Part shown: positions 1-63,538 of the stretch, in pieces
How the letters are laid out: each line of letters starts with the position of its first letter
How positions within the stretch are numbered: position 1 is the stretch's first letter
Source: an uncultured Staphylococcaceae bacterium
GTDB lineage: Bacteria; Bacillota_I; Bacilli_A; RFN20; CAG-826
Direction of reading: 5' to 3'
DNA: 63,538 bases
Assembly: GCA_964480275.1 (NCBI GenBank)
Contig: CAYZOC010000001.1
Coordinates: forward strand, 1 to 63,538
Program-made: the position numbers and the translations under genes
The notes under the pieces: model-generated
Seen by the model: only the letters and a program-made list of their open reading frames with translations
The model's database searches: none
What the model was told of the DNA's origin: nothing

Positions 1-298
1 TGGAAAGTCACTTATATTTTCACCCTCGATGTGGGTTTATCAAAATAATAGCATCGAAACGTTTATTCAAACAAGTAACGTTAGTCAACTAACTAACCGC
101 CCAAAAGTGTATGTTTACGCTGGTGGCGGCGAGTTAACAATCACGCCTTTCGTCCCCGTTATCTATGACACATTAATTGAAAATGGCTATGATGACACAC
201 TAGTAAAAACACATATCCAAAGCGGCCAGGGTCATAACGAAGCCGCCTGGGCTCTTCATCTTCCCCTAGCTCTAGATTGGCTGTTAGCTAGTATCTAA
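1..298 (+). CDS. esterase-family alpha/beta hydrolase, C-terminal part (5' end lies outside the window)
   Basis: The frame is open from the window edge (GKSLIFSPSMWVY...) and stops at 296-298. The SPS-W and GQGHNEAAW segments resemble the putative-esterase (enterochelin-esterase-like) family. Confidence 0.45.
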   Translation, partial: GKSLIFSPSMWVYQNNSIETFIQTSNVSQLTNRPKVYVYAGGGELTITPFVPVIYDTLIENGYDDTLVKTHIQSGQGHNEAAWALHLPLALDWLLASI

Positions 299-300
299 GC

Positions 301-326
301 AAAAGACCACATTATGGGGTCTTTTT
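301..326. terminator. bidirectional rho-independent terminator between the esterase gene and thiI
   Basis: aaaagaccac-attat-ggggtcttttt forms a stem with one mismatch, flanked by an A-run and a T-run. Confidence 0.55.
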
Positions 327-1500
327 AAAATATATCATCTTCTTCTTCACAAATTTCAAGATGTTCAACATTATCTAGAGCGGTTTCAATAAGAGGTAGC
401 CAATCAAACTTTGCTTCTTCTTCGCTTGCAACCTTGATCCGTGGTTTAGTTACGGGGTCAACTGGCGTAAAAATGGTACAGCAATCTTCAAATGGTTGAA
501 TTGAAATATCATATGTCCTAATTTTACGCGCCAGTTCAACGATGTCTACTTTATCCATCATCGCTAATGGACGAATAACTGGTAGGTTAGTCACTTCATT
601 TATTGTGGCAAGACTTTCAAGTGTTTGCGATGCAACCTGGCCAATCGATTCGCCATTGATAATAATCGGAATGTGTTTTTTATAGGCTAAACCCTCAGCT
701 AAACGATACATCATTCGACGCATGATTGTAATCGTGTAACTTGGTTTAACCGCCTCATATATTGCTTCCTGTAAACGTGTAAAAGGAATAATATAAAGAT
801 CAATCTTACTCTGGTAACGATTTAACACTGATAATAATTGTCTTAGTTTAACAATTACTCCTTCTTGCGTATATGGTGGCGAGGCAAAATGAATGCATGA
901 CACTCTAATACCTCTTCTTAGCGTTAAATATGCGGCAACGGGACTATCAATTCCGCCACTGAGCATCATTAAGCCCTGACCAATAATACCAAGAGGATAT
1001 CCGCCAGCACCTAGACGCTTATCAACGATAAAATATGCACCATTATGATATATTTTAATCTCTAATTTATAGTCTGGTTGGTGGACATCAACCGTCCAAT
1101 TTGTATTAATTAATATTTCTTTTGCTAGTTGGCGATTAACTGAATCACTAACTATTGGAAAAGTTTTATCATTACGTTTCGTTATAATTTTAAATGTTTG
1201 ACCTGCTTGACGTTTGATGATATCAAGCCCCGCTTTTTTCATTACTTCAATATCACGAGGATATACTTCGATGATACTTACATAATATATCCCGCTTATA
1301 TCAACGAGAATATCGATTATCTCCTGTTCATAGGAAAAGTCATACTCGCGAATATATATGTGATCGTGGGTAATTTGCACGCTTACTTTATAATGGTGAA
1401 GGGCATGCTTAATGTTGCCTTTTAGTTGGGCAATAAATTTATTTCGATTACGGCCTTTGGTATATAATTCACCAAAGCTGATCATAATTTCTCTATTCAT
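325..1500 (-). CDS. thiI: tRNA 4-thiouridine synthase / tRNA sulfurtransferase ThiI
   Basis: N-terminus is MISFGELYTKGRNR. The PP-loop motif reads LSGGIDSPVAA. THUMP-like middle region. Overlaps the upstream cysteine desulfurase gene by 8 nt. Confidence 0.9.
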   Translation of the reverse strand: MNREIMISFGELYTKGRNRNKFIAQLKGNIKHALHHYKVSVQITHDHIYIREYDFSYEQEIIDILVDISGIYYVSIIEVYPRDIEVMKKAGLDIIKRQAGQTFKIITKRNDKTFPIVSDSVNRQLAKEILINTNWTVDVHQPDYKLEIKIYHNGAYFIVDKRLGAGGYPLGIIGQGLMMLSGGIDSPVAAYLTLRRGIRVSCIHFASPPYTQEGVIVKLRQLLSVLNRYQSKIDLYIIPFTRLQEAIYEAVKPSYTITIMRRMMYRLAEGLAYKKHIPIIINGESIGQVASQTLESLATINEVTNLPVIRPLAMMDKVDIVELARKIRTYDISIQPFEDCCTIFTPVDPVTKPRIKVASEEEAKFDWLPLIETALDNVEHLEICEEEDDIF

Positions 1501-2629
1501 ACTTTGTCTCCGTCATTAACTTAGCCAAAACTTTTATAAATTCCTGGACTTCTCTCAAAGTATTATAATAGCCAAAAGATACGCGAATAACATTACTAGC
1601 CCGATATTCGTCGTTAAACATTGCTAAAACAACTTTTGATGGTTGATGCTTTTTACTGCTACACGCACTAGTGGTTCCGACCATTATATCGTGCTTTGAA
1701 AGACCAGCGGCAATGACAGCGGCTCGATGCTTTTCTAGCGAGAAATTTATAATGTGCGGTACTGAATTTTGACTAGAATTAATGCTGAGATTATCACAAG
1801 TAGCTAAATAATTTCTAAATTCTTGATTAAGTTGATTGATAGATTCTAAGCGCTCATGAAAATTATTGAGTGCTAGCTTTATAGTTTTAGCAAGGACGAT
1901 ATTTTTCGGGCTATCAGGAGTTCCATGACGAAATCCTCCTTCATAACTCCCACCTTCAATTTGTGGGATTAACTGAATGCTTCTTTTAAAAATTAGCGCC
2001 CCACTTCCCTTGAGACCATTTATTTTATGAGCGGAAAAAGAAAACGCATCCAGCAATTGATAATTGATTTCAACTTTTGCTAGTGCTTGGGTGATATCGG
2101 AGTGGAACAAACATTTTGGGAATTTTTTTAAAGACCGCGCTATCTTTTCAAGATCATTAATTGCCCCAGTTTCATTATTTACCGCCATCACTGACACAAT
2201 AATTGTTTCCGCATCAATCGCCGAAATCAAATTCTCAATATTTACACTTCCATCTTGATTAAGCGGAATCAAAATGATTTTAAAACCAAATTGTTGGGCC
2301 AAGCGTTCAAGTGGGCGAATAACACTAGGATGTTCACCTGCGCTAGTAATAATTTTTTTACCACGATTTTGATAGTTGAGGGCTCCACCTTTTAAAAACA
2401 GATTGTTAGCCTCAGTTGCGCCACTAGTGAAAACAAGTTGATAATCATCATTAGCTAGGTGAAACTGACGTAAAATTGATTTGCGACTTTTTTCGACTAG
2501 CTCATTTACTCGTAGGCCAAAAGCATGGCTACTGCCCTGATTTCCATAGTAGTCTTCTAATATTTTGCTATATAAAGTTAATATCTGCGGGTTTACTTTT
2601 GTTGTTGCGGCATTATCAAAATATATCAT
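1493..2629 (-). CDS. nifZ: class V cysteine desulfurase (NifS/IscS family), the ThiI-partner type
   Basis: Contains FSAHKINGLKG (PLP lysine region), HGTPD and a C-terminal TSACSS active-site Cys loop. Position between ezrA and thiI matches B. subtilis as I remember it. Confidence 0.8.
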   Translation of the reverse strand: MIYFDNAATTKVNPQILTLYSKILEDYYGNQGSSHAFGLRVNELVEKSRKSILRQFHLANDDYQLVFTSGATEANNLFLKGGALNYQNRGKKIITSAGEHPSVIRPLERLAQQFGFKIILIPLNQDGSVNIENLISAIDAETIIVSVMAVNNETGAINDLEKIARSLKKFPKCLFHSDITQALAKVEINYQLLDAFSFSAHKINGLKGSGALIFKRSIQLIPQIEGGSYEGGFRHGTPDSPKNIVLAKTIKLALNNFHERLESINQLNQEFRNYLATCDNLSINSSQNSVPHIINFSLEKHRAAVIAAGLSKHDIMVGTTSACSSKKHQPSKVVLAMFNDEYRASNVIRVSFGYYNTLREVQEFIKVLAKLMTETKYE

Positions 2630-4336
2630 CTAACGATTCCGAAATTGCTTGATTGTATCGGTACAGTTATTGTAAACATCAGCAAAACTTCCATTCATAA
2701 AACGAATTTCTTCATCTGATAGCTTTGCTTGTACATCACTATACTGGGTCCGATATCTATTTAAATATATAATCGACGCCTCAGCGAGATTTGCATTATT
2801 GAATTCTGTATCAATTCGTTTAATCAACGCCTCAGCAAGGGTTTTCAGTTCATCAGCATAACTATTAGTAACTGTGACATCAATTGGTGTTTTTTGTAGT
2901 GTTAGTGTAATTAAATCAATTAACTCATAAGCACGATCAAAGTCAGCAATTTGTCGATTGATGAATGTTTCAACTCTGATGTCACGTAGTTTTGCCTCGG
3001 CTTTTTTTAAACTAAAGAACATATTTTTAACAAGTAGATTTGCGCCTTGGGCGTCATCTTTTAAATCATCAATGTATGTGAAGTATTTGTTTAAAAGTTT
3101 CTCGGCAACTTCACTTTCATCGCGTAGTTGATTCATTTTTTCCACTAAGACAGAATAAGGTTGTTTGGTTGAAGAGTGAGTGAAACTATCAAGCATTCTT
3201 TTGGTGTTAGATAGATCATTTAACTTAACCTTGATTACTTCTAATTGACTATCAGACTCTTGGCTAATTAAGTATATCTTCTTCACCGTTGCCATATTGT
3301 TAACAAGTTTAATATAGCGCCGTTCAATATCATTAACGCGTTGGTAGACTTGATCAAATTGCTCAACAAAAATTGTCTTTTGTTCAACTTCATCATCAAA
3401 ACGGACTAATAGTTCGGAAACTGTCCGATCGATTTCTGTTAATTCTCTATCAATTCCTTGTGTGTTAAATACCCGCAATTTACGTTTAGCATCTTCAAGA
3501 AAATTATTAAATTTATCTAGTTGTTGATTGACTAAAAGATGAGGGAGGGGAATTCCTTGATGTTCTAATTCTTGGTATCGAGAGCGGACAAATTCAAGTT
3601 TTTGAGGTATAAGTTCCACTGTTTTGACACAAAGTAAAGGAAGTGATTCTAAAGATTTTTCTAAATATTTAAGACTTGTACGGATTTTTTCAAGCGCTTG
3701 ATTGGCCTCATCATAATAAGCACCATTAAGAGCGTCTTCATGTTGATTGAACAATTTATCGACTTGACTAAAAATACGTTCAAAACTAGCTTCAACTAGT
3801 TCGAGTTCTTTTTTATTTTCACGATAAATGTTTTTAATTATCCGATAAGTTTTTTTATCATCGATTGATTGTTCTCTGATTTCTGTTTCGGGTCTGATTA
3901 CATTAGCTAAATCACGATTTAAAAGTTGAACTTTATTTTCATATTCGACGACAATAAAACGGTTTTCTTGATAGGAAGATTTATATTCACGGTTACCTTT
4001 AACTAGTTCTTCATTGAGTATTTGGATTGAACGTGAAGCCCGACGATCTTCAATATCACGTAGTTGTTCAAAACGTTTATAAAATTCTTCATAGGTTGGT
4101 TTCATTAGCAAATTAATATCACTGATTGCTTCAATTCTTCTTAAATGTTGACTGTCTTCGTTGAGTAAAAGATTATGGGCATAGTTATATTTATGGGTGA
4201 GAGCATTTTGTAAGCGCCGATTTTTTCTTCCCAATAAAAAATACTTATAGAGGAAAATATATGCAACAATCAAAACGATAAGTCCACCAACTATCCCTAG
4301 ATAGCCGTAAACATCAAGCAAAATTAAATTTTTCAT
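2630..4336 (-). CDS. ezrA: septation ring formation regulator EzrA
   Basis: One N-terminal TM helix followed by about 540 aa of coiled-coil repeats, 568 aa in total. Conserved ezrA-nifZ-thiI context. Its stop codon abuts the ATG of the next gene. Confidence 0.8.
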   Translation of the reverse strand: MKNLILLDVYGYLGIVGGLIVLIVAYIFLYKYFLLGRKNRRLQNALTHKYNYAHNLLLNEDSQHLRRIEAISDINLLMKPTYEEFYKRFEQLRDIEDRRASRSIQILNEELVKGNREYKSSYQENRFIVVEYENKVQLLNRDLANVIRPETEIREQSIDDKKTYRIIKNIYRENKKELELVEASFERIFSQVDKLFNQHEDALNGAYYDEANQALEKIRTSLKYLEKSLESLPLLCVKTVELIPQKLEFVRSRYQELEHQGIPLPHLLVNQQLDKFNNFLEDAKRKLRVFNTQGIDRELTEIDRTVSELLVRFDDEVEQKTIFVEQFDQVYQRVNDIERRYIKLVNNMATVKKIYLISQESDSQLEVIKVKLNDLSNTKRMLDSFTHSSTKQPYSVLVEKMNQLRDESEVAEKLLNKYFTYIDDLKDDAQGANLLVKNMFFSLKKAEAKLRDIRVETFINRQIADFDRAYELIDLITLTLQKTPIDVTVTNSYADELKTLAEALIKRIDTEFNNANLAEASIIYLNRYRTQYSDVQAKLSDEEIRFMNGSFADVYNNCTDTIKQFRNR

Positions 4337-4497
4337 AAGTCACTTCCTATGATTGATTATACAAAATAAGCCATATAAAGTAAATTCTATTAATGAAATT
4401 AATACTTATCCGCAACTACTAGATTTACATCATGGTCAGGAAAGAATGTATCCCTACACTGTCATAGAAGAATAATTTGATAAAAACGGTGATTATC

Positions 4498-4526
4498 TTG
4501 ACAATAACCGGCAAATAAGATATATT
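4498..4526 (+). promoter_or_regulatory. sigma-A type promoter for rpsD
   Basis: TTGACA (4498-4503), 17-nt spacer, TATATT (4521-4526). Confidence 0.6.
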
Positions 4527-4532
4527 CAATGA

Positions 4533-4688
4533 GCATGTAAGCAGCATGTAAATACTACTTGTCTGATGAGCGCCAGCTATATTTGCCAGTAACCAAAGCT
4601 ATAAGGTGAAAACATTAAGGCACCCATCCGGAGTAAGGGATTTACACCTATTGTTTATTTTGCAAATTAAACAAAAGGAGGAAACATC
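4533..4688 (+). promoter_or_regulatory. about 155-nt 5' leader of rpsD, a candidate S4 autoregulatory leader
   Basis: The untranslated leader between the promoter and the AGGAGG RBS is unusually long. It starts with a direct repeat of agcatgtaa (4532-4540 and 4543-4551). S4 autoregulation via the rpsD leader is known in B. subtilis. Confidence 0.3.
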
Positions 4689-5297
4689 ATGAGATACACT
4701 GGATCACAATGGAAAAGATCGCGGCGTTTAGGCCTTTCACTTCTTGAAACCGGCCAAGAACTAAAAAAACGCCCATATGGACCTGGACAACACGGTAACG
4801 GTCGTAAAAAGAAACCATCAGAATACGGTAAGCAATTAGTTGAAAAACAAAAGCTACGTTTCACTTATGGCGTCAACGAACGTCAATTCCGTCGGCTATT
4901 CTTAATGGCGGTTAAAGACAAAGAAACCGTTACAGGTACAGCTTTCATTCAAATTCTTGAATCACGCTTAGACAACCTCGTCTTCCGCGCTGGTATTGCA
5001 AGGACTCGTGCTCAAGCTCGTCAATTCGTCAATCATGGACACATCCTCGTCAATGGCAAAAAGGTTGATTTACCATCATACCTTGTAAAAGTCGGCGACG
5101 TAATTAGTGTTGCTGAAGGAAGTAAAGATTTAGTTTTAATTAAAGCTAACCTCGATACCCTAGCAACTAGTGTTCCATTTGTCAGCGTTGACAAGGAAAA
5201 AATGACTGCCAAGTTCGATCGCAAACCTGAACGGACAGAAGTCGTTCAAGAAATCAACGAAGCACAAATTATTGAATACTACAACCGTTTACTATAA
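4689..5297 (+). CDS. rpsD: 30S ribosomal protein S4
   Basis: Starts MRYTGSQWKRSRRLG and has a C-terminal S4 RNA-binding domain (LDNLVFRAGIARTRAQARQFVNHGHILVNGKKV). Confidence 0.97.
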   Translation: MRYTGSQWKRSRRLGLSLLETGQELKKRPYGPGQHGNGRKKKPSEYGKQLVEKQKLRFTYGVNERQFRRLFLMAVKDKETVTGTAFIQILESRLDNLVFRAGIARTRAQARQFVNHGHILVNGKKVDLPSYLVKVGDVISVAEGSKDLVLIKANLDTLATSVPFVSVDKEKMTAKFDRKPERTEVVQEINEAQIIEYYNRLL

Positions 5298-5320
5298 TCG
5301 ATTGTTAGGATTAAAAATCA

Positions 5321-5351
5321 CACTTACTCAATATTGGGTGAGTGTTTTTTT
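5321..5351 (+). terminator. rpsD terminator
   Basis: cacttactca-atat-tgggtgagtg hairpin (with G-U pairs) followed by a T7 run. Confidence 0.6.
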
Positions 5352-5353
5352 AT

Positions 5354-5380
5354 ATAAAAAACCCATCATTTCGATGGGTT
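5354..5380 (-). terminator. tyrS terminator
   Basis: The minus strand reads acccatc-gaaat-gatgggt followed by a T-run. Confidence 0.6.
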
Positions 5381-5398
5381 ATAAATGCTAAATTTTAA

Positions 5399-6649
5399 TT
5401 AATCTATTTTGGCGACGAAGTAATTTTTCTTGCCACGTCTAATAATAAAGTAGCGATTATATAGTGCCTTATCTTTTGTGATGATCATTTCAGTATCATT
5501 AACCTTAGCGCCATTGACACTAATCGAATTGCCAACAATAAACTCGCGCGCTTCGCGTTTTGATTTAGCAGCCCCAAGGTGGATTAATAAATCTTCTAGT
5601 TTAAGTTTATCATCAATAGTAACAATCATATTAGCGAATAACTCTTCGATTTCTTTTTCTTCTAGACGACTAACATCACCACTAAATAAGGCTTCACTCA
5701 TCGCGATAACACGGTTAAGATCATTTTCGTGATGAACAATCTTGATTATTTCTGCTGCTAATGTTTTTTGTGCTAGGCGTAATCCAGGATTAAGTTTATG
5801 TTGACCGGCGAGGGCTTCTATTTCTGCCTTAGTCATAAATGTAAAGACCTTAAGATATTTAATCGCATCATCATCACCAACATTTAAGAAATATTGATAG
5901 AGTTTATAAGGACTAAGACGATGGCGATCAATAAAGAGGGCACCATCGACACTTTTACCAAATTTTTTTCCTTCGCTGTCAGTTAGTAAATTAGCAGTCA
6001 TTGCTTCAACATTAGCGTCACCTTTGACTTTTCTAATCATCTCTAGACCGGCTGTAAGATTACCCCATTGATCACCACCGCCAATTTGCATACTAACTTG
6101 ATAGTGCTCATGTAAGTGTAAAAAATCATAACTTTGAAGTAGCATGTAAGAAAATTCAGTATAAGATATTCCTTCATCAAGACGACGGGCCACTGTATCT
6201 TTTGCCAACATATAATTTACGGTGAAGAGTTTACCATAATCACGTAAAAATTCTAGAAGTGACATTTTGCCTAACCAATCGTAATTATTAACAATCTCAC
6301 CTTTTTTGGGGTCATCAAGATTGATGTATTTACCTAATTGAGCGTGAATAGCATCTGTGTTCGCCTTTAGTGTTTGCTCGTCAAGAAGATTACGTTCACT
6401 GCTACGACCACTTGGGTCCCCGACCATTCCCGTTCCCCCACCAACAACGGCAATGATTTTGTGACCAGCTTTTTGTAAACGCATAAGCGTCATAACCATC
6501 ACAAAATTGCCCATGTGCATACTACTTGCACTTGGATCGAACCCACAATAAATTACTTGCGGTTTCGCAAGCATTTCTCTTATTTTTTCTTCATTTGAAA
6601 AGTCTTTAATAAGACCCCTGTATTTGAAGTCTTCGTAAATATTAATCAT
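5399..6649 (-). CDS. tyrS: tyrosine--tRNA ligase
   Basis: HMGN (HIGH-type) motif, KFGKS (KMSKS-type) motif and a C-terminal S4-like domain. Confidence 0.95.
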   Translation of the reverse strand: MINIYEDFKYRGLIKDFSNEEKIREMLAKPQVIYCGFDPSASSMHMGNFVMVMTLMRLQKAGHKIIAVVGGGTGMVGDPSGRSSERNLLDEQTLKANTDAIHAQLGKYINLDDPKKGEIVNNYDWLGKMSLLEFLRDYGKLFTVNYMLAKDTVARRLDEGISYTEFSYMLLQSYDFLHLHEHYQVSMQIGGGDQWGNLTAGLEMIRKVKGDANVEAMTANLLTDSEGKKFGKSVDGALFIDRHRLSPYKLYQYFLNVGDDDAIKYLKVFTFMTKAEIEALAGQHKLNPGLRLAQKTLAAEIIKIVHHENDLNRVIAMSEALFSGDVSRLEEKEIEELFANMIVTIDDKLKLEDLLIHLGAAKSKREAREFIVGNSISVNGAKVNDTEMIITKDKALYNRYFIIRRGKKNYFVAKID

Positions 6650-6661
6650 ATTTTATTGCCT

Positions 6662-7666
6662 CTATTTAGTAGAATCAGCTTCTATATATCTACTTTCAAT
6701 TTTAATTCGATTTTGATAGTACTCACCATTTAATAATTTGACAAGCATGTCCATCGCACTGAGACCGACTTGATACATGTCTAAATACATGTTGGAAATT
6801 TTTGGTCGGGCGATATTTGCATATTTTGTGCCAATCAGACTCAAAATTTCGACATCCTCAGGAACTTTTAAGCCATTATCAAGCGCAGCATTTAATACTG
6901 CGAGCGCAAGAGAATCTCGATAACAGAGGAAAAAACCCTTCTTCTCCTTTTTAAACAGTTGATCAAGGGCATCATAGACAACTTGATAGTCGTCATCGAC
7001 TGGCAGAATGTTATATTTTTTTCCTTCTTGTTCATGAGTGGAAATAAAACTTCTTTCTAAACGTTCTAAAAGACGTCCAGCATTCGGAAGTTGGAGAAAA
7101 TACATTGGTTTCCCGTCTTCTTGCAAGCGCGGGCGCATAATGTGCTCACGTAATGTATGCTCGTAACCAAAGGTAATAGATGCAATCTTTTCTTTATTTT
7201 CAATTTTATTATTAACAACAACGACTGGGACTTGATAGCCACTGATTTTTTCAATGTCTTCTTCCTCAAGTTCGTCATCAAACACAATTGCTCCATCGAC
7301 ATGACTGGTAATAAGCTTATCAATCGCTAACATTGCTTCACTCTTTTCATGCGACGTACAAAAAAGTGTTATTGCATAGCCCATATCGCGAGCGGAATCG
7401 GTGAGTCCATGGAGTAAATTTGAAATATATACGTAATTAGCTCCCGGGATTACAACACCAATATTTGTTGTCTTGCTCGTTGCAAGTGCTTGGGCTAGAC
7501 CAGAAGGACGATAACCAAGGCGCTTAATTGCTTCTTGAACTTTTATTCTAGTTTCTGGACGAACGTTTTCTAAATTGTTAATTACACGTGAGACAGTAGC
7601 AAGACTAACACCAGAGGCGGCGGCTACTTCATAAATTGTCACACGATCTTTTAGGTTACTTGGCAT
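6662..7666 (-). CDS. LacI-family transcriptional regulator, CcpA-like
   Basis: N-terminal HTH is TIYEVAAASGVSLATVSRVINN, followed by a periplasmic-binding-like fold. I place the start at ATG 7666, 8 nt after GGAGG, because the longer ORF to 7714 runs through the predicted promoter. Position relative to tyrS/rpsD recalls B. subtilis ccpA. Confidence 0.7.
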   Translation of the reverse strand: MPSNLKDRVTIYEVAAASGVSLATVSRVINNLENVRPETRIKVQEAIKRLGYRPSGLAQALATSKTTNIGVVIPGANYVYISNLLHGLTDSARDMGYAITLFCTSHEKSEAMLAIDKLITSHVDGAIVFDDELEEEDIEKISGYQVPVVVVNNKIENKEKIASITFGYEHTLREHIMRPRLQEDGKPMYFLQLPNAGRLLERLERSFISTHEQEGKKYNILPVDDDYQVVYDALDQLFKKEKKGFFLCYRDSLALAVLNAALDNGLKVPEDVEILSLIGTKYANIARPKISNMYLDMYQVGLSAMDMLVKLLNGEYYQNRIKIESRYIEADSTK

Positions 7667-7685
7667 AATAAAAACCTCCGTTTTT

Positions 7686-7714
7686 ATAGTAAATGAAAAT
7701 ATTTTCATTGTCAA
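7686..7714 (-). promoter_or_regulatory. sigma-A promoter of the CcpA-like/tyrS operon, with a 16-bp palindrome in the spacer
   Basis: Minus strand reads TTGACA (7714-7709), 17-nt spacer, TACTAT (7691-7686). The spacer contains the perfect palindrome ATGAAAATATTTTCAT (7693-7708). Confidence 0.5.
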
Positions 7715-7728
7715 TGATAGCGTTTACA
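7715..7728 (-). promoter_or_regulatory. cre (catabolite-responsive element) site
   Basis: Minus strand reads TGTAAACGCTATCA, matching the remembered cre consensus TGWAANCGNTNWCA at every constrained position. It directly abuts the -35 box. Confidence 0.5.
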
Positions 7729-7758
7729 TTTAGATTATATAAGAAGATTTGCAAGTTA

Positions 7759-8862
7759 TTAATAAACTGGATATTCAACACGTGTTAGGCGAGGGTTTAC
7801 AATGTCTTTTCGCCCGACTTTTGCCTCATGTTCTCCATCAATCAAAACTAGGTCTCCAGAAAATCCAACAGTTGTATTCCTCACAAGTGACGAACCAACC
7901 CCATATGTATCGACCGGTGTATTTAAACTTTCAAAATAGCGAATTTTTTCAACATCAAAGCCACTAGAAACAATAATTTTGACATGATTAAATCCATGAA
8001 CATCAAGATTTTTCCTGACGGCGAAAATTAATTCAGGACAAACTCCATGAGGGTCAAAACCACTTGTATCCTTATCAAGAAAATATTTATCAATCAGCGC
8101 CTTGGATGTATCAATACGAACGGCACCTAGTTGGTCTTTAAGTGCCTTAGCAACTCGAAGACTATCAACCACACAGTCGTTATTATAATCAACGAGCGCT
8201 GTTACTTTTTGATCAGGAAAAGTTTGATGATATAACTTAGCCGCTCTAACAATATCACCACGGCACATTTGAATAAGGGCATGGGGCATTGTTCCCATTC
8301 CCTTAATTCCCATCCATGCGCCTTGCGCATTCGTAGAATATTTTTTTATTCCACCAACATATGTAGCATAGCCATCACCTTTTTGCGTTAAATAATCATC
8401 TTGTCGGTCCGCCATTGAAAAGCAGTCTTTGCCATTTAAAACCTTCCGGACTTCATAAACATTAGTTGCAACACTACTACGGCGAGCAAGGATTCCATCA
8501 ATCATACTTTCAAGATAACCAAAATCTTCATAGCGACCACTAATTTTTAAAACAGGTTCACCAGCATTAGCAATGTCACCATCGTTTAGTGCCAAAATCT
8601 CAAGTTGCTCAGGATTTTTTGCAAAGGTATGAATAAGAGCAATTACTTCATCAAGTCCACATATAATCGTATCATTACGTCGTTGAAAGAACTGCATCGT
8701 GACATGGCGATTTGGTAAATGTTCACTAATTATTTTCATCGTCTTAACAAAGTAATGGGCAGTATAAAAGTGTTCTTTAATCTTGTCATCAAAGCAAAAA
8801 GTTTTGTTTGTCAGACGTGATATCTTCCCAGCTTCTTTGAGTTGTATTTCAAAATTTTCCAT
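7759..8862 (-). CDS. nicotinate phosphoribosyltransferase-family protein
   Basis: About 367-aa NAPRTase/type-II PRTase-like sequence (YFVKT..., GTMPHALIQ, DYNND, VSSG motifs). Confidence 0.65.
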   Translation of the reverse strand: MENFEIQLKEAGKISRLTNKTFCFDDKIKEHFYTAHYFVKTMKIISEHLPNRHVTMQFFQRRNDTIICGLDEVIALIHTFAKNPEQLEILALNDGDIANAGEPVLKISGRYEDFGYLESMIDGILARRSSVATNVYEVRKVLNGKDCFSMADRQDDYLTQKGDGYATYVGGIKKYSTNAQGAWMGIKGMGTMPHALIQMCRGDIVRAAKLYHQTFPDQKVTALVDYNNDCVVDSLRVAKALKDQLGAVRIDTSKALIDKYFLDKDTSGFDPHGVCPELIFAVRKNLDVHGFNHVKIIVSSGFDVEKIRYFESLNTPVDTYGVGSSLVRNTTVGFSGDLVLIDGEHEAKVGRKDIVNPRLTRVEYPVY

Positions 8863-8867
8863 AAATC

Positions 8868-9947
8868 CTACTTCTTTAATTCATCGAAACGTTCGTGATT
8901 AAAGTCTATTAATATATTAATTAAAACTTTACGGGCTGCTAAATAGTCATCAGTATCAATAACTGATGAGCAAGTGTGAATGTTGCGCGCACATATACAG
9001 TGGGTGAGTGTTAAGACTCCACTATTAGACATATGGATTGCACCAGCATCAGTTCCTCCAGGACTGGAGTAGTATTGACTTTTAACGTCACTAGCTTTAC
9101 ACATGGCTTCCTGATATTGAATTAATTTAGAAAAACTAAGCATCGAACGATCGGCATAGCGAAGTAAAACCCCACCACCCAATTGTCCTTCTTCATCTTT
9201 GTTTCCTGTCGAATCACGAGCAGGAGAACAATCAGGGACAATTGCAAAATCAGGATTAATCATCTGGGCCATCGTAGTGGCTCCGCGAAGTCCTACTTCT
9301 TCTTGCACAGTTGCGCCAATATATAAATCATAAGGGAGTTCGACGTCTTTAAGTTGAGCGGCAACATCAAGTCCCAAAACAACGCCATAGCGATTATCAA
9401 ACGCTTTTGATAGTAAGCGTTGGCCCTGATTTAGTTCGACAAAGTCACCTTTTATTACGACCATCGCCCCAATATAAACACCACTACTGATAGCTTCACT
9501 TTTACTTCTAAAGCCAAAGTCAACTAACATGTTTTTTATTTGAACTGGTTGGTTTCGATCATTTTCACTCATCAAATGAGGAGGAATTGCATCGATACTA
9601 CCTTCAATAAAATCACCATTTTTTGTCCGAAGATGAACGCGGTGAGCAAGCATCGTTTGTGGATTAATCCCACCAACAGGATTAAGTGCAATCATGCCAT
9701 TTTCCTTGATGTCAATCACAATAAAGCCAACCTCATCCATATGTGCAGCCACCATAACTTTAAGTGGATTTGGATGTTTACTTTTTTTCAAAGCAAAAAT
9801 TGAACCTAAATTATCCTCGACAATTTCATAACCTAGGCTATGATATTTTGCGCCCAAATAATGAGCAAGCAAATTTTCTTGGCCGGAAATTGAGTTGATT
9901 TGCGTGACTTCTTTAAAAAGATTTAGTTGTGTTAAGTTTAGTTTCAT
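8868..9947 (-). CDS. M42 family metallopeptidase (glutamyl aminopeptidase / YtoP-like)
   Basis: Contains AHMDEVGF, FDNRYG, VQEEVGLRGA and GGTDAG, the motifs typical of the M42 family. Confidence 0.8.
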   Translation of the reverse strand: MKLNLTQLNLFKEVTQINSISGQENLLAHYLGAKYHSLGYEIVEDNLGSIFALKKSKHPNPLKVMVAAHMDEVGFIVIDIKENGMIALNPVGGINPQTMLAHRVHLRTKNGDFIEGSIDAIPPHLMSENDRNQPVQIKNMLVDFGFRSKSEAISSGVYIGAMVVIKGDFVELNQGQRLLSKAFDNRYGVVLGLDVAAQLKDVELPYDLYIGATVQEEVGLRGATTMAQMINPDFAIVPDCSPARDSTGNKDEEGQLGGGVLLRYADRSMLSFSKLIQYQEAMCKASDVKSQYYSSPGGTDAGAIHMSNSGVLTLTHCICARNIHTCSSVIDTDDYLAARKVLINILIDFNHERFDELKK

Positions 9948-9949
9948 CT

Positions 9950-10582
9950 TTACTCCTTAATCGCGACGATACGATAAATTTTATGTCCTTGGCTGCGAAA
10001 GTTTAATTCATATTCTGTCATTGCATCAAATTCAACATGTTGTTGGTAGTCTTCACTTTGTTCAACAATTTTCCACCCATTTTCAACATAACTTTCAAGT
10101 GAAAAAAGATATAAACTTTGTTGATCAGTTTTTTGGACGATCATCTTACCTTCTTTTAACGCCTCTTGATATACGTCAAGAAAACGTTTACTAGTCAAGC
10201 GACGTTTTTCATGGCGTTTTTTTGGCCATGGGTCAGAAAAGTTTAAGAAAATAGTTTCAAGACTATGCTTTTTCAATAAGGGAATTATTTTTAGTGCATC
10301 ATCTTGAATAAGCCGCACATTATTTAATCCCGCTTCGACAACTTTCATCGCTGTCATAGCAGCGACAGAAATATTAAGTTCAATGACAAGAAAGTTAAAA
10401 TGAGGATTATTTTTGGCCATTGCAACAATAAAATCACCTTTACCTGGTCCTACTTCTAGATATAAATTGTCACGATTGATAAAATCATAAAAATCAGCAG
10501 AGTCATAACGTTCCTCACTAATATAGACTTCAGGATGGGCAACTAAAAAAGGAATACTCCATTTTTTTAGTTTCATCCGCAT
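9950..10582 (-). CDS. trmB: tRNA (guanine46-N7)-methyltransferase
   Basis: Starts MRMKLKKW and contains EVGPGKGDF and FSDPWPKKRHEKRRL motifs. Confidence 0.9.
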   Translation of the reverse strand: MRMKLKKWSIPFLVAHPEVYISEERYDSADFYDFINRDNLYLEVGPGKGDFIVAMAKNNPHFNFLVIELNISVAAMTAMKVVEAGLNNVRLIQDDALKIIPLLKKHSLETIFLNFSDPWPKKRHEKRRLTSKRFLDVYQEALKEGKMIVQKTDQQSLYLFSLESYVENGWKIVEQSEDYQQHVEFDAMTEYELNFRSQGHKIYRIVAIKE

Positions 10583-11934
10583 AATTCGACCCCGAGTGCG
10601 TGAATTGCATGAGCGTAAATATGCATTTGTGCATAAATATCATCAAGTAAAACATGTTCATTAGCCTGATGTATGCTACCATCACGGCCTTTAAAAGCAC
10701 TGCCAAATGCGACGGTATTCGGACATTCCTTAGCATAGGTGCCGCCACCAATCGCCATCGGCATTGATGTTAAATCACCTGTTTCAGCTTGATAAACATG
10801 TAAAAGTTTTTGAATAAAATCACTCTTAGGATCAAAGACTAGCGGTTTGCTTGTCGACCTAACCTGTATTTCCATATCAAGCGCGTGTCCAACTAAATCA
10901 AGGTGTTCTTCGATCACAACATTTTCTGGATGTCTAAAGTTTGTTACAAACGTAAGTTTGCCTTCCTTGTATTCCATTAATCCAACATTGTAACTAGACT
11001 CACCAAGTAATTCACTATAGTAATAAGCATCGAAATTACGGCCTTTTGTATCACGATAGCATTCAGCAATATTACTTAAAAATCCAATACCATAATGATT
11101 TCCTAGCGCATCAAGCGCGGCTAAACCAGCATTAAATCCTAGCTCAGGCATACTACCATGGGCACTTTTGCCAAATATTGTAATGTGTGATTGTTCACCG
11201 ACATTTTTAAATGTATATTTGAGTTTCATCGCCTCGAGTGTCTCGATAAAAGAATCGTCGCGAACGATGGCCATCTTTAATTCATCAATCACGGAATTAC
11301 TAGCTTTACCACCACTTAGCCTTAACAATGGATGTAAATCAATTTCTTTACTAGCAATATAATTTGTAATCCCTTTTTCACCATATATAAGGGGAAATTC
11401 TGCATCAGGTGTAAATCCATAAGTTACGGGTTTTTTCTTTAAGGTGTTGAAATAGTAGTGCATACAACTACTACCTCTTTCTTCATCACCACCAACGACC
11501 ATTCTTACTTTATAACCTTTAATTAAGTCGCTGTCTTTTAAAGCCTTTAAGGCATAATAAGCCGCAATAAGTGGTCCTTTATCATCACTAGTGCCGCGAC
11601 TATACATATACCCATCCTTGACCGTTCCACTAAAGGGTGGATAGTCCCAGCTTCCGGTCGCTGGAACTACATCAGCATGGGCAAAAATTCCAATTTCTTG
11701 CTCGCCTTCACCAAAGGATATTTCCGTGACTCTTCCATCGATATATTCAACATCAAAACCATCCTTTTTTGCCATTTTATACACGATCATCAAAGAATCA
11801 TGGACACCAATGCCATAAGGATATTTAGTTGATACTGTCGATTCATCATAGACAGAATTTGATTGAACAAGTCTTTGTAAGGATTTAATTGCCTGTTCAT
11901 TATATGGTTTTGTTAGTAGTTTGAAATCAATCAT
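10573..11934 (-). CDS. pepV: M20 family dipeptidase PepV
   Basis: Contains HADVVPA...W..PPF and SRGTSDDKGP. Length of about 450 aa fits PepV/Sapep. Confidence 0.8.
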   Translation of the reverse strand: MIDFKLLTKPYNEQAIKSLQRLVQSNSVYDESTVSTKYPYGIGVHDSLMIVYKMAKKDGFDVEYIDGRVTEISFGEGEQEIGIFAHADVVPATGSWDYPPFSGTVKDGYMYSRGTSDDKGPLIAAYYALKALKDSDLIKGYKVRMVVGGDEERGSSCMHYYFNTLKKKPVTYGFTPDAEFPLIYGEKGITNYIASKEIDLHPLLRLSGGKASNSVIDELKMAIVRDDSFIETLEAMKLKYTFKNVGEQSHITIFGKSAHGSMPELGFNAGLAALDALGNHYGIGFLSNIAECYRDTKGRNFDAYYYSELLGESSYNVGLMEYKEGKLTFVTNFRHPENVVIEEHLDLVGHALDMEIQVRSTSKPLVFDPKSDFIQKLLHVYQAETGDLTSMPMAIGGGTYAKECPNTVAFGSAFKGRDGSIHQANEHVLLDDIYAQMHIYAHAIHALGVELCG

Positions 11935-11968
11935 AATAGCACCTCTTTTCTATGCTATTGTATCATAT

Positions 11969-12529
11969 TTAGGCTTCAAGATTTAAGCGGTTTATCACAG
12001 GTTTCAACGCTGTGACGACAAGAGGGACAATTATCGAATAACTTGCCGCCTCTATTAATGCACCAGAACCTAGTATTGGAGCAACAACTATCCACGTTTC
12101 CGGATGAATGAGACCCAGCATACCAATTACCATGACGGAATGTAAAAATGAGGTAGCAAAAATATAGACAACAATTAGCCACGAACTAAATTTTAATGGT
12201 AATTTGCGAATATTGGTTGCAATAATCCCGGCCACAAGTCCAAAAATTGCCCGCGGAAGTACCGATATCAGCGGGTTTATAAAGAAATAATCAAACGTTC
12301 CAGGAACGGTTAAGGCTTTAAATAGCGAGAATAGACCAAAGGTGACTCCATAAATGAGACCTCGTTTCCAACCAAAAATATAGGCACCGATAAAGACAAT
12401 AATCGGAATCGTAGTAAAAGAGATTGGTCCCACGCTAATAAAACCTAGAAAGGGGACAAAGGCAAAAATTGCTATGATGGCAATAAACATTGCATCAATT
12501 ACCATCATTTTTATTTGCTTGTTTTTCAT
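11969..12529 (-). CDS. ECF-transporter substrate-specific (S) component, possibly pantothenate-specific
   Basis: 186-aa protein with six predicted TM helices and the layout typical of ECF S components. Its start overlaps the coaX stop by 1 nt. Confidence 0.5.
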   Translation of the reverse strand: MKNKQIKMMVIDAMFIAIIAIFAFVPFLGFISVGPISFTTIPIIVFIGAYIFGWKRGLIYGVTFGLFSLFKALTVPGTFDYFFINPLISVLPRAIFGLVAGIIATNIRKLPLKFSSWLIVVYIFATSFLHSVMVIGMLGLIHPETWIVVAPILGSGALIEAASYSIIVPLVVTALKPVINRLNLEA

Positions 12530-13317
12530 TATTGAGATTTCCTTTGATTTTTATTTAATATTTCATATAGTCCATGATGGATAAGATAGCGATTATATGT
12601 GTAGTTAGTACTACTATCTTTTACTAGATATTCACTAACAAAAGCAGCATTACCACCAGTGATAATGACGCTAAGTTTCTTGTTTGTTTCACGATTTATT
12701 AGTTCAACCATCCCTTTTATTTGCGCTAATGTTCCATAGACAAGCCCACTATTAAGTGCATCCTTAGTATTTTTACCGATTACTCTAGCTGGACATTCAA
12801 CAGCGACTTGTATCAAAAGAGCAGTATTGCGATCAAGGGCATCTTTGCTCATCATAATTCCTGGTGTAAAACTAACACCATCGAATTGCTTGTTTTCGTC
12901 AATATATATATATTTATTGACTGTTCCTAAATCGACAATAAGAAAAGGGGCCTCATAAAATGCAAGTGCCCCAACACTCACCGCAACAAGGTCGGCGCCA
13001 ACTTCATTTGGGCTATCAACACGCAGTTGTAGCCCGGTTTTAATTCCTGGCCCAAGCACACGTGGTTGAATTCCAAATAGTGTCGCAACAAGATTTGAAA
13101 CTTTTTTAGTCTCAATTGGAACTACACTTGAAATTATTGCTTCTTCTACTGATGAGTTCAATAAATTTTTCGATGTTAATAAGCTAGTCACATCTGATAA
13201 ATATTGATCAAAAGTTCGGCGAGTATTCGTATCAATCATTAAAACATGTTTGAGTTCTTGTTGTTCAAAAAACCCAAAGGCAATTGTCGTATTGCCTATA
13301 TCAATCGTAAGTTTCAT
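12529..13317 (-). CDS. coaX: type III pantothenate kinase
   Basis: Starts MKLTIDIGNTTIAFG, with ASKHA-fold motifs VDLGT and ITGGNA. Confidence 0.9.
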   Translation of the reverse strand: MKLTIDIGNTTIAFGFFEQQELKHVLMIDTNTRRTFDQYLSDVTSLLTSKNLLNSSVEEAIISSVVPIETKKVSNLVATLFGIQPRVLGPGIKTGLQLRVDSPNEVGADLVAVSVGALAFYEAPFLIVDLGTVNKYIYIDENKQFDGVSFTPGIMMSKDALDRNTALLIQVAVECPARVIGKNTKDALNSGLVYGTLAQIKGMVELINRETNKKLSVIITGGNAAFVSEYLVKDSSTNYTYNRYLIHHGLYEILNKNQRKSQ

Positions 13318-13401
13318 ATTTCCTCCGCTACAATCTTGTCTCTACAAGTATCGTGCAAGTTAATTTTAGTACTTTTTTAGACTAATAGGAAGATAGACAC
13401 A

Positions 13402-15804
13402 CTAGACTGCCACAATATTGACAATTTTATTCGGCACAACAATAACTTTTTTTACTTTTTTTCCTTGTAGATTTCTAATTATTGCTTCCGCTTCAAAAGC
13501 GATTTTCTCTAGCTCTTCTTTGGCTATATCCCGTTCAACTTCAGCCGTTGCCCGTAACTTTCCATTGATTTGCAGTGCAATTTGAACTGTTTGCTTTTGT
13601 AGATACTTTTCTTCATAGCTTGGCCATGAGGCAAAACTAATTCCCGTATCAAAACCCAAACGTTGGTAAATTTCTTCGCCTAAGTGTGGGGCGATTGGTG
13701 CCAATAGTTTGATAAAATCCACGAGATAAGGGCGATAAATAGACTTAGCCTTATAAACTTCATTAACAAAGATCATCATTTGTGCAATTGCTGTATTAAA
13801 TTTAAGGTTATCAAAGTCTTCAGTGACTTTTTTAACGGTAGAATGGAAAGTGTAGTCTAATTCATGGCTATTTTCGTCACTAATAACACTAGCAAACTGA
13901 TCACTATAAATTCTTTCAACGCGATTTAAGAATCTTAGAGCGCCATCAAGTCCGCTATTCGACCAAGGTAGACTAGCTTCTAGTGGTCCCATAAACATTT
14001 CATATAGACGTAGGGTGTCAACACCATAGTTTTTGATAATGTCGTCAGGATTAACAACATTTCCACGTGACTTAGACATTTTCTCGCCATTTTCACCAAG
14101 AATCATCCCTTGGTGAAATAGTTTTTTAAATGGTTCTTTAGTTGGAACTTCACCAATGTCGTAGAGAAATTTATGCCAAAAGCGTGCGTAGAGTAAGTGT
14201 AAGACCGCATGCTCGGCACCACCAATATATAGATCAACTGGCAACCAATGTTCCATCAGACTCTTATCAGCAATTGCTTGTTCGTTTTTTGGATCCAAAT
14301 AGCGTAAATAGTACCAGCAAGAGCCGGCCCATTGTGGCATTGTATTTGATTCACGCGTCACTTTTTTGCCAGCAATTTCAGTGTTAATCCAATCGGTTGC
14401 GAGTACAAGTGGCGACTCACCAGTCCCACTAGGCTTGTACTGCTCAAGCTCTGGTAAAACTAGTGGTAAGGCCGCGACATCTAGTGCTCTAGTTTCTTGT
14501 GTTTCATCAATAGTGTAAATAGGCATGGGTTCTCCCCAATAACGTTGACGTGAGAACAACCAGTCGCGAAGTTTATAATTGACCTGTTTTTTTCCTAATC
14601 CGATTTGTTCAAGATACTCGATAATTTTAATCTTGGCGTTATATATATCAAGACCATCGATAAATGAAGAATTAATATGAAGTCCATCTTCAACCATCGC
14701 CTTTTCACTAATATCACCGACAAGAACTTGACGAATTTCTAGTTGATGTTTCTTAGCAAATTCATAATCACGTTGATCATGAGCGGGAACCGCCATGACT
14801 GCACCATCACCATAATTTACGAGCACATAATCGGCAATATAAATCGGTACTTGCTCATCATTAACTGGATTGATCGCGTAGGCCCCAGTGAAAACTCCAT
14901 CTTTATCCTTATTTAATTCAGTCCTTTCAAGATCACTCTTATGAGCAATTTTCTTGCGATATTGTTCAACTGCATCTTTATACTTTTCGCCAACAATCCG
15001 ATCGACGAGCGGATGTTCAGGGGCAAGACATGTATAAGTGCAGCCAAAAAGTGTATCAACTCTAGTTGTAAACACATTAAAGCTTTCCTCACTATCCCTA
15101 ACCTTAAAAGTGATTTGTGCTCCTTCGCTCCTTCCAATCCAATTGCGTTGCATTTCTAGTGTTGATGATGGCCAATCAAGTTCCTCTAAACCCTCAAGAA
15201 GTTTTTCGGCATACTTTGTAATTCTAAGTTGCCATTGACGCATTGGTTTGCGAACAACAGGGAATCCACCAACCTCACTAAGCCCGTCAACGACTTCTTC
15301 ATTAGCTAACACTGTTCCTAACTCAGGACAAAAATTTACAGGAATATAATCAACATAGGCCAGATCATGTTCATATAATTTAATGAAGATATATTGTGTC
15401 CATTTGTAATAACTTGAGTCTGCAGTCGATACTTCGCGGTCATAATCATAGCTAAACCCCATCTCTTTGAGTTGGCTTCGGAAGTTCGCAATGTTTTGAT
15501 TAGTAAAAATAGAAGGATGATTATTCGTTCTGATAGCATATTGTTCAGCCGGAAGACCAAAGGCATCATAGCCAATAGGATGAAGAACATTATATCCTTG
15601 AGCACGTTTCATCCGTGCAACAATATCTGTAGCGGTGTATCCTTCAACGTGTCCAACGTGTAAACCCTGGCCAGATGGATAGGGAAACATGTCTAATACA
15701 TAATATTTTGGTCGCGAAAAGTCATAAATATCAGTTTTAAACGTTTGGTTTTCCTCCCAATATTTTTGCCATTTTTTTTCTAAACTAGTGAAATCATATC
15801 CCAT
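13402..15804 (-). CDS. leuS: leucine--tRNA ligase
   Basis: [12 protein letters not shown] (HIGH-type) and KMSKSRGN motifs. I place the start at ATG 15804, because the TTG at 15819 is part of the TTGGAGGAA RBS. Confidence 0.95.
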
Positions 15805-15817
15805 ATTTTTTTCCTCC

Positions 15818-15965
15818 AAAAATAAAAGGTGTTACCTAAGGGCGAAATTTCGCGGTACCACCTTAATTCACACATTTGTGTCTTATTAATCTTCTTAACG
15901 GGAAGAGACGGCTATTTGCAAATTGGTGAGACACAAACCTATCACTCTGTTTTTTCACTAGCAAC
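15818..15965 (-). promoter_or_regulatory. T-box riboswitch leader of leuS
   Basis: Minus strand has the T-box core AATTAAGGTGGTACCGCG (RC of 15851-15868). A terminator helix follows (aaggtg...tacc / ggta...cacctt) with TTTTATTTTT. The 5' part, UUGCUAGUGAAAAAACAGAGUGA, resembles the base of a stem I with a GA/K-turn. Confidence 0.75.
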
Positions 15966-15969
15966 AGTC

Positions 15970-15998
15970 ACTATAAGTAAGTTAGTTTGTTTATTCAA
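15970..15998 (-). promoter_or_regulatory. sigma-A promoter for the leuS T-box leader
   Basis: Minus strand reads TTGAAT (15998-15993), 17-nt spacer, TATAGT (15975-15970). Confidence 0.55.
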
Positions 15999-16054
15999 TT
16001 CTAAGCACTTTAAGTTTAGCATAGTCTAATAGTTTTTCAAGTGAATGTATTGTC

Positions 16055-16912
16055 CTACTTTTGTTTCTTGAATCGTAGGGTTAACACTGAAGCGATAAAA
16101 AACACGATTAAAGTCGCAATTAATACAAGTAAACTTACAAAGTTTGGCAGCACATTACCATTGATAAAATACTTTACACCGAGAAACTCTTGAAGATTGG
16201 TGAGCTCTTCAATCGGAGCGTTTGCAAATACTTTTCCCATCGATTCTTCCATCATTACGCTACGAAACAAGACCCCAGAGTGCGATGGAGGAAACAACAT
16301 AATGACAATTTTTACAGGATCGGGAAGATTGCCAATTGGAACGTAAATTCCCATCAAAAATCCGATAAGCGTTCCAACGATTGTTGAAATTATCGAAAAC
16401 GCATTAGTGGTTTTAATGAATAAAATTATAAAAAATATTATTGAACTAGCAGTTAATACATTCAACAGCATAAGTCCAATTAATTTAATTAATACGATGA
16501 TGTCTAAAAGTGGACCTCCATAAATTAAAATATAGATTTGAGCAAAAACAAGTGTAACTATACTCATAAATAATCCAATTATTACACTTCCTAATGCATG
16601 ACCTAAGACTCTAATTGTGGGTGAAATTGGTGAAACGACAAAGTCACGTTCGAGCTTTTTGGCCTTATCATCGACTAAAATTCCATACGCTCCTAGTGTG
16701 GTTGTAAAACCACTAACAGCGATCACACCAGCCATAATCCATTGGTCCATCATTGTTCGATAACCTTCGATTTCATCATTACTAACAAGATCACCTAAAA
16801 ACAAAACATAAAGACCAATTATAATAAAAACACTTAAAAGCGAGAAAAATACCGTGGCTTTGTCACGAAAATAAAGTTTTAAATGTCGTAGTGCAAGGGT
16901 AAAAATCATCAA
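16055..16912 (-). CDS. ABC-2 type transporter permease
   Basis: 285-aa protein with six predicted TM helices. Overlaps the upstream ATPase gene by 4 nt. Confidence 0.7.
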   Translation of the reverse strand: MMIFTLALRHLKLYFRDKATVFFSLLSVFIIIGLYVLFLGDLVSNDEIEGYRTMMDQWIMAGVIAVSGFTTTLGAYGILVDDKAKKLERDFVVSPISPTIRVLGHALGSVIIGLFMSIVTLVFAQIYILIYGGPLLDIIVLIKLIGLMLLNVLTASSIIFFIILFIKTTNAFSIISTIVGTLIGFLMGIYVPIGNLPDPVKIVIMLFPPSHSGVLFRSVMMEESMGKVFANAPIEELTNLQEFLGVKYFINGNVLPNFVSLLVLIATLIVFFIASVLTLRFKKQK

Positions 16913-17823
16913 TCACGTAACTCCTTTCCTGTAACTTCGACAAAAGCATCATCTAATGTCCCATTAAGAACTTGAAAAGAAGCAACCTCATCTTTGTACC
17001 GCGATAAAATATCAAGTGCTTGCCAGCCATCAAAAAGGGCAATAATTATTCCATCTGCTTGGATTTCATATTCGACTTTATCACTATCAAGGATTTCCAT
17101 AAGTTTTTTCTTGTTAATGGGCTTAATTTGCAATGTATCGCGTGAATAACTATCCTTTAATTCATTAGGTGTCCCACTAGCAACTATTTTTCCGTTATCA
17201 ATTATGTAAACATAGTCTGCTTGACTGGCTTCCTCCATATAGTGTGTGGTTAGAAATACCGTCATCTTTTTATCTTTTTGGAGCCGGGCAATTGTCGACC
17301 AAACTAGTAAACGAGTTTGGGGATCAAGCCCAGTCGTAGGCTCATCCAAAAACATTATATTAGGTGCATGAATTAGTGCACGTGCGATATCGACTCTTCG
17401 CCGTTGTCCACCCGATAAGGTGCCATACTTACGCTTAGCAATGTTACTAATATCAATCGTATCCATCGCTTGTTTAACTGCTAGCTCAAGTTCTGCTCCC
17501 TTTAGATTATAAATTCGCCCTCTAACACGAAGATTTTCTTCGACAGTAAGTAAATTGTCTAATACATTTTCTTGAAAAACTATGCCGATTTCGTGTTTGA
17601 TTTTCTCATCTTCGCGGCCAATCTTGTAACCAGAAATGATAATTTCGCCTTCGTCTTGGCGTAAAAAAGTTGTCAGCATATGAATTGTTGTAGACTTACC
17701 AGCACCATTGGGTCCAACAAATGCCAAAAGACTTCCTTTTTTTACAATTAAATCAATTCCATCGACAGCTTTAACTTTGCCATAACTCTTCTTTAGATTT
17801 TTTACGGTAATAATCGCTTCCAT
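16909..17823 (-). CDS. ABC transporter ATP-binding protein (DrrA/CcmA-like exporter ATPase)
   Basis: Walker A GPNGAGKST, signature LSGGQRRR and Walker B MFLDEPTTGLD. Confidence 0.9.
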   Translation of the reverse strand: MEAIITVKNLKKSYGKVKAVDGIDLIVKKGSLLAFVGPNGAGKSTTIHMLTTFLRQDEGEIIISGYKIGREDEKIKHEIGIVFQENVLDNLLTVEENLRVRGRIYNLKGAELELAVKQAMDTIDISNIAKRKYGTLSGGQRRRVDIARALIHAPNIMFLDEPTTGLDPQTRLLVWSTIARLQKDKKMTVFLTTHYMEEASQADYVYIIDNGKIVASGTPNELKDSYSRDTLQIKPINKKKLMEILDSDKVEYEIQADGIIIALFDGWQALDILSRYKDEVASFQVLNGTLDDAFVEVTGKELRD

Positions 17824-17839
17824 TTTAGTCCCCTCTTAG

Positions 17840-17868
17840 ATTGTATATTTATTGAAAATATTTGACAA
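17840..17868 (-). promoter_or_regulatory. sigma-A promoter of the ABC operon
   Basis: Minus strand reads TTGTCA (17868-17863), 17-nt spacer, TACAAT (17845-17840). Confidence 0.5.
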
Positions 17869-17875
17869 ACAATTA

Positions 17876-17900
17876 TTAAAAAAACGGGTTTGACCCCGTT
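17876..17900 (-). terminator. glgA terminator
   Basis: Minus strand reads acggg-gtcaaa-cccgt followed by a T7-8 run. Confidence 0.55.
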
Positions 17901-17916
17901 AAGTGAATTAGTTTAA

Positions 17917-19341
17917 TTAGAGCAAGTTATAAAGTTTAATATATTCTTCGGCACTCTTTTTCCATGAAACATCACTTTGCATCGCGTTTACCACTAATTT
18001 TTGGTGTATTTCATCCTTATGATAGTGTTCAAGAGCATAATTAACAGTTAAACGCATCCAATATTCATCATAGTCATCAAAGCCATATCCATTTGCGACG
18101 TCAAGATTATGACCATTGAAAAGTGTGACGGTATCCTTGAGTCCACCAGTTCTTCTAACAATGGGAATTGTTCCATAGCGTAGAGCAATTAATTGCCCAA
18201 TTCCACAAGGTTCAAAAAGACTTGGCATCATAAAGAAATCGCTAGCGGCATAAATCTTGTGGGCAAGACAGTTATGATAACCAATATAGATTGCCATTTG
18301 TGCAGGAAATTCTCCTCTAAGGCGCTCAAGCGCTTGTTCAAGTCCATATTCGCCACTACCGAGGGCAATTACATTTGCCCCATGCATCAATGCTTCACGG
18401 GCTCCAGCAAGGAACAAATCAATACCTTTTTGCCAAGTAAGTCTAGAAACGATTGAAAATAGTGGGGCCTCTAAGTTTTCTAGTCCCATTTCTTTAGCAA
18501 GGGCAATCTTATTCATTTTTTTATTAGCGATGGTTTTTATCGTAAATTTTTTTTGAATAAATTGATCAGTATGGGGGTTAAATTCCTCGATATCAATGCC
18601 ATTGACAATCCCACTGAAATCATCCTTCCGCAAATTTAGCACGTCATTGAGCCCTTTTGAGCCTTCGGGAGTTAGTAACTCTTGAGCGTGAGTGGGACTG
18701 ACAGTCGTAATTTTATCGGCATATATTATTGCAGCTTTCAAACTACTAGCCCGGTCCCGAAACCGTACATTACCATTATCATAAACACTCATCGGTAGAT
18801 CATAGAAATCTTTGACAAGGTTTGCATCAAACATACCTTGAAAGGCCGGGTTATGAATCGTAAAGACAAACTTTAACTTTTTAAACAACTTATCTTTGCG
18901 ATTTTGTTCTTTAATCAGCGTTGGTAGCATCCCTGGTTGCCAATCATGAAGATGGATAATATCAAATTCTAAACTGAATTTTTCAATCATATTTCTAATC
19001 GCAATCGTGAAAAATGCAAAACGTTCGACATCATCAAAATATCCATAAATTCCTTCACGACCAAAATAATACTCATTCTCAATTAGATAATAGGTAATAC
19101 CTTGATGAACTGTTGTGTAAATCCGGGCAACTTGTTGGCGCCACCCAACGGGTACAGCGACAGTACCTACGAGTTTTTGCTCTGAAGTTTCCTCGCGTTT
19201 AATCCCATAAAGTGGTAAAACAACTGCCACTTGATGCCCGAGTTTCACTTCCTCATGACTCAAACTATAAACAACATCAGCCAGGCCACCTGTTTTTGAA
19301 AAAGGTAGAGCTTCGCTGGCTACCATTAATATTTTACTCAT
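17917..19341 (-). CDS. glgA: glycogen synthase (ADP-glucose type)
   Basis: Starts MSKILMVASEALPFSKTGGLADV, with C-terminal PSLFEPCGIGQL and GGLKDTV. Confidence 0.93.
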   Translation of the reverse strand: MSKILMVASEALPFSKTGGLADVVYSLSHEEVKLGHQVAVVLPLYGIKREETSEQKLVGTVAVPVGWRQQVARIYTTVHQGITYYLIENEYYFGREGIYGYFDDVERFAFFTIAIRNMIEKFSLEFDIIHLHDWQPGMLPTLIKEQNRKDKLFKKLKFVFTIHNPAFQGMFDANLVKDFYDLPMSVYDNGNVRFRDRASSLKAAIIYADKITTVSPTHAQELLTPEGSKGLNDVLNLRKDDFSGIVNGIDIEEFNPHTDQFIQKKFTIKTIANKKMNKIALAKEMGLENLEAPLFSIVSRLTWQKGIDLFLAGAREALMHGANVIALGSGEYGLEQALERLRGEFPAQMAIYIGYHNCLAHKIYAASDFFMMPSLFEPCGIGQLIALRYGTIPIVRRTGGLKDTVTLFNGHNLDVANGYGFDDYDEYWMRLTVNYALEHYHKDEIHQKLVVNAMQSDVSWKKSAEEYIKLYNLL

Positions 19342-20456
19342 ACTTCATCTCCTTGTAATATGTATGAAATCTCATTTTCACGTCCACATATTTCTTCAAC
19401 CCGTGTAACCTTGGCATCCTTATCGACAATAGTGTAGCGGATCTTTTTGTTGCGCCCAATCACACTATTAGTAAAGATGATTGAATTTTCCACACTAGCG
19501 CCACTATCAACGTGCACACCACGCGATAATATTGAATTATGCACGCGCCCTTCAACAAGTGAGCCATTGGCAATAAATGAATGAGTAACATCAGCTCCAC
19601 TACCATACTTAGCCGGTGGTGTATCATGTGTGACGGTATAAATCGGCCAGTCTGGACGGAATAGTTGCCGTCTAACTTTAATGTCTAAAAGTTCAAAACT
19701 ATAATCAAAATAGTGTTGCAAACTATCAAAACAGCGTAAATAGCCATTGTATTCATAGGTATGAACAACCATCCCGCTACCAATCTTAAACGCTAAGAGA
19801 TCATCTAATTGAAAGAAGGGTGAAATACTTTTAGCTTCTTCAAGAAGTTGCGCAAATGTTTGCCGATTAATCACAAACGTTTCCATCGAAATATTTGCCT
19901 CGTTGATCGCCCCTTTATTACGCCCGACATTAATAACACATTGTTGATAGTTGAGAGTGAGAACATCACGATCAATAAAGTCAGTTTTGGCATTATCAAC
20001 AGCCTTATAGACCATCGTCACTTCCGCTTTATTACGTAAATGTTCACTAATTATTGGTCGGAAATCAATCGGAGCAATAAAATGTGATGGTGCAATAACG
20101 ATAATATCAGCATCACTTTGGTTGATAATCCACCGATTCATTGATAGATTTGCAATGTCAGTATTATAACCACTCCCACGTTTTACGCCATGCTCATTAT
20201 AAGCAATTACTTCAAAACCAATTTTGGTATTAACACTCCATGTATTACGCGAACCCATATGTTTTAGAATTGAGCGCGGATGTTGATTGACAAGTAATCC
20301 AACACGATCAATGCCGCTATTTGTAAAGTTGGATAACATGATATCCATAAAAGCATAGCGACCAAGAAAACTTGTCGAAGCAATCGTCCTTCGACTTGTC
20401 AAAGGTCCTAGTTCTGGTGATTGATGAAGATTAAGAAATCCTAATACTTTTGCCAT
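19338..20456 (-). CDS. glgD: glucose-1-phosphate adenylyltransferase regulatory subunit GlgD
   Basis: Paralog of GlgC that lacks the GGxGxRL motif. It sits between glgC and glgA, as in Bacillota, and overlaps glgA by 4 nt. Confidence 0.8.
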   Translation of the reverse strand: MAKVLGFLNLHQSPELGPLTSRRTIASTSFLGRYAFMDIMLSNFTNSGIDRVGLLVNQHPRSILKHMGSRNTWSVNTKIGFEVIAYNEHGVKRGSGYNTDIANLSMNRWIINQSDADIIVIAPSHFIAPIDFRPIISEHLRNKAEVTMVYKAVDNAKTDFIDRDVLTLNYQQCVINVGRNKGAINEANISMETFVINRQTFAQLLEEAKSISPFFQLDDLLAFKIGSGMVVHTYEYNGYLRCFDSLQHYFDYSFELLDIKVRRQLFRPDWPIYTVTHDTPPAKYGSGADVTHSFIANGSLVEGRVHNSILSRGVHVDSGASVENSIIFTNSVIGRNKKIRYTIVDKDAKVTRVEEICGRENEISYILQGDEV

Positions 20457-20464
20457 ACTTCCTC

Positions 20465-21583
20465 CTACTTGTGAACAAGAACAATTTCATCGCTATTTTC
20501 GTTGATAATTCGCCCTTCTTCGACGACAACATCATTTGCAACAATTGCGTTGTACACTTTTGCTCCTTTTTTAATAATTGCCCCAGGTAAAAGTACGGAG
20601 TTAATCACCTCAGTATATTTTTCAACAAGAACTTCGTTACTAATAAGGCTATGATAAACTTTTCCTAAAATATTAGCGCCTTGATTTATCACCGAATTTT
20701 TGACATCAGCATGTTTACCAACATATTGGGGGACACTATGAGTATCCTCACCATAAATCCGGCCGTGGCGAGTAAAGTCAAACATCTCATCATCATCCAT
20801 ATGATCGATTAAGTCCATGTTGGCTTCCCACAAACTTCTGATTGTCCCAACATCCTTCCAATAAGAATTAAAGCGATAGGCAAAAGCCCGTCGTTTTTTT
20901 TCCAAAAACTTAGGAATTATGTTTTTACCAAAATCATGTTCGCTTGTTTCATCTTTGCTGTCTTTGACTAGTAATTGTTTGAGCATTTTATATTTAAAAA
21001 TATAAATTCCCATACTAGCAAGTGTCGATTTTGGTAGTTTTGGTTTCTCTTCAAATTCCCTAATCCGATCATTTTTATCAACACTCATAATTCCAAAACG
21101 TTTTGCTTCTTCGTATGTAACATTCAACACGGCAATTGTTACATCGGCTTTTTTTGTTTTGTGAACTTCAAACATTGCCTGATAATCCATTTGATATATA
21201 TGATCGCCCGAGAGGATTAGAACATGCTCAGGATTATGGGCGTCAAGAAACTGGATATTTTGAAAAATCGCATCAGCCGTGCCCCGAAACCAATAGTAAC
21301 CTTCCTCTGTTTGCCGCGGTGGGAGGACAACCGCATGACTACCGACGCCATTAAGTCCCCACTTTTCACCATTACCAATGTAAGTTGAAAGATTAATCGA
21401 TTCGTATTGTGTGACAACGCCGACAGTGTTGATGCCACTATTTGCGCAGTTTGAAAGCGGAAAATCAATTATTTTATATTTTCCACCGAAGCTAACAGCT
21501 GGCTTTGCATCTTTACTGGTCAATTGGTAAAGACGGGTTCCTTTACCGCCAGCAAGAATCATTGCAATGAGTTCTTTGCCCAT
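20465..21583 (-). CDS. glgC: glucose-1-phosphate adenylyltransferase
   Basis: Contains ILAGGKGTRL, FRGTADA and a left-handed beta-helix C-terminus. Confidence 0.93.
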   Translation of the reverse strand: MGKELIAMILAGGKGTRLYQLTSKDAKPAVSFGGKYKIIDFPLSNCANSGINTVGVVTQYESINLSTYIGNGEKWGLNGVGSHAVVLPPRQTEEGYYWFRGTADAIFQNIQFLDAHNPEHVLILSGDHIYQMDYQAMFEVHKTKKADVTIAVLNVTYEEAKRFGIMSVDKNDRIREFEEKPKLPKSTLASMGIYIFKYKMLKQLLVKDSKDETSEHDFGKNIIPKFLEKKRRAFAYRFNSYWKDVGTIRSLWEANMDLIDHMDDDEMFDFTRHGRIYGEDTHSVPQYVGKHADVKNSVINQGANILGKVYHSLISNEVLVEKYTEVINSVLLPGAIIKKGAKVYNAIVANDVVVEEGRIINENSDEIVLVHK

Positions 21584-21641
21584 GTTTTCCTCCTCAGGAT
21601 GATGCTATGTAATCGTTACATGTTAATTTTATCATTAAGAG

Positions 21642-21665
21642 TAAAAAAAGACCATAATGGTCTTT
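21642..21665 (-). terminator. terminator at the end of the SMC-like operon
   Basis: Minus strand reads aaagacca-tta-tggtcttt followed by a T-run, 7 nt after the stop of the 1125-aa ORF. Confidence 0.6.
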
Positions 21666-21671
21666 CTTTAT

Positions 21672-24600
21672 TTACGAGACAGTAATACTTTCTTCTTTGG
21701 CGTAAAGCTGGACATGTGAGGCGTTACGACCACGAAGAACTACGAGTGTTTCATCAACAAGTTCGCTTATATCGGCGACTTTGTCGCTCGGCGCGCTAAG
21801 AATTGCTTGGAGCCCAAACTTTCGTAAAAGTTTAATTGATTCCTTGATCCGTCCCCCATCCATTTTTGAAAATGCCTCATCAAAAATAATTATACGAGCA
21901 CTATTGGCCAATTCACCACTTTCATGAACACGATAGAGTTGGGCAAAACTAGCAAGGACGCTAATGTAGAATGGTGTTTGTGTTTCACCACCCGACTTCT
22001 TCTTGAGCATTTTCGAAAGTCGTTGCTCATTACCACCCTTGTCTTTAACAATTAGGTCAAAATCAAGGTAGTTACGATAATCTGTAAACTTATCGACATT
22101 AGCTAGAACTTGTGCGTTTTTATCTCCTTCACCCGCAAGAACAATTTGGGCGAATAGATTTTTCATCACTTCATCATATTTTTGTAAAAATTCACTATCA
22201 TCTTCACCGACCTTTAAGAGTAAATCATCTTTAATCATGTCATAATATGGACGATAAACATTACTTGGACGAACAGTAAAACGGTAAGAGTCATTACCAA
22301 AAGTCGAAGCGCTTAGAGCATGATTCAAGTCTTCAATTTGATCTTCAACTGTTTCAATCGCACTTCTCAACTTACTAATAAAGTCATTTTTAAATTGTTT
22401 GACTGCTTTTTGATATGCGTCATGAATTTTTTGCTCATAAGCAGGAAGTTTAACTTCTCTCATCTCATTTAATTCGTCATCATATATATCATTATCTTGG
22501 TTGTTGGTATCATAACTAAGACGATAATCAAGCACATACTCTTTTCTTAATTTATTAAGTTGCGTGAATATGTTATTAACTAGATATTGGGCATGGCCAA
22601 ACTTGACGCGATAATCAGTATTAATATCAAGTGGAGTTTTACCTTCATCAATAAGTTTTTTGAAATGTGGTTCCGCCTCTTCGTCAACAAAGAAAACGTC
22701 AAATCCTTGAGAAAGTTTTTGTTCTCTTTCTTTAACGATTTGTTGGGCTTCAGGAATTCGATCACGGTTGAGACTATCAATAGTAGTTTTTAATTTGCCT
22801 TTTTCTTCAAATAAGCTAGACCTTTCAACTTCCAAACCTTTAATATCTTCTTCAACTAGAAGAATACGTTTTTGCAGTCCTTCAAGTTGTGAAAGATCAT
22901 GTTTCTTTAATTCGCCTTGGACGTATTCAAGTGTTGTTTTTAACGGGGCAAGATCACGAAGACCAACGATTAAATTATTAGTATTTGTAATCTCGTTAGA
23001 ATTTATAATTTCGAGCCGGTTAGCACTACTTGCCACTTCAAATAGACGTTTATACACTTGTAGGCGTTTATTATAGAAAGCAATTTCTTGCTTTTTTTGA
23101 TTGATTACTGCCTGCTCGACTTCACGGCCAAAGAAGCTAGGCGTATATAGACGTGGATGAAGTTTACCAAGTGAAAAACTACGGTAAATATCACATTCCG
23201 CTGTAATACCATTACCGGAGTTGCGTGCTTCTTGTGGCGTCTTACACTTTTGGAGCCGACCGACAAGAAAATTAGCATAAGCTTCAGCACCAACATGATC
23301 TGTGGCAATTTCTTCGGCTAATGAGTTTTTATCACAGCGGTAATTGCGTTCAATCAACCGATCTTGATCAACAAGCGTCGTTCCATAGTAGCGGTATTCA
23401 CCTAAGAGATTTTTCAAAATATCATAGGCTTCAAGGTAATATTCACCTTCGACAAACATATTAAAGCGTTGATTGCTCATGATTCCTTCAATTGCGTTCC
23501 GCCACTTTTGATCTTTAACATCAATTAAATCGGCAAAGAAATCGACTTTAACGGTACGGCCATGACGATTTGAAAGAACGTTTTGCAGTTCAGTCCTTAT
23601 TTGCACAAGTGATCGTTCATAGGGTTTACCACCATTTTGCAAATCAATTTCCTGTTGTCGTAGTAGGGCTTGTTCATGATCAGCACTTTGAATAATACGT
23701 GTGAGAGTGACACTAAATACGCTAAGTCTTTGCTTGAAAAGGCTAAGTTTTTCCCGCCATTTTTCTAAATCTTCGCTGTTGATTGATTTAATATCATTGA
23801 GTTTAGTATCACGAAGTTCTAATGATTTTTCTAAAACTTCGTAGGCAATTTTATTTAAGTCTTTAAATTCCTGGTCAATATCTTGGAAATAGACATCATC
23901 AATTTCATCAAATAACGAAGTAATTGTTTGACTTGCTTGAATGTAGTCCTCTAAATATCCTTCAAGATTAGAGACCAATTGCATTTCCGTTTGTTGCAAA
24001 AGGGCAATCTTCTCTTTTGTCGTTGCTTCTTGCTCTCTTAATTCATCAGTGATCCGATAAGTGTCACTACTAGCGCTATCTTGAATAAGGCGCATTTTTC
24101 GCCGATTCAATTCCGCAATATTAGCTTCAACTTCGCTGAGATCGACTTCGATTTCCAATAGACGATCTTTAGCTTTTTTTATTTGTGAATAATAAGAATC
24201 TAATCTATTTTTATCGTTTTGATAGGTTGCCTTTTCGATAATATATTCAAATAAGCGCATGTTGTTACGATGATCATCATACATTTTATAGGTGCGATTA
24301 ATTTCTTCAAGTCGTTCAACTCTTCTTTTCATCACTAGCGCTTCTTCTTCAAGCTTTTTATATTGCAATATATTATCTTGCATGGGAACAATATCAATGT
24401 TTTTTTGTGGATCACAAACATATTCTGTAATGAAGGTTGTAATATCAGTAATTGGGGTAAAACTTACTGCTTTTTTAAAGAGCGAAAAATACTTATCTTT
24501 GAGTCCGCCAAATTCGCGTTTTAATGTTTCTTGATATTGGCGGTTGCTATCGAAAAATTTAAACTTGTCTGGATAATTTTCACTAAAAAATTGATTGAGT

Positions 24601-25049
24601 GCCCGATATTCCATCGGAACCTTATCGACAATAAATTCATTGTTTGGAATCGCGTCTTTTAAATGGAAAAAGCGGTGTTCTTCACTACCATCATCAAATA
24701 CATCAAACACACAGCCTAGCGTAAAACTATCTTGATGGATATCATCAAAGAACTCAAGAGCGATGTAACTTGTAAAGCGGCCATTACGCAAGTAATTAAA
24801 GCCCCCGTCAAGCGTATCACCAAGTTCGCCCCGAAGATAACCCTTCAAGGTTCGATTTGATTTGTCCATTGCCGCTTTATTAAAAAAGCGCCCAGTCGTA
24901 TCACCTAAAAGGATTAATTGTAAGGCATCGATTAAGGTCGATTTACCACTAGCGTTAAGCCCCGTTAAAAAGACAATTGGTTCAATATTTATTGTCTCAT
25001 TCCAAAAATAATGCCAATTAATAATCTTAACTTTTTTTAGTGTTCTCAT
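21672..25049 (-). CDS. SMC-like ATPase of the MukB / JetC (Wadjet) / MksB type
   Basis: N-terminal head is VFLTGLNASGKSTLIDALQLILLGD (Walker A). The C-terminal head has SGGETQTPFY (signature motif) and IIIFDEAFSKMD (Walker B/D-loop). About 750 aa of heptad-rich sequence is interrupted by a hinge-like globular segment (WRNAIEGIMSNQRFNMFVEGE...). Overlaps the upstream gene by 4 nt. Confidence 0.8.
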   Translation of the reverse strand: MRTLKKVKIINWHYFWNETINIEPIVFLTGLNASGKSTLIDALQLILLGDTTGRFFNKAAMDKSNRTLKGYLRGELGDTLDGGFNYLRNGRFTSYIALEFFDDIHQDSFTLGCVFDVFDDGSEEHRFFHLKDAIPNNEFIVDKVPMEYRALNQFFSENYPDKFKFFDSNRQYQETLKREFGGLKDKYFSLFKKAVSFTPITDITTFITEYVCDPQKNIDIVPMQDNILQYKKLEEEALVMKRRVERLEEINRTYKMYDDHRNNMRLFEYIIEKATYQNDKNRLDSYYSQIKKAKDRLLEIEVDLSEVEANIAELNRRKMRLIQDSASSDTYRITDELREQEATTKEKIALLQQTEMQLVSNLEGYLEDYIQASQTITSLFDEIDDVYFQDIDQEFKDLNKIAYEVLEKSLELRDTKLNDIKSINSEDLEKWREKLSLFKQRLSVFSVTLTRIIQSADHEQALLRQQEIDLQNGGKPYERSLVQIRTELQNVLSNRHGRTVKVDFFADLIDVKDQKWRNAIEGIMSNQRFNMFVEGEYYLEAYDILKNLLGEYRYYGTTLVDQDRLIERNYRCDKNSLAEEIATDHVGAEAYANFLVGRLQKCKTPQEARNSGNGITAECDIYRSFSLGKLHPRLYTPSFFGREVEQAVINQKKQEIAFYNKRLQVYKRLFEVASSANRLEIINSNEITNTNNLIVGLRDLAPLKTTLEYVQGELKKHDLSQLEGLQKRILLVEEDIKGLEVERSSLFEEKGKLKTTIDSLNRDRIPEAQQIVKEREQKLSQGFDVFFVDEEAEPHFKKLIDEGKTPLDINTDYRVKFGHAQYLVNNIFTQLNKLRKEYVLDYRLSYDTNNQDNDIYDDELNEMREVKLPAYEQKIHDAYQKAVKQFKNDFISKLRSAIETVEDQIEDLNHALSASTFGNDSYRFTVRPSNVYRPYYDMIKDDLLLKVGEDDSEFLQKYDEVMKNLFAQIVLAGEGDKNAQVLANVDKFTDYRNYLDFDLIVKDKGGNEQRLSKMLKKKSGGETQTPFYISVLASFAQLYRVHESGELANSARIIIFDEAFSKMDGGRIKESIKLLRKFGLQAILSAPSDKVADISELVDETLVVLRGRNASHVQLYAKEESITVS

Positions 25050-25687
25050 TCTTCATCCCCCTCAACCGCACTAAGGCTAGTGCCATTTAGCTTATCGAGC
25101 GCTTCGCTTATCGCGACGATTTTTTGTTGATCAACTGCGTACAAAATCGAAGGGAGTAAATAAAATGTCGCATTACCTTCATCATAGTTGCCACTTACTT
25201 TTGCAATAATGTTATGGTCAGCTAATATTTTAAGCGCGCGGCCAACAAGACGACCATTAATTTTACGATTAGGTAGACTTATACCCCGGTCATACATAAG
25301 CTTCAAAACTGAAGTGGTCGTAAGATAAACCGACTCGCTAGATTGACTGGATTCACTTTTCTCGTTTTCATAAATAAGGCGGAGCACAAATAAAATTAGT
25401 GAAACTTCGCGGTCAAACCTGATGCGATTATCTTCAAATTCATTAATAATATAGAAAACTCCGGCTAACAGGTCTTTTTCTAACCTCCATCCACTGTAGG
25501 ATAAGTAGGATTCCATCACATCAAAATGCCGTTCGATAAAACGGAAATCACTATTAATTTTAATTGTCTTCTCCCGGCGATCAAAATAGTCACGGACACA
25601 AAATGAACTCAGGAGTAAACTATTAATAACGCGAGCAAATTGATCTTGATCAGCCCGTGATAGTTTTAAAATATTTTCTTCAAACAT
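25046..25687 (-). CDS. MukE / JetB-like small subunit (assigned from architecture)
   Basis: 213 aa with an acidic C-terminal tail (SAVEGDEE). It sits between the kleisin-sized gene and the SMC-like gene, sharing 1 nt (TAATG) upstream and 4 nt (ATGA) downstream. The N-terminal LSRADQDQFARVINSLLLSSF... resembles JetB/DUF4194-like proteins as I remember them. Confidence 0.5.
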   Translation of the reverse strand: MFEENILKLSRADQDQFARVINSLLLSSFCVRDYFDRREKTIKINSDFRFIERHFDVMESYLSYSGWRLEKDLLAGVFYIINEFEDNRIRFDREVSLILFVLRLIYENEKSESSQSSESVYLTTTSVLKLMYDRGISLPNRKINGRLVGRALKILADHNIIAKVSGNYDEGNATFYLLPSILYAVDQQKIVAISEALDKLNGTSLSAVEGDEE

Positions 25688-27114
25688 TATGCTTCTAATT
25701 CCTTTCTTTTAAAGATTAGTTTTGGTAGTCGGTAACCATAATTAACTATGTGGCCCGGCATTGTTTCAATTTCATAAAAACATTTTTCGTCGTTAGTCTT
25801 GATGGCTGCAAGAATTAGAAGAATAAAGGCATCAAAATCAGGAAGTGGGATATCTTCAATTTTTAATTCATGATCATTAGCAAATGCCATTTCCATAAAA
25901 TCAAACACCCGCTTATCAGTAAATATATTACGCGCTTGATCAAGAAATCCTTCCATCAATTTTTCTCCAAGATCATCATAATCGTAAACCTCGAGTGGTT
26001 CTCCTTCTAATTTGTACTTACGCAAAACAGGAAGTGTAATTGAATCAGGGGTAATATAACCCTGATGAGACATGTTGATTGCTTCACGGAAACCATTAAA
26101 AAGTGGCCTCATGTTATCATCTTTTTGCATCATTTCTCCATAATGCTTAAAGATATTATCAAGATGTCCTTTAATCGTTTTATCACTATTATTAAGATAT
26201 AAAATTTTACTAGCGCTGGCCTTTGTGTATTCTTGATGTTTGCCATCAATTTGTTCGATCATTTCGTCAAGCGTTTCATACATATCACAAATATAATTTA
26301 TCTTTGTAATAATATCTTTCTCGGCCTCAACTTTATTCATACTTCGTGTCCACATAACCGATTGCATAACTAGTTGACTTCTAATTTCTTGATCATGGAG
26401 CCAATTTTGCAAAATTGTAATAATCGGACGTTTGAATTTTGCGACACTATCAAAGGTTTTTAAAGGATGATAGTAGCGGTCACTAACACGAGCCTTATAC
26501 TGATCAAAATAATCAGCAAGAATTGAGTTAGTCGAAAAAACACGGCCTAAACGATTTTGAAAAATTCTAATACTATGGCCAAGAGTTATTAATTCAGTCT
26601 TTAGTTTACGTGTTGATTCATAGGCACGAATTAGTGTTGCATACAAAAATTCATCACGTTCTTCATCTTCGCCCTTTAACTCGGTATACGTGGCGTGGAC
26701 CAGCGAAACATATTCGCCACTATCGTCACTAGTTAATTCATCAAGAAGGGTTAAAAAAGAAATTGTGTAACTAGGAAGAGCTAAATGCTCGTCAAAAGTA
26801 CCGGTGTCCATTTCAATATCGATCCACCCGCATTCTTCTAAGCGCCGAACAACGAACGCCGCTTTAGATGGAAGATCGTCACTTATAAAGTCATCACTTT
26901 CATCCTCAAGGTCTTGTTCTTCCTTTAAATCCAAATTTAAAAGGATGTCGCGATATTTATCACGAAGGGTGCGGATAAAGTCACTTTTTTTAATACTCAA
27001 TTCATCTGTTTGTAAAGAATGATAAAGAACCAATAAGGCTTCAGCATATATGTCTTTATTTTTACTGGCAAGAATTGAAAAGAAATTGTCAGGTAAAATT
27101 GTAAATAAACGCAA
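25687..27114 (-). CDS. MukF / JetA-like kleisin-sized subunit (assigned from architecture)
   Basis: 475 aa and first gene of the operon. TTG start at 27114, 8 nt after AGGAG. Contains an acidic linker, EEQDLEDESDDFISDD. Size and position match MukF/JetA, but I cannot cite a diagnostic motif. Confidence 0.45.
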   Translation of the reverse strand: MRLFTILPDNFFSILASKNKDIYAEALLVLYHSLQTDELSIKKSDFIRTLRDKYRDILLNLDLKEEQDLEDESDDFISDDLPSKAAFVVRRLEECGWIDIEMDTGTFDEHLALPSYTISFLTLLDELTSDDSGEYVSLVHATYTELKGEDEERDEFLYATLIRAYESTRKLKTELITLGHSIRIFQNRLGRVFSTNSILADYFDQYKARVSDRYYHPLKTFDSVAKFKRPIITILQNWLHDQEIRSQLVMQSVMWTRSMNKVEAEKDIITKINYICDMYETLDEMIEQIDGKHQEYTKASASKILYLNNSDKTIKGHLDNIFKHYGEMMQKDDNMRPLFNGFREAINMSHQGYITPDSITLPVLRKYKLEGEPLEVYDYDDLGEKLMEGFLDQARNIFTDKRVFDFMEMAFANDHELKIEDIPLPDFDAFILLILAAIKTNDEKCFYEIETMPGHIVNYGYRLPKLIFKRKELEA

Positions 27115-27141
27115 AATAAAATCTCCTATTTCAATAACTTT

Positions 27142-27170
27142 ATATTAACATATAAATAGCGATAATTGAA
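27142..27170 (-). promoter_or_regulatory. candidate promoter of the SMC-like operon
   Basis: Minus strand reads TTCAAT (27170-27165), 17-nt spacer, TAATAT (27147-27142), with TGt giving an extended -10. Confidence 0.35.
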
Positions 27171-27667
27171 TGCTTAAAACTAAGTTTTTCACTAGTTTTT
27201 TTACTTTAATTTGCTATAATCACTTCATGAAATTAAAACCACGTCTTAGTCGCATCATTCTTCCCTATCTGGTAATCTATCTAGCGCTTGTGATTGCTAG
27301 TTATTTTATTGTTGGTTTTTCTTTTCCCCCAACACTTTCACACTACTTGATCACGGGTTTATGGACCGGTGGTTTTGCAATTTTGACTTTTATGGGTGTT
27401 AAATATAATAGTTACGAAATACATAAAAATCATATTATCCATCACAAGGGTTTTGGCAAAATTACCTATGAATTTGATAGCATTCTTTATATTGATGAAA
27501 CGTATTCAAGAAAACATAAAACACTACTTTTTTACACCGATAAAGGTGATGAAAGATTTCTAGCGTTGGATAAGAAAAACATTTTGTTAGAAAAGACGCT
27601 CGAGCGCTCTAAAAAATGCGTGAGCAAAGCGGAATTCACCAAACGTTTTCCGCGGGTTAAATTATAA
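27170..27667 (+). CDS. small membrane protein with two TM helices plus a bacterial PH-like (YdbS/bPH_2-like) domain
   Basis: Two hydrophobic helices are followed by YEIHKNHIIHHKGFGKITYEFDSILYIDE... An alternative start at ATG 27227 lies 6 nt after TGcTATAAT (27212-27220), which would make the mRNA leaderless. Neither start has a Shine-Dalgarno sequence. Confidence 0.4.
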   Translation: MLKTKFFTSFFTLICYNHFMKLKPRLSRIILPYLVIYLALVIASYFIVGFSFPPTLSHYLITGLWTGGFAILTFMGVKYNSYEIHKNHIIHHKGFGKITYEFDSILYIDETYSRKHKTLLFYTDKGDERFLALDKKNILLEKTLERSKKCVSKAEFTKRFPRVKL

Positions 27668-27675
27668 CGAATTTA

Positions 27676-27704
27676 TTGCAATGACTACTAAGTTATGATA
27701 TAGT
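27676..27704 (+). promoter_or_regulatory. sigma-A promoter for rpmB
   Basis: TTGCAA (27676-27681), 17-nt spacer, TATAGT (27699-27704). Confidence 0.5.
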
Positions 27705-27738
27705 TTAAAAGATTCGAGAGAGTAAGGGAGGAATTTAC

Positions 27739-27930
27739 ATGTCAAGATATTGCCCAGTCACCGGAAAAGGTCCTTTAAGTGGTAACAATCGTAGTCATTC
27801 ACTACGTGCAACAAGACGCCGTTGGGGAGTTAATCTCCAAAATTTTAAAGTTGAAGTTGATGGCAAAGTTCAAACTGTACGGATGTCAACCCGTGCCTAT
27901 AAGAGCTTAGTTAAAAACCAAAAAGCTTAA
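27739..27930 (+). CDS. rpmB: 50S ribosomal protein L28
   Basis: Starts MSRYCPVTGKGPLSGNNRSHSLRATRRRW. Length is 63 aa. Confidence 0.95.
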   Translation: MSRYCPVTGKGPLSGNNRSHSLRATRRRWGVNLQNFKVEVDGKVQTVRMSTRAYKSLVKNQKA

Positions 27931-27956
27931 TCGGATAAACTAACAAATAATGAGAA

Positions 27957-27985
27957 AACCCTAATCCAACGATTAGGGTTTTTTA
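27957..27985. terminator. bidirectional terminator (rpmB and the convergent membrane-protein/rpe operon)
   Basis: aaccctaatc-caac-gattagggtt, flanked by an A-run and a T-run. Confidence 0.7.
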
Positions 27986-28003
27986 CTTGTCATCAACTTT
28001 CAA

Positions 28004-28681
28004 CTAGTTAGCAAAAGCGGAAAGATAACTATTAATCATAATCAGAATATTTAAAAGTATTAACACCCACTCTGTGAGGGCAAGCACAAAAAGTTTTGGT
28101 CTAAGGACTATAATCGTACCGTCTTGTTGTTCATACTTATCCATCATTGACCAGCGTGAAAGTTTAGGATTCACTGCTAGTAAGAGGGCAATAAATGCGA
28201 GCCCATAACTAATAATCGATGGAACCGGTGATTGAATTAATGCGGGCGAACGTTGAAGATATAACCCCATCATCACCCCGTTTATTATCGTCAAAATAAA
28301 TAAAAGCGAACTAACAAGCAAATGACGCTTAACCGAAGCAAATTTTGTGATAAAAATCAGATATATCACAAACGAAGTTGCGGTCCAGCTAATTAAAAAT
28401 GTCAGACCAGAAAAGTCTGCTAAAGGGTAGGCGATCCGGTAGAAACCAAAAATAACGGTAGAAATAGTAAAAAACAAAACAAGAATATGAATATATATAT
28501 TGTTATTTGCGCCGACACCCTGTGTGAGTTCAAATGGGAATTGATTGCGGAAAGAATAATTGTGATTTTGCTTGAGCCGATAGCTGTTTATAGCAAAAAT
28601 TAGCATCACAACTATAGCAACAATACTAGCTAATAGTGAAGCTGTTACAATTGTTTCATTCATAATCAGAAAATTAATCAT
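28004..28681 (-). CDS. hypothetical polytopic membrane protein
   Basis: 225 aa with about six hydrophobic helices and no recognisable motif. Overlaps the end of rpe by 8 nt. Confidence 0.5.
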   Translation of the reverse strand: MINFLIMNETIVTASLLASIVAIVVMLIFAINSYRLKQNHNYSFRNQFPFELTQGVGANNNIYIHILVLFFTISTVIFGFYRIAYPLADFSGLTFLISWTATSFVIYLIFITKFASVKRHLLVSSLLFILTIINGVMMGLYLQRSPALIQSPVPSIISYGLAFIALLLAVNPKLSRWSMMDKYEQQDGTIIVLRPKLFVLALTEWVLILLNILIMINSYLSAFAN

Positions 28682-29336
28682 TTAACAAATCCGCCATCCG
28701 TTTTTTAATTGCTCGTGATGAGAATAAATAACTACCTGCGACAAGAATGTCTACACCTGCTTCACGAGCTTTGGCAGCTGTTTCCTTATTGATGCCGCCA
28801 TCGATTTCAATTAATGTTTTCAAGTTATGATCATCAATATAGCGCCGGAGCATTTTTACTTTATCAAGTGAAGAAGCAATAAAACCTTGGCCACCAAACC
28901 CTGGTTCAACACTCATAACTAACACTAAATGTAGTTGCTTAATAAAGGGGAACAATACATCAACCTTTGTGTTAGGACGAATAGTCATTCCCGGTTTTGC
29001 TCCCGCTTTAGTAATCATATCTAGCGCGAGAAATCTTTCCTCATCGCTGACAAAAGATTCATAGTGAACAGTAATAATATCTGCGCCATTTTCGGCAAAA
29101 GCATCGATATATTTGATTGGGTCTTGAATCATTAAGTGAACATCATTAACTAAAGGATATTTACCCTTTAGTGATTTTAAAACCGGGAGACCAAAAGAAA
29201 TATTTGGAACAAATTGTCCATCCATCACATCAAAGTGCAAATAAGTTGCGCCACCAGCAATGATTTTTTTAATCTCGCGATCAAGGTGTTTAAAGTCCGC
29301 CGCTAGTAATGACGGAGCAAGAATTACTTTCCCCAT
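28674..29336 (-). CDS. rpe: ribulose-phosphate 3-epimerase
   Basis: Contains APSLLAADF, HFDVMDG, HLM and VMSVEPGFGGQ. Confidence 0.95.
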   Translation of the reverse strand: MGKVILAPSLLAADFKHLDREIKKIIAGGATYLHFDVMDGQFVPNISFGLPVLKSLKGKYPLVNDVHLMIQDPIKYIDAFAENGADIITVHYESFVSDEERFLALDMITKAGAKPGMTIRPNTKVDVLFPFIKQLHLVLVMSVEPGFGGQGFIASSLDKVKMLRRYIDDHNLKTLIEIDGGINKETAAKAREAGVDILVAGSYLFSSRAIKKRMADLLND

Positions 29337-29337
29337 A

Positions 29338-30204
29338 TCAATAGTCCTCTCTTTTACTAGTTAACTCATCACTTATTTTAACATAATTGTCGTAACTTTC
29401 CTGTTTAATAAGTCCTTGGACCACTGCCTGCTTAATTTGACAGTGATGTTCACTCAAATGTAAGCAATCATTAAAGTAACATTTGCCTAAATATGGGGCA
29501 AATCCTGGATAATTTTCCGCTAATTCACTCTTGATCATCGGTAACTCAAAACTTGAAAAGCCAGGAGTGTCGACAATGTAACCTAATTTTGTTTTCAACA
29601 TAATAATTTCTTTAGTTGTGTGGCGGCCACGACCTAAATGCGATGAATACTCACCAACTTCACGATCAAAATCTACAAATAAGTGATTAATTAGCGTTGA
29701 TTTACCAACTCCCGTTTGACCCATTAGTGCTGTCTTTTTATTTTTAATTATTGCCTGGATTGGGGCAAGATCAGCAGGGGCAAACGAAGAAACAATAAAA
29801 TACTTAACGCCAAGAAATAATAGTAAGTCCTCAACTTTTTTAATGGTGGCGCTCGTATCAACTTTATCTCTTTTTGTTAAAACCAAAATAGGCTGAACAT
29901 TAGCAAAATGCGTGTAGGCCAGAAATTTTTCCACGAGTAACAGTGAAAATTCAGGTTCCACTAGTGACATAACGACGAGTACTTGATCGATATTAGCCAC
30001 GGGCGGTCTGATCAAAAAGTTGCTTCGTTGAATTATCTTTGTAATTTGTCGACTGTTACTATCAATTTCAACAAAGTCGCCGACATAAATCGGTGTTTTA
30101 GTGCGAATAAAATCAACAGCAGCTTGAAAAACAATTTTATCTCCATCTACTTCTAATAAATATCGCGTTTTTTGTTTACCAACAACAAGAAATTGTTTAT
30201 TCAT
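29338..30204 (-). CDS. rsgA: ribosome small-subunit-dependent GTPase A
   Basis: Contains LTKRDK, GQTGVGKSTLIN and a C-terminal Zn-knuckle (C..C.H..E..C). I prefer ATG 30204, which overlaps the kinase stop (ATGAATAA). An upstream TTG at 30216 is an alternative start. Confidence 0.9.
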   Translation of the reverse strand: MNKQFLVVGKQKTRYLLEVDGDKIVFQAAVDFIRTKTPIYVGDFVEIDSNSRQITKIIQRSNFLIRPPVANIDQVLVVMSLVEPEFSLLLVEKFLAYTHFANVQPILVLTKRDKVDTSATIKKVEDLLLFLGVKYFIVSSFAPADLAPIQAIIKNKKTALMGQTGVGKSTLINHLFVDFDREVGEYSSHLGRGRHTTKEIIMLKTKLGYIVDTPGFSSFELPMIKSELAENYPGFAPYLGKCYFNDCLHLSEHHCQIKQAVVQGLIKQESYDNYVKISDELTSKREDY

Positions 30205-31087
30205 TAGCAAAGCCAAACCACCGGACCCAAATTGATTCTCTAGGTTTCAATAAGTGACTATTTTCTTTTAAATTATGAAGAGCTTTTTGTAGTTCGTCGA
30301 CAGTTTTATAACGATCTTTAGGACGTTTTTTTACGGCTTTTTGGATTATTTTTTCAAGCGCTTTAGGGAAACTATTAATATATTTTCTCGGGCTAGGTAG
30401 CGGATCTTTAATCTGTTTGATGGCAACATCGACAACTGTTTCACCATCAAAGGGTAGCCGTCCAGTTACAAGTTGATATAAAGTGATGCCAAGTGAATAA
30501 ATATCACTTTGAAAACTTGCCTTTTCCCCTTGACAAATTTCAGGAGCAAGGTAGTGAGCACTACCTAAAATGCTAGAATCTTGCGAAACCTTCCGGGCCG
30601 CAGATTGATTGAATTCTGCAATTCCAAAGTCGCCAAGTTTGACGACTCCGTCACTACTTATATAAATATTACTAGGCTTGATATCGCGATGAATAACATT
30701 ACGACTATGAGCCAACTTAACCGCGAGGCAAAGTTGATCAAGAATATCAATCGCCTCAAGATATGTAAAACGAGTTCGCGAATCTAGTTCCTGGTCAAGT
30801 GTCTTACCGGTGACAAGTTCTGTAACCATATAATGCAGTTCTTGGGTCTTTCCAACGTTTAAAATTGAGACAACATTTTGATTGGATAGTGTTGCCATTG
30901 CCCGTGCTTCGTGTTCAAATCGTGCAAGATTATCACGATCTTTTGCCACTTCAGGCTTTAAAAACTTGATGGCAACTCTTCGCTTAGTAATCGTGTCGAG
31001 AGCTTCATAGACTGCGCCCATTCCACCCTCACCTAAAAGTGCGATAAGGCGGTATCTTTCATCAATTTGATCACCAATACTAATCAC
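30197..31087 (-). CDS. prkC: Hanks-type Ser/Thr protein kinase, catalytic domain only (no TM or PASTA domains)
   Basis: Contains GEGGMGAVYEA, VAIK, HRDIKPSN, DFG and APE. The likely GTG start at 31087 overlaps the PP2C stop (GTGATTAG). The ORF ends about 25 aa after the kinase domain. Confidence 0.85.
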   Translation of the reverse strand: MISIGDQIDERYRLIALLGEGGMGAVYEALDTITKRRVAIKFLKPEVAKDRDNLARFEHEARAMATLSNQNVVSILNVGKTQELHYMVTELVTGKTLDQELDSRTRFTYLEAIDILDQLCLAVKLAHSRNVIHRDIKPSNIYISSDGVVKLGDFGIAEFNQSAARKVSQDSSILGSAHYLAPEICQGEKASFQSDIYSLGITLYQLVTGRLPFDGETVVDVAIKQIKDPLPSPRKYINSFPKALEKIIQKAVKKRPKDRYKTVDELQKALHNLKENSHLLKPRESIWVRWFGFANE

Positions 31088-31829
31088 AACTTGGCTCCCA
31101 AATAGCAACAGCAATATTATCTTCACCACCACGGTTGTTGGCTAATGAAATAAGCATTTGCCCTTTTTGTTCACTCGTATCCTCTGTTGCTAATATTGTT
31201 TCAATATCACGAACTTCAAGTGAATTATATAATCCATCTGAGCATAGAAAAATCTTTTCACTATTATATTTAAACTTCAAAAATTCCATATTACATGAAG
31301 GAATACTACCAAGAGCGTTAAGCAAAACATGACGTTTAGGATGGGTCTTGGCTGCCTCTTGTGTTATTTGTTTAGTATTAACAAGATACTGGACATACGA
31401 TTGATCATCACTTAGTTGAGTTAAATTACCATTATATGAATAAGCTCTTGAATCACCAATATTCAAAACAACGAGCCGATTATTATGAATAAGCGCGGCA
31501 ACTAGTGTTGTTCCCATATTCTTAAGTTCAGGATCGGTCTGACTTTCTTGAAATATTACACGATTAGCCTCTTTAACTGCTCGCCGAAAAAACCTAATGA
31601 TCGATGATGAAAGGAAAAATTTAGGATGATTTTTAAAGCGCTCTACAAGAATATCGACGGCTACTTTAGCAGCATAGTCCCCTTTTTTATAACCACCCAT
31701 TCCATCGGCTACTACAAGGAGGACGTCGTTATTTGCATTAATGATAACACTTGCAACATCTTCGTTATGAACCCGGACAAGCCCTCTATTTGCACTGGCA
31801 AAAAATGTACCATTACGCGTTTTTTTCAT
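31080..31829 (-). CDS. prpC: PP2C-family Ser/Thr phosphatase (Stp/PrpC)
   Basis: Contains RVHNED, VADGMGG, LCSDGL and GGEDNI. I place the start at ATG 31829 (MKKTRNG...), which overlaps the end of rlmN. Confidence 0.9.
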   Translation of the reverse strand: MKKTRNGTFFASANRGLVRVHNEDVASVIINANNDVLLVVADGMGGYKKGDYAAKVAVDILVERFKNHPKFFLSSSIIRFFRRAVKEANRVIFQESQTDPELKNMGTTLVAALIHNNRLVVLNIGDSRAYSYNGNLTQLSDDQSYVQYLVNTKQITQEAAKTHPKRHVLLNALGSIPSCNMEFLKFKYNSEKIFLCSDGLYNSLEVRDIETILATEDTSEQKGQMLISLANNRGGEDNIAVAIWEPSCD

Positions 31830-32865
31830 GTTCTTTTTTGGCACGAAGTTGTCCACAAGCGGCATCAATATCGCTACCAAACTCCTTTCTCAGAGTTGTG
31901 TTAACACCATTTTGTTTCAAATAATCAAAAAAGGCACGTTGATGAGCTGGTCGACTTCTTTTGAAACCATGCTCATCGACAGGATTATAAGGGATTAGAT
32001 TGATATAGGCAAGCATGTCACCAACTAGGTCAATAAGTGCTCTAGCATCTTCAATTCCATCATTAACATCATCAATTAGAATATATTCAAAAGTAACGCG
32101 TTTATTGGTTACTTGTTCATAATAGCGAGCAGCCTCAATTAATTCTTTAATTGGATAGCGGGCATTAATTGGCATAATTAAATTACGCTTCTCATCAGTA
32201 GCGGCATGTAAAGAAATCGCAAGTTTAATTTGGATGCCCTCATGAGCAAATTGGCGAATTCGTGGGACAATGCCACAGGTCGAAACTGTAATATGACGGG
32301 CGCCAATTGCTAAAGCCTTGGGATGATTAATGATTCTAATAAAGTTCATGACATTGTCATAGTTATCGAAAGGCTCACCTATCCCCATGACAACGACGTG
32401 ACTGACACGTGCTCCCTTGTCTTCTTGTTTGAGAATTTGATCGACAACATAAACTTGTCCAAGCATTTCCCCACTTGTTAGGTCGCGTTTTTTCTTTAAT
32501 AATCCTGATGCACAAAACTTGCATCCCATATTACAACCGACTTGGCTGGTCACACAAACAGAATTCCCATAGCGGTAGCGCATTAAGACTGTTTCGACCA
32601 GCGCACCATCAGTCAGTTCAAACAAAATCTTAATTGTTCCATCATTACTATCTTGGCGACTATGTATTCTTGGTAGTTCAAAAACAAACTTCTCTTCTAA
32701 AAGAGCAATCGATTTTTTACTTATATCGGTCATTTCCTGGAAGTTTAAAGTGTTTTTCTCATAAATCCAGGAGTATAGTTGGGTTGCACGGAATTTTTTT
32801 TCACCTAAGCCAACAAGAATTTCGCTTAGCTGTTCATGAGTGTAGTTTAAAATATTTGTTTTCAT
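31813..32865 (-). CDS. rlmN: 23S rRNA/tRNA (adenine-C2)-methyltransferase, radical SAM enzyme RlmN
   Basis: Contains the CNMGCKFC radical-SAM motif, GIGEP and a C-terminal ACGQL. Confidence 0.93.
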   Translation of the reverse strand: MKTNILNYTHEQLSEILVGLGEKKFRATQLYSWIYEKNTLNFQEMTDISKKSIALLEEKFVFELPRIHSRQDSNDGTIKILFELTDGALVETVLMRYRYGNSVCVTSQVGCNMGCKFCASGLLKKKRDLTSGEMLGQVYVVDQILKQEDKGARVSHVVVMGIGEPFDNYDNVMNFIRIINHPKALAIGARHITVSTCGIVPRIRQFAHEGIQIKLAISLHAATDEKRNLIMPINARYPIKELIEAARYYEQVTNKRVTFEYILIDDVNDGIEDARALIDLVGDMLAYINLIPYNPVDEHGFKRSRPAHQRAFFDYLKQNGVNTTLRKEFGSDIDAACGQLRAKKEHEKNA

Positions 32866-34103
32866 TCATTTGTTTTCTTTCTAAAAATAGCGTAATAGGC
32901 GATTGTTTGTTCTTTGTGATATGGCATATATTGCCGCTCATACTCAAGGACAAAGTCAGGATGATTTGCAATAAACGTTTGTGTAACATCAACAGTTTCA
33001 TTTCTAAGTAGTGAACCAACTTTAATAACAAGCAAGCCATTATTTGTGACGCGTTTTTGATATTCATCAAGTAATGACAGGATTTTTTGTTGGTGATCAA
33101 TTGTCATATCAAAGTTAATAAAGAAGTCAGGACGAGCTTTGATTTGTTCTAAATTCGACGAACTCGGCGTCACGTAAACTAAATCAAAATCACTAGGATG
33201 TTCGGCCCGATCGCTAGTAGCAGCAGTTACATTTGTGAGTTCAAACATCTTGATGACGCTATTAACAACGTGATAACGATGTTTATCATTGACTTCCACT
33301 TCGATTTTCAGCTCCGGATTTAGTTTTGCTAAATCAATCACCATCGATGTTTTTTCTTCTTCTTTAATTAAAACCTTTGTTGGATTAAAGGCGAGTAGTT
33401 GCTCACTGATAACTAGATCAGTAATCGGCATTGTATAAAATACACAATCTTTATAAGTTTGTAGCGTCTTAATTGATTGTTTGCCCTCATAAACAAAGGC
33501 ATTCATTAGCGCGATTTGTTTAAAGTCTTTGTTTTCTAAGAAAAACTTTTCGTCAGTTATCTTGTTTAGATTGATTCGACCGTGAATTTGATAAACGTTA
33601 CTAAATTTATCAAGAAATCTTTGTGCTTTATTAAATCCTAAATCTTCAATCAAACGCTCGACAAAATCTAGTGGAAAATTGTAACGAAGCGAGAGTGCAA
33701 ATGAAGTGCGGAAATCTAATTGCTCGGGAAATAGACTTTTGACTGTTCCTTCGATTAATTCTGAGGAGCTAATCTTTTCCTTGTCAACTTCATTTTCAAT
33801 CAGCGTCAACAAGTCCTCTTTTTCCACTTGCAAAATCTTAAGGAAGTATAAGTTACAAAGAAAAACTGTCACAATACTTTGATTGAGTGGTTGAAGTTCA
33901 TCAAGACCATGCTGGACGAGTGTAAAGCGTGTGACTTCATTTTTATGTAGTGCACAACTAACAAAGGTCCGGACTTGTCGTTTTGCTTGATAGTCCAAAT
34001 CTATGTATTCTTTACCACGTAGTTGCTTGGAAAAATCAGCAAAACTAATTGCTCCATGCTTGATGTCGTTAAGCGCCTTTGCGGCCAACAAGATAGTTTT
34101 CAT
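32862..34103 (-). CDS. RsmB/Sun-like protein with degenerate methyltransferase motifs
   Basis: It occupies the rsmB slot upstream of rlmN with a 4-nt overlap. The C-terminal half aligns by eye to the RsmB MTase fold, but DAPCSG reads VTPSSS, YSTCS reads IKVGSL, and the CAAPGGKT SAM loop is absent. Confidence 0.55.
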   Translation of the reverse strand: MKTILLAAKALNDIKHGAISFADFSKQLRGKEYIDLDYQAKRQVRTFVSCALHKNEVTRFTLVQHGLDELQPLNQSIVTVFLCNLYFLKILQVEKEDLLTLIENEVDKEKISSSELIEGTVKSLFPEQLDFRTSFALSLRYNFPLDFVERLIEDLGFNKAQRFLDKFSNVYQIHGRINLNKITDEKFFLENKDFKQIALMNAFVYEGKQSIKTLQTYKDCVFYTMPITDLVISEQLLAFNPTKVLIKEEEKTSMVIDLAKLNPELKIEVEVNDKHRYHVVNSVIKMFELTNVTAATSDRAEHPSDFDLVYVTPSSSNLEQIKARPDFFINFDMTIDHQQKILSLLDEYQKRVTNNGLLVIKVGSLLRNETVDVTQTFIANHPDFVLEYERQYMPYHKEQTIAYYAIFRKKTNE

Positions 34104-34153
34104 ATTATACCCCTTAGTGTTATTTTAACACTATTAAAAGCATTACAAAAAGA

Positions 34154-34642
34154 CTAATTGTATTCATCTTCGTGGTGGTGATGATGATGGTGATCATCTT
34201 CATCTTCTAGATTATGACCACTTTCACGAGCACGTTCTTCAAACTCACCAAAAATATCGCCAGTATATGGGTCGATTTCTTCATCAACTGCCTTTTCATC
34301 ATCAACGATAAACGGTGGATAATCCTTGTTTTCTAACTTAAAGAAACTAGAATCATCAATATAATGAAAAACTAGTCTAATGTTGACAATTTCAACAGTA
34401 AAATAAGAGATAAGTGCGTGTGCAAGATCACTTTCAATTGCCTTATATTTAGGACTAATTGTAACTTCAAGAATTGCCTGCCAACTCGTTTGCTCAACTC
34501 CATCATGGTAGATGTATTCATCAGGAGCAATGACAAGAAATTCCTCATCAATTTCAAAACGATCTTTGACAATAGGAAGATATTTTTTGGAATAAGCACC
34601 GGCGACATATGGGTCGACGCCATAACATTTAATAATAATCAT
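34154..34642 (-). CDS. hypothetical protein with an acidic, His-rich C-terminal tail
   Basis: Start at ATG 34642, 8 nt after AGAGG. The C-terminus reads NLEDEDDHHHHHHHEDEYN. No family could be assigned with confidence. Confidence 0.5.
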   Translation of the reverse strand: MIIIKCYGVDPYVAGAYSKKYLPIVKDRFEIDEEFLVIAPDEYIYHDGVEQTSWQAILEVTISPKYKAIESDLAHALISYFTVEIVNIRLVFHYIDDSSFFKLENKDYPPFIVDDEKAVDEEIDPYTGDIFGEFEERARESGHNLEDEDDHHHHHHHEDEYN

Positions 34643-34666
34643 ATTTGACACCTCTATTTGATTATA

Positions 34667-36859
34667 TCAAATATCATAGGGCTCAATATTTATTTTTACT
34701 CGGAATTGCGAATTTTCCATGATTGGGTGTAAAACTTTTAATAATTTAGGTTTAATTCGGAAATAGTTACTATACTTAACGATTAAATTGCGTTCATGCC
34801 GGTTTTTTATTACTTGGAAAAGCGGAATTGATGGTCCAATAATAACTGCATCAGCACCTAGTACTTCCTCTAAATTATTCTTTAGCGTAATCGTTGTTTC
34901 TTCAACCCGGTCTTCATCACGACTGCTCAAAGAAATTTGTAGCAAATAAGTAAAGGGTGGCATTTTTGCTAAGCGGCGATAGTGCATTTCTGTTTGATAA
35001 AAACTCTGATAGTTTTGTTGACTGGCACTCGTGATAGCATAATGTTCTTTTAAGGTAGTTTGGATGATTGCACGACCAACTTTTTCCGCGCGGCCAGAGC
35101 GACCAATTGCTTGCATAATTAATTGAAAGGTCGTCTCACTTGCGCGAAAACTTGGAATAGCTAAACCGCTATCGGCGTTGATAACACCAACAAGCGTAAC
35201 ATTAGGAAAATCATGGCCTTTGGCAATCATTTGTGTGCCAATTAAAATATCGGCTTCATGCCGTGAAAACTTACCGAGGATTTTTGTCATGTTTGTATGT
35301 TTTTTAGTAATATCACTATCTAGGCGGAGAATTTTGGCGGTGGGAAAAAGTTTTTGTACTTGCTCAACAGCACGCTCAGTTCCAAAGCCACTGATAGATA
35401 AGTGTGGAGAGTGACATTCCGGACATTCAGTGATCATATCTTCTTTGTGTCCACAGTGGTGACATAGAAGATTCTTTTCAGCTTGATGATAAGTAAGTGT
35501 AATGCCACACTCAGGACAGCGGGCCACATAACGACAATTACGACAACTTACATAACTTGCATAGCCACGGCGGTTGACCAACAAAATTGCTTGTTCCTTC
35601 TTTTCTAGCGTCTCCGTCAATGCTTCGAGCAATACTTTTGAAAAATATACTGAACGTTTCGAAACATTTCGATAGTCTAGCATATCAATTATTTTTGTGT
35701 GTGGTAGCGCCTTTTTATTAATTCTATCATGTAAAAACACATGACCATAAATGCCTTTTAAGGCTCTTGCCCTAGTTTCTAAGCTTGGCGTCGCACTACC
35801 AAAAACGATTTTTGCGTTATATGTTTTAGCTCGCATTTCCGCAACGGCTAGAGCGTGATAAAAAGGGCTCGTCTCCTGCTTATAAGTAGCACTATGTTCT
35901 TCATCAACTACAATTAATCCAATATTTGTCAGTGGAGCAAAAATTGCACTACGGGCCCCAACAACTATCCGGACGTCACCACTTGCAATCCGTCGATACT
36001 CATCATATTTCTCACCATTAGTTAATTCACTATGAAATAGCGCTACTTTTGCATCAAATCGTTTAATAAAATGACCGATCATCATCGGTGTCAACGCTAT
36101 TTCTGGAACTAAAAATAAGACATTTTTTCCCTCTTGTAAGGTCTTTTCCGCTAGTTTTAAATATACTTCAGTTTTACCACTACCTGTAACACCTTCGAGT
36201 AAATAACTAGTTTGATCACCATAGTAGATAGCGTTAATGGCGTTAGTTTGTTCAAGCGTAAGTTTTGGTGCCTTTTCATCAATAAAACTTGGAAGCTTGA
36301 GGCGGTTTTTCTCGACCTTTAATAGGGAAAAATAGCCTAGATCAAGTAATTTTTTACATATCGAGCTACTAAGCAACTTTTTTAGAACTTGCTTGTTTTC
36401 TAAAACCTGAAAATATACTTCCCTTTGGCGCTTACTTAGACTCTCAAGGTCAGGTGATTTATTGCTAACTTTTACATATGTATCATAAATGATACTTGCA
36501 TTTTTAACACCAGATTTTAAAGGTCTTAACGCAGGCGGTAGCATCGCATGAAGAACACTAATTTTAGGGGCAATATAATAGGAGGAAACTTGTTCGGATA
36601 AATCAATAAGTTCCTGATTTAAAATAGGCATTTCATCAATGATTTCACTGATGTACTTTAATTCATAGCCATAATCTTCTTCAAGCTCTTGTTTGGTCTT
36701 GTCGCTTGTTTTTAGATCAACAACATAGCCAACGATAAGCTGATTATTAAATTCAATAAAAACGCGGACCCCAATGTTGATTTTATCTTTACACAAATAT
36801 GAAAAAGGGCGATTTAAACTAAATACTGGATGTTGAATTAACACTTCAACAATATTCAA
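34667..36859 (-). CDS. priA: primosomal protein N' (replication restart helicase PriA)
   Basis: Contains GVTGSGKTEVY, DEEH and a Cys-rich Zn-binding insert (CRNCRYVARCPECGITLTYH...CHHCGH...CPEC). Confidence 0.93.
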   Translation of the reverse strand: MNIVEVLIQHPVFSLNRPFSYLCKDKINIGVRVFIEFNNQLIVGYVVDLKTSDKTKQELEEDYGYELKYISEIIDEMPILNQELIDLSEQVSSYYIAPKISVLHAMLPPALRPLKSGVKNASIIYDTYVKVSNKSPDLESLSKRQREVYFQVLENKQVLKKLLSSSICKKLLDLGYFSLLKVEKNRLKLPSFIDEKAPKLTLEQTNAINAIYYGDQTSYLLEGVTGSGKTEVYLKLAEKTLQEGKNVLFLVPEIALTPMMIGHFIKRFDAKVALFHSELTNGEKYDEYRRIASGDVRIVVGARSAIFAPLTNIGLIVVDEEHSATYKQETSPFYHALAVAEMRAKTYNAKIVFGSATPSLETRARALKGIYGHVFLHDRINKKALPHTKIIDMLDYRNVSKRSVYFSKVLLEALTETLEKKEQAILLVNRRGYASYVSCRNCRYVARCPECGITLTYHQAEKNLLCHHCGHKEDMITECPECHSPHLSISGFGTERAVEQVQKLFPTAKILRLDSDITKKHTNMTKILGKFSRHEADILIGTQMIAKGHDFPNVTLVGVINADSGLAIPSFRASETTFQLIMQAIGRSGRAEKVGRAIIQTTLKEHYAITSASQQNYQSFYQTEMHYRRLAKMPPFTYLLQISLSSRDEDRVEETTITLKNNLEEVLGADAVIIGPSIPLFQVIKNRHERNLIVKYSNYFRIKPKLLKVLHPIMENSQFRVKINIEPYDI

Positions 36860-36878
36860 TTAAGTCACCCCCTCTTTA

Positions 36879-37448
36879 CTATTTCATTCTTTTGAGAATT
36901 ATTTGTTTAATCTCATTAGCAGCGCGATCTAAATCATCATTAACAATGCGGTAGTCATATTCATATTGACGCGATAATTCCATTTTTGCTCTCGCTAATC
37001 TTTGTTGGATTTTTTCTTCACTTTCTGTCTTACGACCACGAATGCGAGCTTCTAACTCTTCAATACTTGGTGGGAGAATAAATAGGGAAAAAGCACGATT
37101 GCTCCTCATTTTTTCCATCAATTGTCGGGCTCCATCAACTTCTATTTCGATGAAGACATTTTTGCCTTGTGCTAATAAGTCCTCGACGTATTGACGTGGT
37201 GTTCCATAATAGTTATCGACAAATTTAGCATATTCCAATAATTTACCATCTTGAATATATTGCTCAAATGTTGTTTGATCGACAAAGAAATAGTCAACGC
37301 CATCCTTTTCCGCTCCACGCGGCGCGCGAGTTGTCATCGAAATAGAATATGACATGTTGAGCGTAGGGTCTGTAATTATTTTTTCACGCAAAGAGCCCTT
37401 ACCAACACCAGAAGGACCACTCATAACGATTAATAAACCTTTTTTCAT
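36879..37448 (-). CDS. gmk: guanylate kinase
   Basis: Contains SGPSGVGKGS, TTRAPRGAEKDGVDYFF and the expected C-terminal region. Confidence 0.95.
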   Translation of the reverse strand: MKKGLLIVMSGPSGVGKGSLREKIITDPTLNMSYSISMTTRAPRGAEKDGVDYFFVDQTTFEQYIQDGKLLEYAKFVDNYYGTPRQYVEDLLAQGKNVFIEIEVDGARQLMEKMRSNRAFSLFILPPSIEELEARIRGRKTESEEKIQQRLARAKMELSRQYEYDYRIVNDDLDRAANEIKQIILKRMK

Positions 37449-37536
37449 AAAATCACCAGCTTCTATATTATGTAGCTAAATATAAATATTATTATACATA
37501 TAAACTTGCGATATTTTAAGGTAAAATAATAGCAAG

Positions 37537-38916
37537 ATGAAAAAGTTTGATTATTCCACCCTTTATTACATGAGTAAGCATTTTAGCTCAACACTAGTTG
37601 GTCAATATATTAATCGTCTTTTTCTTGTGAGCGAACATGATTTTTATCTAAGTCTTGCCAAAAGGAATACGGGACTTTTCATCAGTTTAAACAATAGCAA
37701 CCCGTTTATTGAATTAATTACGGAAAAAATTAACTTTCCAAAAATAAAAAAAGACAGTCATTTAACGACAATTTTCACCCATCATCTTGAGCATAGTAAG
37801 ATTAGTGATGTCGCACTAATTGACGGACAAAAAGTCCTAGTGCTAACACTAAATAAACACTACGAAAATTTGACTGAACGTGTTTTCAAACTTTATATTG
37901 AATTAATTACCGCCCATCCTAATTTAATTGTCGTCGATGAACATGAGGACATTGTTAGTCTCTACCGCGCTAGCAAACATTTTCAAGCTGAGAGAATTTT
38001 ACGAATTGCTCAGCCCTATCACTTAAAAGAAATTAACAAGAAGTTCCTTGTTGAGGATGTTAGAAATTTAAACGATTTTACAGCACAATATCTAGCGGAA
38101 AATCACCTGGCAATTATGCGAAAAAATCATTCCAAACTCTTTAGTCATATCAAAGCAAGTATCAAAAGATTGACAAATAAAAAGAAAAATATCGCTAACG
38201 AATTAGCCAAGATGCCTGATAGTCAAATCGCCAATTATTATGGCCAACTTCTTCTAACTTATAAACCAGAAATCAATGATGAAAAAGTTAGTATCTTTGA
38301 AGAAGCAATCGAAGTCGATCCAAGTCTTGATGCCATAAGGAACGCAACAATTTGGTTTAATCGCGCAAAAAAAACTCGGAGTGCAGTTATAAATAAAAAA
38401 ATCCAAGTCGAACAAATCGACCAAGAACTAAGCTATTACCAAACTCTAGCGAAACAAATTCAACTTTTAGATGATGAGGGACTAAATGAAGTCGAAATTG
38501 AACTAAATATTAACTCTAAGTCTTTTAATAAAAAATCAAATGCTTCCTCTATTAAACCCTATTATGTTAATTACGAAAATATCCGGATTGCTTTTGGTAA
38601 AAACAATTTACAAAATGACTATTTGAGTTTTAAACTTGCAAATAAGAGCGATACTTTTATGCATATTCGCAATAATCCAGGATCGCATATTGTGATTTTT
38701 ACTGCTAATCCTGACCAGCATTTACTAAGTATAGCTGCCCAAATCGGTTTATATTTAGCAAAAATTCCTAGTGGCGAATTCACATATACGAAATGCAAAA
38801 ACATTAAAAAAGGGCCATTCCCTGGTAGTGTGGTTCTTAAAGAAGAAACTACGATATATCAACGAGAAAATACCCAACAAATCAAACAAATAATGGAAAG
38901 TATTCAGCGCTTTTAA
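37537..38916 (+). CDS. rqcH: ribosome quality-control protein RqcH (NFACT family, YloA-like), short form
   Basis: NFACT-N-like N-terminus, coiled-coil middle and an NFACT-R/DUF814-like C-terminus (FGKNNLQNDYLSF...HIRNNPGSHIVIF). It sits beside gmk, as yloA does in B. subtilis. Confidence 0.7.
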   Translation: MKKFDYSTLYYMSKHFSSTLVGQYINRLFLVSEHDFYLSLAKRNTGLFISLNNSNPFIELITEKINFPKIKKDSHLTTIFTHHLEHSKISDVALIDGQKVLVLTLNKHYENLTERVFKLYIELITAHPNLIVVDEHEDIVSLYRASKHFQAERILRIAQPYHLKEINKKFLVEDVRNLNDFTAQYLAENHLAIMRKNHSKLFSHIKASIKRLTNKKKNIANELAKMPDSQIANYYGQLLLTYKPEINDEKVSIFEEAIEVDPSLDAIRNATIWFNRAKKTRSAVINKKIQVEQIDQELSYYQTLAKQIQLLDDEGLNEVEIELNINSKSFNKKSNASSIKPYYVNYENIRIAFGKNNLQNDYLSFKLANKSDTFMHIRNNPGSHIVIFTANPDQHLLSIAAQIGLYLAKIPSGEFTYTKCKNIKKGPFPGSVVLKEETTIYQRENTQQIKQIMESIQRF

Positions 38917-39422
38917 TCTAAATCGAGTGGATCAACTTTTAAAACTTCATGATCACTAAGATTATAAAAGCCTTGTTGGCGTAATAGTTCATAACTAACG
39001 ATAGCAACACTATTAGCCAAATTTAGACTTCGCGCATTAGGCACCATTGGTATTCTTAATAATCGATGCTTATGAGTTTTTAATATTTCGTGGGGAATGC
39101 CTTTGTCCTCTGAACCAAACATTAAAAAATAGTCACTAGCAATACTAGTAAAATCAAACTGAGCATAGGTTTTATTCGCATAACGTGTGACATAATAAAT
39201 GTCTTTATTTGCGTGGCTTTTTAAAAATTGTTGATAGTCTTGATAATACTCAAACGGAAGACGAGAAATATAGTCCATTCCTGCGCGAACGAGACTTTTC
39301 TCATTTAATTCATAAGGAAGTGGGCCGATGATATGAAGATGAGCCCCAATAGCCATGCATGTCCGCATGATATTACCGGTGTTACTGGGAATAAGAGGTC
39401 GATATAGAACAATGTGTAACAT
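38913..39422 (-). CDS. trmL: tRNA (cytidine/uridine-34 2'-O)-methyltransferase, SpoU/TrmL family
   Basis: Starts MLHIVLYRPLIPSNTGNIMRTC and contains FGSEDKGIP and SLNLANSVAIV. Start at ATG 39422, after GGAGAA. Confidence 0.85.
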   Translation of the reverse strand: MLHIVLYRPLIPSNTGNIMRTCMAIGAHLHIIGPLPYELNEKSLVRAGMDYISRLPFEYYQDYQQFLKSHANKDIYYVTRYANKTYAQFDFTSIASDYFLMFGSEDKGIPHEILKTHKHRLLRIPMVPNARSLNLANSVAIVSYELLRQQGFYNLSDHEVLKVDPLDLD

Positions 39423-39485
39423 AAGTTTTCTCCTTACTCGTTTGTAATAGTAACATTTTATTAACTTTTCGACTATAATTAGACT

Positions 39486-40301
39486 ATGAAAAAACAAGAA
39501 AAATTAGCATTTATTAAACGTGTCGAAACCCTGAGCAAAACGAAAGTCAAAACGATTGCTTTTATCAATAATGGGATAACAAATGATAATTATTTAATCA
39601 ACGATGCTTTTATTTATAAGGTCAAAAACCCCTTGATTTCCCATCAAAACAACCTTAAGAATGAAACAACACTCGCTAATTATTTATCATCACGTGCACT
39701 AACACCAAGACATCACTTTTTCACCAATGAAGTGATCATCGACTATTTAGCTGACACAACGTTCATAAATTGTAGCAACTATGACAAATACTTAGCAAAA
39801 CTAGTCGAAGCAATCAAAACGATTCACGATTTGCCGCTTCAAGGTTTTAGTGGTTTTAATATGTTTGAACGTTTAGAGTTCTACCAAAAGAGTTGTAATC
39901 ACGAATCTTTAAAGGGCTTAGAAAAAATCATAGAACGCACTAAATATTATTATACAAAAGCAAAACTTACAGTAACCCATAATGATCTTGTTAATGGCAA
40001 TATCTTGGTTCGTAACGATGAATTATACTTAATCGACTTTGAATATTGTGGCATTAATGATCCCGATTTTGATGTAGTCTCCTTTCTTAGTGAAAATGAA
40101 TTTGTTGATCAAGAAGTAAGAGATGAATTTTATAAGTGTTACTATCAGGAAGAAGAAATCCCTTTCGACAAACTCATTATATACTTTAAATTTGCCGATG
40201 CGCTTTGGTATTATTGGGCATTATATGCTTACAAAAAGACTAAAAAGGCAATTTTTCTACAAATTGCCAAGCTTAAACGTGAAAATTATAATAAGAATTA
40301 G
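39486..40301 (+). CDS. choline/ethanolamine-kinase-family phosphotransferase
   Basis: APH/ChoK catalytic motifs are present: VTHNDLVNGNIL and LIDFEYCGINDPDFD. Confidence 0.65.
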   Translation: MKKQEKLAFIKRVETLSKTKVKTIAFINNGITNDNYLINDAFIYKVKNPLISHQNNLKNETTLANYLSSRALTPRHHFFTNEVIIDYLADTTFINCSNYDKYLAKLVEAIKTIHDLPLQGFSGFNMFERLEFYQKSCNHESLKGLEKIIERTKYYYTKAKLTVTHNDLVNGNILVRNDELYLIDFEYCGINDPDFDVVSFLSENEFVDQEVRDEFYKCYYQEEEIPFDKLIIYFKFADALWYYWALYAYKKTKKAIFLQIAKLKRENYNKN

Positions 40302-40831
40302 TCTTTTTTAAATTTCTCTTGGTATGACCTAAGTGCAGATTCAATCATTTCAATCGCCCGGTCCCGATCTTGAACTTGGTGGACAACCGTTTGTTTGCCC
40401 TCTAGTGTCTTATAAACTTGGAAAAAATGCCTAATTTCTTGGAAAAGATGATCTGGTAGTTCATTGATTGAGCGATATTTTGCATAGGTTGGATCCTTTT
40501 CGCATATCGCAATAATTTTTTCATCAACTTCGCCAGAATCAATCATTTTAATCGCCCCAATGGGGATACAATTAACAATTGTCATTGGAATAAGCGGCTG
40601 TGAAGAAAGAATTAGGACATCAAGAGGGTCATTATCATCCGCATAGGTTAAGGGAATAAAACCATAATTTTGTGGGTAGTGAGTTGAAGTATAAAGAATC
40701 CGATCAAGTTTTAACATTCCTGATTCTTTATCTAGTTCATACTTGCTTGCCCCACCCTTTGGAATCTCCACGATTGCCGTGAAAAGTTCTGGTGTTACGC
40801 GCTCAGGATTCATATCATGCCAAATATTCAT
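40298..40831 (-). CDS. ppa: inorganic pyrophosphatase (family I)
   Basis: Contains EIPKGGASKYELD, YPQNYGFIP and DDNDPLDVL. Confidence 0.93.
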   Translation of the reverse strand: MNIWHDMNPERVTPELFTAIVEIPKGGASKYELDKESGMLKLDRILYTSTHYPQNYGFIPLTYADDNDPLDVLILSSQPLIPMTIVNCIPIGAIKMIDSGEVDEKIIAICEKDPTYAKYRSINELPDHLFQEIRHFFQVYKTLEGKQTVVHQVQDRDRAIEMIESALRSYQEKFKKD

Positions 40832-41198
40832 AATTTTACCTCACAAAATAATTATAATAGTCATTTTAATAAATTTACTCACCTTAAATTCAATTAAATT
40901 AAAGTGCTATTCGTTATTTATAAAACAATGATACCCTAGCACAAATAAAAAATCCATAGTTTGTCGAAAAAAGCAAGAAACAAGTGAATGGGTGTTCACT
41001 TATTATTTAGAACAATTACTAATTTTTAATCATCGTTTTAATAAATAGTTGTGTGATTTACAACTCAGCAAGGATAAAAACCACATTATCTAAAGATAAT
41101 ATCTAAATCTCTTTATCTTTATGTAAAAATTTTTTATAATGTCTCCACGTGTTAAAAAAACGTCCCCATAATTTATAAGCTTAAACTAAGGAGGTTTT

Positions 41199-42836
41199 AT
41201 GAGTTTTAAGATTACAATCAACGGCCAAGTAAAAACGTTTGATCAACCAGTCAGCGTCCTTGACCTACTAGCAGATGACCACAATTTCTACTGTGCACTT
41301 GTTAACAATCGTGTAAGGGAACTTACCTACTCGATCACTCAAGATGCGACAGTCGAACCACTTACCCTTGTTCATTCCGAATCGGTAAGAATTTATCAAA
41401 CATCACTCCGTTATCTTGTTGCGATGGCAATGAGTCGGATTAGACCTGATGTTAAGATACGTTTTTCTTATAATGTCTCTCGTTCTATTTTCATTCAAAT
41501 TCTCAATGAAGGTGTTCGCGCCGACCGTGAATTAGTTCATGAACTAGAACAAGAAATGACACGACTAATTGAAAAAGATATACCATTAGTCAGAAGTAAA
41601 ATCACTGTTGAAGAAGCAGCAAAATTATATAAGGAACGCGGCTTTGAAGACAAATTAGAAGTTCTTAAGTACCGCCCAGAACAAACCGTACACATGTACG
41701 AATGCGATGGATACTTGAACTACATGTATGGATTTATGGTTCCTTCGACCGGTTATTTGAAAAACTGGATTCTTAAACCATATAGTCCCGGGATGTTGCT
41801 ACAATATCCTCGTAGTGAGTCCAAGGGTCAAATCCCGGAATTTAAGGATGCACCAACGTTTGGTAAAACTTTAAAACAATCACATGCTTGGGCTAAAAAG
41901 GCTGGTCTTGAGAGTGTGACCGGTATTAACAAATACATTGAGCAAGGTCATTCAATTGATCTAATTAATATTTGTGAGGCACGTCACTATCAACAACTAA
42001 CCGAATTAGGTTCGAAAATTATTGATGAGAGTGATATTCGTCTTATATGCATCGCTGGTCCTTCAAGCAGTGGTAAAACAACTTTTGCCAACCGCTTAAG
42101 AATCGAACTTATGAGTCGTGGACTTCGCCCAATTCGTCTTTCAATCGATGATTACTATTTACCTCGTGGTCAAGCGCCAAAAGATGAAGATGGAAAACCT
42201 GATTTAGAGTCAATTTATGCTCTAGATATTGAACTATTCAATCAAAATATGCTTGACTTGATTAATGGCGAAAAAGTTCAACTACCAAAATTTGATTTCA
42301 ACACTGGCAAACGTGTCCCTGGTCGTGTTCTTCAGGTTGAAGATGATCAACCTATTATTATCGAGGGCATCCACGCTCTTAATGAACAGTTAACGACACT
42401 AATTCCAAAACACCAAAAATACAAGATTTATATTTCCCCACAAGCACAAATTAATCTTGATGACCAAAACCCAATTTCCTTGACTGACTTACGACTACTT
42501 CGTCGTCTTGTCCGTGACAAAAAGTTCCGTAACGCTAGTGCGGTCGAAACAATGTCAATGTGGCCAAGTGTCCGTAAAGGAGAATTTACTTGGATTTATG
42601 ATACGCAAGAAAGCGCTGATTATGTTTACAACTCAGTTCTAAGTTATGAACTACCTGTAATGCGCAAACACGCCCTTCCCGTTTTAAATGAAATCGATCG
42701 TGAAAGTGAATACTGGCCACTTGCAGAACGGCTCATCCGCATGCTTAAGTACTTTGTTGACCTTGATGAAGAATGGATTCCATCCAACTCACTAATGCGT
42801 GAATTTGTCGGTGGAAGCTGCTTCCACGACGTATAG
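41199..42836 (+). CDS. uridine-kinase/PRK-family nucleoside kinase fused to a ThrRS-like (TGS plus second additional domain) N-terminal region
   Basis: The N-terminal ~250 aa resemble the ThrRS N-terminus. The C-terminal half has the P-loop IAGPSSSGKTTFANRL and IIIEGIHALNE. Strong RBS AAGGAGG. Confidence 0.65.
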   Translation: MSFKITINGQVKTFDQPVSVLDLLADDHNFYCALVNNRVRELTYSITQDATVEPLTLVHSESVRIYQTSLRYLVAMAMSRIRPDVKIRFSYNVSRSIFIQILNEGVRADRELVHELEQEMTRLIEKDIPLVRSKITVEEAAKLYKERGFEDKLEVLKYRPEQTVHMYECDGYLNYMYGFMVPSTGYLKNWILKPYSPGMLLQYPRSESKGQIPEFKDAPTFGKTLKQSHAWAKKAGLESVTGINKYIEQGHSIDLINICEARHYQQLTELGSKIIDESDIRLICIAGPSSSGKTTFANRLRIELMSRGLRPIRLSIDDYYLPRGQAPKDEDGKPDLESIYALDIELFNQNMLDLINGEKVQLPKFDFNTGKRVPGRVLQVEDDQPIIIEGIHALNEQLTTLIPKHQKYKIYISPQAQINLDDQNPISLTDLRLLRRLVRDKKFRNASAVETMSMWPSVRKGEFTWIYDTQESADYVYNSVLSYELPVMRKHALPVLNEIDRESEYWPLAERLIRMLKYFVDLDEEWIPSNSLMREFVGGSCFHDV

Positions 42837-42853
42837 AAATTTCTAATTTAGTA

Positions 42854-42887
42854 AAAAAAGAAGCCACGTTAATTCGTGGCTTTTTTC
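42854..42887. terminator. bidirectional terminator
   Basis: aagccacg-ttaatt-cgtggctt, flanked by A7 and T6 runs. The stop codon of the convergent 370-aa ORF lies in the loop. Confidence 0.7.
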
Positions 42888-43981
42888 GTTAGGTTTTTGT
42901 AACGTTCAACTTCCTTTTTTTGCATTCTCTTCATTTCAAAATAATAAAGGGATCTGACTTGATCATAATGTTTTTTCTCGTTTTCGCTAAGGAGTGAGAA
43001 ATAGGCGACCCGAAATATGTTTTCTAGACGGAAGAAAGAGTCATAGAGATTAATAATTGTCAACATCGCAAAAAAGTCACGCCGCGAATATATTAAAACG
43101 GGAGAACTATGATTAACTTCGCTCGCCATTTGATACATCTTATTATATTCTTTTAGTCCCGCGATCGTCTCGAGGCCATCACGGAAATTAAATTTTATAT
43201 TATCTTTAGTAATACCTGGAACTTCGCGCAACCAGCCATATTCAATAAAGCGTTTAGTGTCCTTACTTCTTAGATCAAACTCGCGCATTGTAGCTTTGAT
43301 TTCAACGAAAAGTTCATCACACACTTCAGGTGAAAGTACCTTGTTATATGCATCTGCATATTGCATATGACGAAGATAAGAAGCAATAACATTTTCGCCA
43401 TATTTTGTTAGTATCGTCAAAGTCGCCTCAAGTTCATGCATTGTCCGCCACGTTGTAAATGCTTCGGTTTCAAAGCCGTTAACAAGTAGAGTTGTAATTG
43501 CTTTAATGAGACTAAACGACTTATTCAACATATCAATTACTAGGGTTTTTTTAGGTTCTTGTTTTTTAAATAATTCCAGCTTTTTCAATACGAAATTTGT
43601 AAAAACGTTAATTGTCGAAATCGGCGGGAAAAACTGACTCATAAGCCGCTTAGAATCATACTTAAAATGAACATCAGCAGCATACTTATCAACAACACTA
43701 TTAACTAATAAAGCAACAAAGGCATCACTTTCAATATCAACGTCACTACTATCAAGATTAAGCCGATAAAAAAAATCATTAACTAAATATAGTACGAGCC
43801 GAACATTATCAAGATTTTGTAAGGCAAAATTTGCGTTTTGCCCAGCAATAATGTCATAGACCTCAAGAATTTCTAAATAACGCTCAAAAAAGTAGTCACT
43901 ATTGACCTGTTCTTTAAAACCAAGTGAATTTATTAGTTTCGTAAATTGATTTTTATCTAAAGCGATATATTGCCGTTCCAT
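42869..43981 (-). CDS. hypothetical protein, third gene of the addB-addA operon
   Basis: 370-aa ORF with helix-favouring composition and no motif I recognise. It starts 16 nt after the addA stop, with no intervening terminator. Confidence 0.55.
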   Translation of the reverse strand: MERQYIALDKNQFTKLINSLGFKEQVNSDYFFERYLEILEVYDIIAGQNANFALQNLDNVRLVLYLVNDFFYRLNLDSSDVDIESDAFVALLVNSVVDKYAADVHFKYDSKRLMSQFFPPISTINVFTNFVLKKLELFKKQEPKKTLVIDMLNKSFSLIKAITTLLVNGFETEAFTTWRTMHELEATLTILTKYGENVIASYLRHMQYADAYNKVLSPEVCDELFVEIKATMREFDLRSKDTKRFIEYGWLREVPGITKDNIKFNFRDGLETIAGLKEYNKMYQMASEVNHSSPVLIYSRRDFFAMLTIINLYDSFFRLENIFRVAYFSLLSENEKKHYDQVRSLYYFEMKRMQKKEVERYKNLTKKATN

Positions 43982-43997
43982 ATGAATATCTTAACAT

Positions 43998-46900
43998 TTA
44001 TCCCACCTGTTTTATATAGTAGTAATTAACTTTCATAATTGAAAGTAAGTATATTCTTACTGGGCGATGAAAACTATTTAGCAGAAAGCTTGCATAGTGT
44101 TCAAGTTGGAGTTGATATTTCTCATCTTCAGTTGCAGCAAGCTTATAATCAATCAGATCAATATAGTCATCACGAACAATAAATAAGTCAATAATCGCTT
44201 CACTATCTTTCGTAATATCATAGAAGCGATATTCTTTATAAACATTTTCTTCGTTAACACTATTAAACAAGTCTAGTGCTAAAACTTTATCAATTTTTTG
44301 GCGCTTCTCTTTATCATTAATAAAACTAGTATCCTTACTCGCCAAATTAACAATTTCTAAGTAGCGATGGTATTGGCGACCCACCTTCAGAACTTCTTGA
44401 AGTTTTGTATCAAAAAGTGTTACCTTTTTACTTGCGCGTTGTTGGTCTTTAACAACAAGCGGTAACGATATTTTTGCTAAAGAAAAGTGGTGAATGGCAC
44501 TATTATCAATACTTGGTGCTTTTTCGATTGTTCCTAATTGTTTAGCAACAAGGCGTTCTTGATAATATTTTGTTAGACCAAGCAAATCAAGATTAGATTT
44601 TGCACTAATTTGCCGTGTGATATATTCTTTTTCTGAAACTGGAGCTAGGGCCATCATTTTTTCTTCCGCCCGCGTTAAGGCAACATATAAAAGACGAATT
44701 TCTTCACTAATCAATTCAATCTTATTTGCATAAAAGTTTAGATTATAAGCAATGCTTTTTGCCTCATTAATCTTGCCAGTAGGTAAAATTAGCCCGTATT
44801 TAGCACTGACTTTAAAAGAACTATGAAGACTGTTAAAATTGAAGCCACTATAAAAGCCAATCAAATAGACAAGAGGAAACTCTAAACCCTTCGATGTATG
44901 AATTGTCATAATCTTGACAGCATTATCAATCGATTCACTGGCAGCCACTTCGATTTTTTCTTCATTTTTATAATAATATTCAAAATGCTCAATTAGGGCG
45001 GAAAAGTCCATGCCATAACTTTCGAGATTTTCAATCATTTTGAGAATTGTTACGAGCGTTTGCCGATTGTTATCAATGTCACCAAGCGAAATTAACTTTT
45101 TATTAATCGCAAAACTATCAATAATTTTTTCAACGATCAGTGAAGGGGCACTGTCGCCTAGTTGGTTTTTAATCGTCACCATTTTTTGATAAATCTCACT
45201 AGTTTTAAATGCTTGCTTGTCATTCATCAAATAATCATAGATCGTCTGATCATCAATATTATTGACGAAACTACGGGCAAAACTAATAAAACTTGTCTTA
45301 AAATCATCGCCAAAATCATCTTTTATTATCGTATTATAAAGTTTGATGGCACTAAAAAGAGTTTGAACCACCCGTGCTTCCTTGGCGTCAGCATTATCAG
45401 CGGTAAAAAGGGGAATTTGTAGTTCATTAAAAATACGAATAAAATCATCAAGCATTTTTCTTTTGCGACAAAGAATTGTAAAGTCGGAAAACATGACCTT
45501 ACGATGCTTTTTAATTTTTTTATCGTAAACTAAAAATCCCTGATTAATTTTACTAATAATGTCTTGTCCAACTATGTAGGCCTCGATCCGATCATTATTC
45601 AATTTTGGGTTTTTTTGATAATTAAACACCTCTAGTTGGTAGTCTTGTGAAGCAATTTCAACCTTGTCATAATCTTTATTACCAAACCCAATCTGGTGAT
45701 CTTTTTTATAATCCGCTCCACCAAAATCTAGAGTCATAATCTTGTTGAGCATACTATTAACACCATCAACAATTTGGCGCCTGCTACGATAGTTATCAAC
45801 TAAATTTAAAAGCGTCCCACCTTGAGATTGTTTGTATTTTTGGAATTTTGCCTGAAATATTTTTGGATTAGCATTTCTAAACCCATAAATTGATTGTTTA
45901 ATATCACCGACCATGTATACGTTATTACGAGCGATTTTTTGTACAAAATATTCTTGTATATCGCTTGTATCTTGGTATTCATCAACAAGGATAAATTTGT
46001 AGTTTTGCGCAATGATTTCATTGAGTTCATGGTTACTAACTATTTTATAAGCTAGGCGCGCTACATCTGCAAATGTATAAACGTTATGAAGATGTTTGAA
46101 ATGGTCCAATTTTTCCTTCATCGTGTTATATAATTCAATAATAAAAGTCGCAACCTTTTTTTCTCTTTCAAAGATATTATTAATGTCCTCGACAGTTCCA
46201 ACCTCAACCAATTTAAAAGTAGTTTTGATGGCTTTTATTATTTGCTTTAAAAGATTTAAGTCGTCGCTATATTCAACTTTCTTGACTTTATTACCGACCT
46301 TAGGTAGCGCGAGTGTCGAGATAACTTGATAGTAATCTTGATAGGTGGAAAGCGATGAAAAGTTTAAAGTCCACTCTTCGTAAATTGCCCGTACTTCATC
46401 ATGGTTGATCAGCTCTATAAGTTCAAATATTCCTTGCAACTCATCATAAATGAGTCTTGTATATTCTTCGATTAACTCGTTGAAACGAGTCTTAGAATAA
46501 TGGTTATTTACAAAGTCGTTAACGTATTTTTCAGCGTCGATTTCTAAATTGACCTGATTGTCAAATTCTTCAACAAGAGCAACTAAATTTTTATCATTAT
46601 TTTTTAAATAATCACGAATAAAGTTAGTCAGTCTTTCATCACCTACATCATAGTAGTTAGCAAGTGTGCTTTCAATTTCCTGGCGTCTTTTAATTTTATA
46701 AAGTCCCTGGTCAAAGATTGATATAGAGGGGTTGATATCAAGAATATAACTATATTTTTTGACAATTTTAAGCGCAAATGCATCAAAGGTAGTTATATCA
46801 CTGCTTTCAACTAAATTAGCAAGACCCTTGGTCGCATCATCTTCGGATAATTTGTCTTTAAGTCTAATTTTCAACTCTTTAGCGGCAAAATTTGTGAAAG

Positions 46901-47069
46901 TTAAAACTAGCAACTGGTCAAGACGCGCATCGCCGTTTTTAATTAACTCGTATAATCGCTGAATTAGTACTGCAGTTTTTCCACTTCCTGCACCAGCGGA
47001 TATTAAAACATTGCCTTCTTTATGAAGAATTGCCTGTTGTTGAAGTGGTGAAAAGTCACTAAGTTTCAT
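43998..47069 (-). CDS. addA: ATP-dependent helicase/nuclease subunit A (AddA/RexA), short form
   Basis: UvrD-like motifs are present (SAGAGSGKTAVL, VDEYQDTS, HTSKGLEF). The C-terminal RecB-type nuclease motif reads DLIDYKL...QLQLEHY. Confidence 0.88.
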   Translation of the reverse strand: MKLSDFSPLQQQAILHKEGNVLISAGAGSGKTAVLIQRLYELIKNGDARLDQLLVLTFTNFAAKELKIRLKDKLSEDDATKGLANLVESSDITTFDAFALKIVKKYSYILDINPSISIFDQGLYKIKRRQEIESTLANYYDVGDERLTNFIRDYLKNNDKNLVALVEEFDNQVNLEIDAEKYVNDFVNNHYSKTRFNELIEEYTRLIYDELQGIFELIELINHDEVRAIYEEWTLNFSSLSTYQDYYQVISTLALPKVGNKVKKVEYSDDLNLLKQIIKAIKTTFKLVEVGTVEDINNIFEREKKVATFIIELYNTMKEKLDHFKHLHNVYTFADVARLAYKIVSNHELNEIIAQNYKFILVDEYQDTSDIQEYFVQKIARNNVYMVGDIKQSIYGFRNANPKIFQAKFQKYKQSQGGTLLNLVDNYRSRRQIVDGVNSMLNKIMTLDFGGADYKKDHQIGFGNKDYDKVEIASQDYQLEVFNYQKNPKLNNDRIEAYIVGQDIISKINQGFLVYDKKIKKHRKVMFSDFTILCRKRKMLDDFIRIFNELQIPLFTADNADAKEARVVQTLFSAIKLYNTIIKDDFGDDFKTSFISFARSFVNNIDDQTIYDYLMNDKQAFKTSEIYQKMVTIKNQLGDSAPSLIVEKIIDSFAINKKLISLGDIDNNRQTLVTILKMIENLESYGMDFSALIEHFEYYYKNEEKIEVAASESIDNAVKIMTIHTSKGLEFPLVYLIGFYSGFNFNSLHSSFKVSAKYGLILPTGKINEAKSIAYNLNFYANKIELISEEIRLLYVALTRAEEKMMALAPVSEKEYITRQISAKSNLDLLGLTKYYQERLVAKQLGTIEKAPSIDNSAIHHFSLAKISLPLVVKDQQRASKKVTLFDTKLQEVLKVGRQYHRYLEIVNLASKDTSFINDKEKRQKIDKVLALDLFNSVNEENVYKEYRFYDITKDSEAIIDLFIVRDDYIDLIDYKLAATEDEKYQLQLEHYASFLLNSFHRPVRIYLLSIMKVNYYYIKQVG

Positions 47070-49404
47070 CGCTTACATCCTCCTCATCTACAAGCGAAAC
47101 CTCATTATAATCAGCGTCAGTCCGATAACAAACGTGTTTAAAGGGACAATATTCACAACTATCTTGTTTGGCAATCTTTAGTGGCCGTATTTGAAAGTTG
47201 TTGTCACGAATATTGTTGGCGGCTTCGATAATCTTTGCACGTGCTTCTTCTGCTAGTTTTGGAAAAAATTCTTCAGGATATGCTTTTGTGTATTTAAAGA
47301 ATCTTTGTTGATTACTACTATATTTAGTGGCCGCAATATATTGGCTATTTTGATCGACAAAAGTGCTATCAAATTTGCTAAGTTTATCGAAATCATCGAG
47401 CATAACACCACTGAATTTAAAACTTGTTTTATAAAATTGATAACGTTCTTCCTCATCTTCACTTATAATCAGTCCATCTTGCTTTAATTTTTGAAGAAAA
47501 AGTCCAAGAATATAATCATCACTAAACCGTAAGTCATGGGCGGCTAGAAGCGCATATATTGGTAATTGGAGACTCTTACCATGGGGGATTTCATTGACAT
47601 TAAACTTCTTGACGCCTGTTTTATAATCAATCAGAACAAGCCCACCATTTTTAAATTGATATATTTGATCAATACGGCCGGAAATTTTTGTCTTTTCATC
47701 AAGCTGCAATTTGAGTTCTACTTCTGAAAGGCTAGAAAATTCTTCCATTTGTTCTTCTAATTCTTTTTTCAATCGTAAGCCCGCAATAAAAAGATCGCTC
47801 ATTCCTAAAACAATTAGTTTTTCACGTGCATCTAGACCGGATTCTGCAATATTACCTTTCAAGAACAGATCAACATCAAGATCATCATCATTACTGACTT
47901 CCAGTAGTTTATGAAATAGTGTACCAATAAACATTGGAAGCGTTGTTGTTTTGTTACCTAATTTAAGTACTTTTTCCAAGTAATAACGGAATGGACAAGA
48001 GTAGTAAAGATCAATTTGTGAAAATGAAAGTGCAAGCGGACTAGAGTTATTAAAGTGATTTACACCTTTAAAACTATGATCAAAGCTTTGATAACTATCA
48101 CCGACTAACGGAGCTAAAATTGATATATTTTTATCAATTAGGTTGTATTTAATTCTTTGATCCATCATCCGGCCATAAATAGTTTCTAAATAAGTCTTGC
48201 TAAAATAAATTTGTGGTAGTTTGGCCCGAGAAACCCGCCATCCTAACTGTTCAACCATATCACTAACAATTTGTTTTTGCCCAGCAATTTCTAGAGTAAA
48301 ACTTGGATAAAAAGTATTATCACTTGTTAGTGTGGCAAACAAAAGTTCACTGTTTATTTGATTATTAATCAACGTCGTATTAAGTGCTAAATCTACTTTT
48401 TCTTGATCAAAAATAAAGCTATTGTCAATTTCAACATAAGGATACATTCCTTTGGTGAAGCCAAGAATAAATACATGTTTATCGCGGACAAATAACGGCA
48501 ATTGATCGATCACTTTAATGTGACTTAGGTAGCGATCACTTGAAATTTTGCGTCGCTTTAGTTGATCGCGGACCAGTAAAATATAATCTTTAAAACTTAA
48601 ATTATTACGACGATACTTACTAATTACTAATAAAAACTCCTGCTCTTCACTACTGAGTTCCTTGATTGAAAGTTGATCGATCAAAATTTGTTCATCATCA
48701 AGGCTTTCTAGTGTCGTGAGCAGTGTTTGCACTCGTGGAAAGACCAACAAGGATTTCGCTTCATTTTGGCCAATAACACAACTAAATTCCTTGGCCCAAA
48801 GTTTAATTTCAACCCTATATTCTTCCGTTGGAGCAAATAATAATATTTCGCTTGCGGCAACTCCATTTTCTAATAAAGAGGCCATCCGATTAATTTGAAA
48901 AGCCACCTCGCTACTTACACTTGTAAAACTCAAAACATCTGTATTTGTTTTCTTGGTCTCGCCTTGATAAAACTCAAAGTGTAACAAGGACTTTTCTAAC
49001 AATTTTTTAAGTTCAAGATCTTGCGCTGAGTAATTAATAACTATTGCATTTTTATGCAAATATAACAAAGATTCATCTGTTCGATAAATAAGCTTTTCCT
49101 TGTCCAAAAAGTGAAAAATATCAAAAAGTTGTTGGATTTTTTTACTAGAGTCAAGCTCACTAAAAAAGTAAAGATTGTCTATGAAATTTTTAGCGCTTTG
49201 ATATGTTAGATTGAATTTCTTAATAATCGGATATATCGCCATCTCATCAATCGTAAAATAAAGGGAAGAAAATAAGTCTTCTTTTGTAATTATTTTGGCA
49301 TGCGAATAAGGAAAATCTTGCTTGGATTGCAAGATATCGCGGTGAATGCTCCGTGGTGCAATAATAAAATCGTAGTTAAAAAGATTATCAATATTAAACT
49401 TCAT
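47059..49404 (-). CDS. addB: helicase/nuclease subunit B (AddB/RexB), short form with Fe-S nuclease domain
   Basis: C-terminal features are CPFRYYL, GRIDQI...LIDYKTG and CEYCPFKHVC (four Cys). There is no Walker A near the N-terminus. Overlaps addA by 11 nt. Confidence 0.8.
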   Translation of the reverse strand: MKFNIDNLFNYDFIIAPRSIHRDILQSKQDFPYSHAKIITKEDLFSSLYFTIDEMAIYPIIKKFNLTYQSAKNFIDNLYFFSELDSSKKIQQLFDIFHFLDKEKLIYRTDESLLYLHKNAIVINYSAQDLELKKLLEKSLLHFEFYQGETKKTNTDVLSFTSVSSEVAFQINRMASLLENGVAASEILLFAPTEEYRVEIKLWAKEFSCVIGQNEAKSLLVFPRVQTLLTTLESLDDEQILIDQLSIKELSSEEQEFLLVISKYRRNNLSFKDYILLVRDQLKRRKISSDRYLSHIKVIDQLPLFVRDKHVFILGFTKGMYPYVEIDNSFIFDQEKVDLALNTTLINNQINSELLFATLTSDNTFYPSFTLEIAGQKQIVSDMVEQLGWRVSRAKLPQIYFSKTYLETIYGRMMDQRIKYNLIDKNISILAPLVGDSYQSFDHSFKGVNHFNNSSPLALSFSQIDLYYSCPFRYYLEKVLKLGNKTTTLPMFIGTLFHKLLEVSNDDDLDVDLFLKGNIAESGLDAREKLIVLGMSDLFIAGLRLKKELEEQMEEFSSLSEVELKLQLDEKTKISGRIDQIYQFKNGGLVLIDYKTGVKKFNVNEIPHGKSLQLPIYALLAAHDLRFSDDYILGLFLQKLKQDGLIISEDEEERYQFYKTSFKFSGVMLDDFDKLSKFDSTFVDQNSQYIAATKYSSNQQRFFKYTKAYPEEFFPKLAEEARAKIIEAANNIRDNNFQIRPLKIAKQDSCEYCPFKHVCYRTDADYNEVSLVDEEDVSDET

Positions 49405-49457
49405 ATATTGATTTTATTACATAAAATCTATTATTACAATCAAATATAGAAACTTAA

Positions 49458-50936
49458 TTAGTGACTAAATGATTGTGTGGCTTTGACTGCTCTTTTCCAT
49501 CCATCATATAGTTGCTCGCGTGTTTGCTCCGTCATCTTCGGCCGATAAAGTGTTCCTTGGAACTTAAGTTTCCGAATCTCTTGGAGTGATGAAAAGTAAC
49601 CAGTTTCTAAACCTGCAAGGAAAAATACACCTAAACTTGTAGTCTCTAAAATTTTTGAAACACGAATTTGCGTGTCTAAAATATCTGCCTGAAATTGCAT
49701 GAGGTAGCCATTAGCCGTTGCGCCACCATCAACCTGCAAACGTTTTAGCTCGAGTTTTGATGCTTCTTGCATAACTTTAAAGACATCTTTTGTTTGATAG
49801 GCGATTGATTCAAGTGTCGCACGGACAAATTCTGCCTTAGATGTAGCTCTTGTCAGTCCAAATACCGCTCCTTTGGCATCATCGTCCCAATAAGGAGTTC
49901 CAAGTCCAACAAAGGCGGGAACAACATATACTCCATCATTCTTTTCCGCGCGATTGGCTTCTTTTTCACTGTGTTTGCTAGTTTTAATTAGACACATTTC
50001 ATCACGCAGCCACTGGACGGCCGCTCCACCAACAAAAACACTGCCTTCGAAAGCATAAGTTGTTTTGTTGCCAATTTGCCAAGCGACGGTCGTAAGCAGT
50101 CCACCTTCTGCTAAAAGTGGACGATTGCCAATGTTCATTAACATGAAACAGCCAGTTCCATAAGTGTTTTTACTATCACCTTTATCAAGACACATATGGC
50201 CAAAAAGCGAAGCTTGTTGATCACCGGCAACACCAGCTATTGGTAGTGCTGTTTTTAAATATTCTGTATAGCCAAATGTATGACTTGAGGGATTGACTTT
50301 GGGAAGCATGGAATGGGGAATATTAAATAATTTAAGTAAATCATCATCCCATGATTTTGTAAAAATATTATATAAAAGTGTCCGCGATGCATTACTGACA
50401 TCTGTCGCATGAACACGACCATTGGTCAGCTTATAAATCAACCAACTATCAACCGTGCCAAAAAGGAGTTCACCGCGCTCTGCTCGCGCTTGACCATCTT
50501 TAATATGATCAAGAATGTAGCGGATTTTTGAAGCACTAAAGTAGGGATTAATTAGAAGTCCGGTCCGCTTAAAAATAAAATCTTTTTGATCTTCAAGGCG
50601 GTCACAATAAATAGCGCTTTGCCGTGATTGCCAGACAATCGCATTATAGACAGGCATTCCTGTTACTCGATCCCAAACAATCGTCGTCTCTCTTTGGTTG
50701 GTTATCGCAAAACTATCGATATATTCAAGTGAGATATTTGCCTTAATTAAGACTTCATTAACAACTGAAAGAACACTAAGCCACAATTCCAGTGCATCAG
50801 TCTCGACATAAGAAGGATGGGGATATAAACAATTAACATCTTTAAAGGCACTATTGATAATTTGACCATGGCGATTAAATAAAATTGCCCGCGTCGATGT
50901 TGTTCCTTGATCGATTGTTAAGATGTATTTTTCCAT
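49458..50936 (-). CDS. glpK: glycerol kinase
   Basis: Starts MEKYILTIDQGTTSTRAILF and contains GDQQASLFG and the FGGY-family C-terminus. Confidence 0.95.
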   Translation of the reverse strand: MEKYILTIDQGTTSTRAILFNRHGQIINSAFKDVNCLYPHPSYVETDALELWLSVLSVVNEVLIKANISLEYIDSFAITNQRETTIVWDRVTGMPVYNAIVWQSRQSAIYCDRLEDQKDFIFKRTGLLINPYFSASKIRYILDHIKDGQARAERGELLFGTVDSWLIYKLTNGRVHATDVSNASRTLLYNIFTKSWDDDLLKLFNIPHSMLPKVNPSSHTFGYTEYLKTALPIAGVAGDQQASLFGHMCLDKGDSKNTYGTGCFMLMNIGNRPLLAEGGLLTTVAWQIGNKTTYAFEGSVFVGGAAVQWLRDEMCLIKTSKHSEKEANRAEKNDGVYVVPAFVGLGTPYWDDDAKGAVFGLTRATSKAEFVRATLESIAYQTKDVFKVMQEASKLELKRLQVDGGATANGYLMQFQADILDTQIRVSKILETTSLGVFFLAGLETGYFSSLQEIRKLKFQGTLYRPKMTEQTREQLYDGWKRAVKATQSFSH

Positions 50937-50941
50937 TACAC

Positions 50942-52189
50942 TTACCTCTTCATGAATTTTTCGATATCTTTTACTTCTTTAATAATATCACTAGATAGAT
51001 TGAGGGCACCACTTTCAGTGACAACAATATTATCCTCAATCCGAATACCAATACCGTATTTTGCAAAATATAGCCCTGGTTCAACGGTAATAACATTGCC
51101 AGGAACAAGTTTTAATTCTCTTAATGATTGATCATGGGTATCAAGTCCTAAGTGATGAGAAACATTATGATAATAGTACTTTGAGATTTCTTCCTTAGTG
51201 TCAATAAGATGTTCCTCAAGCAAGCGATTAGCCATAAATTCAATCGTAAAAGCCTGCAGTTCTGCAAGACTTAAGCCTGGACGAATATAATCAATTACTG
51301 CTTTATTAGCGGCAAGTACAATCTCATAAATTTGTTTTTGTAAAATATTAAAACTACCACTAACGGGATATGTACGACTAATATCAGCGCAATAACCGGT
51401 TAAATTAGCGCCTAGATCTAATAAAAGCAGATGCCCATCCTTGATTTTACTATCAAGATCAGGATAGTGAAGAATCGTCGCATTTTTTCCATAAGCAGCA
51501 ATCGTTGGAAATGAAAGCCGGGCTTTCTGATCTTTGATTACACACTCAAAAATATTAGCAACTTGATATTCATACATCCCTTCTTTAAGTGATTTCATAA
51601 TTGCATTTAATGCTTTGTTTGTCAGATTAATGCTTTGTTTTAATGCTTTTATTTCATCATCATCTTTAACCATCCGCATCTTAACGATGTCTGTAAAAAT
51701 ATTTTCAATTTTAATCCCATACTTTTGTTCGAGGTCAATTTTATACTCTTCGGTTGTATATTTTTTAGCAATATAAAGTTCAGGTTCAAGATCTAAATAA
51801 ACATGTTCAACATCACCATAACTAGAAGTTTTGGCAAAAAGATCATCAACTTTACTTTCTAAATGGTCACTAAACAAGATACTTTTAATACCACTAATCT
51901 TTGTGGCATCCTCTACTTTAAGTTTACGACCTGTCCATTTTTCTTTGTTTTCATCAAATGGATCAATAAACAAATAGACAAATTGTTCCTGGTCGATTTT
52001 TGCAATAATCAAACTGCTATTTTCTTGTTTAATGCCCGTCAAATAGTAAAAATTAGTATTGACTTGAAAGGGATATTCACTATCTGCGCTTGCCTTGTGA
52101 GCAATGCCAGAAAATAGAATAAGAACGCTATTATCTGGGAGGCTCTTAAGTAGTTGCTCCCGCCGTTTGATGTAATTTTTTGCTTCCAT
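50942..52189 (-). CDS. pepP: Xaa-Pro aminopeptidase (M24B)
   Basis: N-terminal AMP_N-like domain. Metal ligands occur in the contexts LLDLGA, DISRT, HHLGLDTHD, EPG and EDN. Confidence 0.85.
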   Translation of the reverse strand: MEAKNYIKRREQLLKSLPDNSVLILFSGIAHKASADSEYPFQVNTNFYYLTGIKQENSSLIIAKIDQEQFVYLFIDPFDENKEKWTGRKLKVEDATKISGIKSILFSDHLESKVDDLFAKTSSYGDVEHVYLDLEPELYIAKKYTTEEYKIDLEQKYGIKIENIFTDIVKMRMVKDDDEIKALKQSINLTNKALNAIMKSLKEGMYEYQVANIFECVIKDQKARLSFPTIAAYGKNATILHYPDLDSKIKDGHLLLLDLGANLTGYCADISRTYPVSGSFNILQKQIYEIVLAANKAVIDYIRPGLSLAELQAFTIEFMANRLLEEHLIDTKEEISKYYYHNVSHHLGLDTHDQSLRELKLVPGNVITVEPGLYFAKYGIGIRIEDNIVVTESGALNLSSDIIKEVKDIEKFMKR

Positions 52190-52192
52190 AAA

Positions 52193-52975
52193 TTAAACTC
52201 CTTTTTTCTTCACAATATTACGGGCGATTTTTATAAAATCACCTAGTTCAACACCCTGATATTCTCCGCGATCAAGAAGCGCAACATTATTGGGAATAAG
52301 TTTGATTTCTCCAAGGAGTTTGACACCAAGCTTTTCTTCGATTAACTGTTGATTGCTATTGCCATATATGTATATTTTATCTCCACACTTCGGACATTCT
52401 AAATATGCCATATTATTGATGGCCCCAAGCACTGGGACCTCAAGCGTATTCGCCATGTTGATCGCCTTTTTAACAATAGTTCCAACCATATCTTGGGGAG
52501 TTGTTACAATGATTAGGCCATCGATTGGTAGTGATTGCATGGCCGTAATTGCCACATCACTAGTTCCAGGGGGGAAATCAACTAGTAAATAGTCTAATTC
52601 ACCCCAATTAACAGTGTTATAAAACTGACGAATAATTTCACTAACTAGAGGGCCCCGCCACATAAGCGGATCCTCATTGTCTTCTAAAAGCATCGCCGCC
52701 GAAATAATTTTTATTCCGAGGTCATCAACAACATGAGGATAAATCGATGTACTGTCTCCAAACGCTTTATCTTTGACTTTAAACATATGCGGAATTGAAG
52801 GACCTGTAATATCAGCGTCTAAAATTCCAACCTCGAATCCTAGCTGGGCGAGGCTTAGTGCTAGTAGCCCTGTTGTATACGACTTGCCAACACCACCCTT
52901 GCCAGATATGACACCAATGACTTTTTTGACATTGCTTTTCTCATTTGCCTTTTCTTTTTCTACTTTATTAACCAT
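52193..52975 (-). CDS. Mrp/NBP35/ApbC-family P-loop ATPase (Fe-S cluster carrier)
   Basis: Contains the deviant Walker A SGKGGVGKS, plus CPKCGDK. Confidence 0.85.
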   Translation of the reverse strand: MVNKVEKEKANEKSNVKKVIGVISGKGGVGKSYTTGLLALSLAQLGFEVGILDADITGPSIPHMFKVKDKAFGDSTSIYPHVVDDLGIKIISAAMLLEDNEDPLMWRGPLVSEIIRQFYNTVNWGELDYLLVDFPPGTSDVAITAMQSLPIDGLIIVTTPQDMVGTIVKKAINMANTLEVPVLGAINNMAYLECPKCGDKIYIYGNSNQQLIEEKLGVKLLGEIKLIPNNVALLDRGEYQGVELGDFIKIARNIVKKKGV

Positions 52976-53576
52976 CTTGTTCCTCTTTTCTATAAATTTT
53001 TGATGATTTTATATATTCTAAATCAAGATTAAACTTTTGCTCGACATCAATACTAAGTGGAGCATTAATCGTCACGACTACTGATTCACCTCGATATTCT
53101 TTATCAATAATTTCAATTTGATCTTGAACAAATAAATATTCGACTCTACCTAAATCAGCGGCCCGGACAATAAGACGATACAAGGCACTATCAATTTCTA
53201 TGTATTTATCAATTTTTGCTAAGGCTTGATTAGCTGCTTCGACATATGTTCTTAAAAGACGACCTGCTCCAAGTTTAACACCACCATAATATCGAACAAC
53301 AATAATCGCAATATTTACTAAATTAAGATTGCCAATCAGCTCTAATAGTGGTCGTCCCGCAGTACCGCTTGGTTCGCCATCATCGCTAGCTCTAGCGCTA
53401 TTATCAATCACATAAGCATAAGGATAATGACGGGCGCCACTAGCGTCTTGATGAACAAATCTCTTAAATTCAAGAAAGTCATTTTCATCACTGATTGGTG
53501 TCACATAAGCAATGAAGCGCGACTTTTCAACAATGATTTCATGGACGAGACTAGATTTTATCAGCGACTTTCTCAT
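52968..53576 (-). CDS. yigZ: YigZ / IMPACT family protein
   Basis: Contains EKSRFIAYV, ARHYPYAY and DDGEPSGTAGRPLL. Confidence 0.85.
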   Translation of the reverse strand: MRKSLIKSSLVHEIIVEKSRFIAYVTPISDENDFLEFKRFVHQDASGARHYPYAYVIDNSARASDDGEPSGTAGRPLLELIGNLNLVNIAIIVVRYYGGVKLGAGRLLRTYVEAANQALAKIDKYIEIDSALYRLIVRAADLGRVEYLFVQDQIEIIDKEYRGESVVVTINAPLSIDVEQKFNLDLEYIKSSKIYRKEEQDG

Positions 53577-53654
53577 AGCTAAATTGTATCACTAAAAGTG
53601 ATGTTTCTAAATATATACGTTTAACGAATTTATAATTCTTGCTATAATCCTACT

Positions 53655-54512
53655 ATGAATGAAAATAAACAGAGCGAAAACTATGAAATAGTTGATGACA
53701 TACCAAGCAATCAACAACAACCAAATTTTGAGATCGAAGATAATTTTAAGGCCGTTCCTAATCCAAAAACTCCTAATTGGTTGGATGCGACTCTTGTATT
53801 TCTTGGATATCTTGGATTAATGTTAGTTCCGGTTCTCTACCAAACAATCCTTAATAGCATCTACCAGTCGCAGGGACTTTCCGCCGTTGAAATTGAACAA
53901 TTACTTACAAGTGTTGCTCATCTAAGCATGACCAATTTCATAAGATACACCGTAATATTTTTATTAATGGTCCTTGTCTTATTTCTTGCCCGTGTTCTTC
54001 TTCCAATCCTAAATCAATTTAAAAAGTTTCGCACATATTTATATGGCATAGGTTTTGGATTTATCGCTATTTTTCTTAGTGTTAGTTATAATTTATTTTT
54101 ATCGCTTGTGCTCGAAGATTTTGGGAGTAATGAAAATCAAAATCTCGTTGAACAAGTTATACGCCTTAATCCACTGCTCTCACTTTTATGGATTCCTTTT
54201 CTTGGTCCAATCGTTGAAGAACTTACATATCGTCTAGGTATATTTAATGGACTAAAAAAATACAATCGGACGTTAGCCTATGTCGTCACCGGGCTGTTTT
54301 TTGGTCTAATTCACTTTAATGCACCTAATATTGCTGATGAGAATTTCACAAAGCTACTAGTTATCGAAATTGCTAATCTTCCTAACTATATCCTCTCGGG
54401 TCTACTATTCAACTATGTATATGATAAGGAAAATCTGGGAACATCTATTGTTGCCCATGTCACAAATAATTTTGTCTCTTACATTGCCACAATTATTTCA
54501 ATGAACAGCTAA
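53655..54512 (+). CDS. CPBP-family intramembrane glutamic endopeptidase (CAAX protease/Abi)
   Basis: Contains the motifs PIVEELTYRLGIF, FGLIHF and AHVTNNF. Confidence 0.85.
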   Translation: MNENKQSENYEIVDDIPSNQQQPNFEIEDNFKAVPNPKTPNWLDATLVFLGYLGLMLVPVLYQTILNSIYQSQGLSAVEIEQLLTSVAHLSMTNFIRYTVIFLLMVLVLFLARVLLPILNQFKKFRTYLYGIGFGFIAIFLSVSYNLFLSLVLEDFGSNENQNLVEQVIRLNPLLSLLWIPFLGPIVEELTYRLGIFNGLKKYNRTLAYVVTGLFFGLIHFNAPNIADENFTKLLVIEIANLPNYILSGLLFNYVYDKENLGTSIVAHVTNNFVSYIATIISMNS

Positions 54513-54517
54513 TAATT

Positions 54518-55363
54518 ATGAACAAACGACTTACAATCAATTCAACAACACTTAAAGTAATCGCGATGATTTTAATACTCATCGATCATATCGGTTTCTT
54601 TTTAATTCCTATCACGGCAGAAACTCAGTTGATATACATGCTATTTCGAGGAGTAGGGCGTTTAGGTTTCCCACTTTATGCATTTTTTATCGTAGAGGGT
54701 ATCTTTTATTCAAAAAACATCAATAAATATCTGCGAAGAATTTTTGCCCTCGTCGTGCTCATCTTTGCTTTTCAGGCTTCGATCTTTTTCACTCCTCTTA
54801 GCGCCTCTATCGATATTAGCCAGGCTTACAATGTATTTCTTACCCTCTTCACTGGCGCTACTGCAGTGGCCTATTTTCATCAAAAAAAGTACAAACATAT
54901 TTATTTATTAATTCCATTAGCGGCGATGATTACAACAAATATTTTAGAATTCTTTGTTCCCGGAAAATGGACAATCTTTCTTGTAAATGAATATCGACTA
55001 TATGGTATTGCTATTATAATTGGCTTTTATATTGCTAGGGTATTTACCCCACATGTAGTATCAAATTTGAAAACATATCATCAAGTTTCACATAGTGGTT
55101 TAGATAGTGCTCCTTACATTCAACAAATAAATAATTACTTAAGTAGCATTTCACTTTTATTCATTAATATAGTTTGGTATATTCTAACTGTCACAATTAG
55201 TGACTTTCCCTTTGATCCATTTCAAACATATTCAATATTTACTGCGATATTAATATTAATGTATAATGGTCTAAAGGGGTATCAGCCAGTTTGGTTTAAA
55301 TGGGTTTACTATTTATATTACCCAGTTCACCTAGCCATACTTGCTATCATTAGTTTCTTATAG
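54518..55363 (+). CDS. TraX-family membrane protein
   Basis: The N-terminal LKVIAMILILIDHIGFFL and polytopic topology are typical of TraX. Confidence 0.7.
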   Translation: MNKRLTINSTTLKVIAMILILIDHIGFFLIPITAETQLIYMLFRGVGRLGFPLYAFFIVEGIFYSKNINKYLRRIFALVVLIFAFQASIFFTPLSASIDISQAYNVFLTLFTGATAVAYFHQKKYKHIYLLIPLAAMITTNILEFFVPGKWTIFLVNEYRLYGIAIIIGFYIARVFTPHVVSNLKTYHQVSHSGLDSAPYIQQINNYLSSISLLFINIVWYILTVTISDFPFDPFQTYSIFTAILILMYNGLKGYQPVWFKWVYYLYYPVHLAILAIISFL

Positions 55364-55394
55364 TTTCTTACTATAATCATTGGAGGAGAGAATT

Positions 55395-55700
55395 ATGATT
55401 AAATACTTAGAAAAAGAAGAATTATTTGACGAAGTAATTAGCAAAGGTACTGTTTTAGTTGATTTTTACGCTGATTGGTGTGGTCCTTGTCGGATGCTTA
55501 GCCCAGTTATTGAAGAAGTAAGTAAAGAGGTCAGTGATCTTACTGTCCTCAAAGTAAATGTTGATGACATGGGCCGCCTTGCCGGACGCTTCAGCATTCG
55601 TTCAATTCCAACTGTCATGCTATTCAAAGATGGCAAACCAGTTGCAACTCGTGTTGGCTTTGTGCCAAAACCAGCACTACTAGCCTTCGTCAAACAATAA
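55395..55700 (+). CDS. trxA: thioredoxin
   Basis: Contains the WCGPC active site. Start at ATG 55395, after GGAGGAG. Confidence 0.95.
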   Translation: MIKYLEKEELFDEVISKGTVLVDFYADWCGPCRMLSPVIEEVSKEVSDLTVLKVNVDDMGRLAGRFSIRSIPTVMLFKDGKPVATRVGFVPKPALLAFVKQ

Positions 55701-55727
55701 AAAAATGCACCTTATGGTGCTTTTTTT
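55700..55727. terminator. bidirectional terminator (trxA and the GNAT gene)
   Basis: aaaaaaatgcacc-ttat-ggtgcttttttt. The stop of the convergent GNAT ORF lies in the loop. Confidence 0.65.
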
Positions 55728-56290
55728 AAATCATGCAATTTTGAGAACATCGCCTTACTCATAATATATTTCTTTTCTTGAAAAGATTGGTCGAGTTCCC
55801 GAGCATAGAAGACATCATCAGAGTGGTAAACAAAGCCACTCTTTTCAATTACTCGTTGCGACTGCTTGTTGGATGTAAAGTGAGCACAACTAACATAATC
55901 CAAGTTTTCGACCTCAAATAAGTATCTCAAAAGTCTATTCACAGCTTCAAGCATCAGGCCACGGCCCCAAAAGTCTTGTGCTAATACATAACCAATTTCA
56001 AGTATTTTCTTATTGATAAACTCGTCACTATTAAATTTAGCGGCGTGGACACCAAGTGAACCAATCACGCGTTGACTCTGCTTATCTATCAGGGCAAGGA
56101 CGTTTTTTTCTTCAATGAACATCTTAAGGATCTTAGAAGTTTGCTCAAGCGCCTGATGATGATGCCAGCCTGCCATTTCTCCGACCCCTTTAATTGAGGC
56201 ATAACGATGGAAGTCACTAAGATCATCAATAGTAAAAAGTCGTAGTGTCAATCGTCTTGTCTCAAGTATAATGTGACTATCGAATTTCAT
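55712..56290 (-). CDS. GNAT-family N-acetyltransferase (RimJ/RimL-like)
   Basis: Acetyl-CoA-binding region is QDFWGRGLMLEAV. Size and layout fit RimJ-type acetyltransferases. Confidence 0.75.
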   Translation of the reverse strand: MKFDSHIILETRRLTLRLFTIDDLSDFHRYASIKGVGEMAGWHHHQALEQTSKILKMFIEEKNVLALIDKQSQRVIGSLGVHAAKFNSDEFINKKILEIGYVLAQDFWGRGLMLEAVNRLLRYLFEVENLDYVSCAHFTSNKQSQRVIEKSGFVYHSDDVFYARELDQSFQEKKYIMSKAMFSKLHDLKKAP

Positions 56291-56369
56291 AGAGATAGTT
56301 TAAATGAAAGTTATTATTATCACAATAAATAAAAAAAATATGGCTCATAGAGTCATATTAATTTATGAA

Positions 56370-56443
56370 TGGAGCAGGTGACGGGAATCGAACCCGCGTG
56401 GTCAGCTTGGAAGGCTGAAGTTCTACCATTGAACTACACCTGC
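56370..56443 (-). tRNA. tRNA-Gly (anticodon UCC)
   Basis: The RC folds as a cloverleaf: acceptor gcaggtg/cacctgc, anticodon stem tcagc/gctga, loop cuUCCaa, TPsiC ggttcgatt. CCA is encoded. Confidence 0.93.
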
Positions 56444-56447
56444 ATAA

Positions 56448-56523
56448 TGGCGGACCAGAAGGGGATCGAACCCTCGATCTTCTCCGTGACAGGGAGACAT
56501 GTTAACCACTACACCACTGGTCC
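56448..56523 (-). tRNA. tRNA-Asp (anticodon GUC)
   Basis: The RC folds as a cloverleaf: acceptor ggaccag/ctggtcc, anticodon stem tctcc/ggaga, loop cuGUCac. CCA is encoded. Confidence 0.93.
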
Positions 56524-56533
56524 AGTGAAAATT

Positions 56534-56561
56534 ATTTTATCATAAATGATAAGGATTTCAA
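56534..56561 (-). promoter_or_regulatory. promoter of the tRNA-Asp/tRNA-Gly pair
   Basis: Minus strand reads TTGAAA (56561-56556), 16-nt spacer, TGaTAAAAT extended -10 (-10 hexamer at 56539-56534). It lies about 10 nt upstream of the tRNA-Asp 5' end. Confidence 0.55.
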
Positions 56562-56722
56562 GATAAAAGATGAGAAAAAGATGAGGATTTTGTTAAAAGT
56601 TTGAATAAAGTCAAAAACAGCAAAATATTTAACGAATTTTGCTGTTTTTTAAAAAATTAAGTGCATAATTCTCAAAAATATCGTGTTTTCGCTTATAATA
56701 TAAAGGTACTAAGGAGGAAATT

Positions 56723-57622
56723 ATGAAAATTAGATTAATCGGATTAGGAAAGATGGGCCTAAATATTGCCCTAAATATGATGGATCATGGCCACGATGTT
56801 GTGGCTTATGCACCAAGTGAAAAAACAAGAACTACGTCCCGTGGTCATGGAATTAATGTTGTTGATGATATTAAGACGCTGATGCAGAGCGAGAAAGGTG
56901 AACGGGTCATCGTTTGGCTGCTAGTGCCAAATAGTGTTGTTGATACAGTAATTGATCAAGTTGTTCCTTACCTAAGCGAACACGATATCATTATTGACGC
57001 TGGTAATTCTAGATATAATCGTTCAATTACTCGTTACCAAAAACTTAAAGAGATGAATATTGACTTTATTGATTTAGGCACTTCTGGTGGCATGAGTGGC
57101 GCTCGTAATGGGGCTTGTTTAATGGCCGGTGGTGAAGATGAAGTTATTAAACATGTTGAACAAGTATTTTTTGATGTGGCCACCAAGGATGGCTATGCTC
57201 ATGTAGGACGCCCTGGCAGCGGACACTATGTCAAAATGGTCCATAATGGCATTGAGTATGGGATGATGCAGGCAATTGGTGAAGGTTTTGATTTCATGGA
57301 ACAAAGTGATTTTGAACTTGATTTCCGTCAAATTGCTCATTTGTGGAACAATGGTTCAATCATTGAATCTGCCTTGATAGGAAATATTGAAGATGCATTT
57401 ACTAAAGATCCAAAACTAGATGATATTAGTGGCATCATTGACGATAGTGGTGAAGGAAAATGGATGATTGAAGAAGCCCTTGATGGTAAAGTTTCAATCC
57501 CAGTCATTACCCAAGCATTATTTGCGCGTTTTAAATCAAAAGACGAACATAAATTCAGTGAAAAAGTAGTTGCTAGTATGCGAAAGGAATTTGGCGGTCA
57601 TGCCACTTACAAGAAAAAGTAA
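56723..57622 (+). CDS. gnd: 6-phosphogluconate dehydrogenase (decarboxylating), short ~300-aa form
   Basis: Contains the Rossmann motif IGLGKMGLNIALN, plus GNS.Y, GTSGG and HYVKMVHNGIEYG. Confidence 0.88.
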   Translation: MKIRLIGLGKMGLNIALNMMDHGHDVVAYAPSEKTRTTSRGHGINVVDDIKTLMQSEKGERVIVWLLVPNSVVDTVIDQVVPYLSEHDIIIDAGNSRYNRSITRYQKLKEMNIDFIDLGTSGGMSGARNGACLMAGGEDEVIKHVEQVFFDVATKDGYAHVGRPGSGHYVKMVHNGIEYGMMQAIGEGFDFMEQSDFELDFRQIAHLWNNGSIIESALIGNIEDAFTKDPKLDDISGIIDDSGEGKWMIEEALDGKVSIPVITQALFARFKSKDEHKFSEKVVASMRKEFGGHATYKKK

Positions 57623-58979
57623 GAACATAATCATTGTTATTTTTGGTGCAACCGGTGATTTAACTGCTCGTAAGCTTTTACCTGCTTTATCTAACCTTTA
57701 TAGTGAAGACTATCTTCCAGAAAATAGTCGTGTCATTGCGCTTGGAAGACGAGATTTTGATAACAGTAGTTATATCGATTTTGTTAAAAACAAAAATGAT
57801 AAACAAGGTAACCTTGATCTACTACAGGATTTTGTCAGCTATAAGAAAATTGATATTCTCGATGACAAAGCTTATGATGATCTACGGAAAACAGTCGATG
57901 AACTCAGTAATGAAAAAACACTACGATTATTTTATCTAGCTGTCGCGCCTGATCTTTTTATTCCTATTACTAATAGTCTTGCCACAAATCGAGTCGCGCT
58001 TAAAGCTAACGCAAATCATTTACTAGCATTTGAAAAACCTTTTGGCAAAGATTTAAATAGCGCTAAAGAAATTAACGCGCTACTTGAAAAACACTTTACT
58101 GAAAAACAAATATATCGCATTGATCATTATTTAGGTAAAGAGATGATCCAAAATATATTAACTGTTCGCTTTGCAAATCGTTTGCTTTCAACAAATTGGA
58201 ACAAAGATAACATTGAAATGGTTAAAATTTACGCCAAAGAAAATGAGGGCATTCTCGATCGTGGTGCTTATTATGATGAAAACGGCGCTCTTCGCGATGT
58301 CGTCCAAAATCATCTTCTACAAATAGTGTCGCTTATCGGTGTCGAACAGCCAAAAAGTTTAAAAAGTGATGATGTCAAAAGCGAAAAAGTTAAAGTGTTG
58401 GAAAATATTTCAGTTGATTATGCCCATTCTTTGCTTGGCCAATATCAAGGTTATGGCTTAGAAAAGCACGTTAAATCAGGTTCAAACACCGAAACACTGG
58501 CGTTTATTAAACTGTTTGTTAATACTCCCCAGTTTAGCGGCGTACCCTTTTATTTGTTTGCCGGTAAAAAGCTCGATGAAAAACGGGCTTCAATCGAAAT
58601 TGTTTTCAAAAAGACCGACTTACAGGACAAGCGGAAAATCAAAGGAGAACACGATAAACTTATTATTGATATTTCTCCGGAGTCTAGTGTTAGATTAGTC
58701 ATCAATGGAAAAGAACCCGGATTTGAACACAAATTAAGTCAAGTCGGGCTTGAATATTGTTACTCATGTCAATTCCCGAATAACGTTAAAGAAGCCTATG
58801 AAAAGTTATTTCTTGATATGTTTAAATCAAGCAAGACATTATTTACCCGTTGGGATGAAATCGAACTTGCTTGGAAAGTAATCGACGACATCAAAGCTAA
58901 TGTCAAAATGATGATTAATTATAAAGATAACGAGCAAGTAATGGAAAGAATAAGGATATTAAATCATGACAATTTATGA
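57600..58979 (+). CDS. zwf: glucose-6-phosphate 1-dehydrogenase
   Basis: Contains IFGATGDLTARKL, RIDHYLGKE and the VQNHLLQ motif. Start at ATG 57600 overlaps the end of gnd by 23 nt. Confidence 0.93.
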   Translation: MPLTRKSKNIIIVIFGATGDLTARKLLPALSNLYSEDYLPENSRVIALGRRDFDNSSYIDFVKNKNDKQGNLDLLQDFVSYKKIDILDDKAYDDLRKTVDELSNEKTLRLFYLAVAPDLFIPITNSLATNRVALKANANHLLAFEKPFGKDLNSAKEINALLEKHFTEKQIYRIDHYLGKEMIQNILTVRFANRLLSTNWNKDNIEMVKIYAKENEGILDRGAYYDENGALRDVVQNHLLQIVSLIGVEQPKSLKSDDVKSEKVKVLENISVDYAHSLLGQYQGYGLEKHVKSGSNTETLAFIKLFVNTPQFSGVPFYLFAGKKLDEKRASIEIVFKKTDLQDKRKIKGEHDKLIIDISPESSVRLVINGKEPGFEHKLSQVGLEYCYSCQFPNNVKEAYEKLFLDMFKSSKTLFTRWDEIELAWKVIDDIKANVKMMINYKDNEQVMERIRILNHDNL

Positions 58980-59589
58980 TGTAACTATGCCAATCCACCC
59001 AAATATGCAGGTGTATAAAAATAAAGATGAAAAACGGCCCTTTTTTACTAGTGATAGCAAGATTGAAAATGGTGATGCGAGCAATGAATTGCGTTTAAGC
59101 ATCAATATGCATACAGGTACTCATCTGGATATGCCCCTTCATATGCTAAAGGATGGAAAAAATAGCAACAGTCTAGTTCTTAATCGACTAATTACTCCTG
59201 TCGATGTTTATGATCTCACCCATGTATCTGGTCTAATTACTAAAAATGATTTAGTAAAACTTAATATCAAAAAGCACGCAAGTGTGCTATTTAAAACCAA
59301 AAACAGTTTCAGTGATGACTTTGATTTTAACTTTGTCGCTGTTGCCATGGATGCCGCTGATTATTTGGCATCGCTTAGTGTAAATTTGGTCGGTGTTGAT
59401 GGCCTTGGAATCGAACGCGGTCAACAAGGTCATCCTACGCATAAGACACTAATGAATAATGATATATATATCGTTGAGGGACTAAGATTAAAAGATATAG
59501 CTGAAGGTGCCTACATGATGTATGCACTGCCACTCAAAACAATGGAAACAGATGCACTACTTCTAAGTGTGATCTTGACTCGTGAATAA
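58966..59589 (+). CDS. putative-cyclase-family metal hydrolase (kynurenine formamidase-like)
   Basis: Contains HTGTHLDMPLH and a VEGL-type C-terminal motif. Overlaps the end of zwf by 14 nt. Confidence 0.7.
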   Translation: MTIYDVTMPIHPNMQVYKNKDEKRPFFTSDSKIENGDASNELRLSINMHTGTHLDMPLHMLKDGKNSNSLVLNRLITPVDVYDLTHVSGLITKNDLVKLNIKKHASVLFKTKNSFSDDFDFNFVAVAMDAADYLASLSVNLVGVDGLGIERGQQGHPTHKTLMNNDIYIVEGLRLKDIAEGAYMMYALPLKTMETDALLLSVILTRE

Positions 59590-59590
59590 A

Positions 59591-60187
59591 ATGAAAAAAA
59601 TTGTTGTCGCAACAAATAATTTAAATAAACTTTATGAGTATAAATCACTACTTAAAGGTAGTGAATTTGAAATTGTCTCACTTAAAGACATTGGTCTAAG
59701 TGGCGATATTCCGGAAAATGGCTCTACTTTTAGTGAAAACGCAGTTGAAAAGGCGCTTTTTGTTGCTAAGAAAACTACACTACCAATCATTGCTGATGAT
59801 TCAGGACTTGTCGTCAACGCCCTGGATGGGTTTCCTGGTATTTACTCACGCCGTTTTATGGAAAATCAAAGTTATGAGATTAAAAACCAAGAAATAATTA
59901 ATCGACTTCAAGAATTTAGTGATAAAAGTGCAAAATTTGTTGCTTCAATCGCACTAGTTAACTACGAAAAGTTCCCCCAAGTATTTACGGGAGAAGTTAA
60001 GGGTCTAATCGTTGAACAAGCAAAAGGCACAAATGGATTTGGTTATGATCCAATTTTCTATGTGCCTAAACTAGAAAAAACATTAGCTGAAGCTAGTGAC
60101 GAAGAAAAAAACGCAGTTTCTCATCGCGCAGTCGCCTTAAAAGCATTAATTGACTTTCTTAATTCCACTCCGCAATCAGTCGATTAA
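59591..60187 (+). CDS. rdgB: RdgB/HAM1-family non-canonical purine NTP pyrophosphatase
   Basis: Contains VVATNN..K..E, DDSGL, GFGYDPIF and SHR. The ATG is 1 nt after the cyclase stop. Confidence 0.9.
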   Translation: MKKIVVATNNLNKLYEYKSLLKGSEFEIVSLKDIGLSGDIPENGSTFSENAVEKALFVAKKTTLPIIADDSGLVVNALDGFPGIYSRRFMENQSYEIKNQEIINRLQEFSDKSAKFVASIALVNYEKFPQVFTGEVKGLIVEQAKGTNGFGYDPIFYVPKLEKTLAEASDEEKNAVSHRAVALKALIDFLNSTPQSVD

Positions 60188-60563
60188 TAATTGGTTTGTC
60201 TGCTGGTAAAAAATCAAGTTTAGCAAGTTGGGTTCTATCAAAGAAGCCCGCTTTTTTATGGACGAAAAGTCCCGCTATTTCATTATCAGTTTTACATTTA
60301 TAAGTATTCATCTTTAATATGAAAGTCTCATATTCATATTCGACATGCATAAAAAATTTTACATCAAAGACATCAAGTCCAAGTTCTTCTTTTAGTTCAC
60401 GTACTAGTGCCTGTTCATCACTTTCCCCAGGTTCTAACTTTCCCCCAGGGAATTCCCATTTATTTAGCATAAATCCATCTTCACTACGCATCGCGGCAAA
60501 GATTTTATCGTTTTTATAAATAATCGCGGCAACAACATTTTTTATCTTCTTATTTTCATTCAT
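60159..60563 (-). CDS. NUDIX hydrolase (MutT-like (d)NTP pyrophosphohydrolase)
   Basis: The Nudix box reads GGKLEPGESDEQALVRELKEELGL. Start at ATG 60563, after GAGG. The 3' end overlaps the convergent rdgB by 29 nt. Confidence 0.85.
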   Translation of the reverse strand: MNENKKIKNVVAAIIYKNDKIFAAMRSEDGFMLNKWEFPGGKLEPGESDEQALVRELKEELGLDVFDVKFFMHVEYEYETFILKMNTYKCKTDNEIAGLFVHKKAGFFDRTQLAKLDFLPADKPIINRLIAEWN

Positions 60564-60743
60564 AACAAACCTCAAGTAGATGGTAATAACTTTTAGTATT
60601 ATAACACTATTTTGACAATAATACGGTCTGATAATTCGAGATTAAATTACCGAAAAACATAAATATTTAGTATTATTACTCGTAATAATGATAAAAAGTA
60701 GTATAATAATTGTGGCGTTTAATTAATTTTATGAGGAGGATAA

Positions 60744-62045
<1,302 letters not shown>

Positions 62046-62066
62046 TTTTATCAATTCTAAAATACG

Positions 62067-62097
62067 AGCCTTAAGTTAATTCTTAAGGCTTTTTTTA
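62067..62097 (+). terminator. eno terminator
   Basis: agccttaag-ttaatt-cttaaggct, a 9-bp stem followed by T7. Confidence 0.75.
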
Positions 62098-62255
62098 CTC
62101 AACTGAATCTTAATTAGCATTACTCATATAATTTTTAATTGATTATATGTCAGTTATTTTTATGATTATGTTTTAAAAAATGACTATGCTTTTAATTTTA
62201 ATTAAAATTGATATAAAATGTAAAAGTATAGTAAAATTTAGTTAAGGAGAATCAT

Positions 62256-63104
62256 ATGGGTGGATTGCTTGAAGGTCTAAACATTGTTGAGATAATTTTA
62301 GAAGGTTTAGGACAAATTAACTATGTTTTTGATGTAATAATTATTCTTGCCCTAATACCCGCACTAATTGGCGCTGCTCGCCGTAGCATTATTAAAACAG
62401 CTTTTAAATTTTTAACATATGGCCTTGTTTTTATGTTCGCCATTATTTATATCGATCGAATTACTGACTACGTTGGCAATAACTTCCTAACACTTATCGG
62501 CATGCAAGTCTCCCTTACTTATGATGGAAACACGGTCGCTGCCACTAGTCTATTTGAATTGTTCAACACATTATTTGAACATGACACCAGCGTTTCGCCA
62601 GAGTTTATTGATGGTTTAACTTTTACCGTTGTTAAAAATGTAACTTGGATAATTATTTATCCTCTTCTTACAACAATCTCTTATATCCTAACGACAATTT
62701 TATGGATAATTATCACACTATTTATGCCACGTGCATTACGTAAAAAAATCAAATCACTCAAACTAAAAGCACTAAACCTACCATTAGCCGCGGTATTTTC
62801 ACTAATACTTGCTCTGTTAATGATTAGTCCTTATGTTAACTTAAGTAGTGCCCTCAAGGATGTCGTCGTCGAACCAGAGAGTCCAATTTCATTTATATCC
62901 GCTAGTTATAGCGGTGTCCTTGCATGGTTTACACCAGAAAAATCATTCATTCTGAAATCACTAGACGTGATAAAAATACCACAATTATTCGTCTTTTTTG
63001 ATACTTTTAGTGTTACACAAGGGACAGTGGTAACAGAATATAATTTTATTGAAGAGTTACAAGGAATTATTAATCGGGTCGGTGCCATCACACCTCAGTC
63101 TTAG
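62256..63104 (+). CDS. hypothetical membrane protein, CvpA-like N-terminus
   Basis: Four to five TM helices. The N-terminal FDVIIILALIPALIGAARRSIIKTAF resembles the CvpA family. Strong RBS AAGGAG. Confidence 0.4.
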   Translation: MGGLLEGLNIVEIILEGLGQINYVFDVIIILALIPALIGAARRSIIKTAFKFLTYGLVFMFAIIYIDRITDYVGNNFLTLIGMQVSLTYDGNTVAATSLFELFNTLFEHDTSVSPEFIDGLTFTVVKNVTWIIIYPLLTTISYILTTILWIIITLFMPRALRKKIKSLKLKALNLPLAAVFSLILALLMISPYVNLSSALKDVVVEPESPISFISASYSGVLAWFTPEKSFILKSLDVIKIPQLFVFFDTFSVTQGTVVTEYNFIEELQGIINRVGAITPQS

Positions 63105-63492
63105 TTAATATATTCAATACTTTATCAAAATCAGTCGATAACGGATAATTTTTATAGTCACTTATTTTTATAAAAAAAGCCTCGCCTTCACTTGATGAAA
63201 TCAAATCACCCACAAATTCATTTGTCTTAAATAAATATGCGATTTCGCATATTTTTTTATCATCGTTAGTCCAAATTATTTTTCCTAAGTACCGCGGACG
63301 CTTAATATTTAAACCTGTTTCTTCGTTGACCTCGCGAACGACGCTATCAAAAAGTGTTTCATCATGTTCAAGATGTCCGCCAGGAAATGTTAGGCCTGGC
63401 CAATCACTTTTTGTTCGGTTGATTACCAGCATCTCATCTTGTTGATTGGTAATCATACACATGTTAGTTTTTATCAATTTATAATTTTTCAT
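63088..63492 (-). CDS. NUDIX hydrolase
   Basis: The Nudix box reads GGHLEHDETLFDSVVREVNEETGL. Confidence 0.85.
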   Translation of the reverse strand: MKNYKLIKTNMCMITNQQDEMLVINRTKSDWPGLTFPGGHLEHDETLFDSVVREVNEETGLNIKRPRYLGKIIWTNDDKKICEIAYLFKTNEFVGDLISSSEGEAFFIKISDYKNYPLSTDFDKVLNILTKTEV

Positions 63493-63538
63493 AAATTTAT
63501 GTTAGCAAAATATGTCCAACTATTCATTAATTATATTA

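What the first reader, a model, noticed from the sequence alone, without database searches (positions are those of the whole stretch)
21672..27114. MukFEB / Wadjet-JetABC-like SMC operon that ends without a JetD/MksG nuclease gene
Three translationally coupled genes share 1 nt (TAATG) and 4 nt (ATGA) at their junctions. They encode, in order, a 475-aa protein, a 213-aa protein with an acidic tail, and a 1125-aa ATPase. The ATPase has an N-terminal Walker A (GLNASGKST), C-terminal SGGETQ signature and IIIFDEAF Walker B motifs, long heptad arms and a central hinge-like domain. That order and those sizes are those of MukF-MukE-MukB and of Wadjet JetA-JetB-JetC. In described Wadjet and MksBEFG systems a fourth Toprim-type nuclease gene (JetD/MksG) follows the SMC gene and performs plasmid cleavage. 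Here a clean rho-independent terminator (21642-21665) follows the SMC-like gene by 7 nt, and the next gene is glgC. The locus is therefore one of three things: a nuclease-less DNA-loop-extruding complex acting as a condensin, a sensor module using an effector encoded elsewhere, or an uncharacterised variant. The small genome style and reduced repair genes of this organism make an extra 5.4-kb SMC system conspicuous.
Basis: partly seen in the sequence, partly recalled or inferred. Interest (0 to 1): 0.85.

Follow-up and report, generated by a model that had tools for sequence, protein, structure and literature searches.

The report
Wadjet SMC operon without its nuclease
A three-gene DNA-motor complex that normally works with a DNA-cutting partner to destroy plasmids is intact here but has no cutter, and it has been inherited at the same chromosomal spot across a whole group of uncultured small-genome Bacilli, so it probably now folds or manages the cell's own chromosome.

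Summary
Window 21672-27114 (minus strand) holds three overlapping genes that are full-length type I Wadjet JetA, JetB and JetC. PADLOC E-values are 2e-125, 6e-62 and 0. A strong terminator follows, then glgC. No JetD exists anywhere in the 63.5-kb contig.

This is not a one-off or an assembly gap. 76 species-level genomes of uncultured Bacilli carry the same jetABC at the same site, between rpmB and glgC. JetC identity to the window is 43-85%. No JetD-like sequence lies within 10 kb in any of them.

This JetD-less clade is monophyletic (100% bootstrap). Its JetC co-diverges with the neighbouring GlgC (Mantel r=0.83). All three genes are under purifying selection (dN/dS 0.02-0.15). The nearest outgroup systems (Clostridia-type, JetC 40-42%) have jetD abutting jetC, and jetD sits directly after jetC in 70 of 73 JetD-bearing loci.

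One nested sublineage has a clean empty site, so the complex is not essential.

Best reading (about 0.5): a domesticated, nuclease-less Wadjet motor acting as an MksBEF-like chromosomal loop extruder. An unlinked nuclease or non-cleaving plasmid control remain possible. Whole-genome presence of jetD or smc-scpAB could not be tested.

The parts
25687..27114 (-). jetA: kleisin subunit, 475 aa, TTG start
   Evidence: Pfam JetA PF18982 E=9.1e-94, residues 30-471 over profile 2-434/434. PADLOC JetA1 PDLC00449 E=2.1e-125, full length. Homologues align from residue 1 in 68 loci.
27123..27127 (-). Shine-Dalgarno AGGAG, 8 nt upstream of the jetA TTG start
   Evidence: Read directly from the sequence.
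27142..27150 (-). Candidate extended -10 promoter element (TGtTAATAT) in the 55-bp gap between jetA and the divergent 165-aa ORF
   Evidence: Sequence reading only. The consensus scan did not list it. This is inference, not evidence of function.
25046..25687 (-). jetB: KITE subunit, 213 aa, acidic C-terminal tail; shares 1 nt with jetA and 4 nt with jetC
   Evidence: Pfam DUF4194 E=1.2e-16. PADLOC JetB1 PDLC00502 E=5.9e-62, residues 1-201 over profile 1-198/214.
21672..25049 (-). jetC: SMC-family ATPase, 1125 aa
   Evidence: PADLOC JetC1 PDLC00519 E=0, 1114 bits, residues 1-1121 over profile 1-1090/1097. Pfam AAA_29 plus SbcC_Walker_B. A profile of homologues hits E. coli JetC 9qxt/8as8 at about 1e-15. 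The AlphaFold model has head, arm, hinge, arm, head. Its best fold matches are Wadjet JetC and MukB.
24936..24962 (-). JetC Walker A, GLNASGKST (residues 30-38)
   Evidence: G30, N32, G35, K36 and T38 are invariant in 24 homologues.
23130..23552 (-). JetC hinge region, approximately residues 500-640
   Evidence: Globular mixed alpha/beta segment between the two long helical arms in the model. It aligns to the E. coli JetC 427-512 block. Fold matches to SMC hinge domains such as 4rsj and 4rsi.
21978..21995 (-). JetC ABC signature, SGGETQ (residues 1019-1024)
   Evidence: invariant in 24 homologues.
21870..21893 (-). JetC Walker B, IIIFDEAF (residues 1053-1060), followed by D-loop SKMD
   Evidence: F1056, D1057, E1058, A1059, F1060 and D1064 are invariant.
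21643..21665 (-). Rho-independent terminator closing the operon, 6 nt after the jetC stop codon
   Evidence: 8-bp core stem AAAGACCA/TGGTCTTT, loop TTA, T-run; -13.1 kcal/mol, z=-4.5.

Best explanation
This is a domesticated, nuclease-less type I Wadjet complex. jetA, jetB and jetC are co-transcribed and translationally coupled. They should assemble into the usual dimer of SMC motor units (JetA2B4C4), which binds DNA, hydrolyses ATP and extrudes DNA loops. Without JetD nothing cuts the DNA. The motor therefore most likely works on the cell's own chromosome in the manner of MksBEF, contributing non-essentially to compaction, long-range contacts, segregation or replication-linked organisation.

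Shown here: the genes and ATPase motifs are intact; jetD is absent in cis across a monophyletic clade; inheritance is vertical under purifying selection; one sublineage has lost the operon.

Taken from the literature: JetABC alone hydrolyses ATP and extrudes loops; JetD is required for cleavage and for restriction; nuclease-less Mks complexes act on chromosomes.

Inferred: the complex here acts on the chromosome.
For: (1) Full-length JetA1, JetB1 and JetC1 matches with invariant Walker A, signature and Walker B motifs, and an SMC fold.
(2) No JetD in the 63.5-kb contig.
(3) 76 species-level loci of JetC relatives (43-85% identity) have the same order rpe, membrane ORF, rpmB/PH165, jetABC, glgC. 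No JetD-like sequence lies within 10 kb in any of them, which is about 1.5 Mb searched in six frames. Eight further loci, from five GlgC relatives, show the same.
(4) The next-closest systems (L077, L079, L081) have a 422-427-aa JetD (PF09983, E about 1e-24 to 1e-27) abutting jetC. In 73 JetD-bearing metagenome loci jetD follows jetC within 400 bp in 70. An unlinked jetD would therefore be atypical.
(5) The JetD-less clade is monophyletic when rooted on the JetD-bearing outgroup, with 100% bootstrap.
(6) JetC and GlgC pairwise distances co-vary: Mantel r=0.83, 0 of 999 permutations as high. G+C content equals that of the flanks. The neighbourhood is housekeeping genes, not a defence island.
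(7) dN/dS is 0.003-0.15 for jetA, jetB and jetC, similar to glgC. A truly decayed Wadjet looks different: L149 is a jetA'-'jetD deletion fusion.
(8) Literature: JetABC without JetD hydrolyses ATP and extrudes loops, and cleavage needs JetD (PMC10889018). A JetD Toprim mutant abolishes restriction (10.1101/2022.10.04.510915). [quoted passage not shown] M. smegmatis MksB, encoded with MksEF and no nuclease, follows replication forks (PMC11329512).
Against: No functional data exist for this lineage.

The rest of these genomes could not be searched, so an unlinked jetD or another effector is not excluded.

Whether Smc-ScpAB is present is unknown.

The aromatic residue that aligns, with only moderate confidence, to E. 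coli JetC F919, the residue that docks JetD, is kept as F or Y throughout the JetD-less clade. That is compatible with a surviving partner, or with a structural role.

One nested sublineage has lost jetABC cleanly. The function is therefore dispensable, as accessory defence genes are.

Constraint on jetC is not significantly tighter than in JetD-bearing relatives: median dN/dS 0.075 against 0.106, p=0.08.
Confidence: 0.5

Rival explanations
1. It is still an anti-plasmid Wadjet sensor, and its nuclease is encoded elsewhere in the genome. The nuclease could be a relocated JetD or a different effector recruited in trans.
For: The whole genome could not be searched. The position aligned to the JetD-docking F919 of E. 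coli JetC stays aromatic (F62/Y11) in the clade. Purifying selection is as expected for any working system.
Against: jetD is adjacent to jetC in 70 of 73 JetD-bearing loci. Of the three exceptions, two have a 1.9-kb insert between jetC and jetD, and the third, L149, is a jetA'-'jetD deletion remnant. None is a relocation. No JetD relative from the metagenome scan sat in this lineage's context or next to a JetC more than 40% identical to the window's. A stable split kept through 76 or more species without any cis copy would be unusual for a defence system. JetABC and JetD of different Wadjet types are not interchangeable and need specific contacts (10.1101/2025.03.10.642339). The F/Y position is also conserved as part of a generally conserved head, so it does not discriminate.
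Confidence: 0.2
2. It controls plasmids or other small circular DNA without cutting. JetABC fully extrudes small circles and stalls on them, which compacts, sequesters or blocks replication or segregation of the element.
For: JetABC alone loads on plasmids, extrudes and stalls at the residual segment (PMC10889018; 10.1101/2023.11.03.565488). Liu et al. raise passive inactivation as a conceivable alternative to cleavage (10.1101/2022.10.04.510915). Dispensability in one sublineage fits an accessory role.
Against: In the tested systems, nuclease-dead JetD abolishes restriction, so JetABC alone was not sufficient (10.1101/2022.10.04.510915; PMC10889018). Vertical inheritance at a fixed housekeeping site, with divergence tracking glgC, is unlike typical defence-gene dynamics.
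Confidence: 0.2
3. It is a decaying remnant of a Wadjet system that lost jetD and is on its way out.
For: jetD is missing, and one sublineage has lost the whole operon.
Against: All three ORFs are intact in more than 70 species. Catalytic motifs are invariant. dN/dS is 0.003-0.15 at dS up to about 1.5. Profile coverage is full length. A genuine remnant, L149, looks quite different.
Confidence: 0.02

Closest known systems
Type I Wadjet / JetABCD (E. coli GF4-3, P. aeruginosa PA14, Bacillus cereus Q1; also called MksBEFG or EptABCD)
   Same: Same three families in the same order (kleisin JetA, KITE JetB, SMC JetC), with full-length profile matches. ATPase motifs and the head-arm-hinge layout match. 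The operon is tightly coupled.
   Different: There is no JetD Toprim nuclease in cis, which is the subunit that performs plasmid cleavage. The locus is chromosomal, syntenic and vertically inherited among housekeeping genes. Sequence is distant from the solved examples: about 12-18% identity in fold alignments, and profile E about 1e-15.
MksBEF of Pseudomonas aeruginosa (nuclease-less, acts on the chromosome alongside Smc-ScpAB)
   Same: Three-gene kleisin/KITE/SMC operon with no nuclease. It is fixed across a whole taxon and non-essential. [quoted passage not shown]
   Different: Pseudomonas MksBEF is reported to show no sequence similarity to MksBEFG (10.1101/2020.05.18.101659). The proteins here still score as canonical type I JetA1, JetB1 and JetC1, and their nearest relatives still carry JetD. 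This looks like a much more recent or less diverged loss. The host is Bacillota, not Proteobacteria. A chromosomal role here is untested.
MksB (with MksEF) of Mycolicibacterium smegmatis
   Same: A nuclease-less Mks operon in a Gram-positive bacterium, with a chromosome- and replication-associated role (PMC11329512).
   Different: M. smegmatis also has a separate nuclease-bearing EptABCD. No second system was seen here, although only one contig per genome was visible. The phylum differs.
MukBEF of Enterobacteria
   Same: Same architecture class (dimerising kleisin, KITE dimer, SMC with a small hinge). MukB structures are among the best fold matches. MukBEF is hypothesised to descend from a JetABCD-like ancestor.
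   Different: Pfam MukB_N scores only 19 bits, below its threshold of 23, and there are no MukF or MukE matches. MukBEF replaced Smc-ScpAB and is near-essential. Here one sublineage lacks the operon.
SbcCD / Rad50-Mre11
   Same: Shares the SbcC_Walker_B and AAA_23/AAA_29 head domains.
   Different: This protein has a hinge, not a zinc hook. There is no SbcD/Mre11 partner. Kleisin and KITE partners are present instead.

Membership tests
Wadjet type I (JetABCD) | JetA kleisin (PF18982 / PADLOC JetA1) | tested here: met
   E=9.1e-94 (Pfam) and 2.1e-125 (PADLOC), full length.
Wadjet type I (JetABCD) | JetB KITE (DUF4194 / PADLOC JetB1) | tested here: met
   E=1.2e-16 (Pfam) and 5.9e-62 (PADLOC).
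Wadjet type I (JetABCD) | JetC SMC ATPase with intact Walker A, signature and Walker B motifs and a hinge | tested here: met
   PADLOC JetC1 E=0, 1114 bits. Motifs invariant. Model and fold matches to JetC and MukB.
Wadjet type I (JetABCD) | JetD Toprim nuclease encoded in the operon. PADLOC's definition requires all four genes (PMC9252829). | tested here: not met
   A terminator follows jetC, then glgC after 88 bp. There is no JetD in the 63.5-kb contig or within 10 kb in 76 related loci. JetD is present in outgroup loci L077, L079 and L081.
Wadjet type I (JetABCD) | JetD-tethering elements on JetABC: the JetC larynx phenylalanine (E. coli F919) and a JetB short motif (IFDR at the N-terminus in Proteobacteria) | tested here: inconclusive
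   The aligned position is F or Y in the JetD-less clade and F in JetD-bearing relatives. No IFDR is present in either group. A C-terminal xIRG[D/E] tail is found only in the closest JetD-bearing subfamily and is also absent from more distant JetD-bearing systems.
Wadjet type I (JetABCD) | Restriction of small circular plasmids | not testable with these tools
   Needs transformation or plasmid-stability assays.
Nuclease-less MksBEF-type bacterial condensin | Kleisin-KITE-SMC operon of the Muk/Mks/Jet superfamily with no associated nuclease gene | tested here: met
   The state is conserved across a monophyletic clade.
Nuclease-less MksBEF-type bacterial condensin | Stable vertical inheritance within a taxon, as in Pseudomonas, in contrast to patchy defence-island distribution | tested here: met
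   Fixed site between rpmB and glgC. Mantel r=0.83 against GlgC. One secondary loss.
Nuclease-less MksBEF-type bacterial condensin | Effect on chromosome organisation or segregation | not testable with these tools
   Needs Hi-C, microscopy or genetics.
Nuclease-less MksBEF-type bacterial condensin | Co-existence with, or replacement of, Smc-ScpAB | not testable with these tools
   No smc, scpA or scpB in the window or in the fetched flanks. The rest of the genomes could not be read.
MukBEF | MukF, MukE and MukB family membership | tested here: not met
   MukB_N scores 19.0 bits, below the 23-bit cut-off. There are no MukF or MukE hits.
SbcCD / Rad50-type repair ATPase | Zinc-hook coiled-coil apex and an SbcD/Mre11 nuclease partner | tested here: not met
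   The middle of the protein is a globular hinge matching SMC hinges. The partners are JetA and JetB.

The most novel reading that the evidence does not exclude
In this group of small-genome Bacilli, a Wadjet complex that recently lost its nuclease has become a principal chromosome-folding SMC, possibly substituting for Smc-ScpAB. That would be an independent, still sequence-recognisable replay of the proposed JetABCD to MksBEF/MukBEF transition from immunity to chromosome maintenance.
Probability: 0.12. Interest if true: 0.85.

Novelty: new variant of a known kind. Interest (0 to 1): 0.55.

Why it matters
SMC researchers have proposed that MukBEF and MksBEF descend from a Wadjet-like defence system that lost its nuclease. 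The known nuclease-less complexes are so diverged that the transition cannot be examined directly.

Here the three proteins are still unmistakably type I Wadjet, and their nearest relatives still carry JetD. Even so, the nuclease-less state has been inherited vertically under selection through many species at one chromosomal site. Related lineages with a natural clean deletion serve as built-in controls.

That makes two open questions testable. Does a Wadjet motor act on the host chromosome? What changes when an immune SMC becomes a housekeeping one?

There is also a practical point. Defence-annotation tools that require JetABCD will either miss these loci or report them as 'Wadjet other'. They should not be counted as plasmid-defence systems without evidence.

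Tried and rejected
(1) JetB C-terminal 'xIRG[D/E]' tail as a marker of JetD loss. It was present in 4 of 4 outgroup loci and 0 of 72 clade members. In 57 JetD-bearing metagenome loci it occurs only in the subfamily closest to L077, and more distant JetD-bearing systems lack it. It is therefore not diagnostic.

(2) JetC 'larynx' phenylalanine (E. coli F919). The aligned residue F954 is conserved as F or Y in both JetD-less and JetD-bearing groups. It does not discriminate, and the alignment confidence is only moderate.

(3) Tighter constraint after JetD loss. A first look suggested 2-3 times lower dN/dS. With matched criteria and disjoint pairs the medians are 0.075 and 0.106, p=0.08. I withdrew the claim.

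(4) Canonical Smc. A phmmer search of all fetched flanks with a B. subtilis Smc sequence recalled from memory found nothing. This says nothing about the whole genomes.

(5) 'Orphan' JetD loci. In L082 and L083, two ORFs (about 1.9 kb) sit between jetC and jetD. L149 is a jetA'-'jetD deletion fusion. Neither shows that jetD relocates.

(6) Replication origin near 56 kb. GC skew changes sign there, but there is no DnaA-box enrichment (20 observed against 21 expected) and no parS.

(7) The divergent 165-aa ORF upstream of jetA as a fourth component. It persists in lineages that lost jetABC, so it is not part of the system.

(8) Single-sequence PDB searches for JetA and JetB found nothing. Only the JetC profile reached solved JetC structures.

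(9) The SspA/DndA PADLOC hit at 1493-2629 is the housekeeping cysteine desulfurase next to thiI.
Full report
OBSERVATION. On the minus strand of the window lie three ORFs at 25687-27114 (475 aa, TTG start preceded by AGGAG), 25046-25687 (213 aa) and 21672-25049 (1125 aa). They overlap by 1 nt and 4 nt. Six nucleotides after the last stop codon comes a hairpin (21647-21665) with a T-run. It folds at -13.1 kcal/mol, z=-4.5, and none of 200 shuffles is as stable. glgC starts 88 bp after the stop codon.

WHAT THE PROTEINS ARE. Pfam gives JetA (PF18982, E=9e-94), DUF4194/JetB (1e-16) and AAA_29 plus SbcC_Walker_B for the ATPase. MukB_N is below threshold, and there are no MukF or MukE hits. PADLOC gives JetA1 (2e-125), JetB1 (6e-62) and JetC1 (E=0, 1114 bits, residues 1-1121 on profile 1-1090 of 1097). 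NCBIfam has no model for them. Walker A, the SGGETQ signature, Walker B and the D-loop are invariant in an alignment of 24 homologues at 50-100% identity. A profile of these homologues reaches the solved E. coli and P. aeruginosa JetC chains and, more weakly, MukB. An AlphaFold model (mean pLDDT 75) shows head, arm, hinge, arm, head. Its best fold matches are Wadjet JetC, MukB, Smc5/6 and condensin chains. The locus is a complete type I Wadjet JetABC.

IS JetD REALLY MISSING? The window is a whole 63,538-bp MAG contig. I obtained three genuine JetD proteins (422-427 aa, JetD_C E about 1e-24 to 1e-27) from the most distant of 80 related genome loci. I searched them by tblastn and as an HMM against six-frame translations of the window and all loci. 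Nothing scored better than E about 0.15, and about 7 in the window. PADLOC and Pfam scans of the other window ORFs found only housekeeping functions: gmk, priA, rlmN, a PP2C phosphatase and a kinase, rsgA, rpe, glgCDA, leuS, coaX, ezrA, thiI, iscS-like, tyrS, enolase and others. jetD is therefore absent from this contig.

NOT A ONE-OFF. A scan of one genome per species with the JetC alignment returned 80 loci. In 76 of them the proteins are 43-85% identical to the window's. The record titles name uncultured Bacilli: 'Coprobacillus sp. CAG:826', Candidatus Onthovivens, 'Mollicutes', 'Tenericutes' and 'Erysipelotrichaceae' MAGs. From memory, GTDB places several of these in order RFN20; I did not test this. 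In these loci the gene order rpe, membrane ORF, rpmB, 165-aa ORF, jetA, jetB, jetC, glgC is conserved. jetC is followed by glgC directly, by one roughly 300-aa membrane ORF (weak, sub-threshold DUF3137 match), by two small ORFs with no family match, by a diverged glgC, or by leuS. It is never followed by jetD. About 72 of the 76 loci have enough downstream sequence to judge. Eight more loci, reached through GlgC homologues, show the same pattern.

In contrast, the four least similar loci (JetC 40-42%, Clostridia-type) carry jetD abutting jetC in three cases. In the fourth, L080, an inserted phosphoesterase ORF follows jetC and the contig then ends. A metagenome scan with the JetD alignment gave 80 JetD loci. 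Of the 73 with enough upstream sequence, 70 have the jetC 3' end within 400 bp of jetD. Two have a 1.9-kb insert. One (L149) is a jetA'-'jetD deletion remnant. None of the full-length JetC proteins in these loci is more than 40% identical to the window's, and none lies in the rpe/glgC context.

EVOLUTIONARY PATTERN. A JetC tree rooted on the JetD-bearing outgroup gives (outgroup, (BASAL, (WIN, LOW))). Both the outgroup split and the outgroup-plus-BASAL split have 100% bootstrap, so the JetD-less state arose once. JetC and GlgC pairwise distances are strongly correlated: Mantel r=0.83, with 0 of 999 permutations as high. Identity to the window gives the same picture (Pearson 0.89). G+C content of the operon equals that of its flanks. 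This is vertical inheritance. dN/dS (Nei-Gojobori) is 0.012-0.136 for jetA, 0.003-0.144 for jetB and 0.017-0.151 for jetC at dS 0.2-1.5, similar to glgC, so the genes are maintained by selection.

I tested whether constraint is tighter than in JetD-bearing relatives. With matched, disjoint pairs the medians are 0.075 (n=16) and 0.106 (n=6), p=0.08, which is not significant.

Three GlgC relatives (L168/L169, L170, L173) have the same flanking order but an empty site, where rpmB (with or without the 165-aa ORF) runs straight into glgC. In a GlgC+GlgA tree these lineages form one clade (78% bootstrap) that is sister to LOW (70%) and nested among jetABC-bearing lineages (66%). Given the JetC rooting, this means a secondary, clean loss. 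The complex is therefore useful but dispensable.

MECHANISM. Published single-molecule work shows that JetABC without JetD hydrolyses ATP and extrudes loops as a kleisin-bridged dimer, and that cleavage needs JetD (PMC10889018). Nuclease-dead JetD abolishes restriction in B. subtilis (10.1101/2022.10.04.510915). Nuclease-less relatives act on chromosomes. P. aeruginosa MksBEF promotes long-range contacts and backs up segregation (10.1101/2020.05.18.101659). M. smegmatis MksB tracks replication forks (PMC11329512). [quoted passage not shown]

My best explanation (confidence about 0.5) is that this operon is such a derivative, caught at an early and still sequence-recognisable stage: a loop-extruding JetA2B4C4 motor working on the chromosome. 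The genes, motifs, absence of jetD in cis, monophyly, vertical descent and selection are shown here. The motor activity is taken from characterised homologues. The chromosomal target is inferred.

RIVALS. (a) A trans-encoded JetD or other effector (0.2). I could not read the rest of these genomes. The residue aligned to the JetD-docking F919 of E. coli JetC (10.1101/2023.11.03.565488) is retained as F or Y. However, relocation is not seen among 73 JetD-bearing loci, and that residue is equally conserved in both groups. (b) Non-cleaving plasmid control by extrusion and stalling (0.2). This is conceivable, but JetABC alone did not restrict plasmids in the tested systems. (c) A decaying remnant (0.02). 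The selection data refute this.

COMPARISON AND NOVELTY. As a family, this is type I Wadjet minus its defining effector. PADLOC's own rule requires all four genes and files three-gene cases as 'Wadjet other' (PMC9252829). As a way of working, it is closest to MksBEF. It differs in that Pseudomonas MksBEF is reported to have no detectable similarity to MksBEFG, whereas these proteins are canonical JetA1, JetB1 and JetC1 with JetD-bearing sisters. I found no paper describing a JetD-less type I Wadjet fixed in a Bacillota lineage. I rate it a new variant of a known kind, of moderate interest. It would be high interest if these genomes prove to lack Smc-ScpAB or if chromosome-level activity is shown.

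LIMITS. The trees are neighbour-joining on one or two proteins, with only moderate support for the position of the empty-site clade. dN/dS pairs are few. Taxon names come from the record titles.

Noticed in passing
window 27170-27667 (+): A 165-aa predicted membrane protein with no Pfam match is transcribed divergently from jetA. It is conserved next to jetA in most relatives (25-60% identity) and is still present in lineages that lost jetABC (L170, L173). It is therefore a neighbour, not a component.
   Followed up: partly
L004:13441-14307, L008:13386-14240, L017:13415-14365, L172:8096-8998 and about 20 other loci: A 285-316-aa membrane ORF (weak, sub-threshold Pfam DUF3137 match for L017; DUF3137 listed for L172) sits between jetC and glgC in many clade members. 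The window lacks it. Its function is unknown.
   Followed up: partly
L065:13424-13873 and 13984-14937; likewise L068-L076: The earliest-branching JetD-less group has two extra ORFs (about 150 aa and about 312 aa) with no Pfam match between jetC and glgC. They are possible lineage-specific partners and were not examined further.
   Followed up: no
L080:11783-12436; L083:489-2176; L082: In one JetD-bearing Clostridia-type subfamily, two ORFs are inserted between jetC and jetD, spanning about 1.9 kb. They are about 217 aa and about 340 aa. The 217-aa ORF in L080, which runs into the contig end, matches calcineurin-like phosphoesterase (Metallophos). This may be a five- or six-gene Wadjet variant.
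   Followed up: partly
L149:9023-10723: A degraded Wadjet locus. The first ~356 residues of JetA run into the last ~250 residues of JetD, and jetB and jetC are deleted.
   Followed up: partly
JetB C-termini in L077, L079-L081, L084-L115: A conserved short tail motif, [VIL][IL]RG[D/E], follows an acidic linker in one JetD-bearing JetB subfamily. It may be analogous to the N-terminal IFDR JetD-binding motif of proteobacterial JetB. It is absent from the JetD-less clade and also from more distant JetD-bearing systems.
   Followed up: partly
window ~56000-56700: GC skew changes from negative to positive exactly where gene orientation switches from the minus strand to the plus strand. There is no DnaA-box enrichment and no parS, so an origin or terminus cannot be called.
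   Followed up: partly
window 42869-43981 (-), next to 43998-49404 (-): A DUF5677 protein (370 aa) lies immediately downstream of an addA-like UvrD helicase (1023 aa) and an addB-like PD-(D/E)XK nuclease (781 aa). Their relationship is unknown.
   Followed up: no
window 32862-34103 (-) and 34154-34651 (-): Two conserved ORFs (413 aa and 165 aa) between priA and rlmN have no Pfam match. In relatives the larger one shows only weak RsmB-F methyltransferase similarity. They occupy the position of the fmt/def/rsmB genes of Bacillus.
   Followed up: no
window 30197-31132 (-): The Ser/Thr kinase paired with the PP2C phosphatase is only 311 aa. It has a kinase domain and no PASTA or extracellular part, unlike PrkC of Bacillus.
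   Followed up: no
window 1493-2629 (-): This ORF gives strong PADLOC hits to SspA/DndA (E about 1e-98 and 1e-96). It is a class-V aminotransferase (cysteine desulfurase) adjacent to thiI, so it is a housekeeping gene and a likely false positive for DNA-phosphorothioation defence.
   Followed up: yes
L171:5009-8968: In one relative, an amino-acid ABC transporter cassette and a 342-aa ORF are inserted between jetC and glgC. The jetC-glgC junction tolerates insertions.
   Followed up: no
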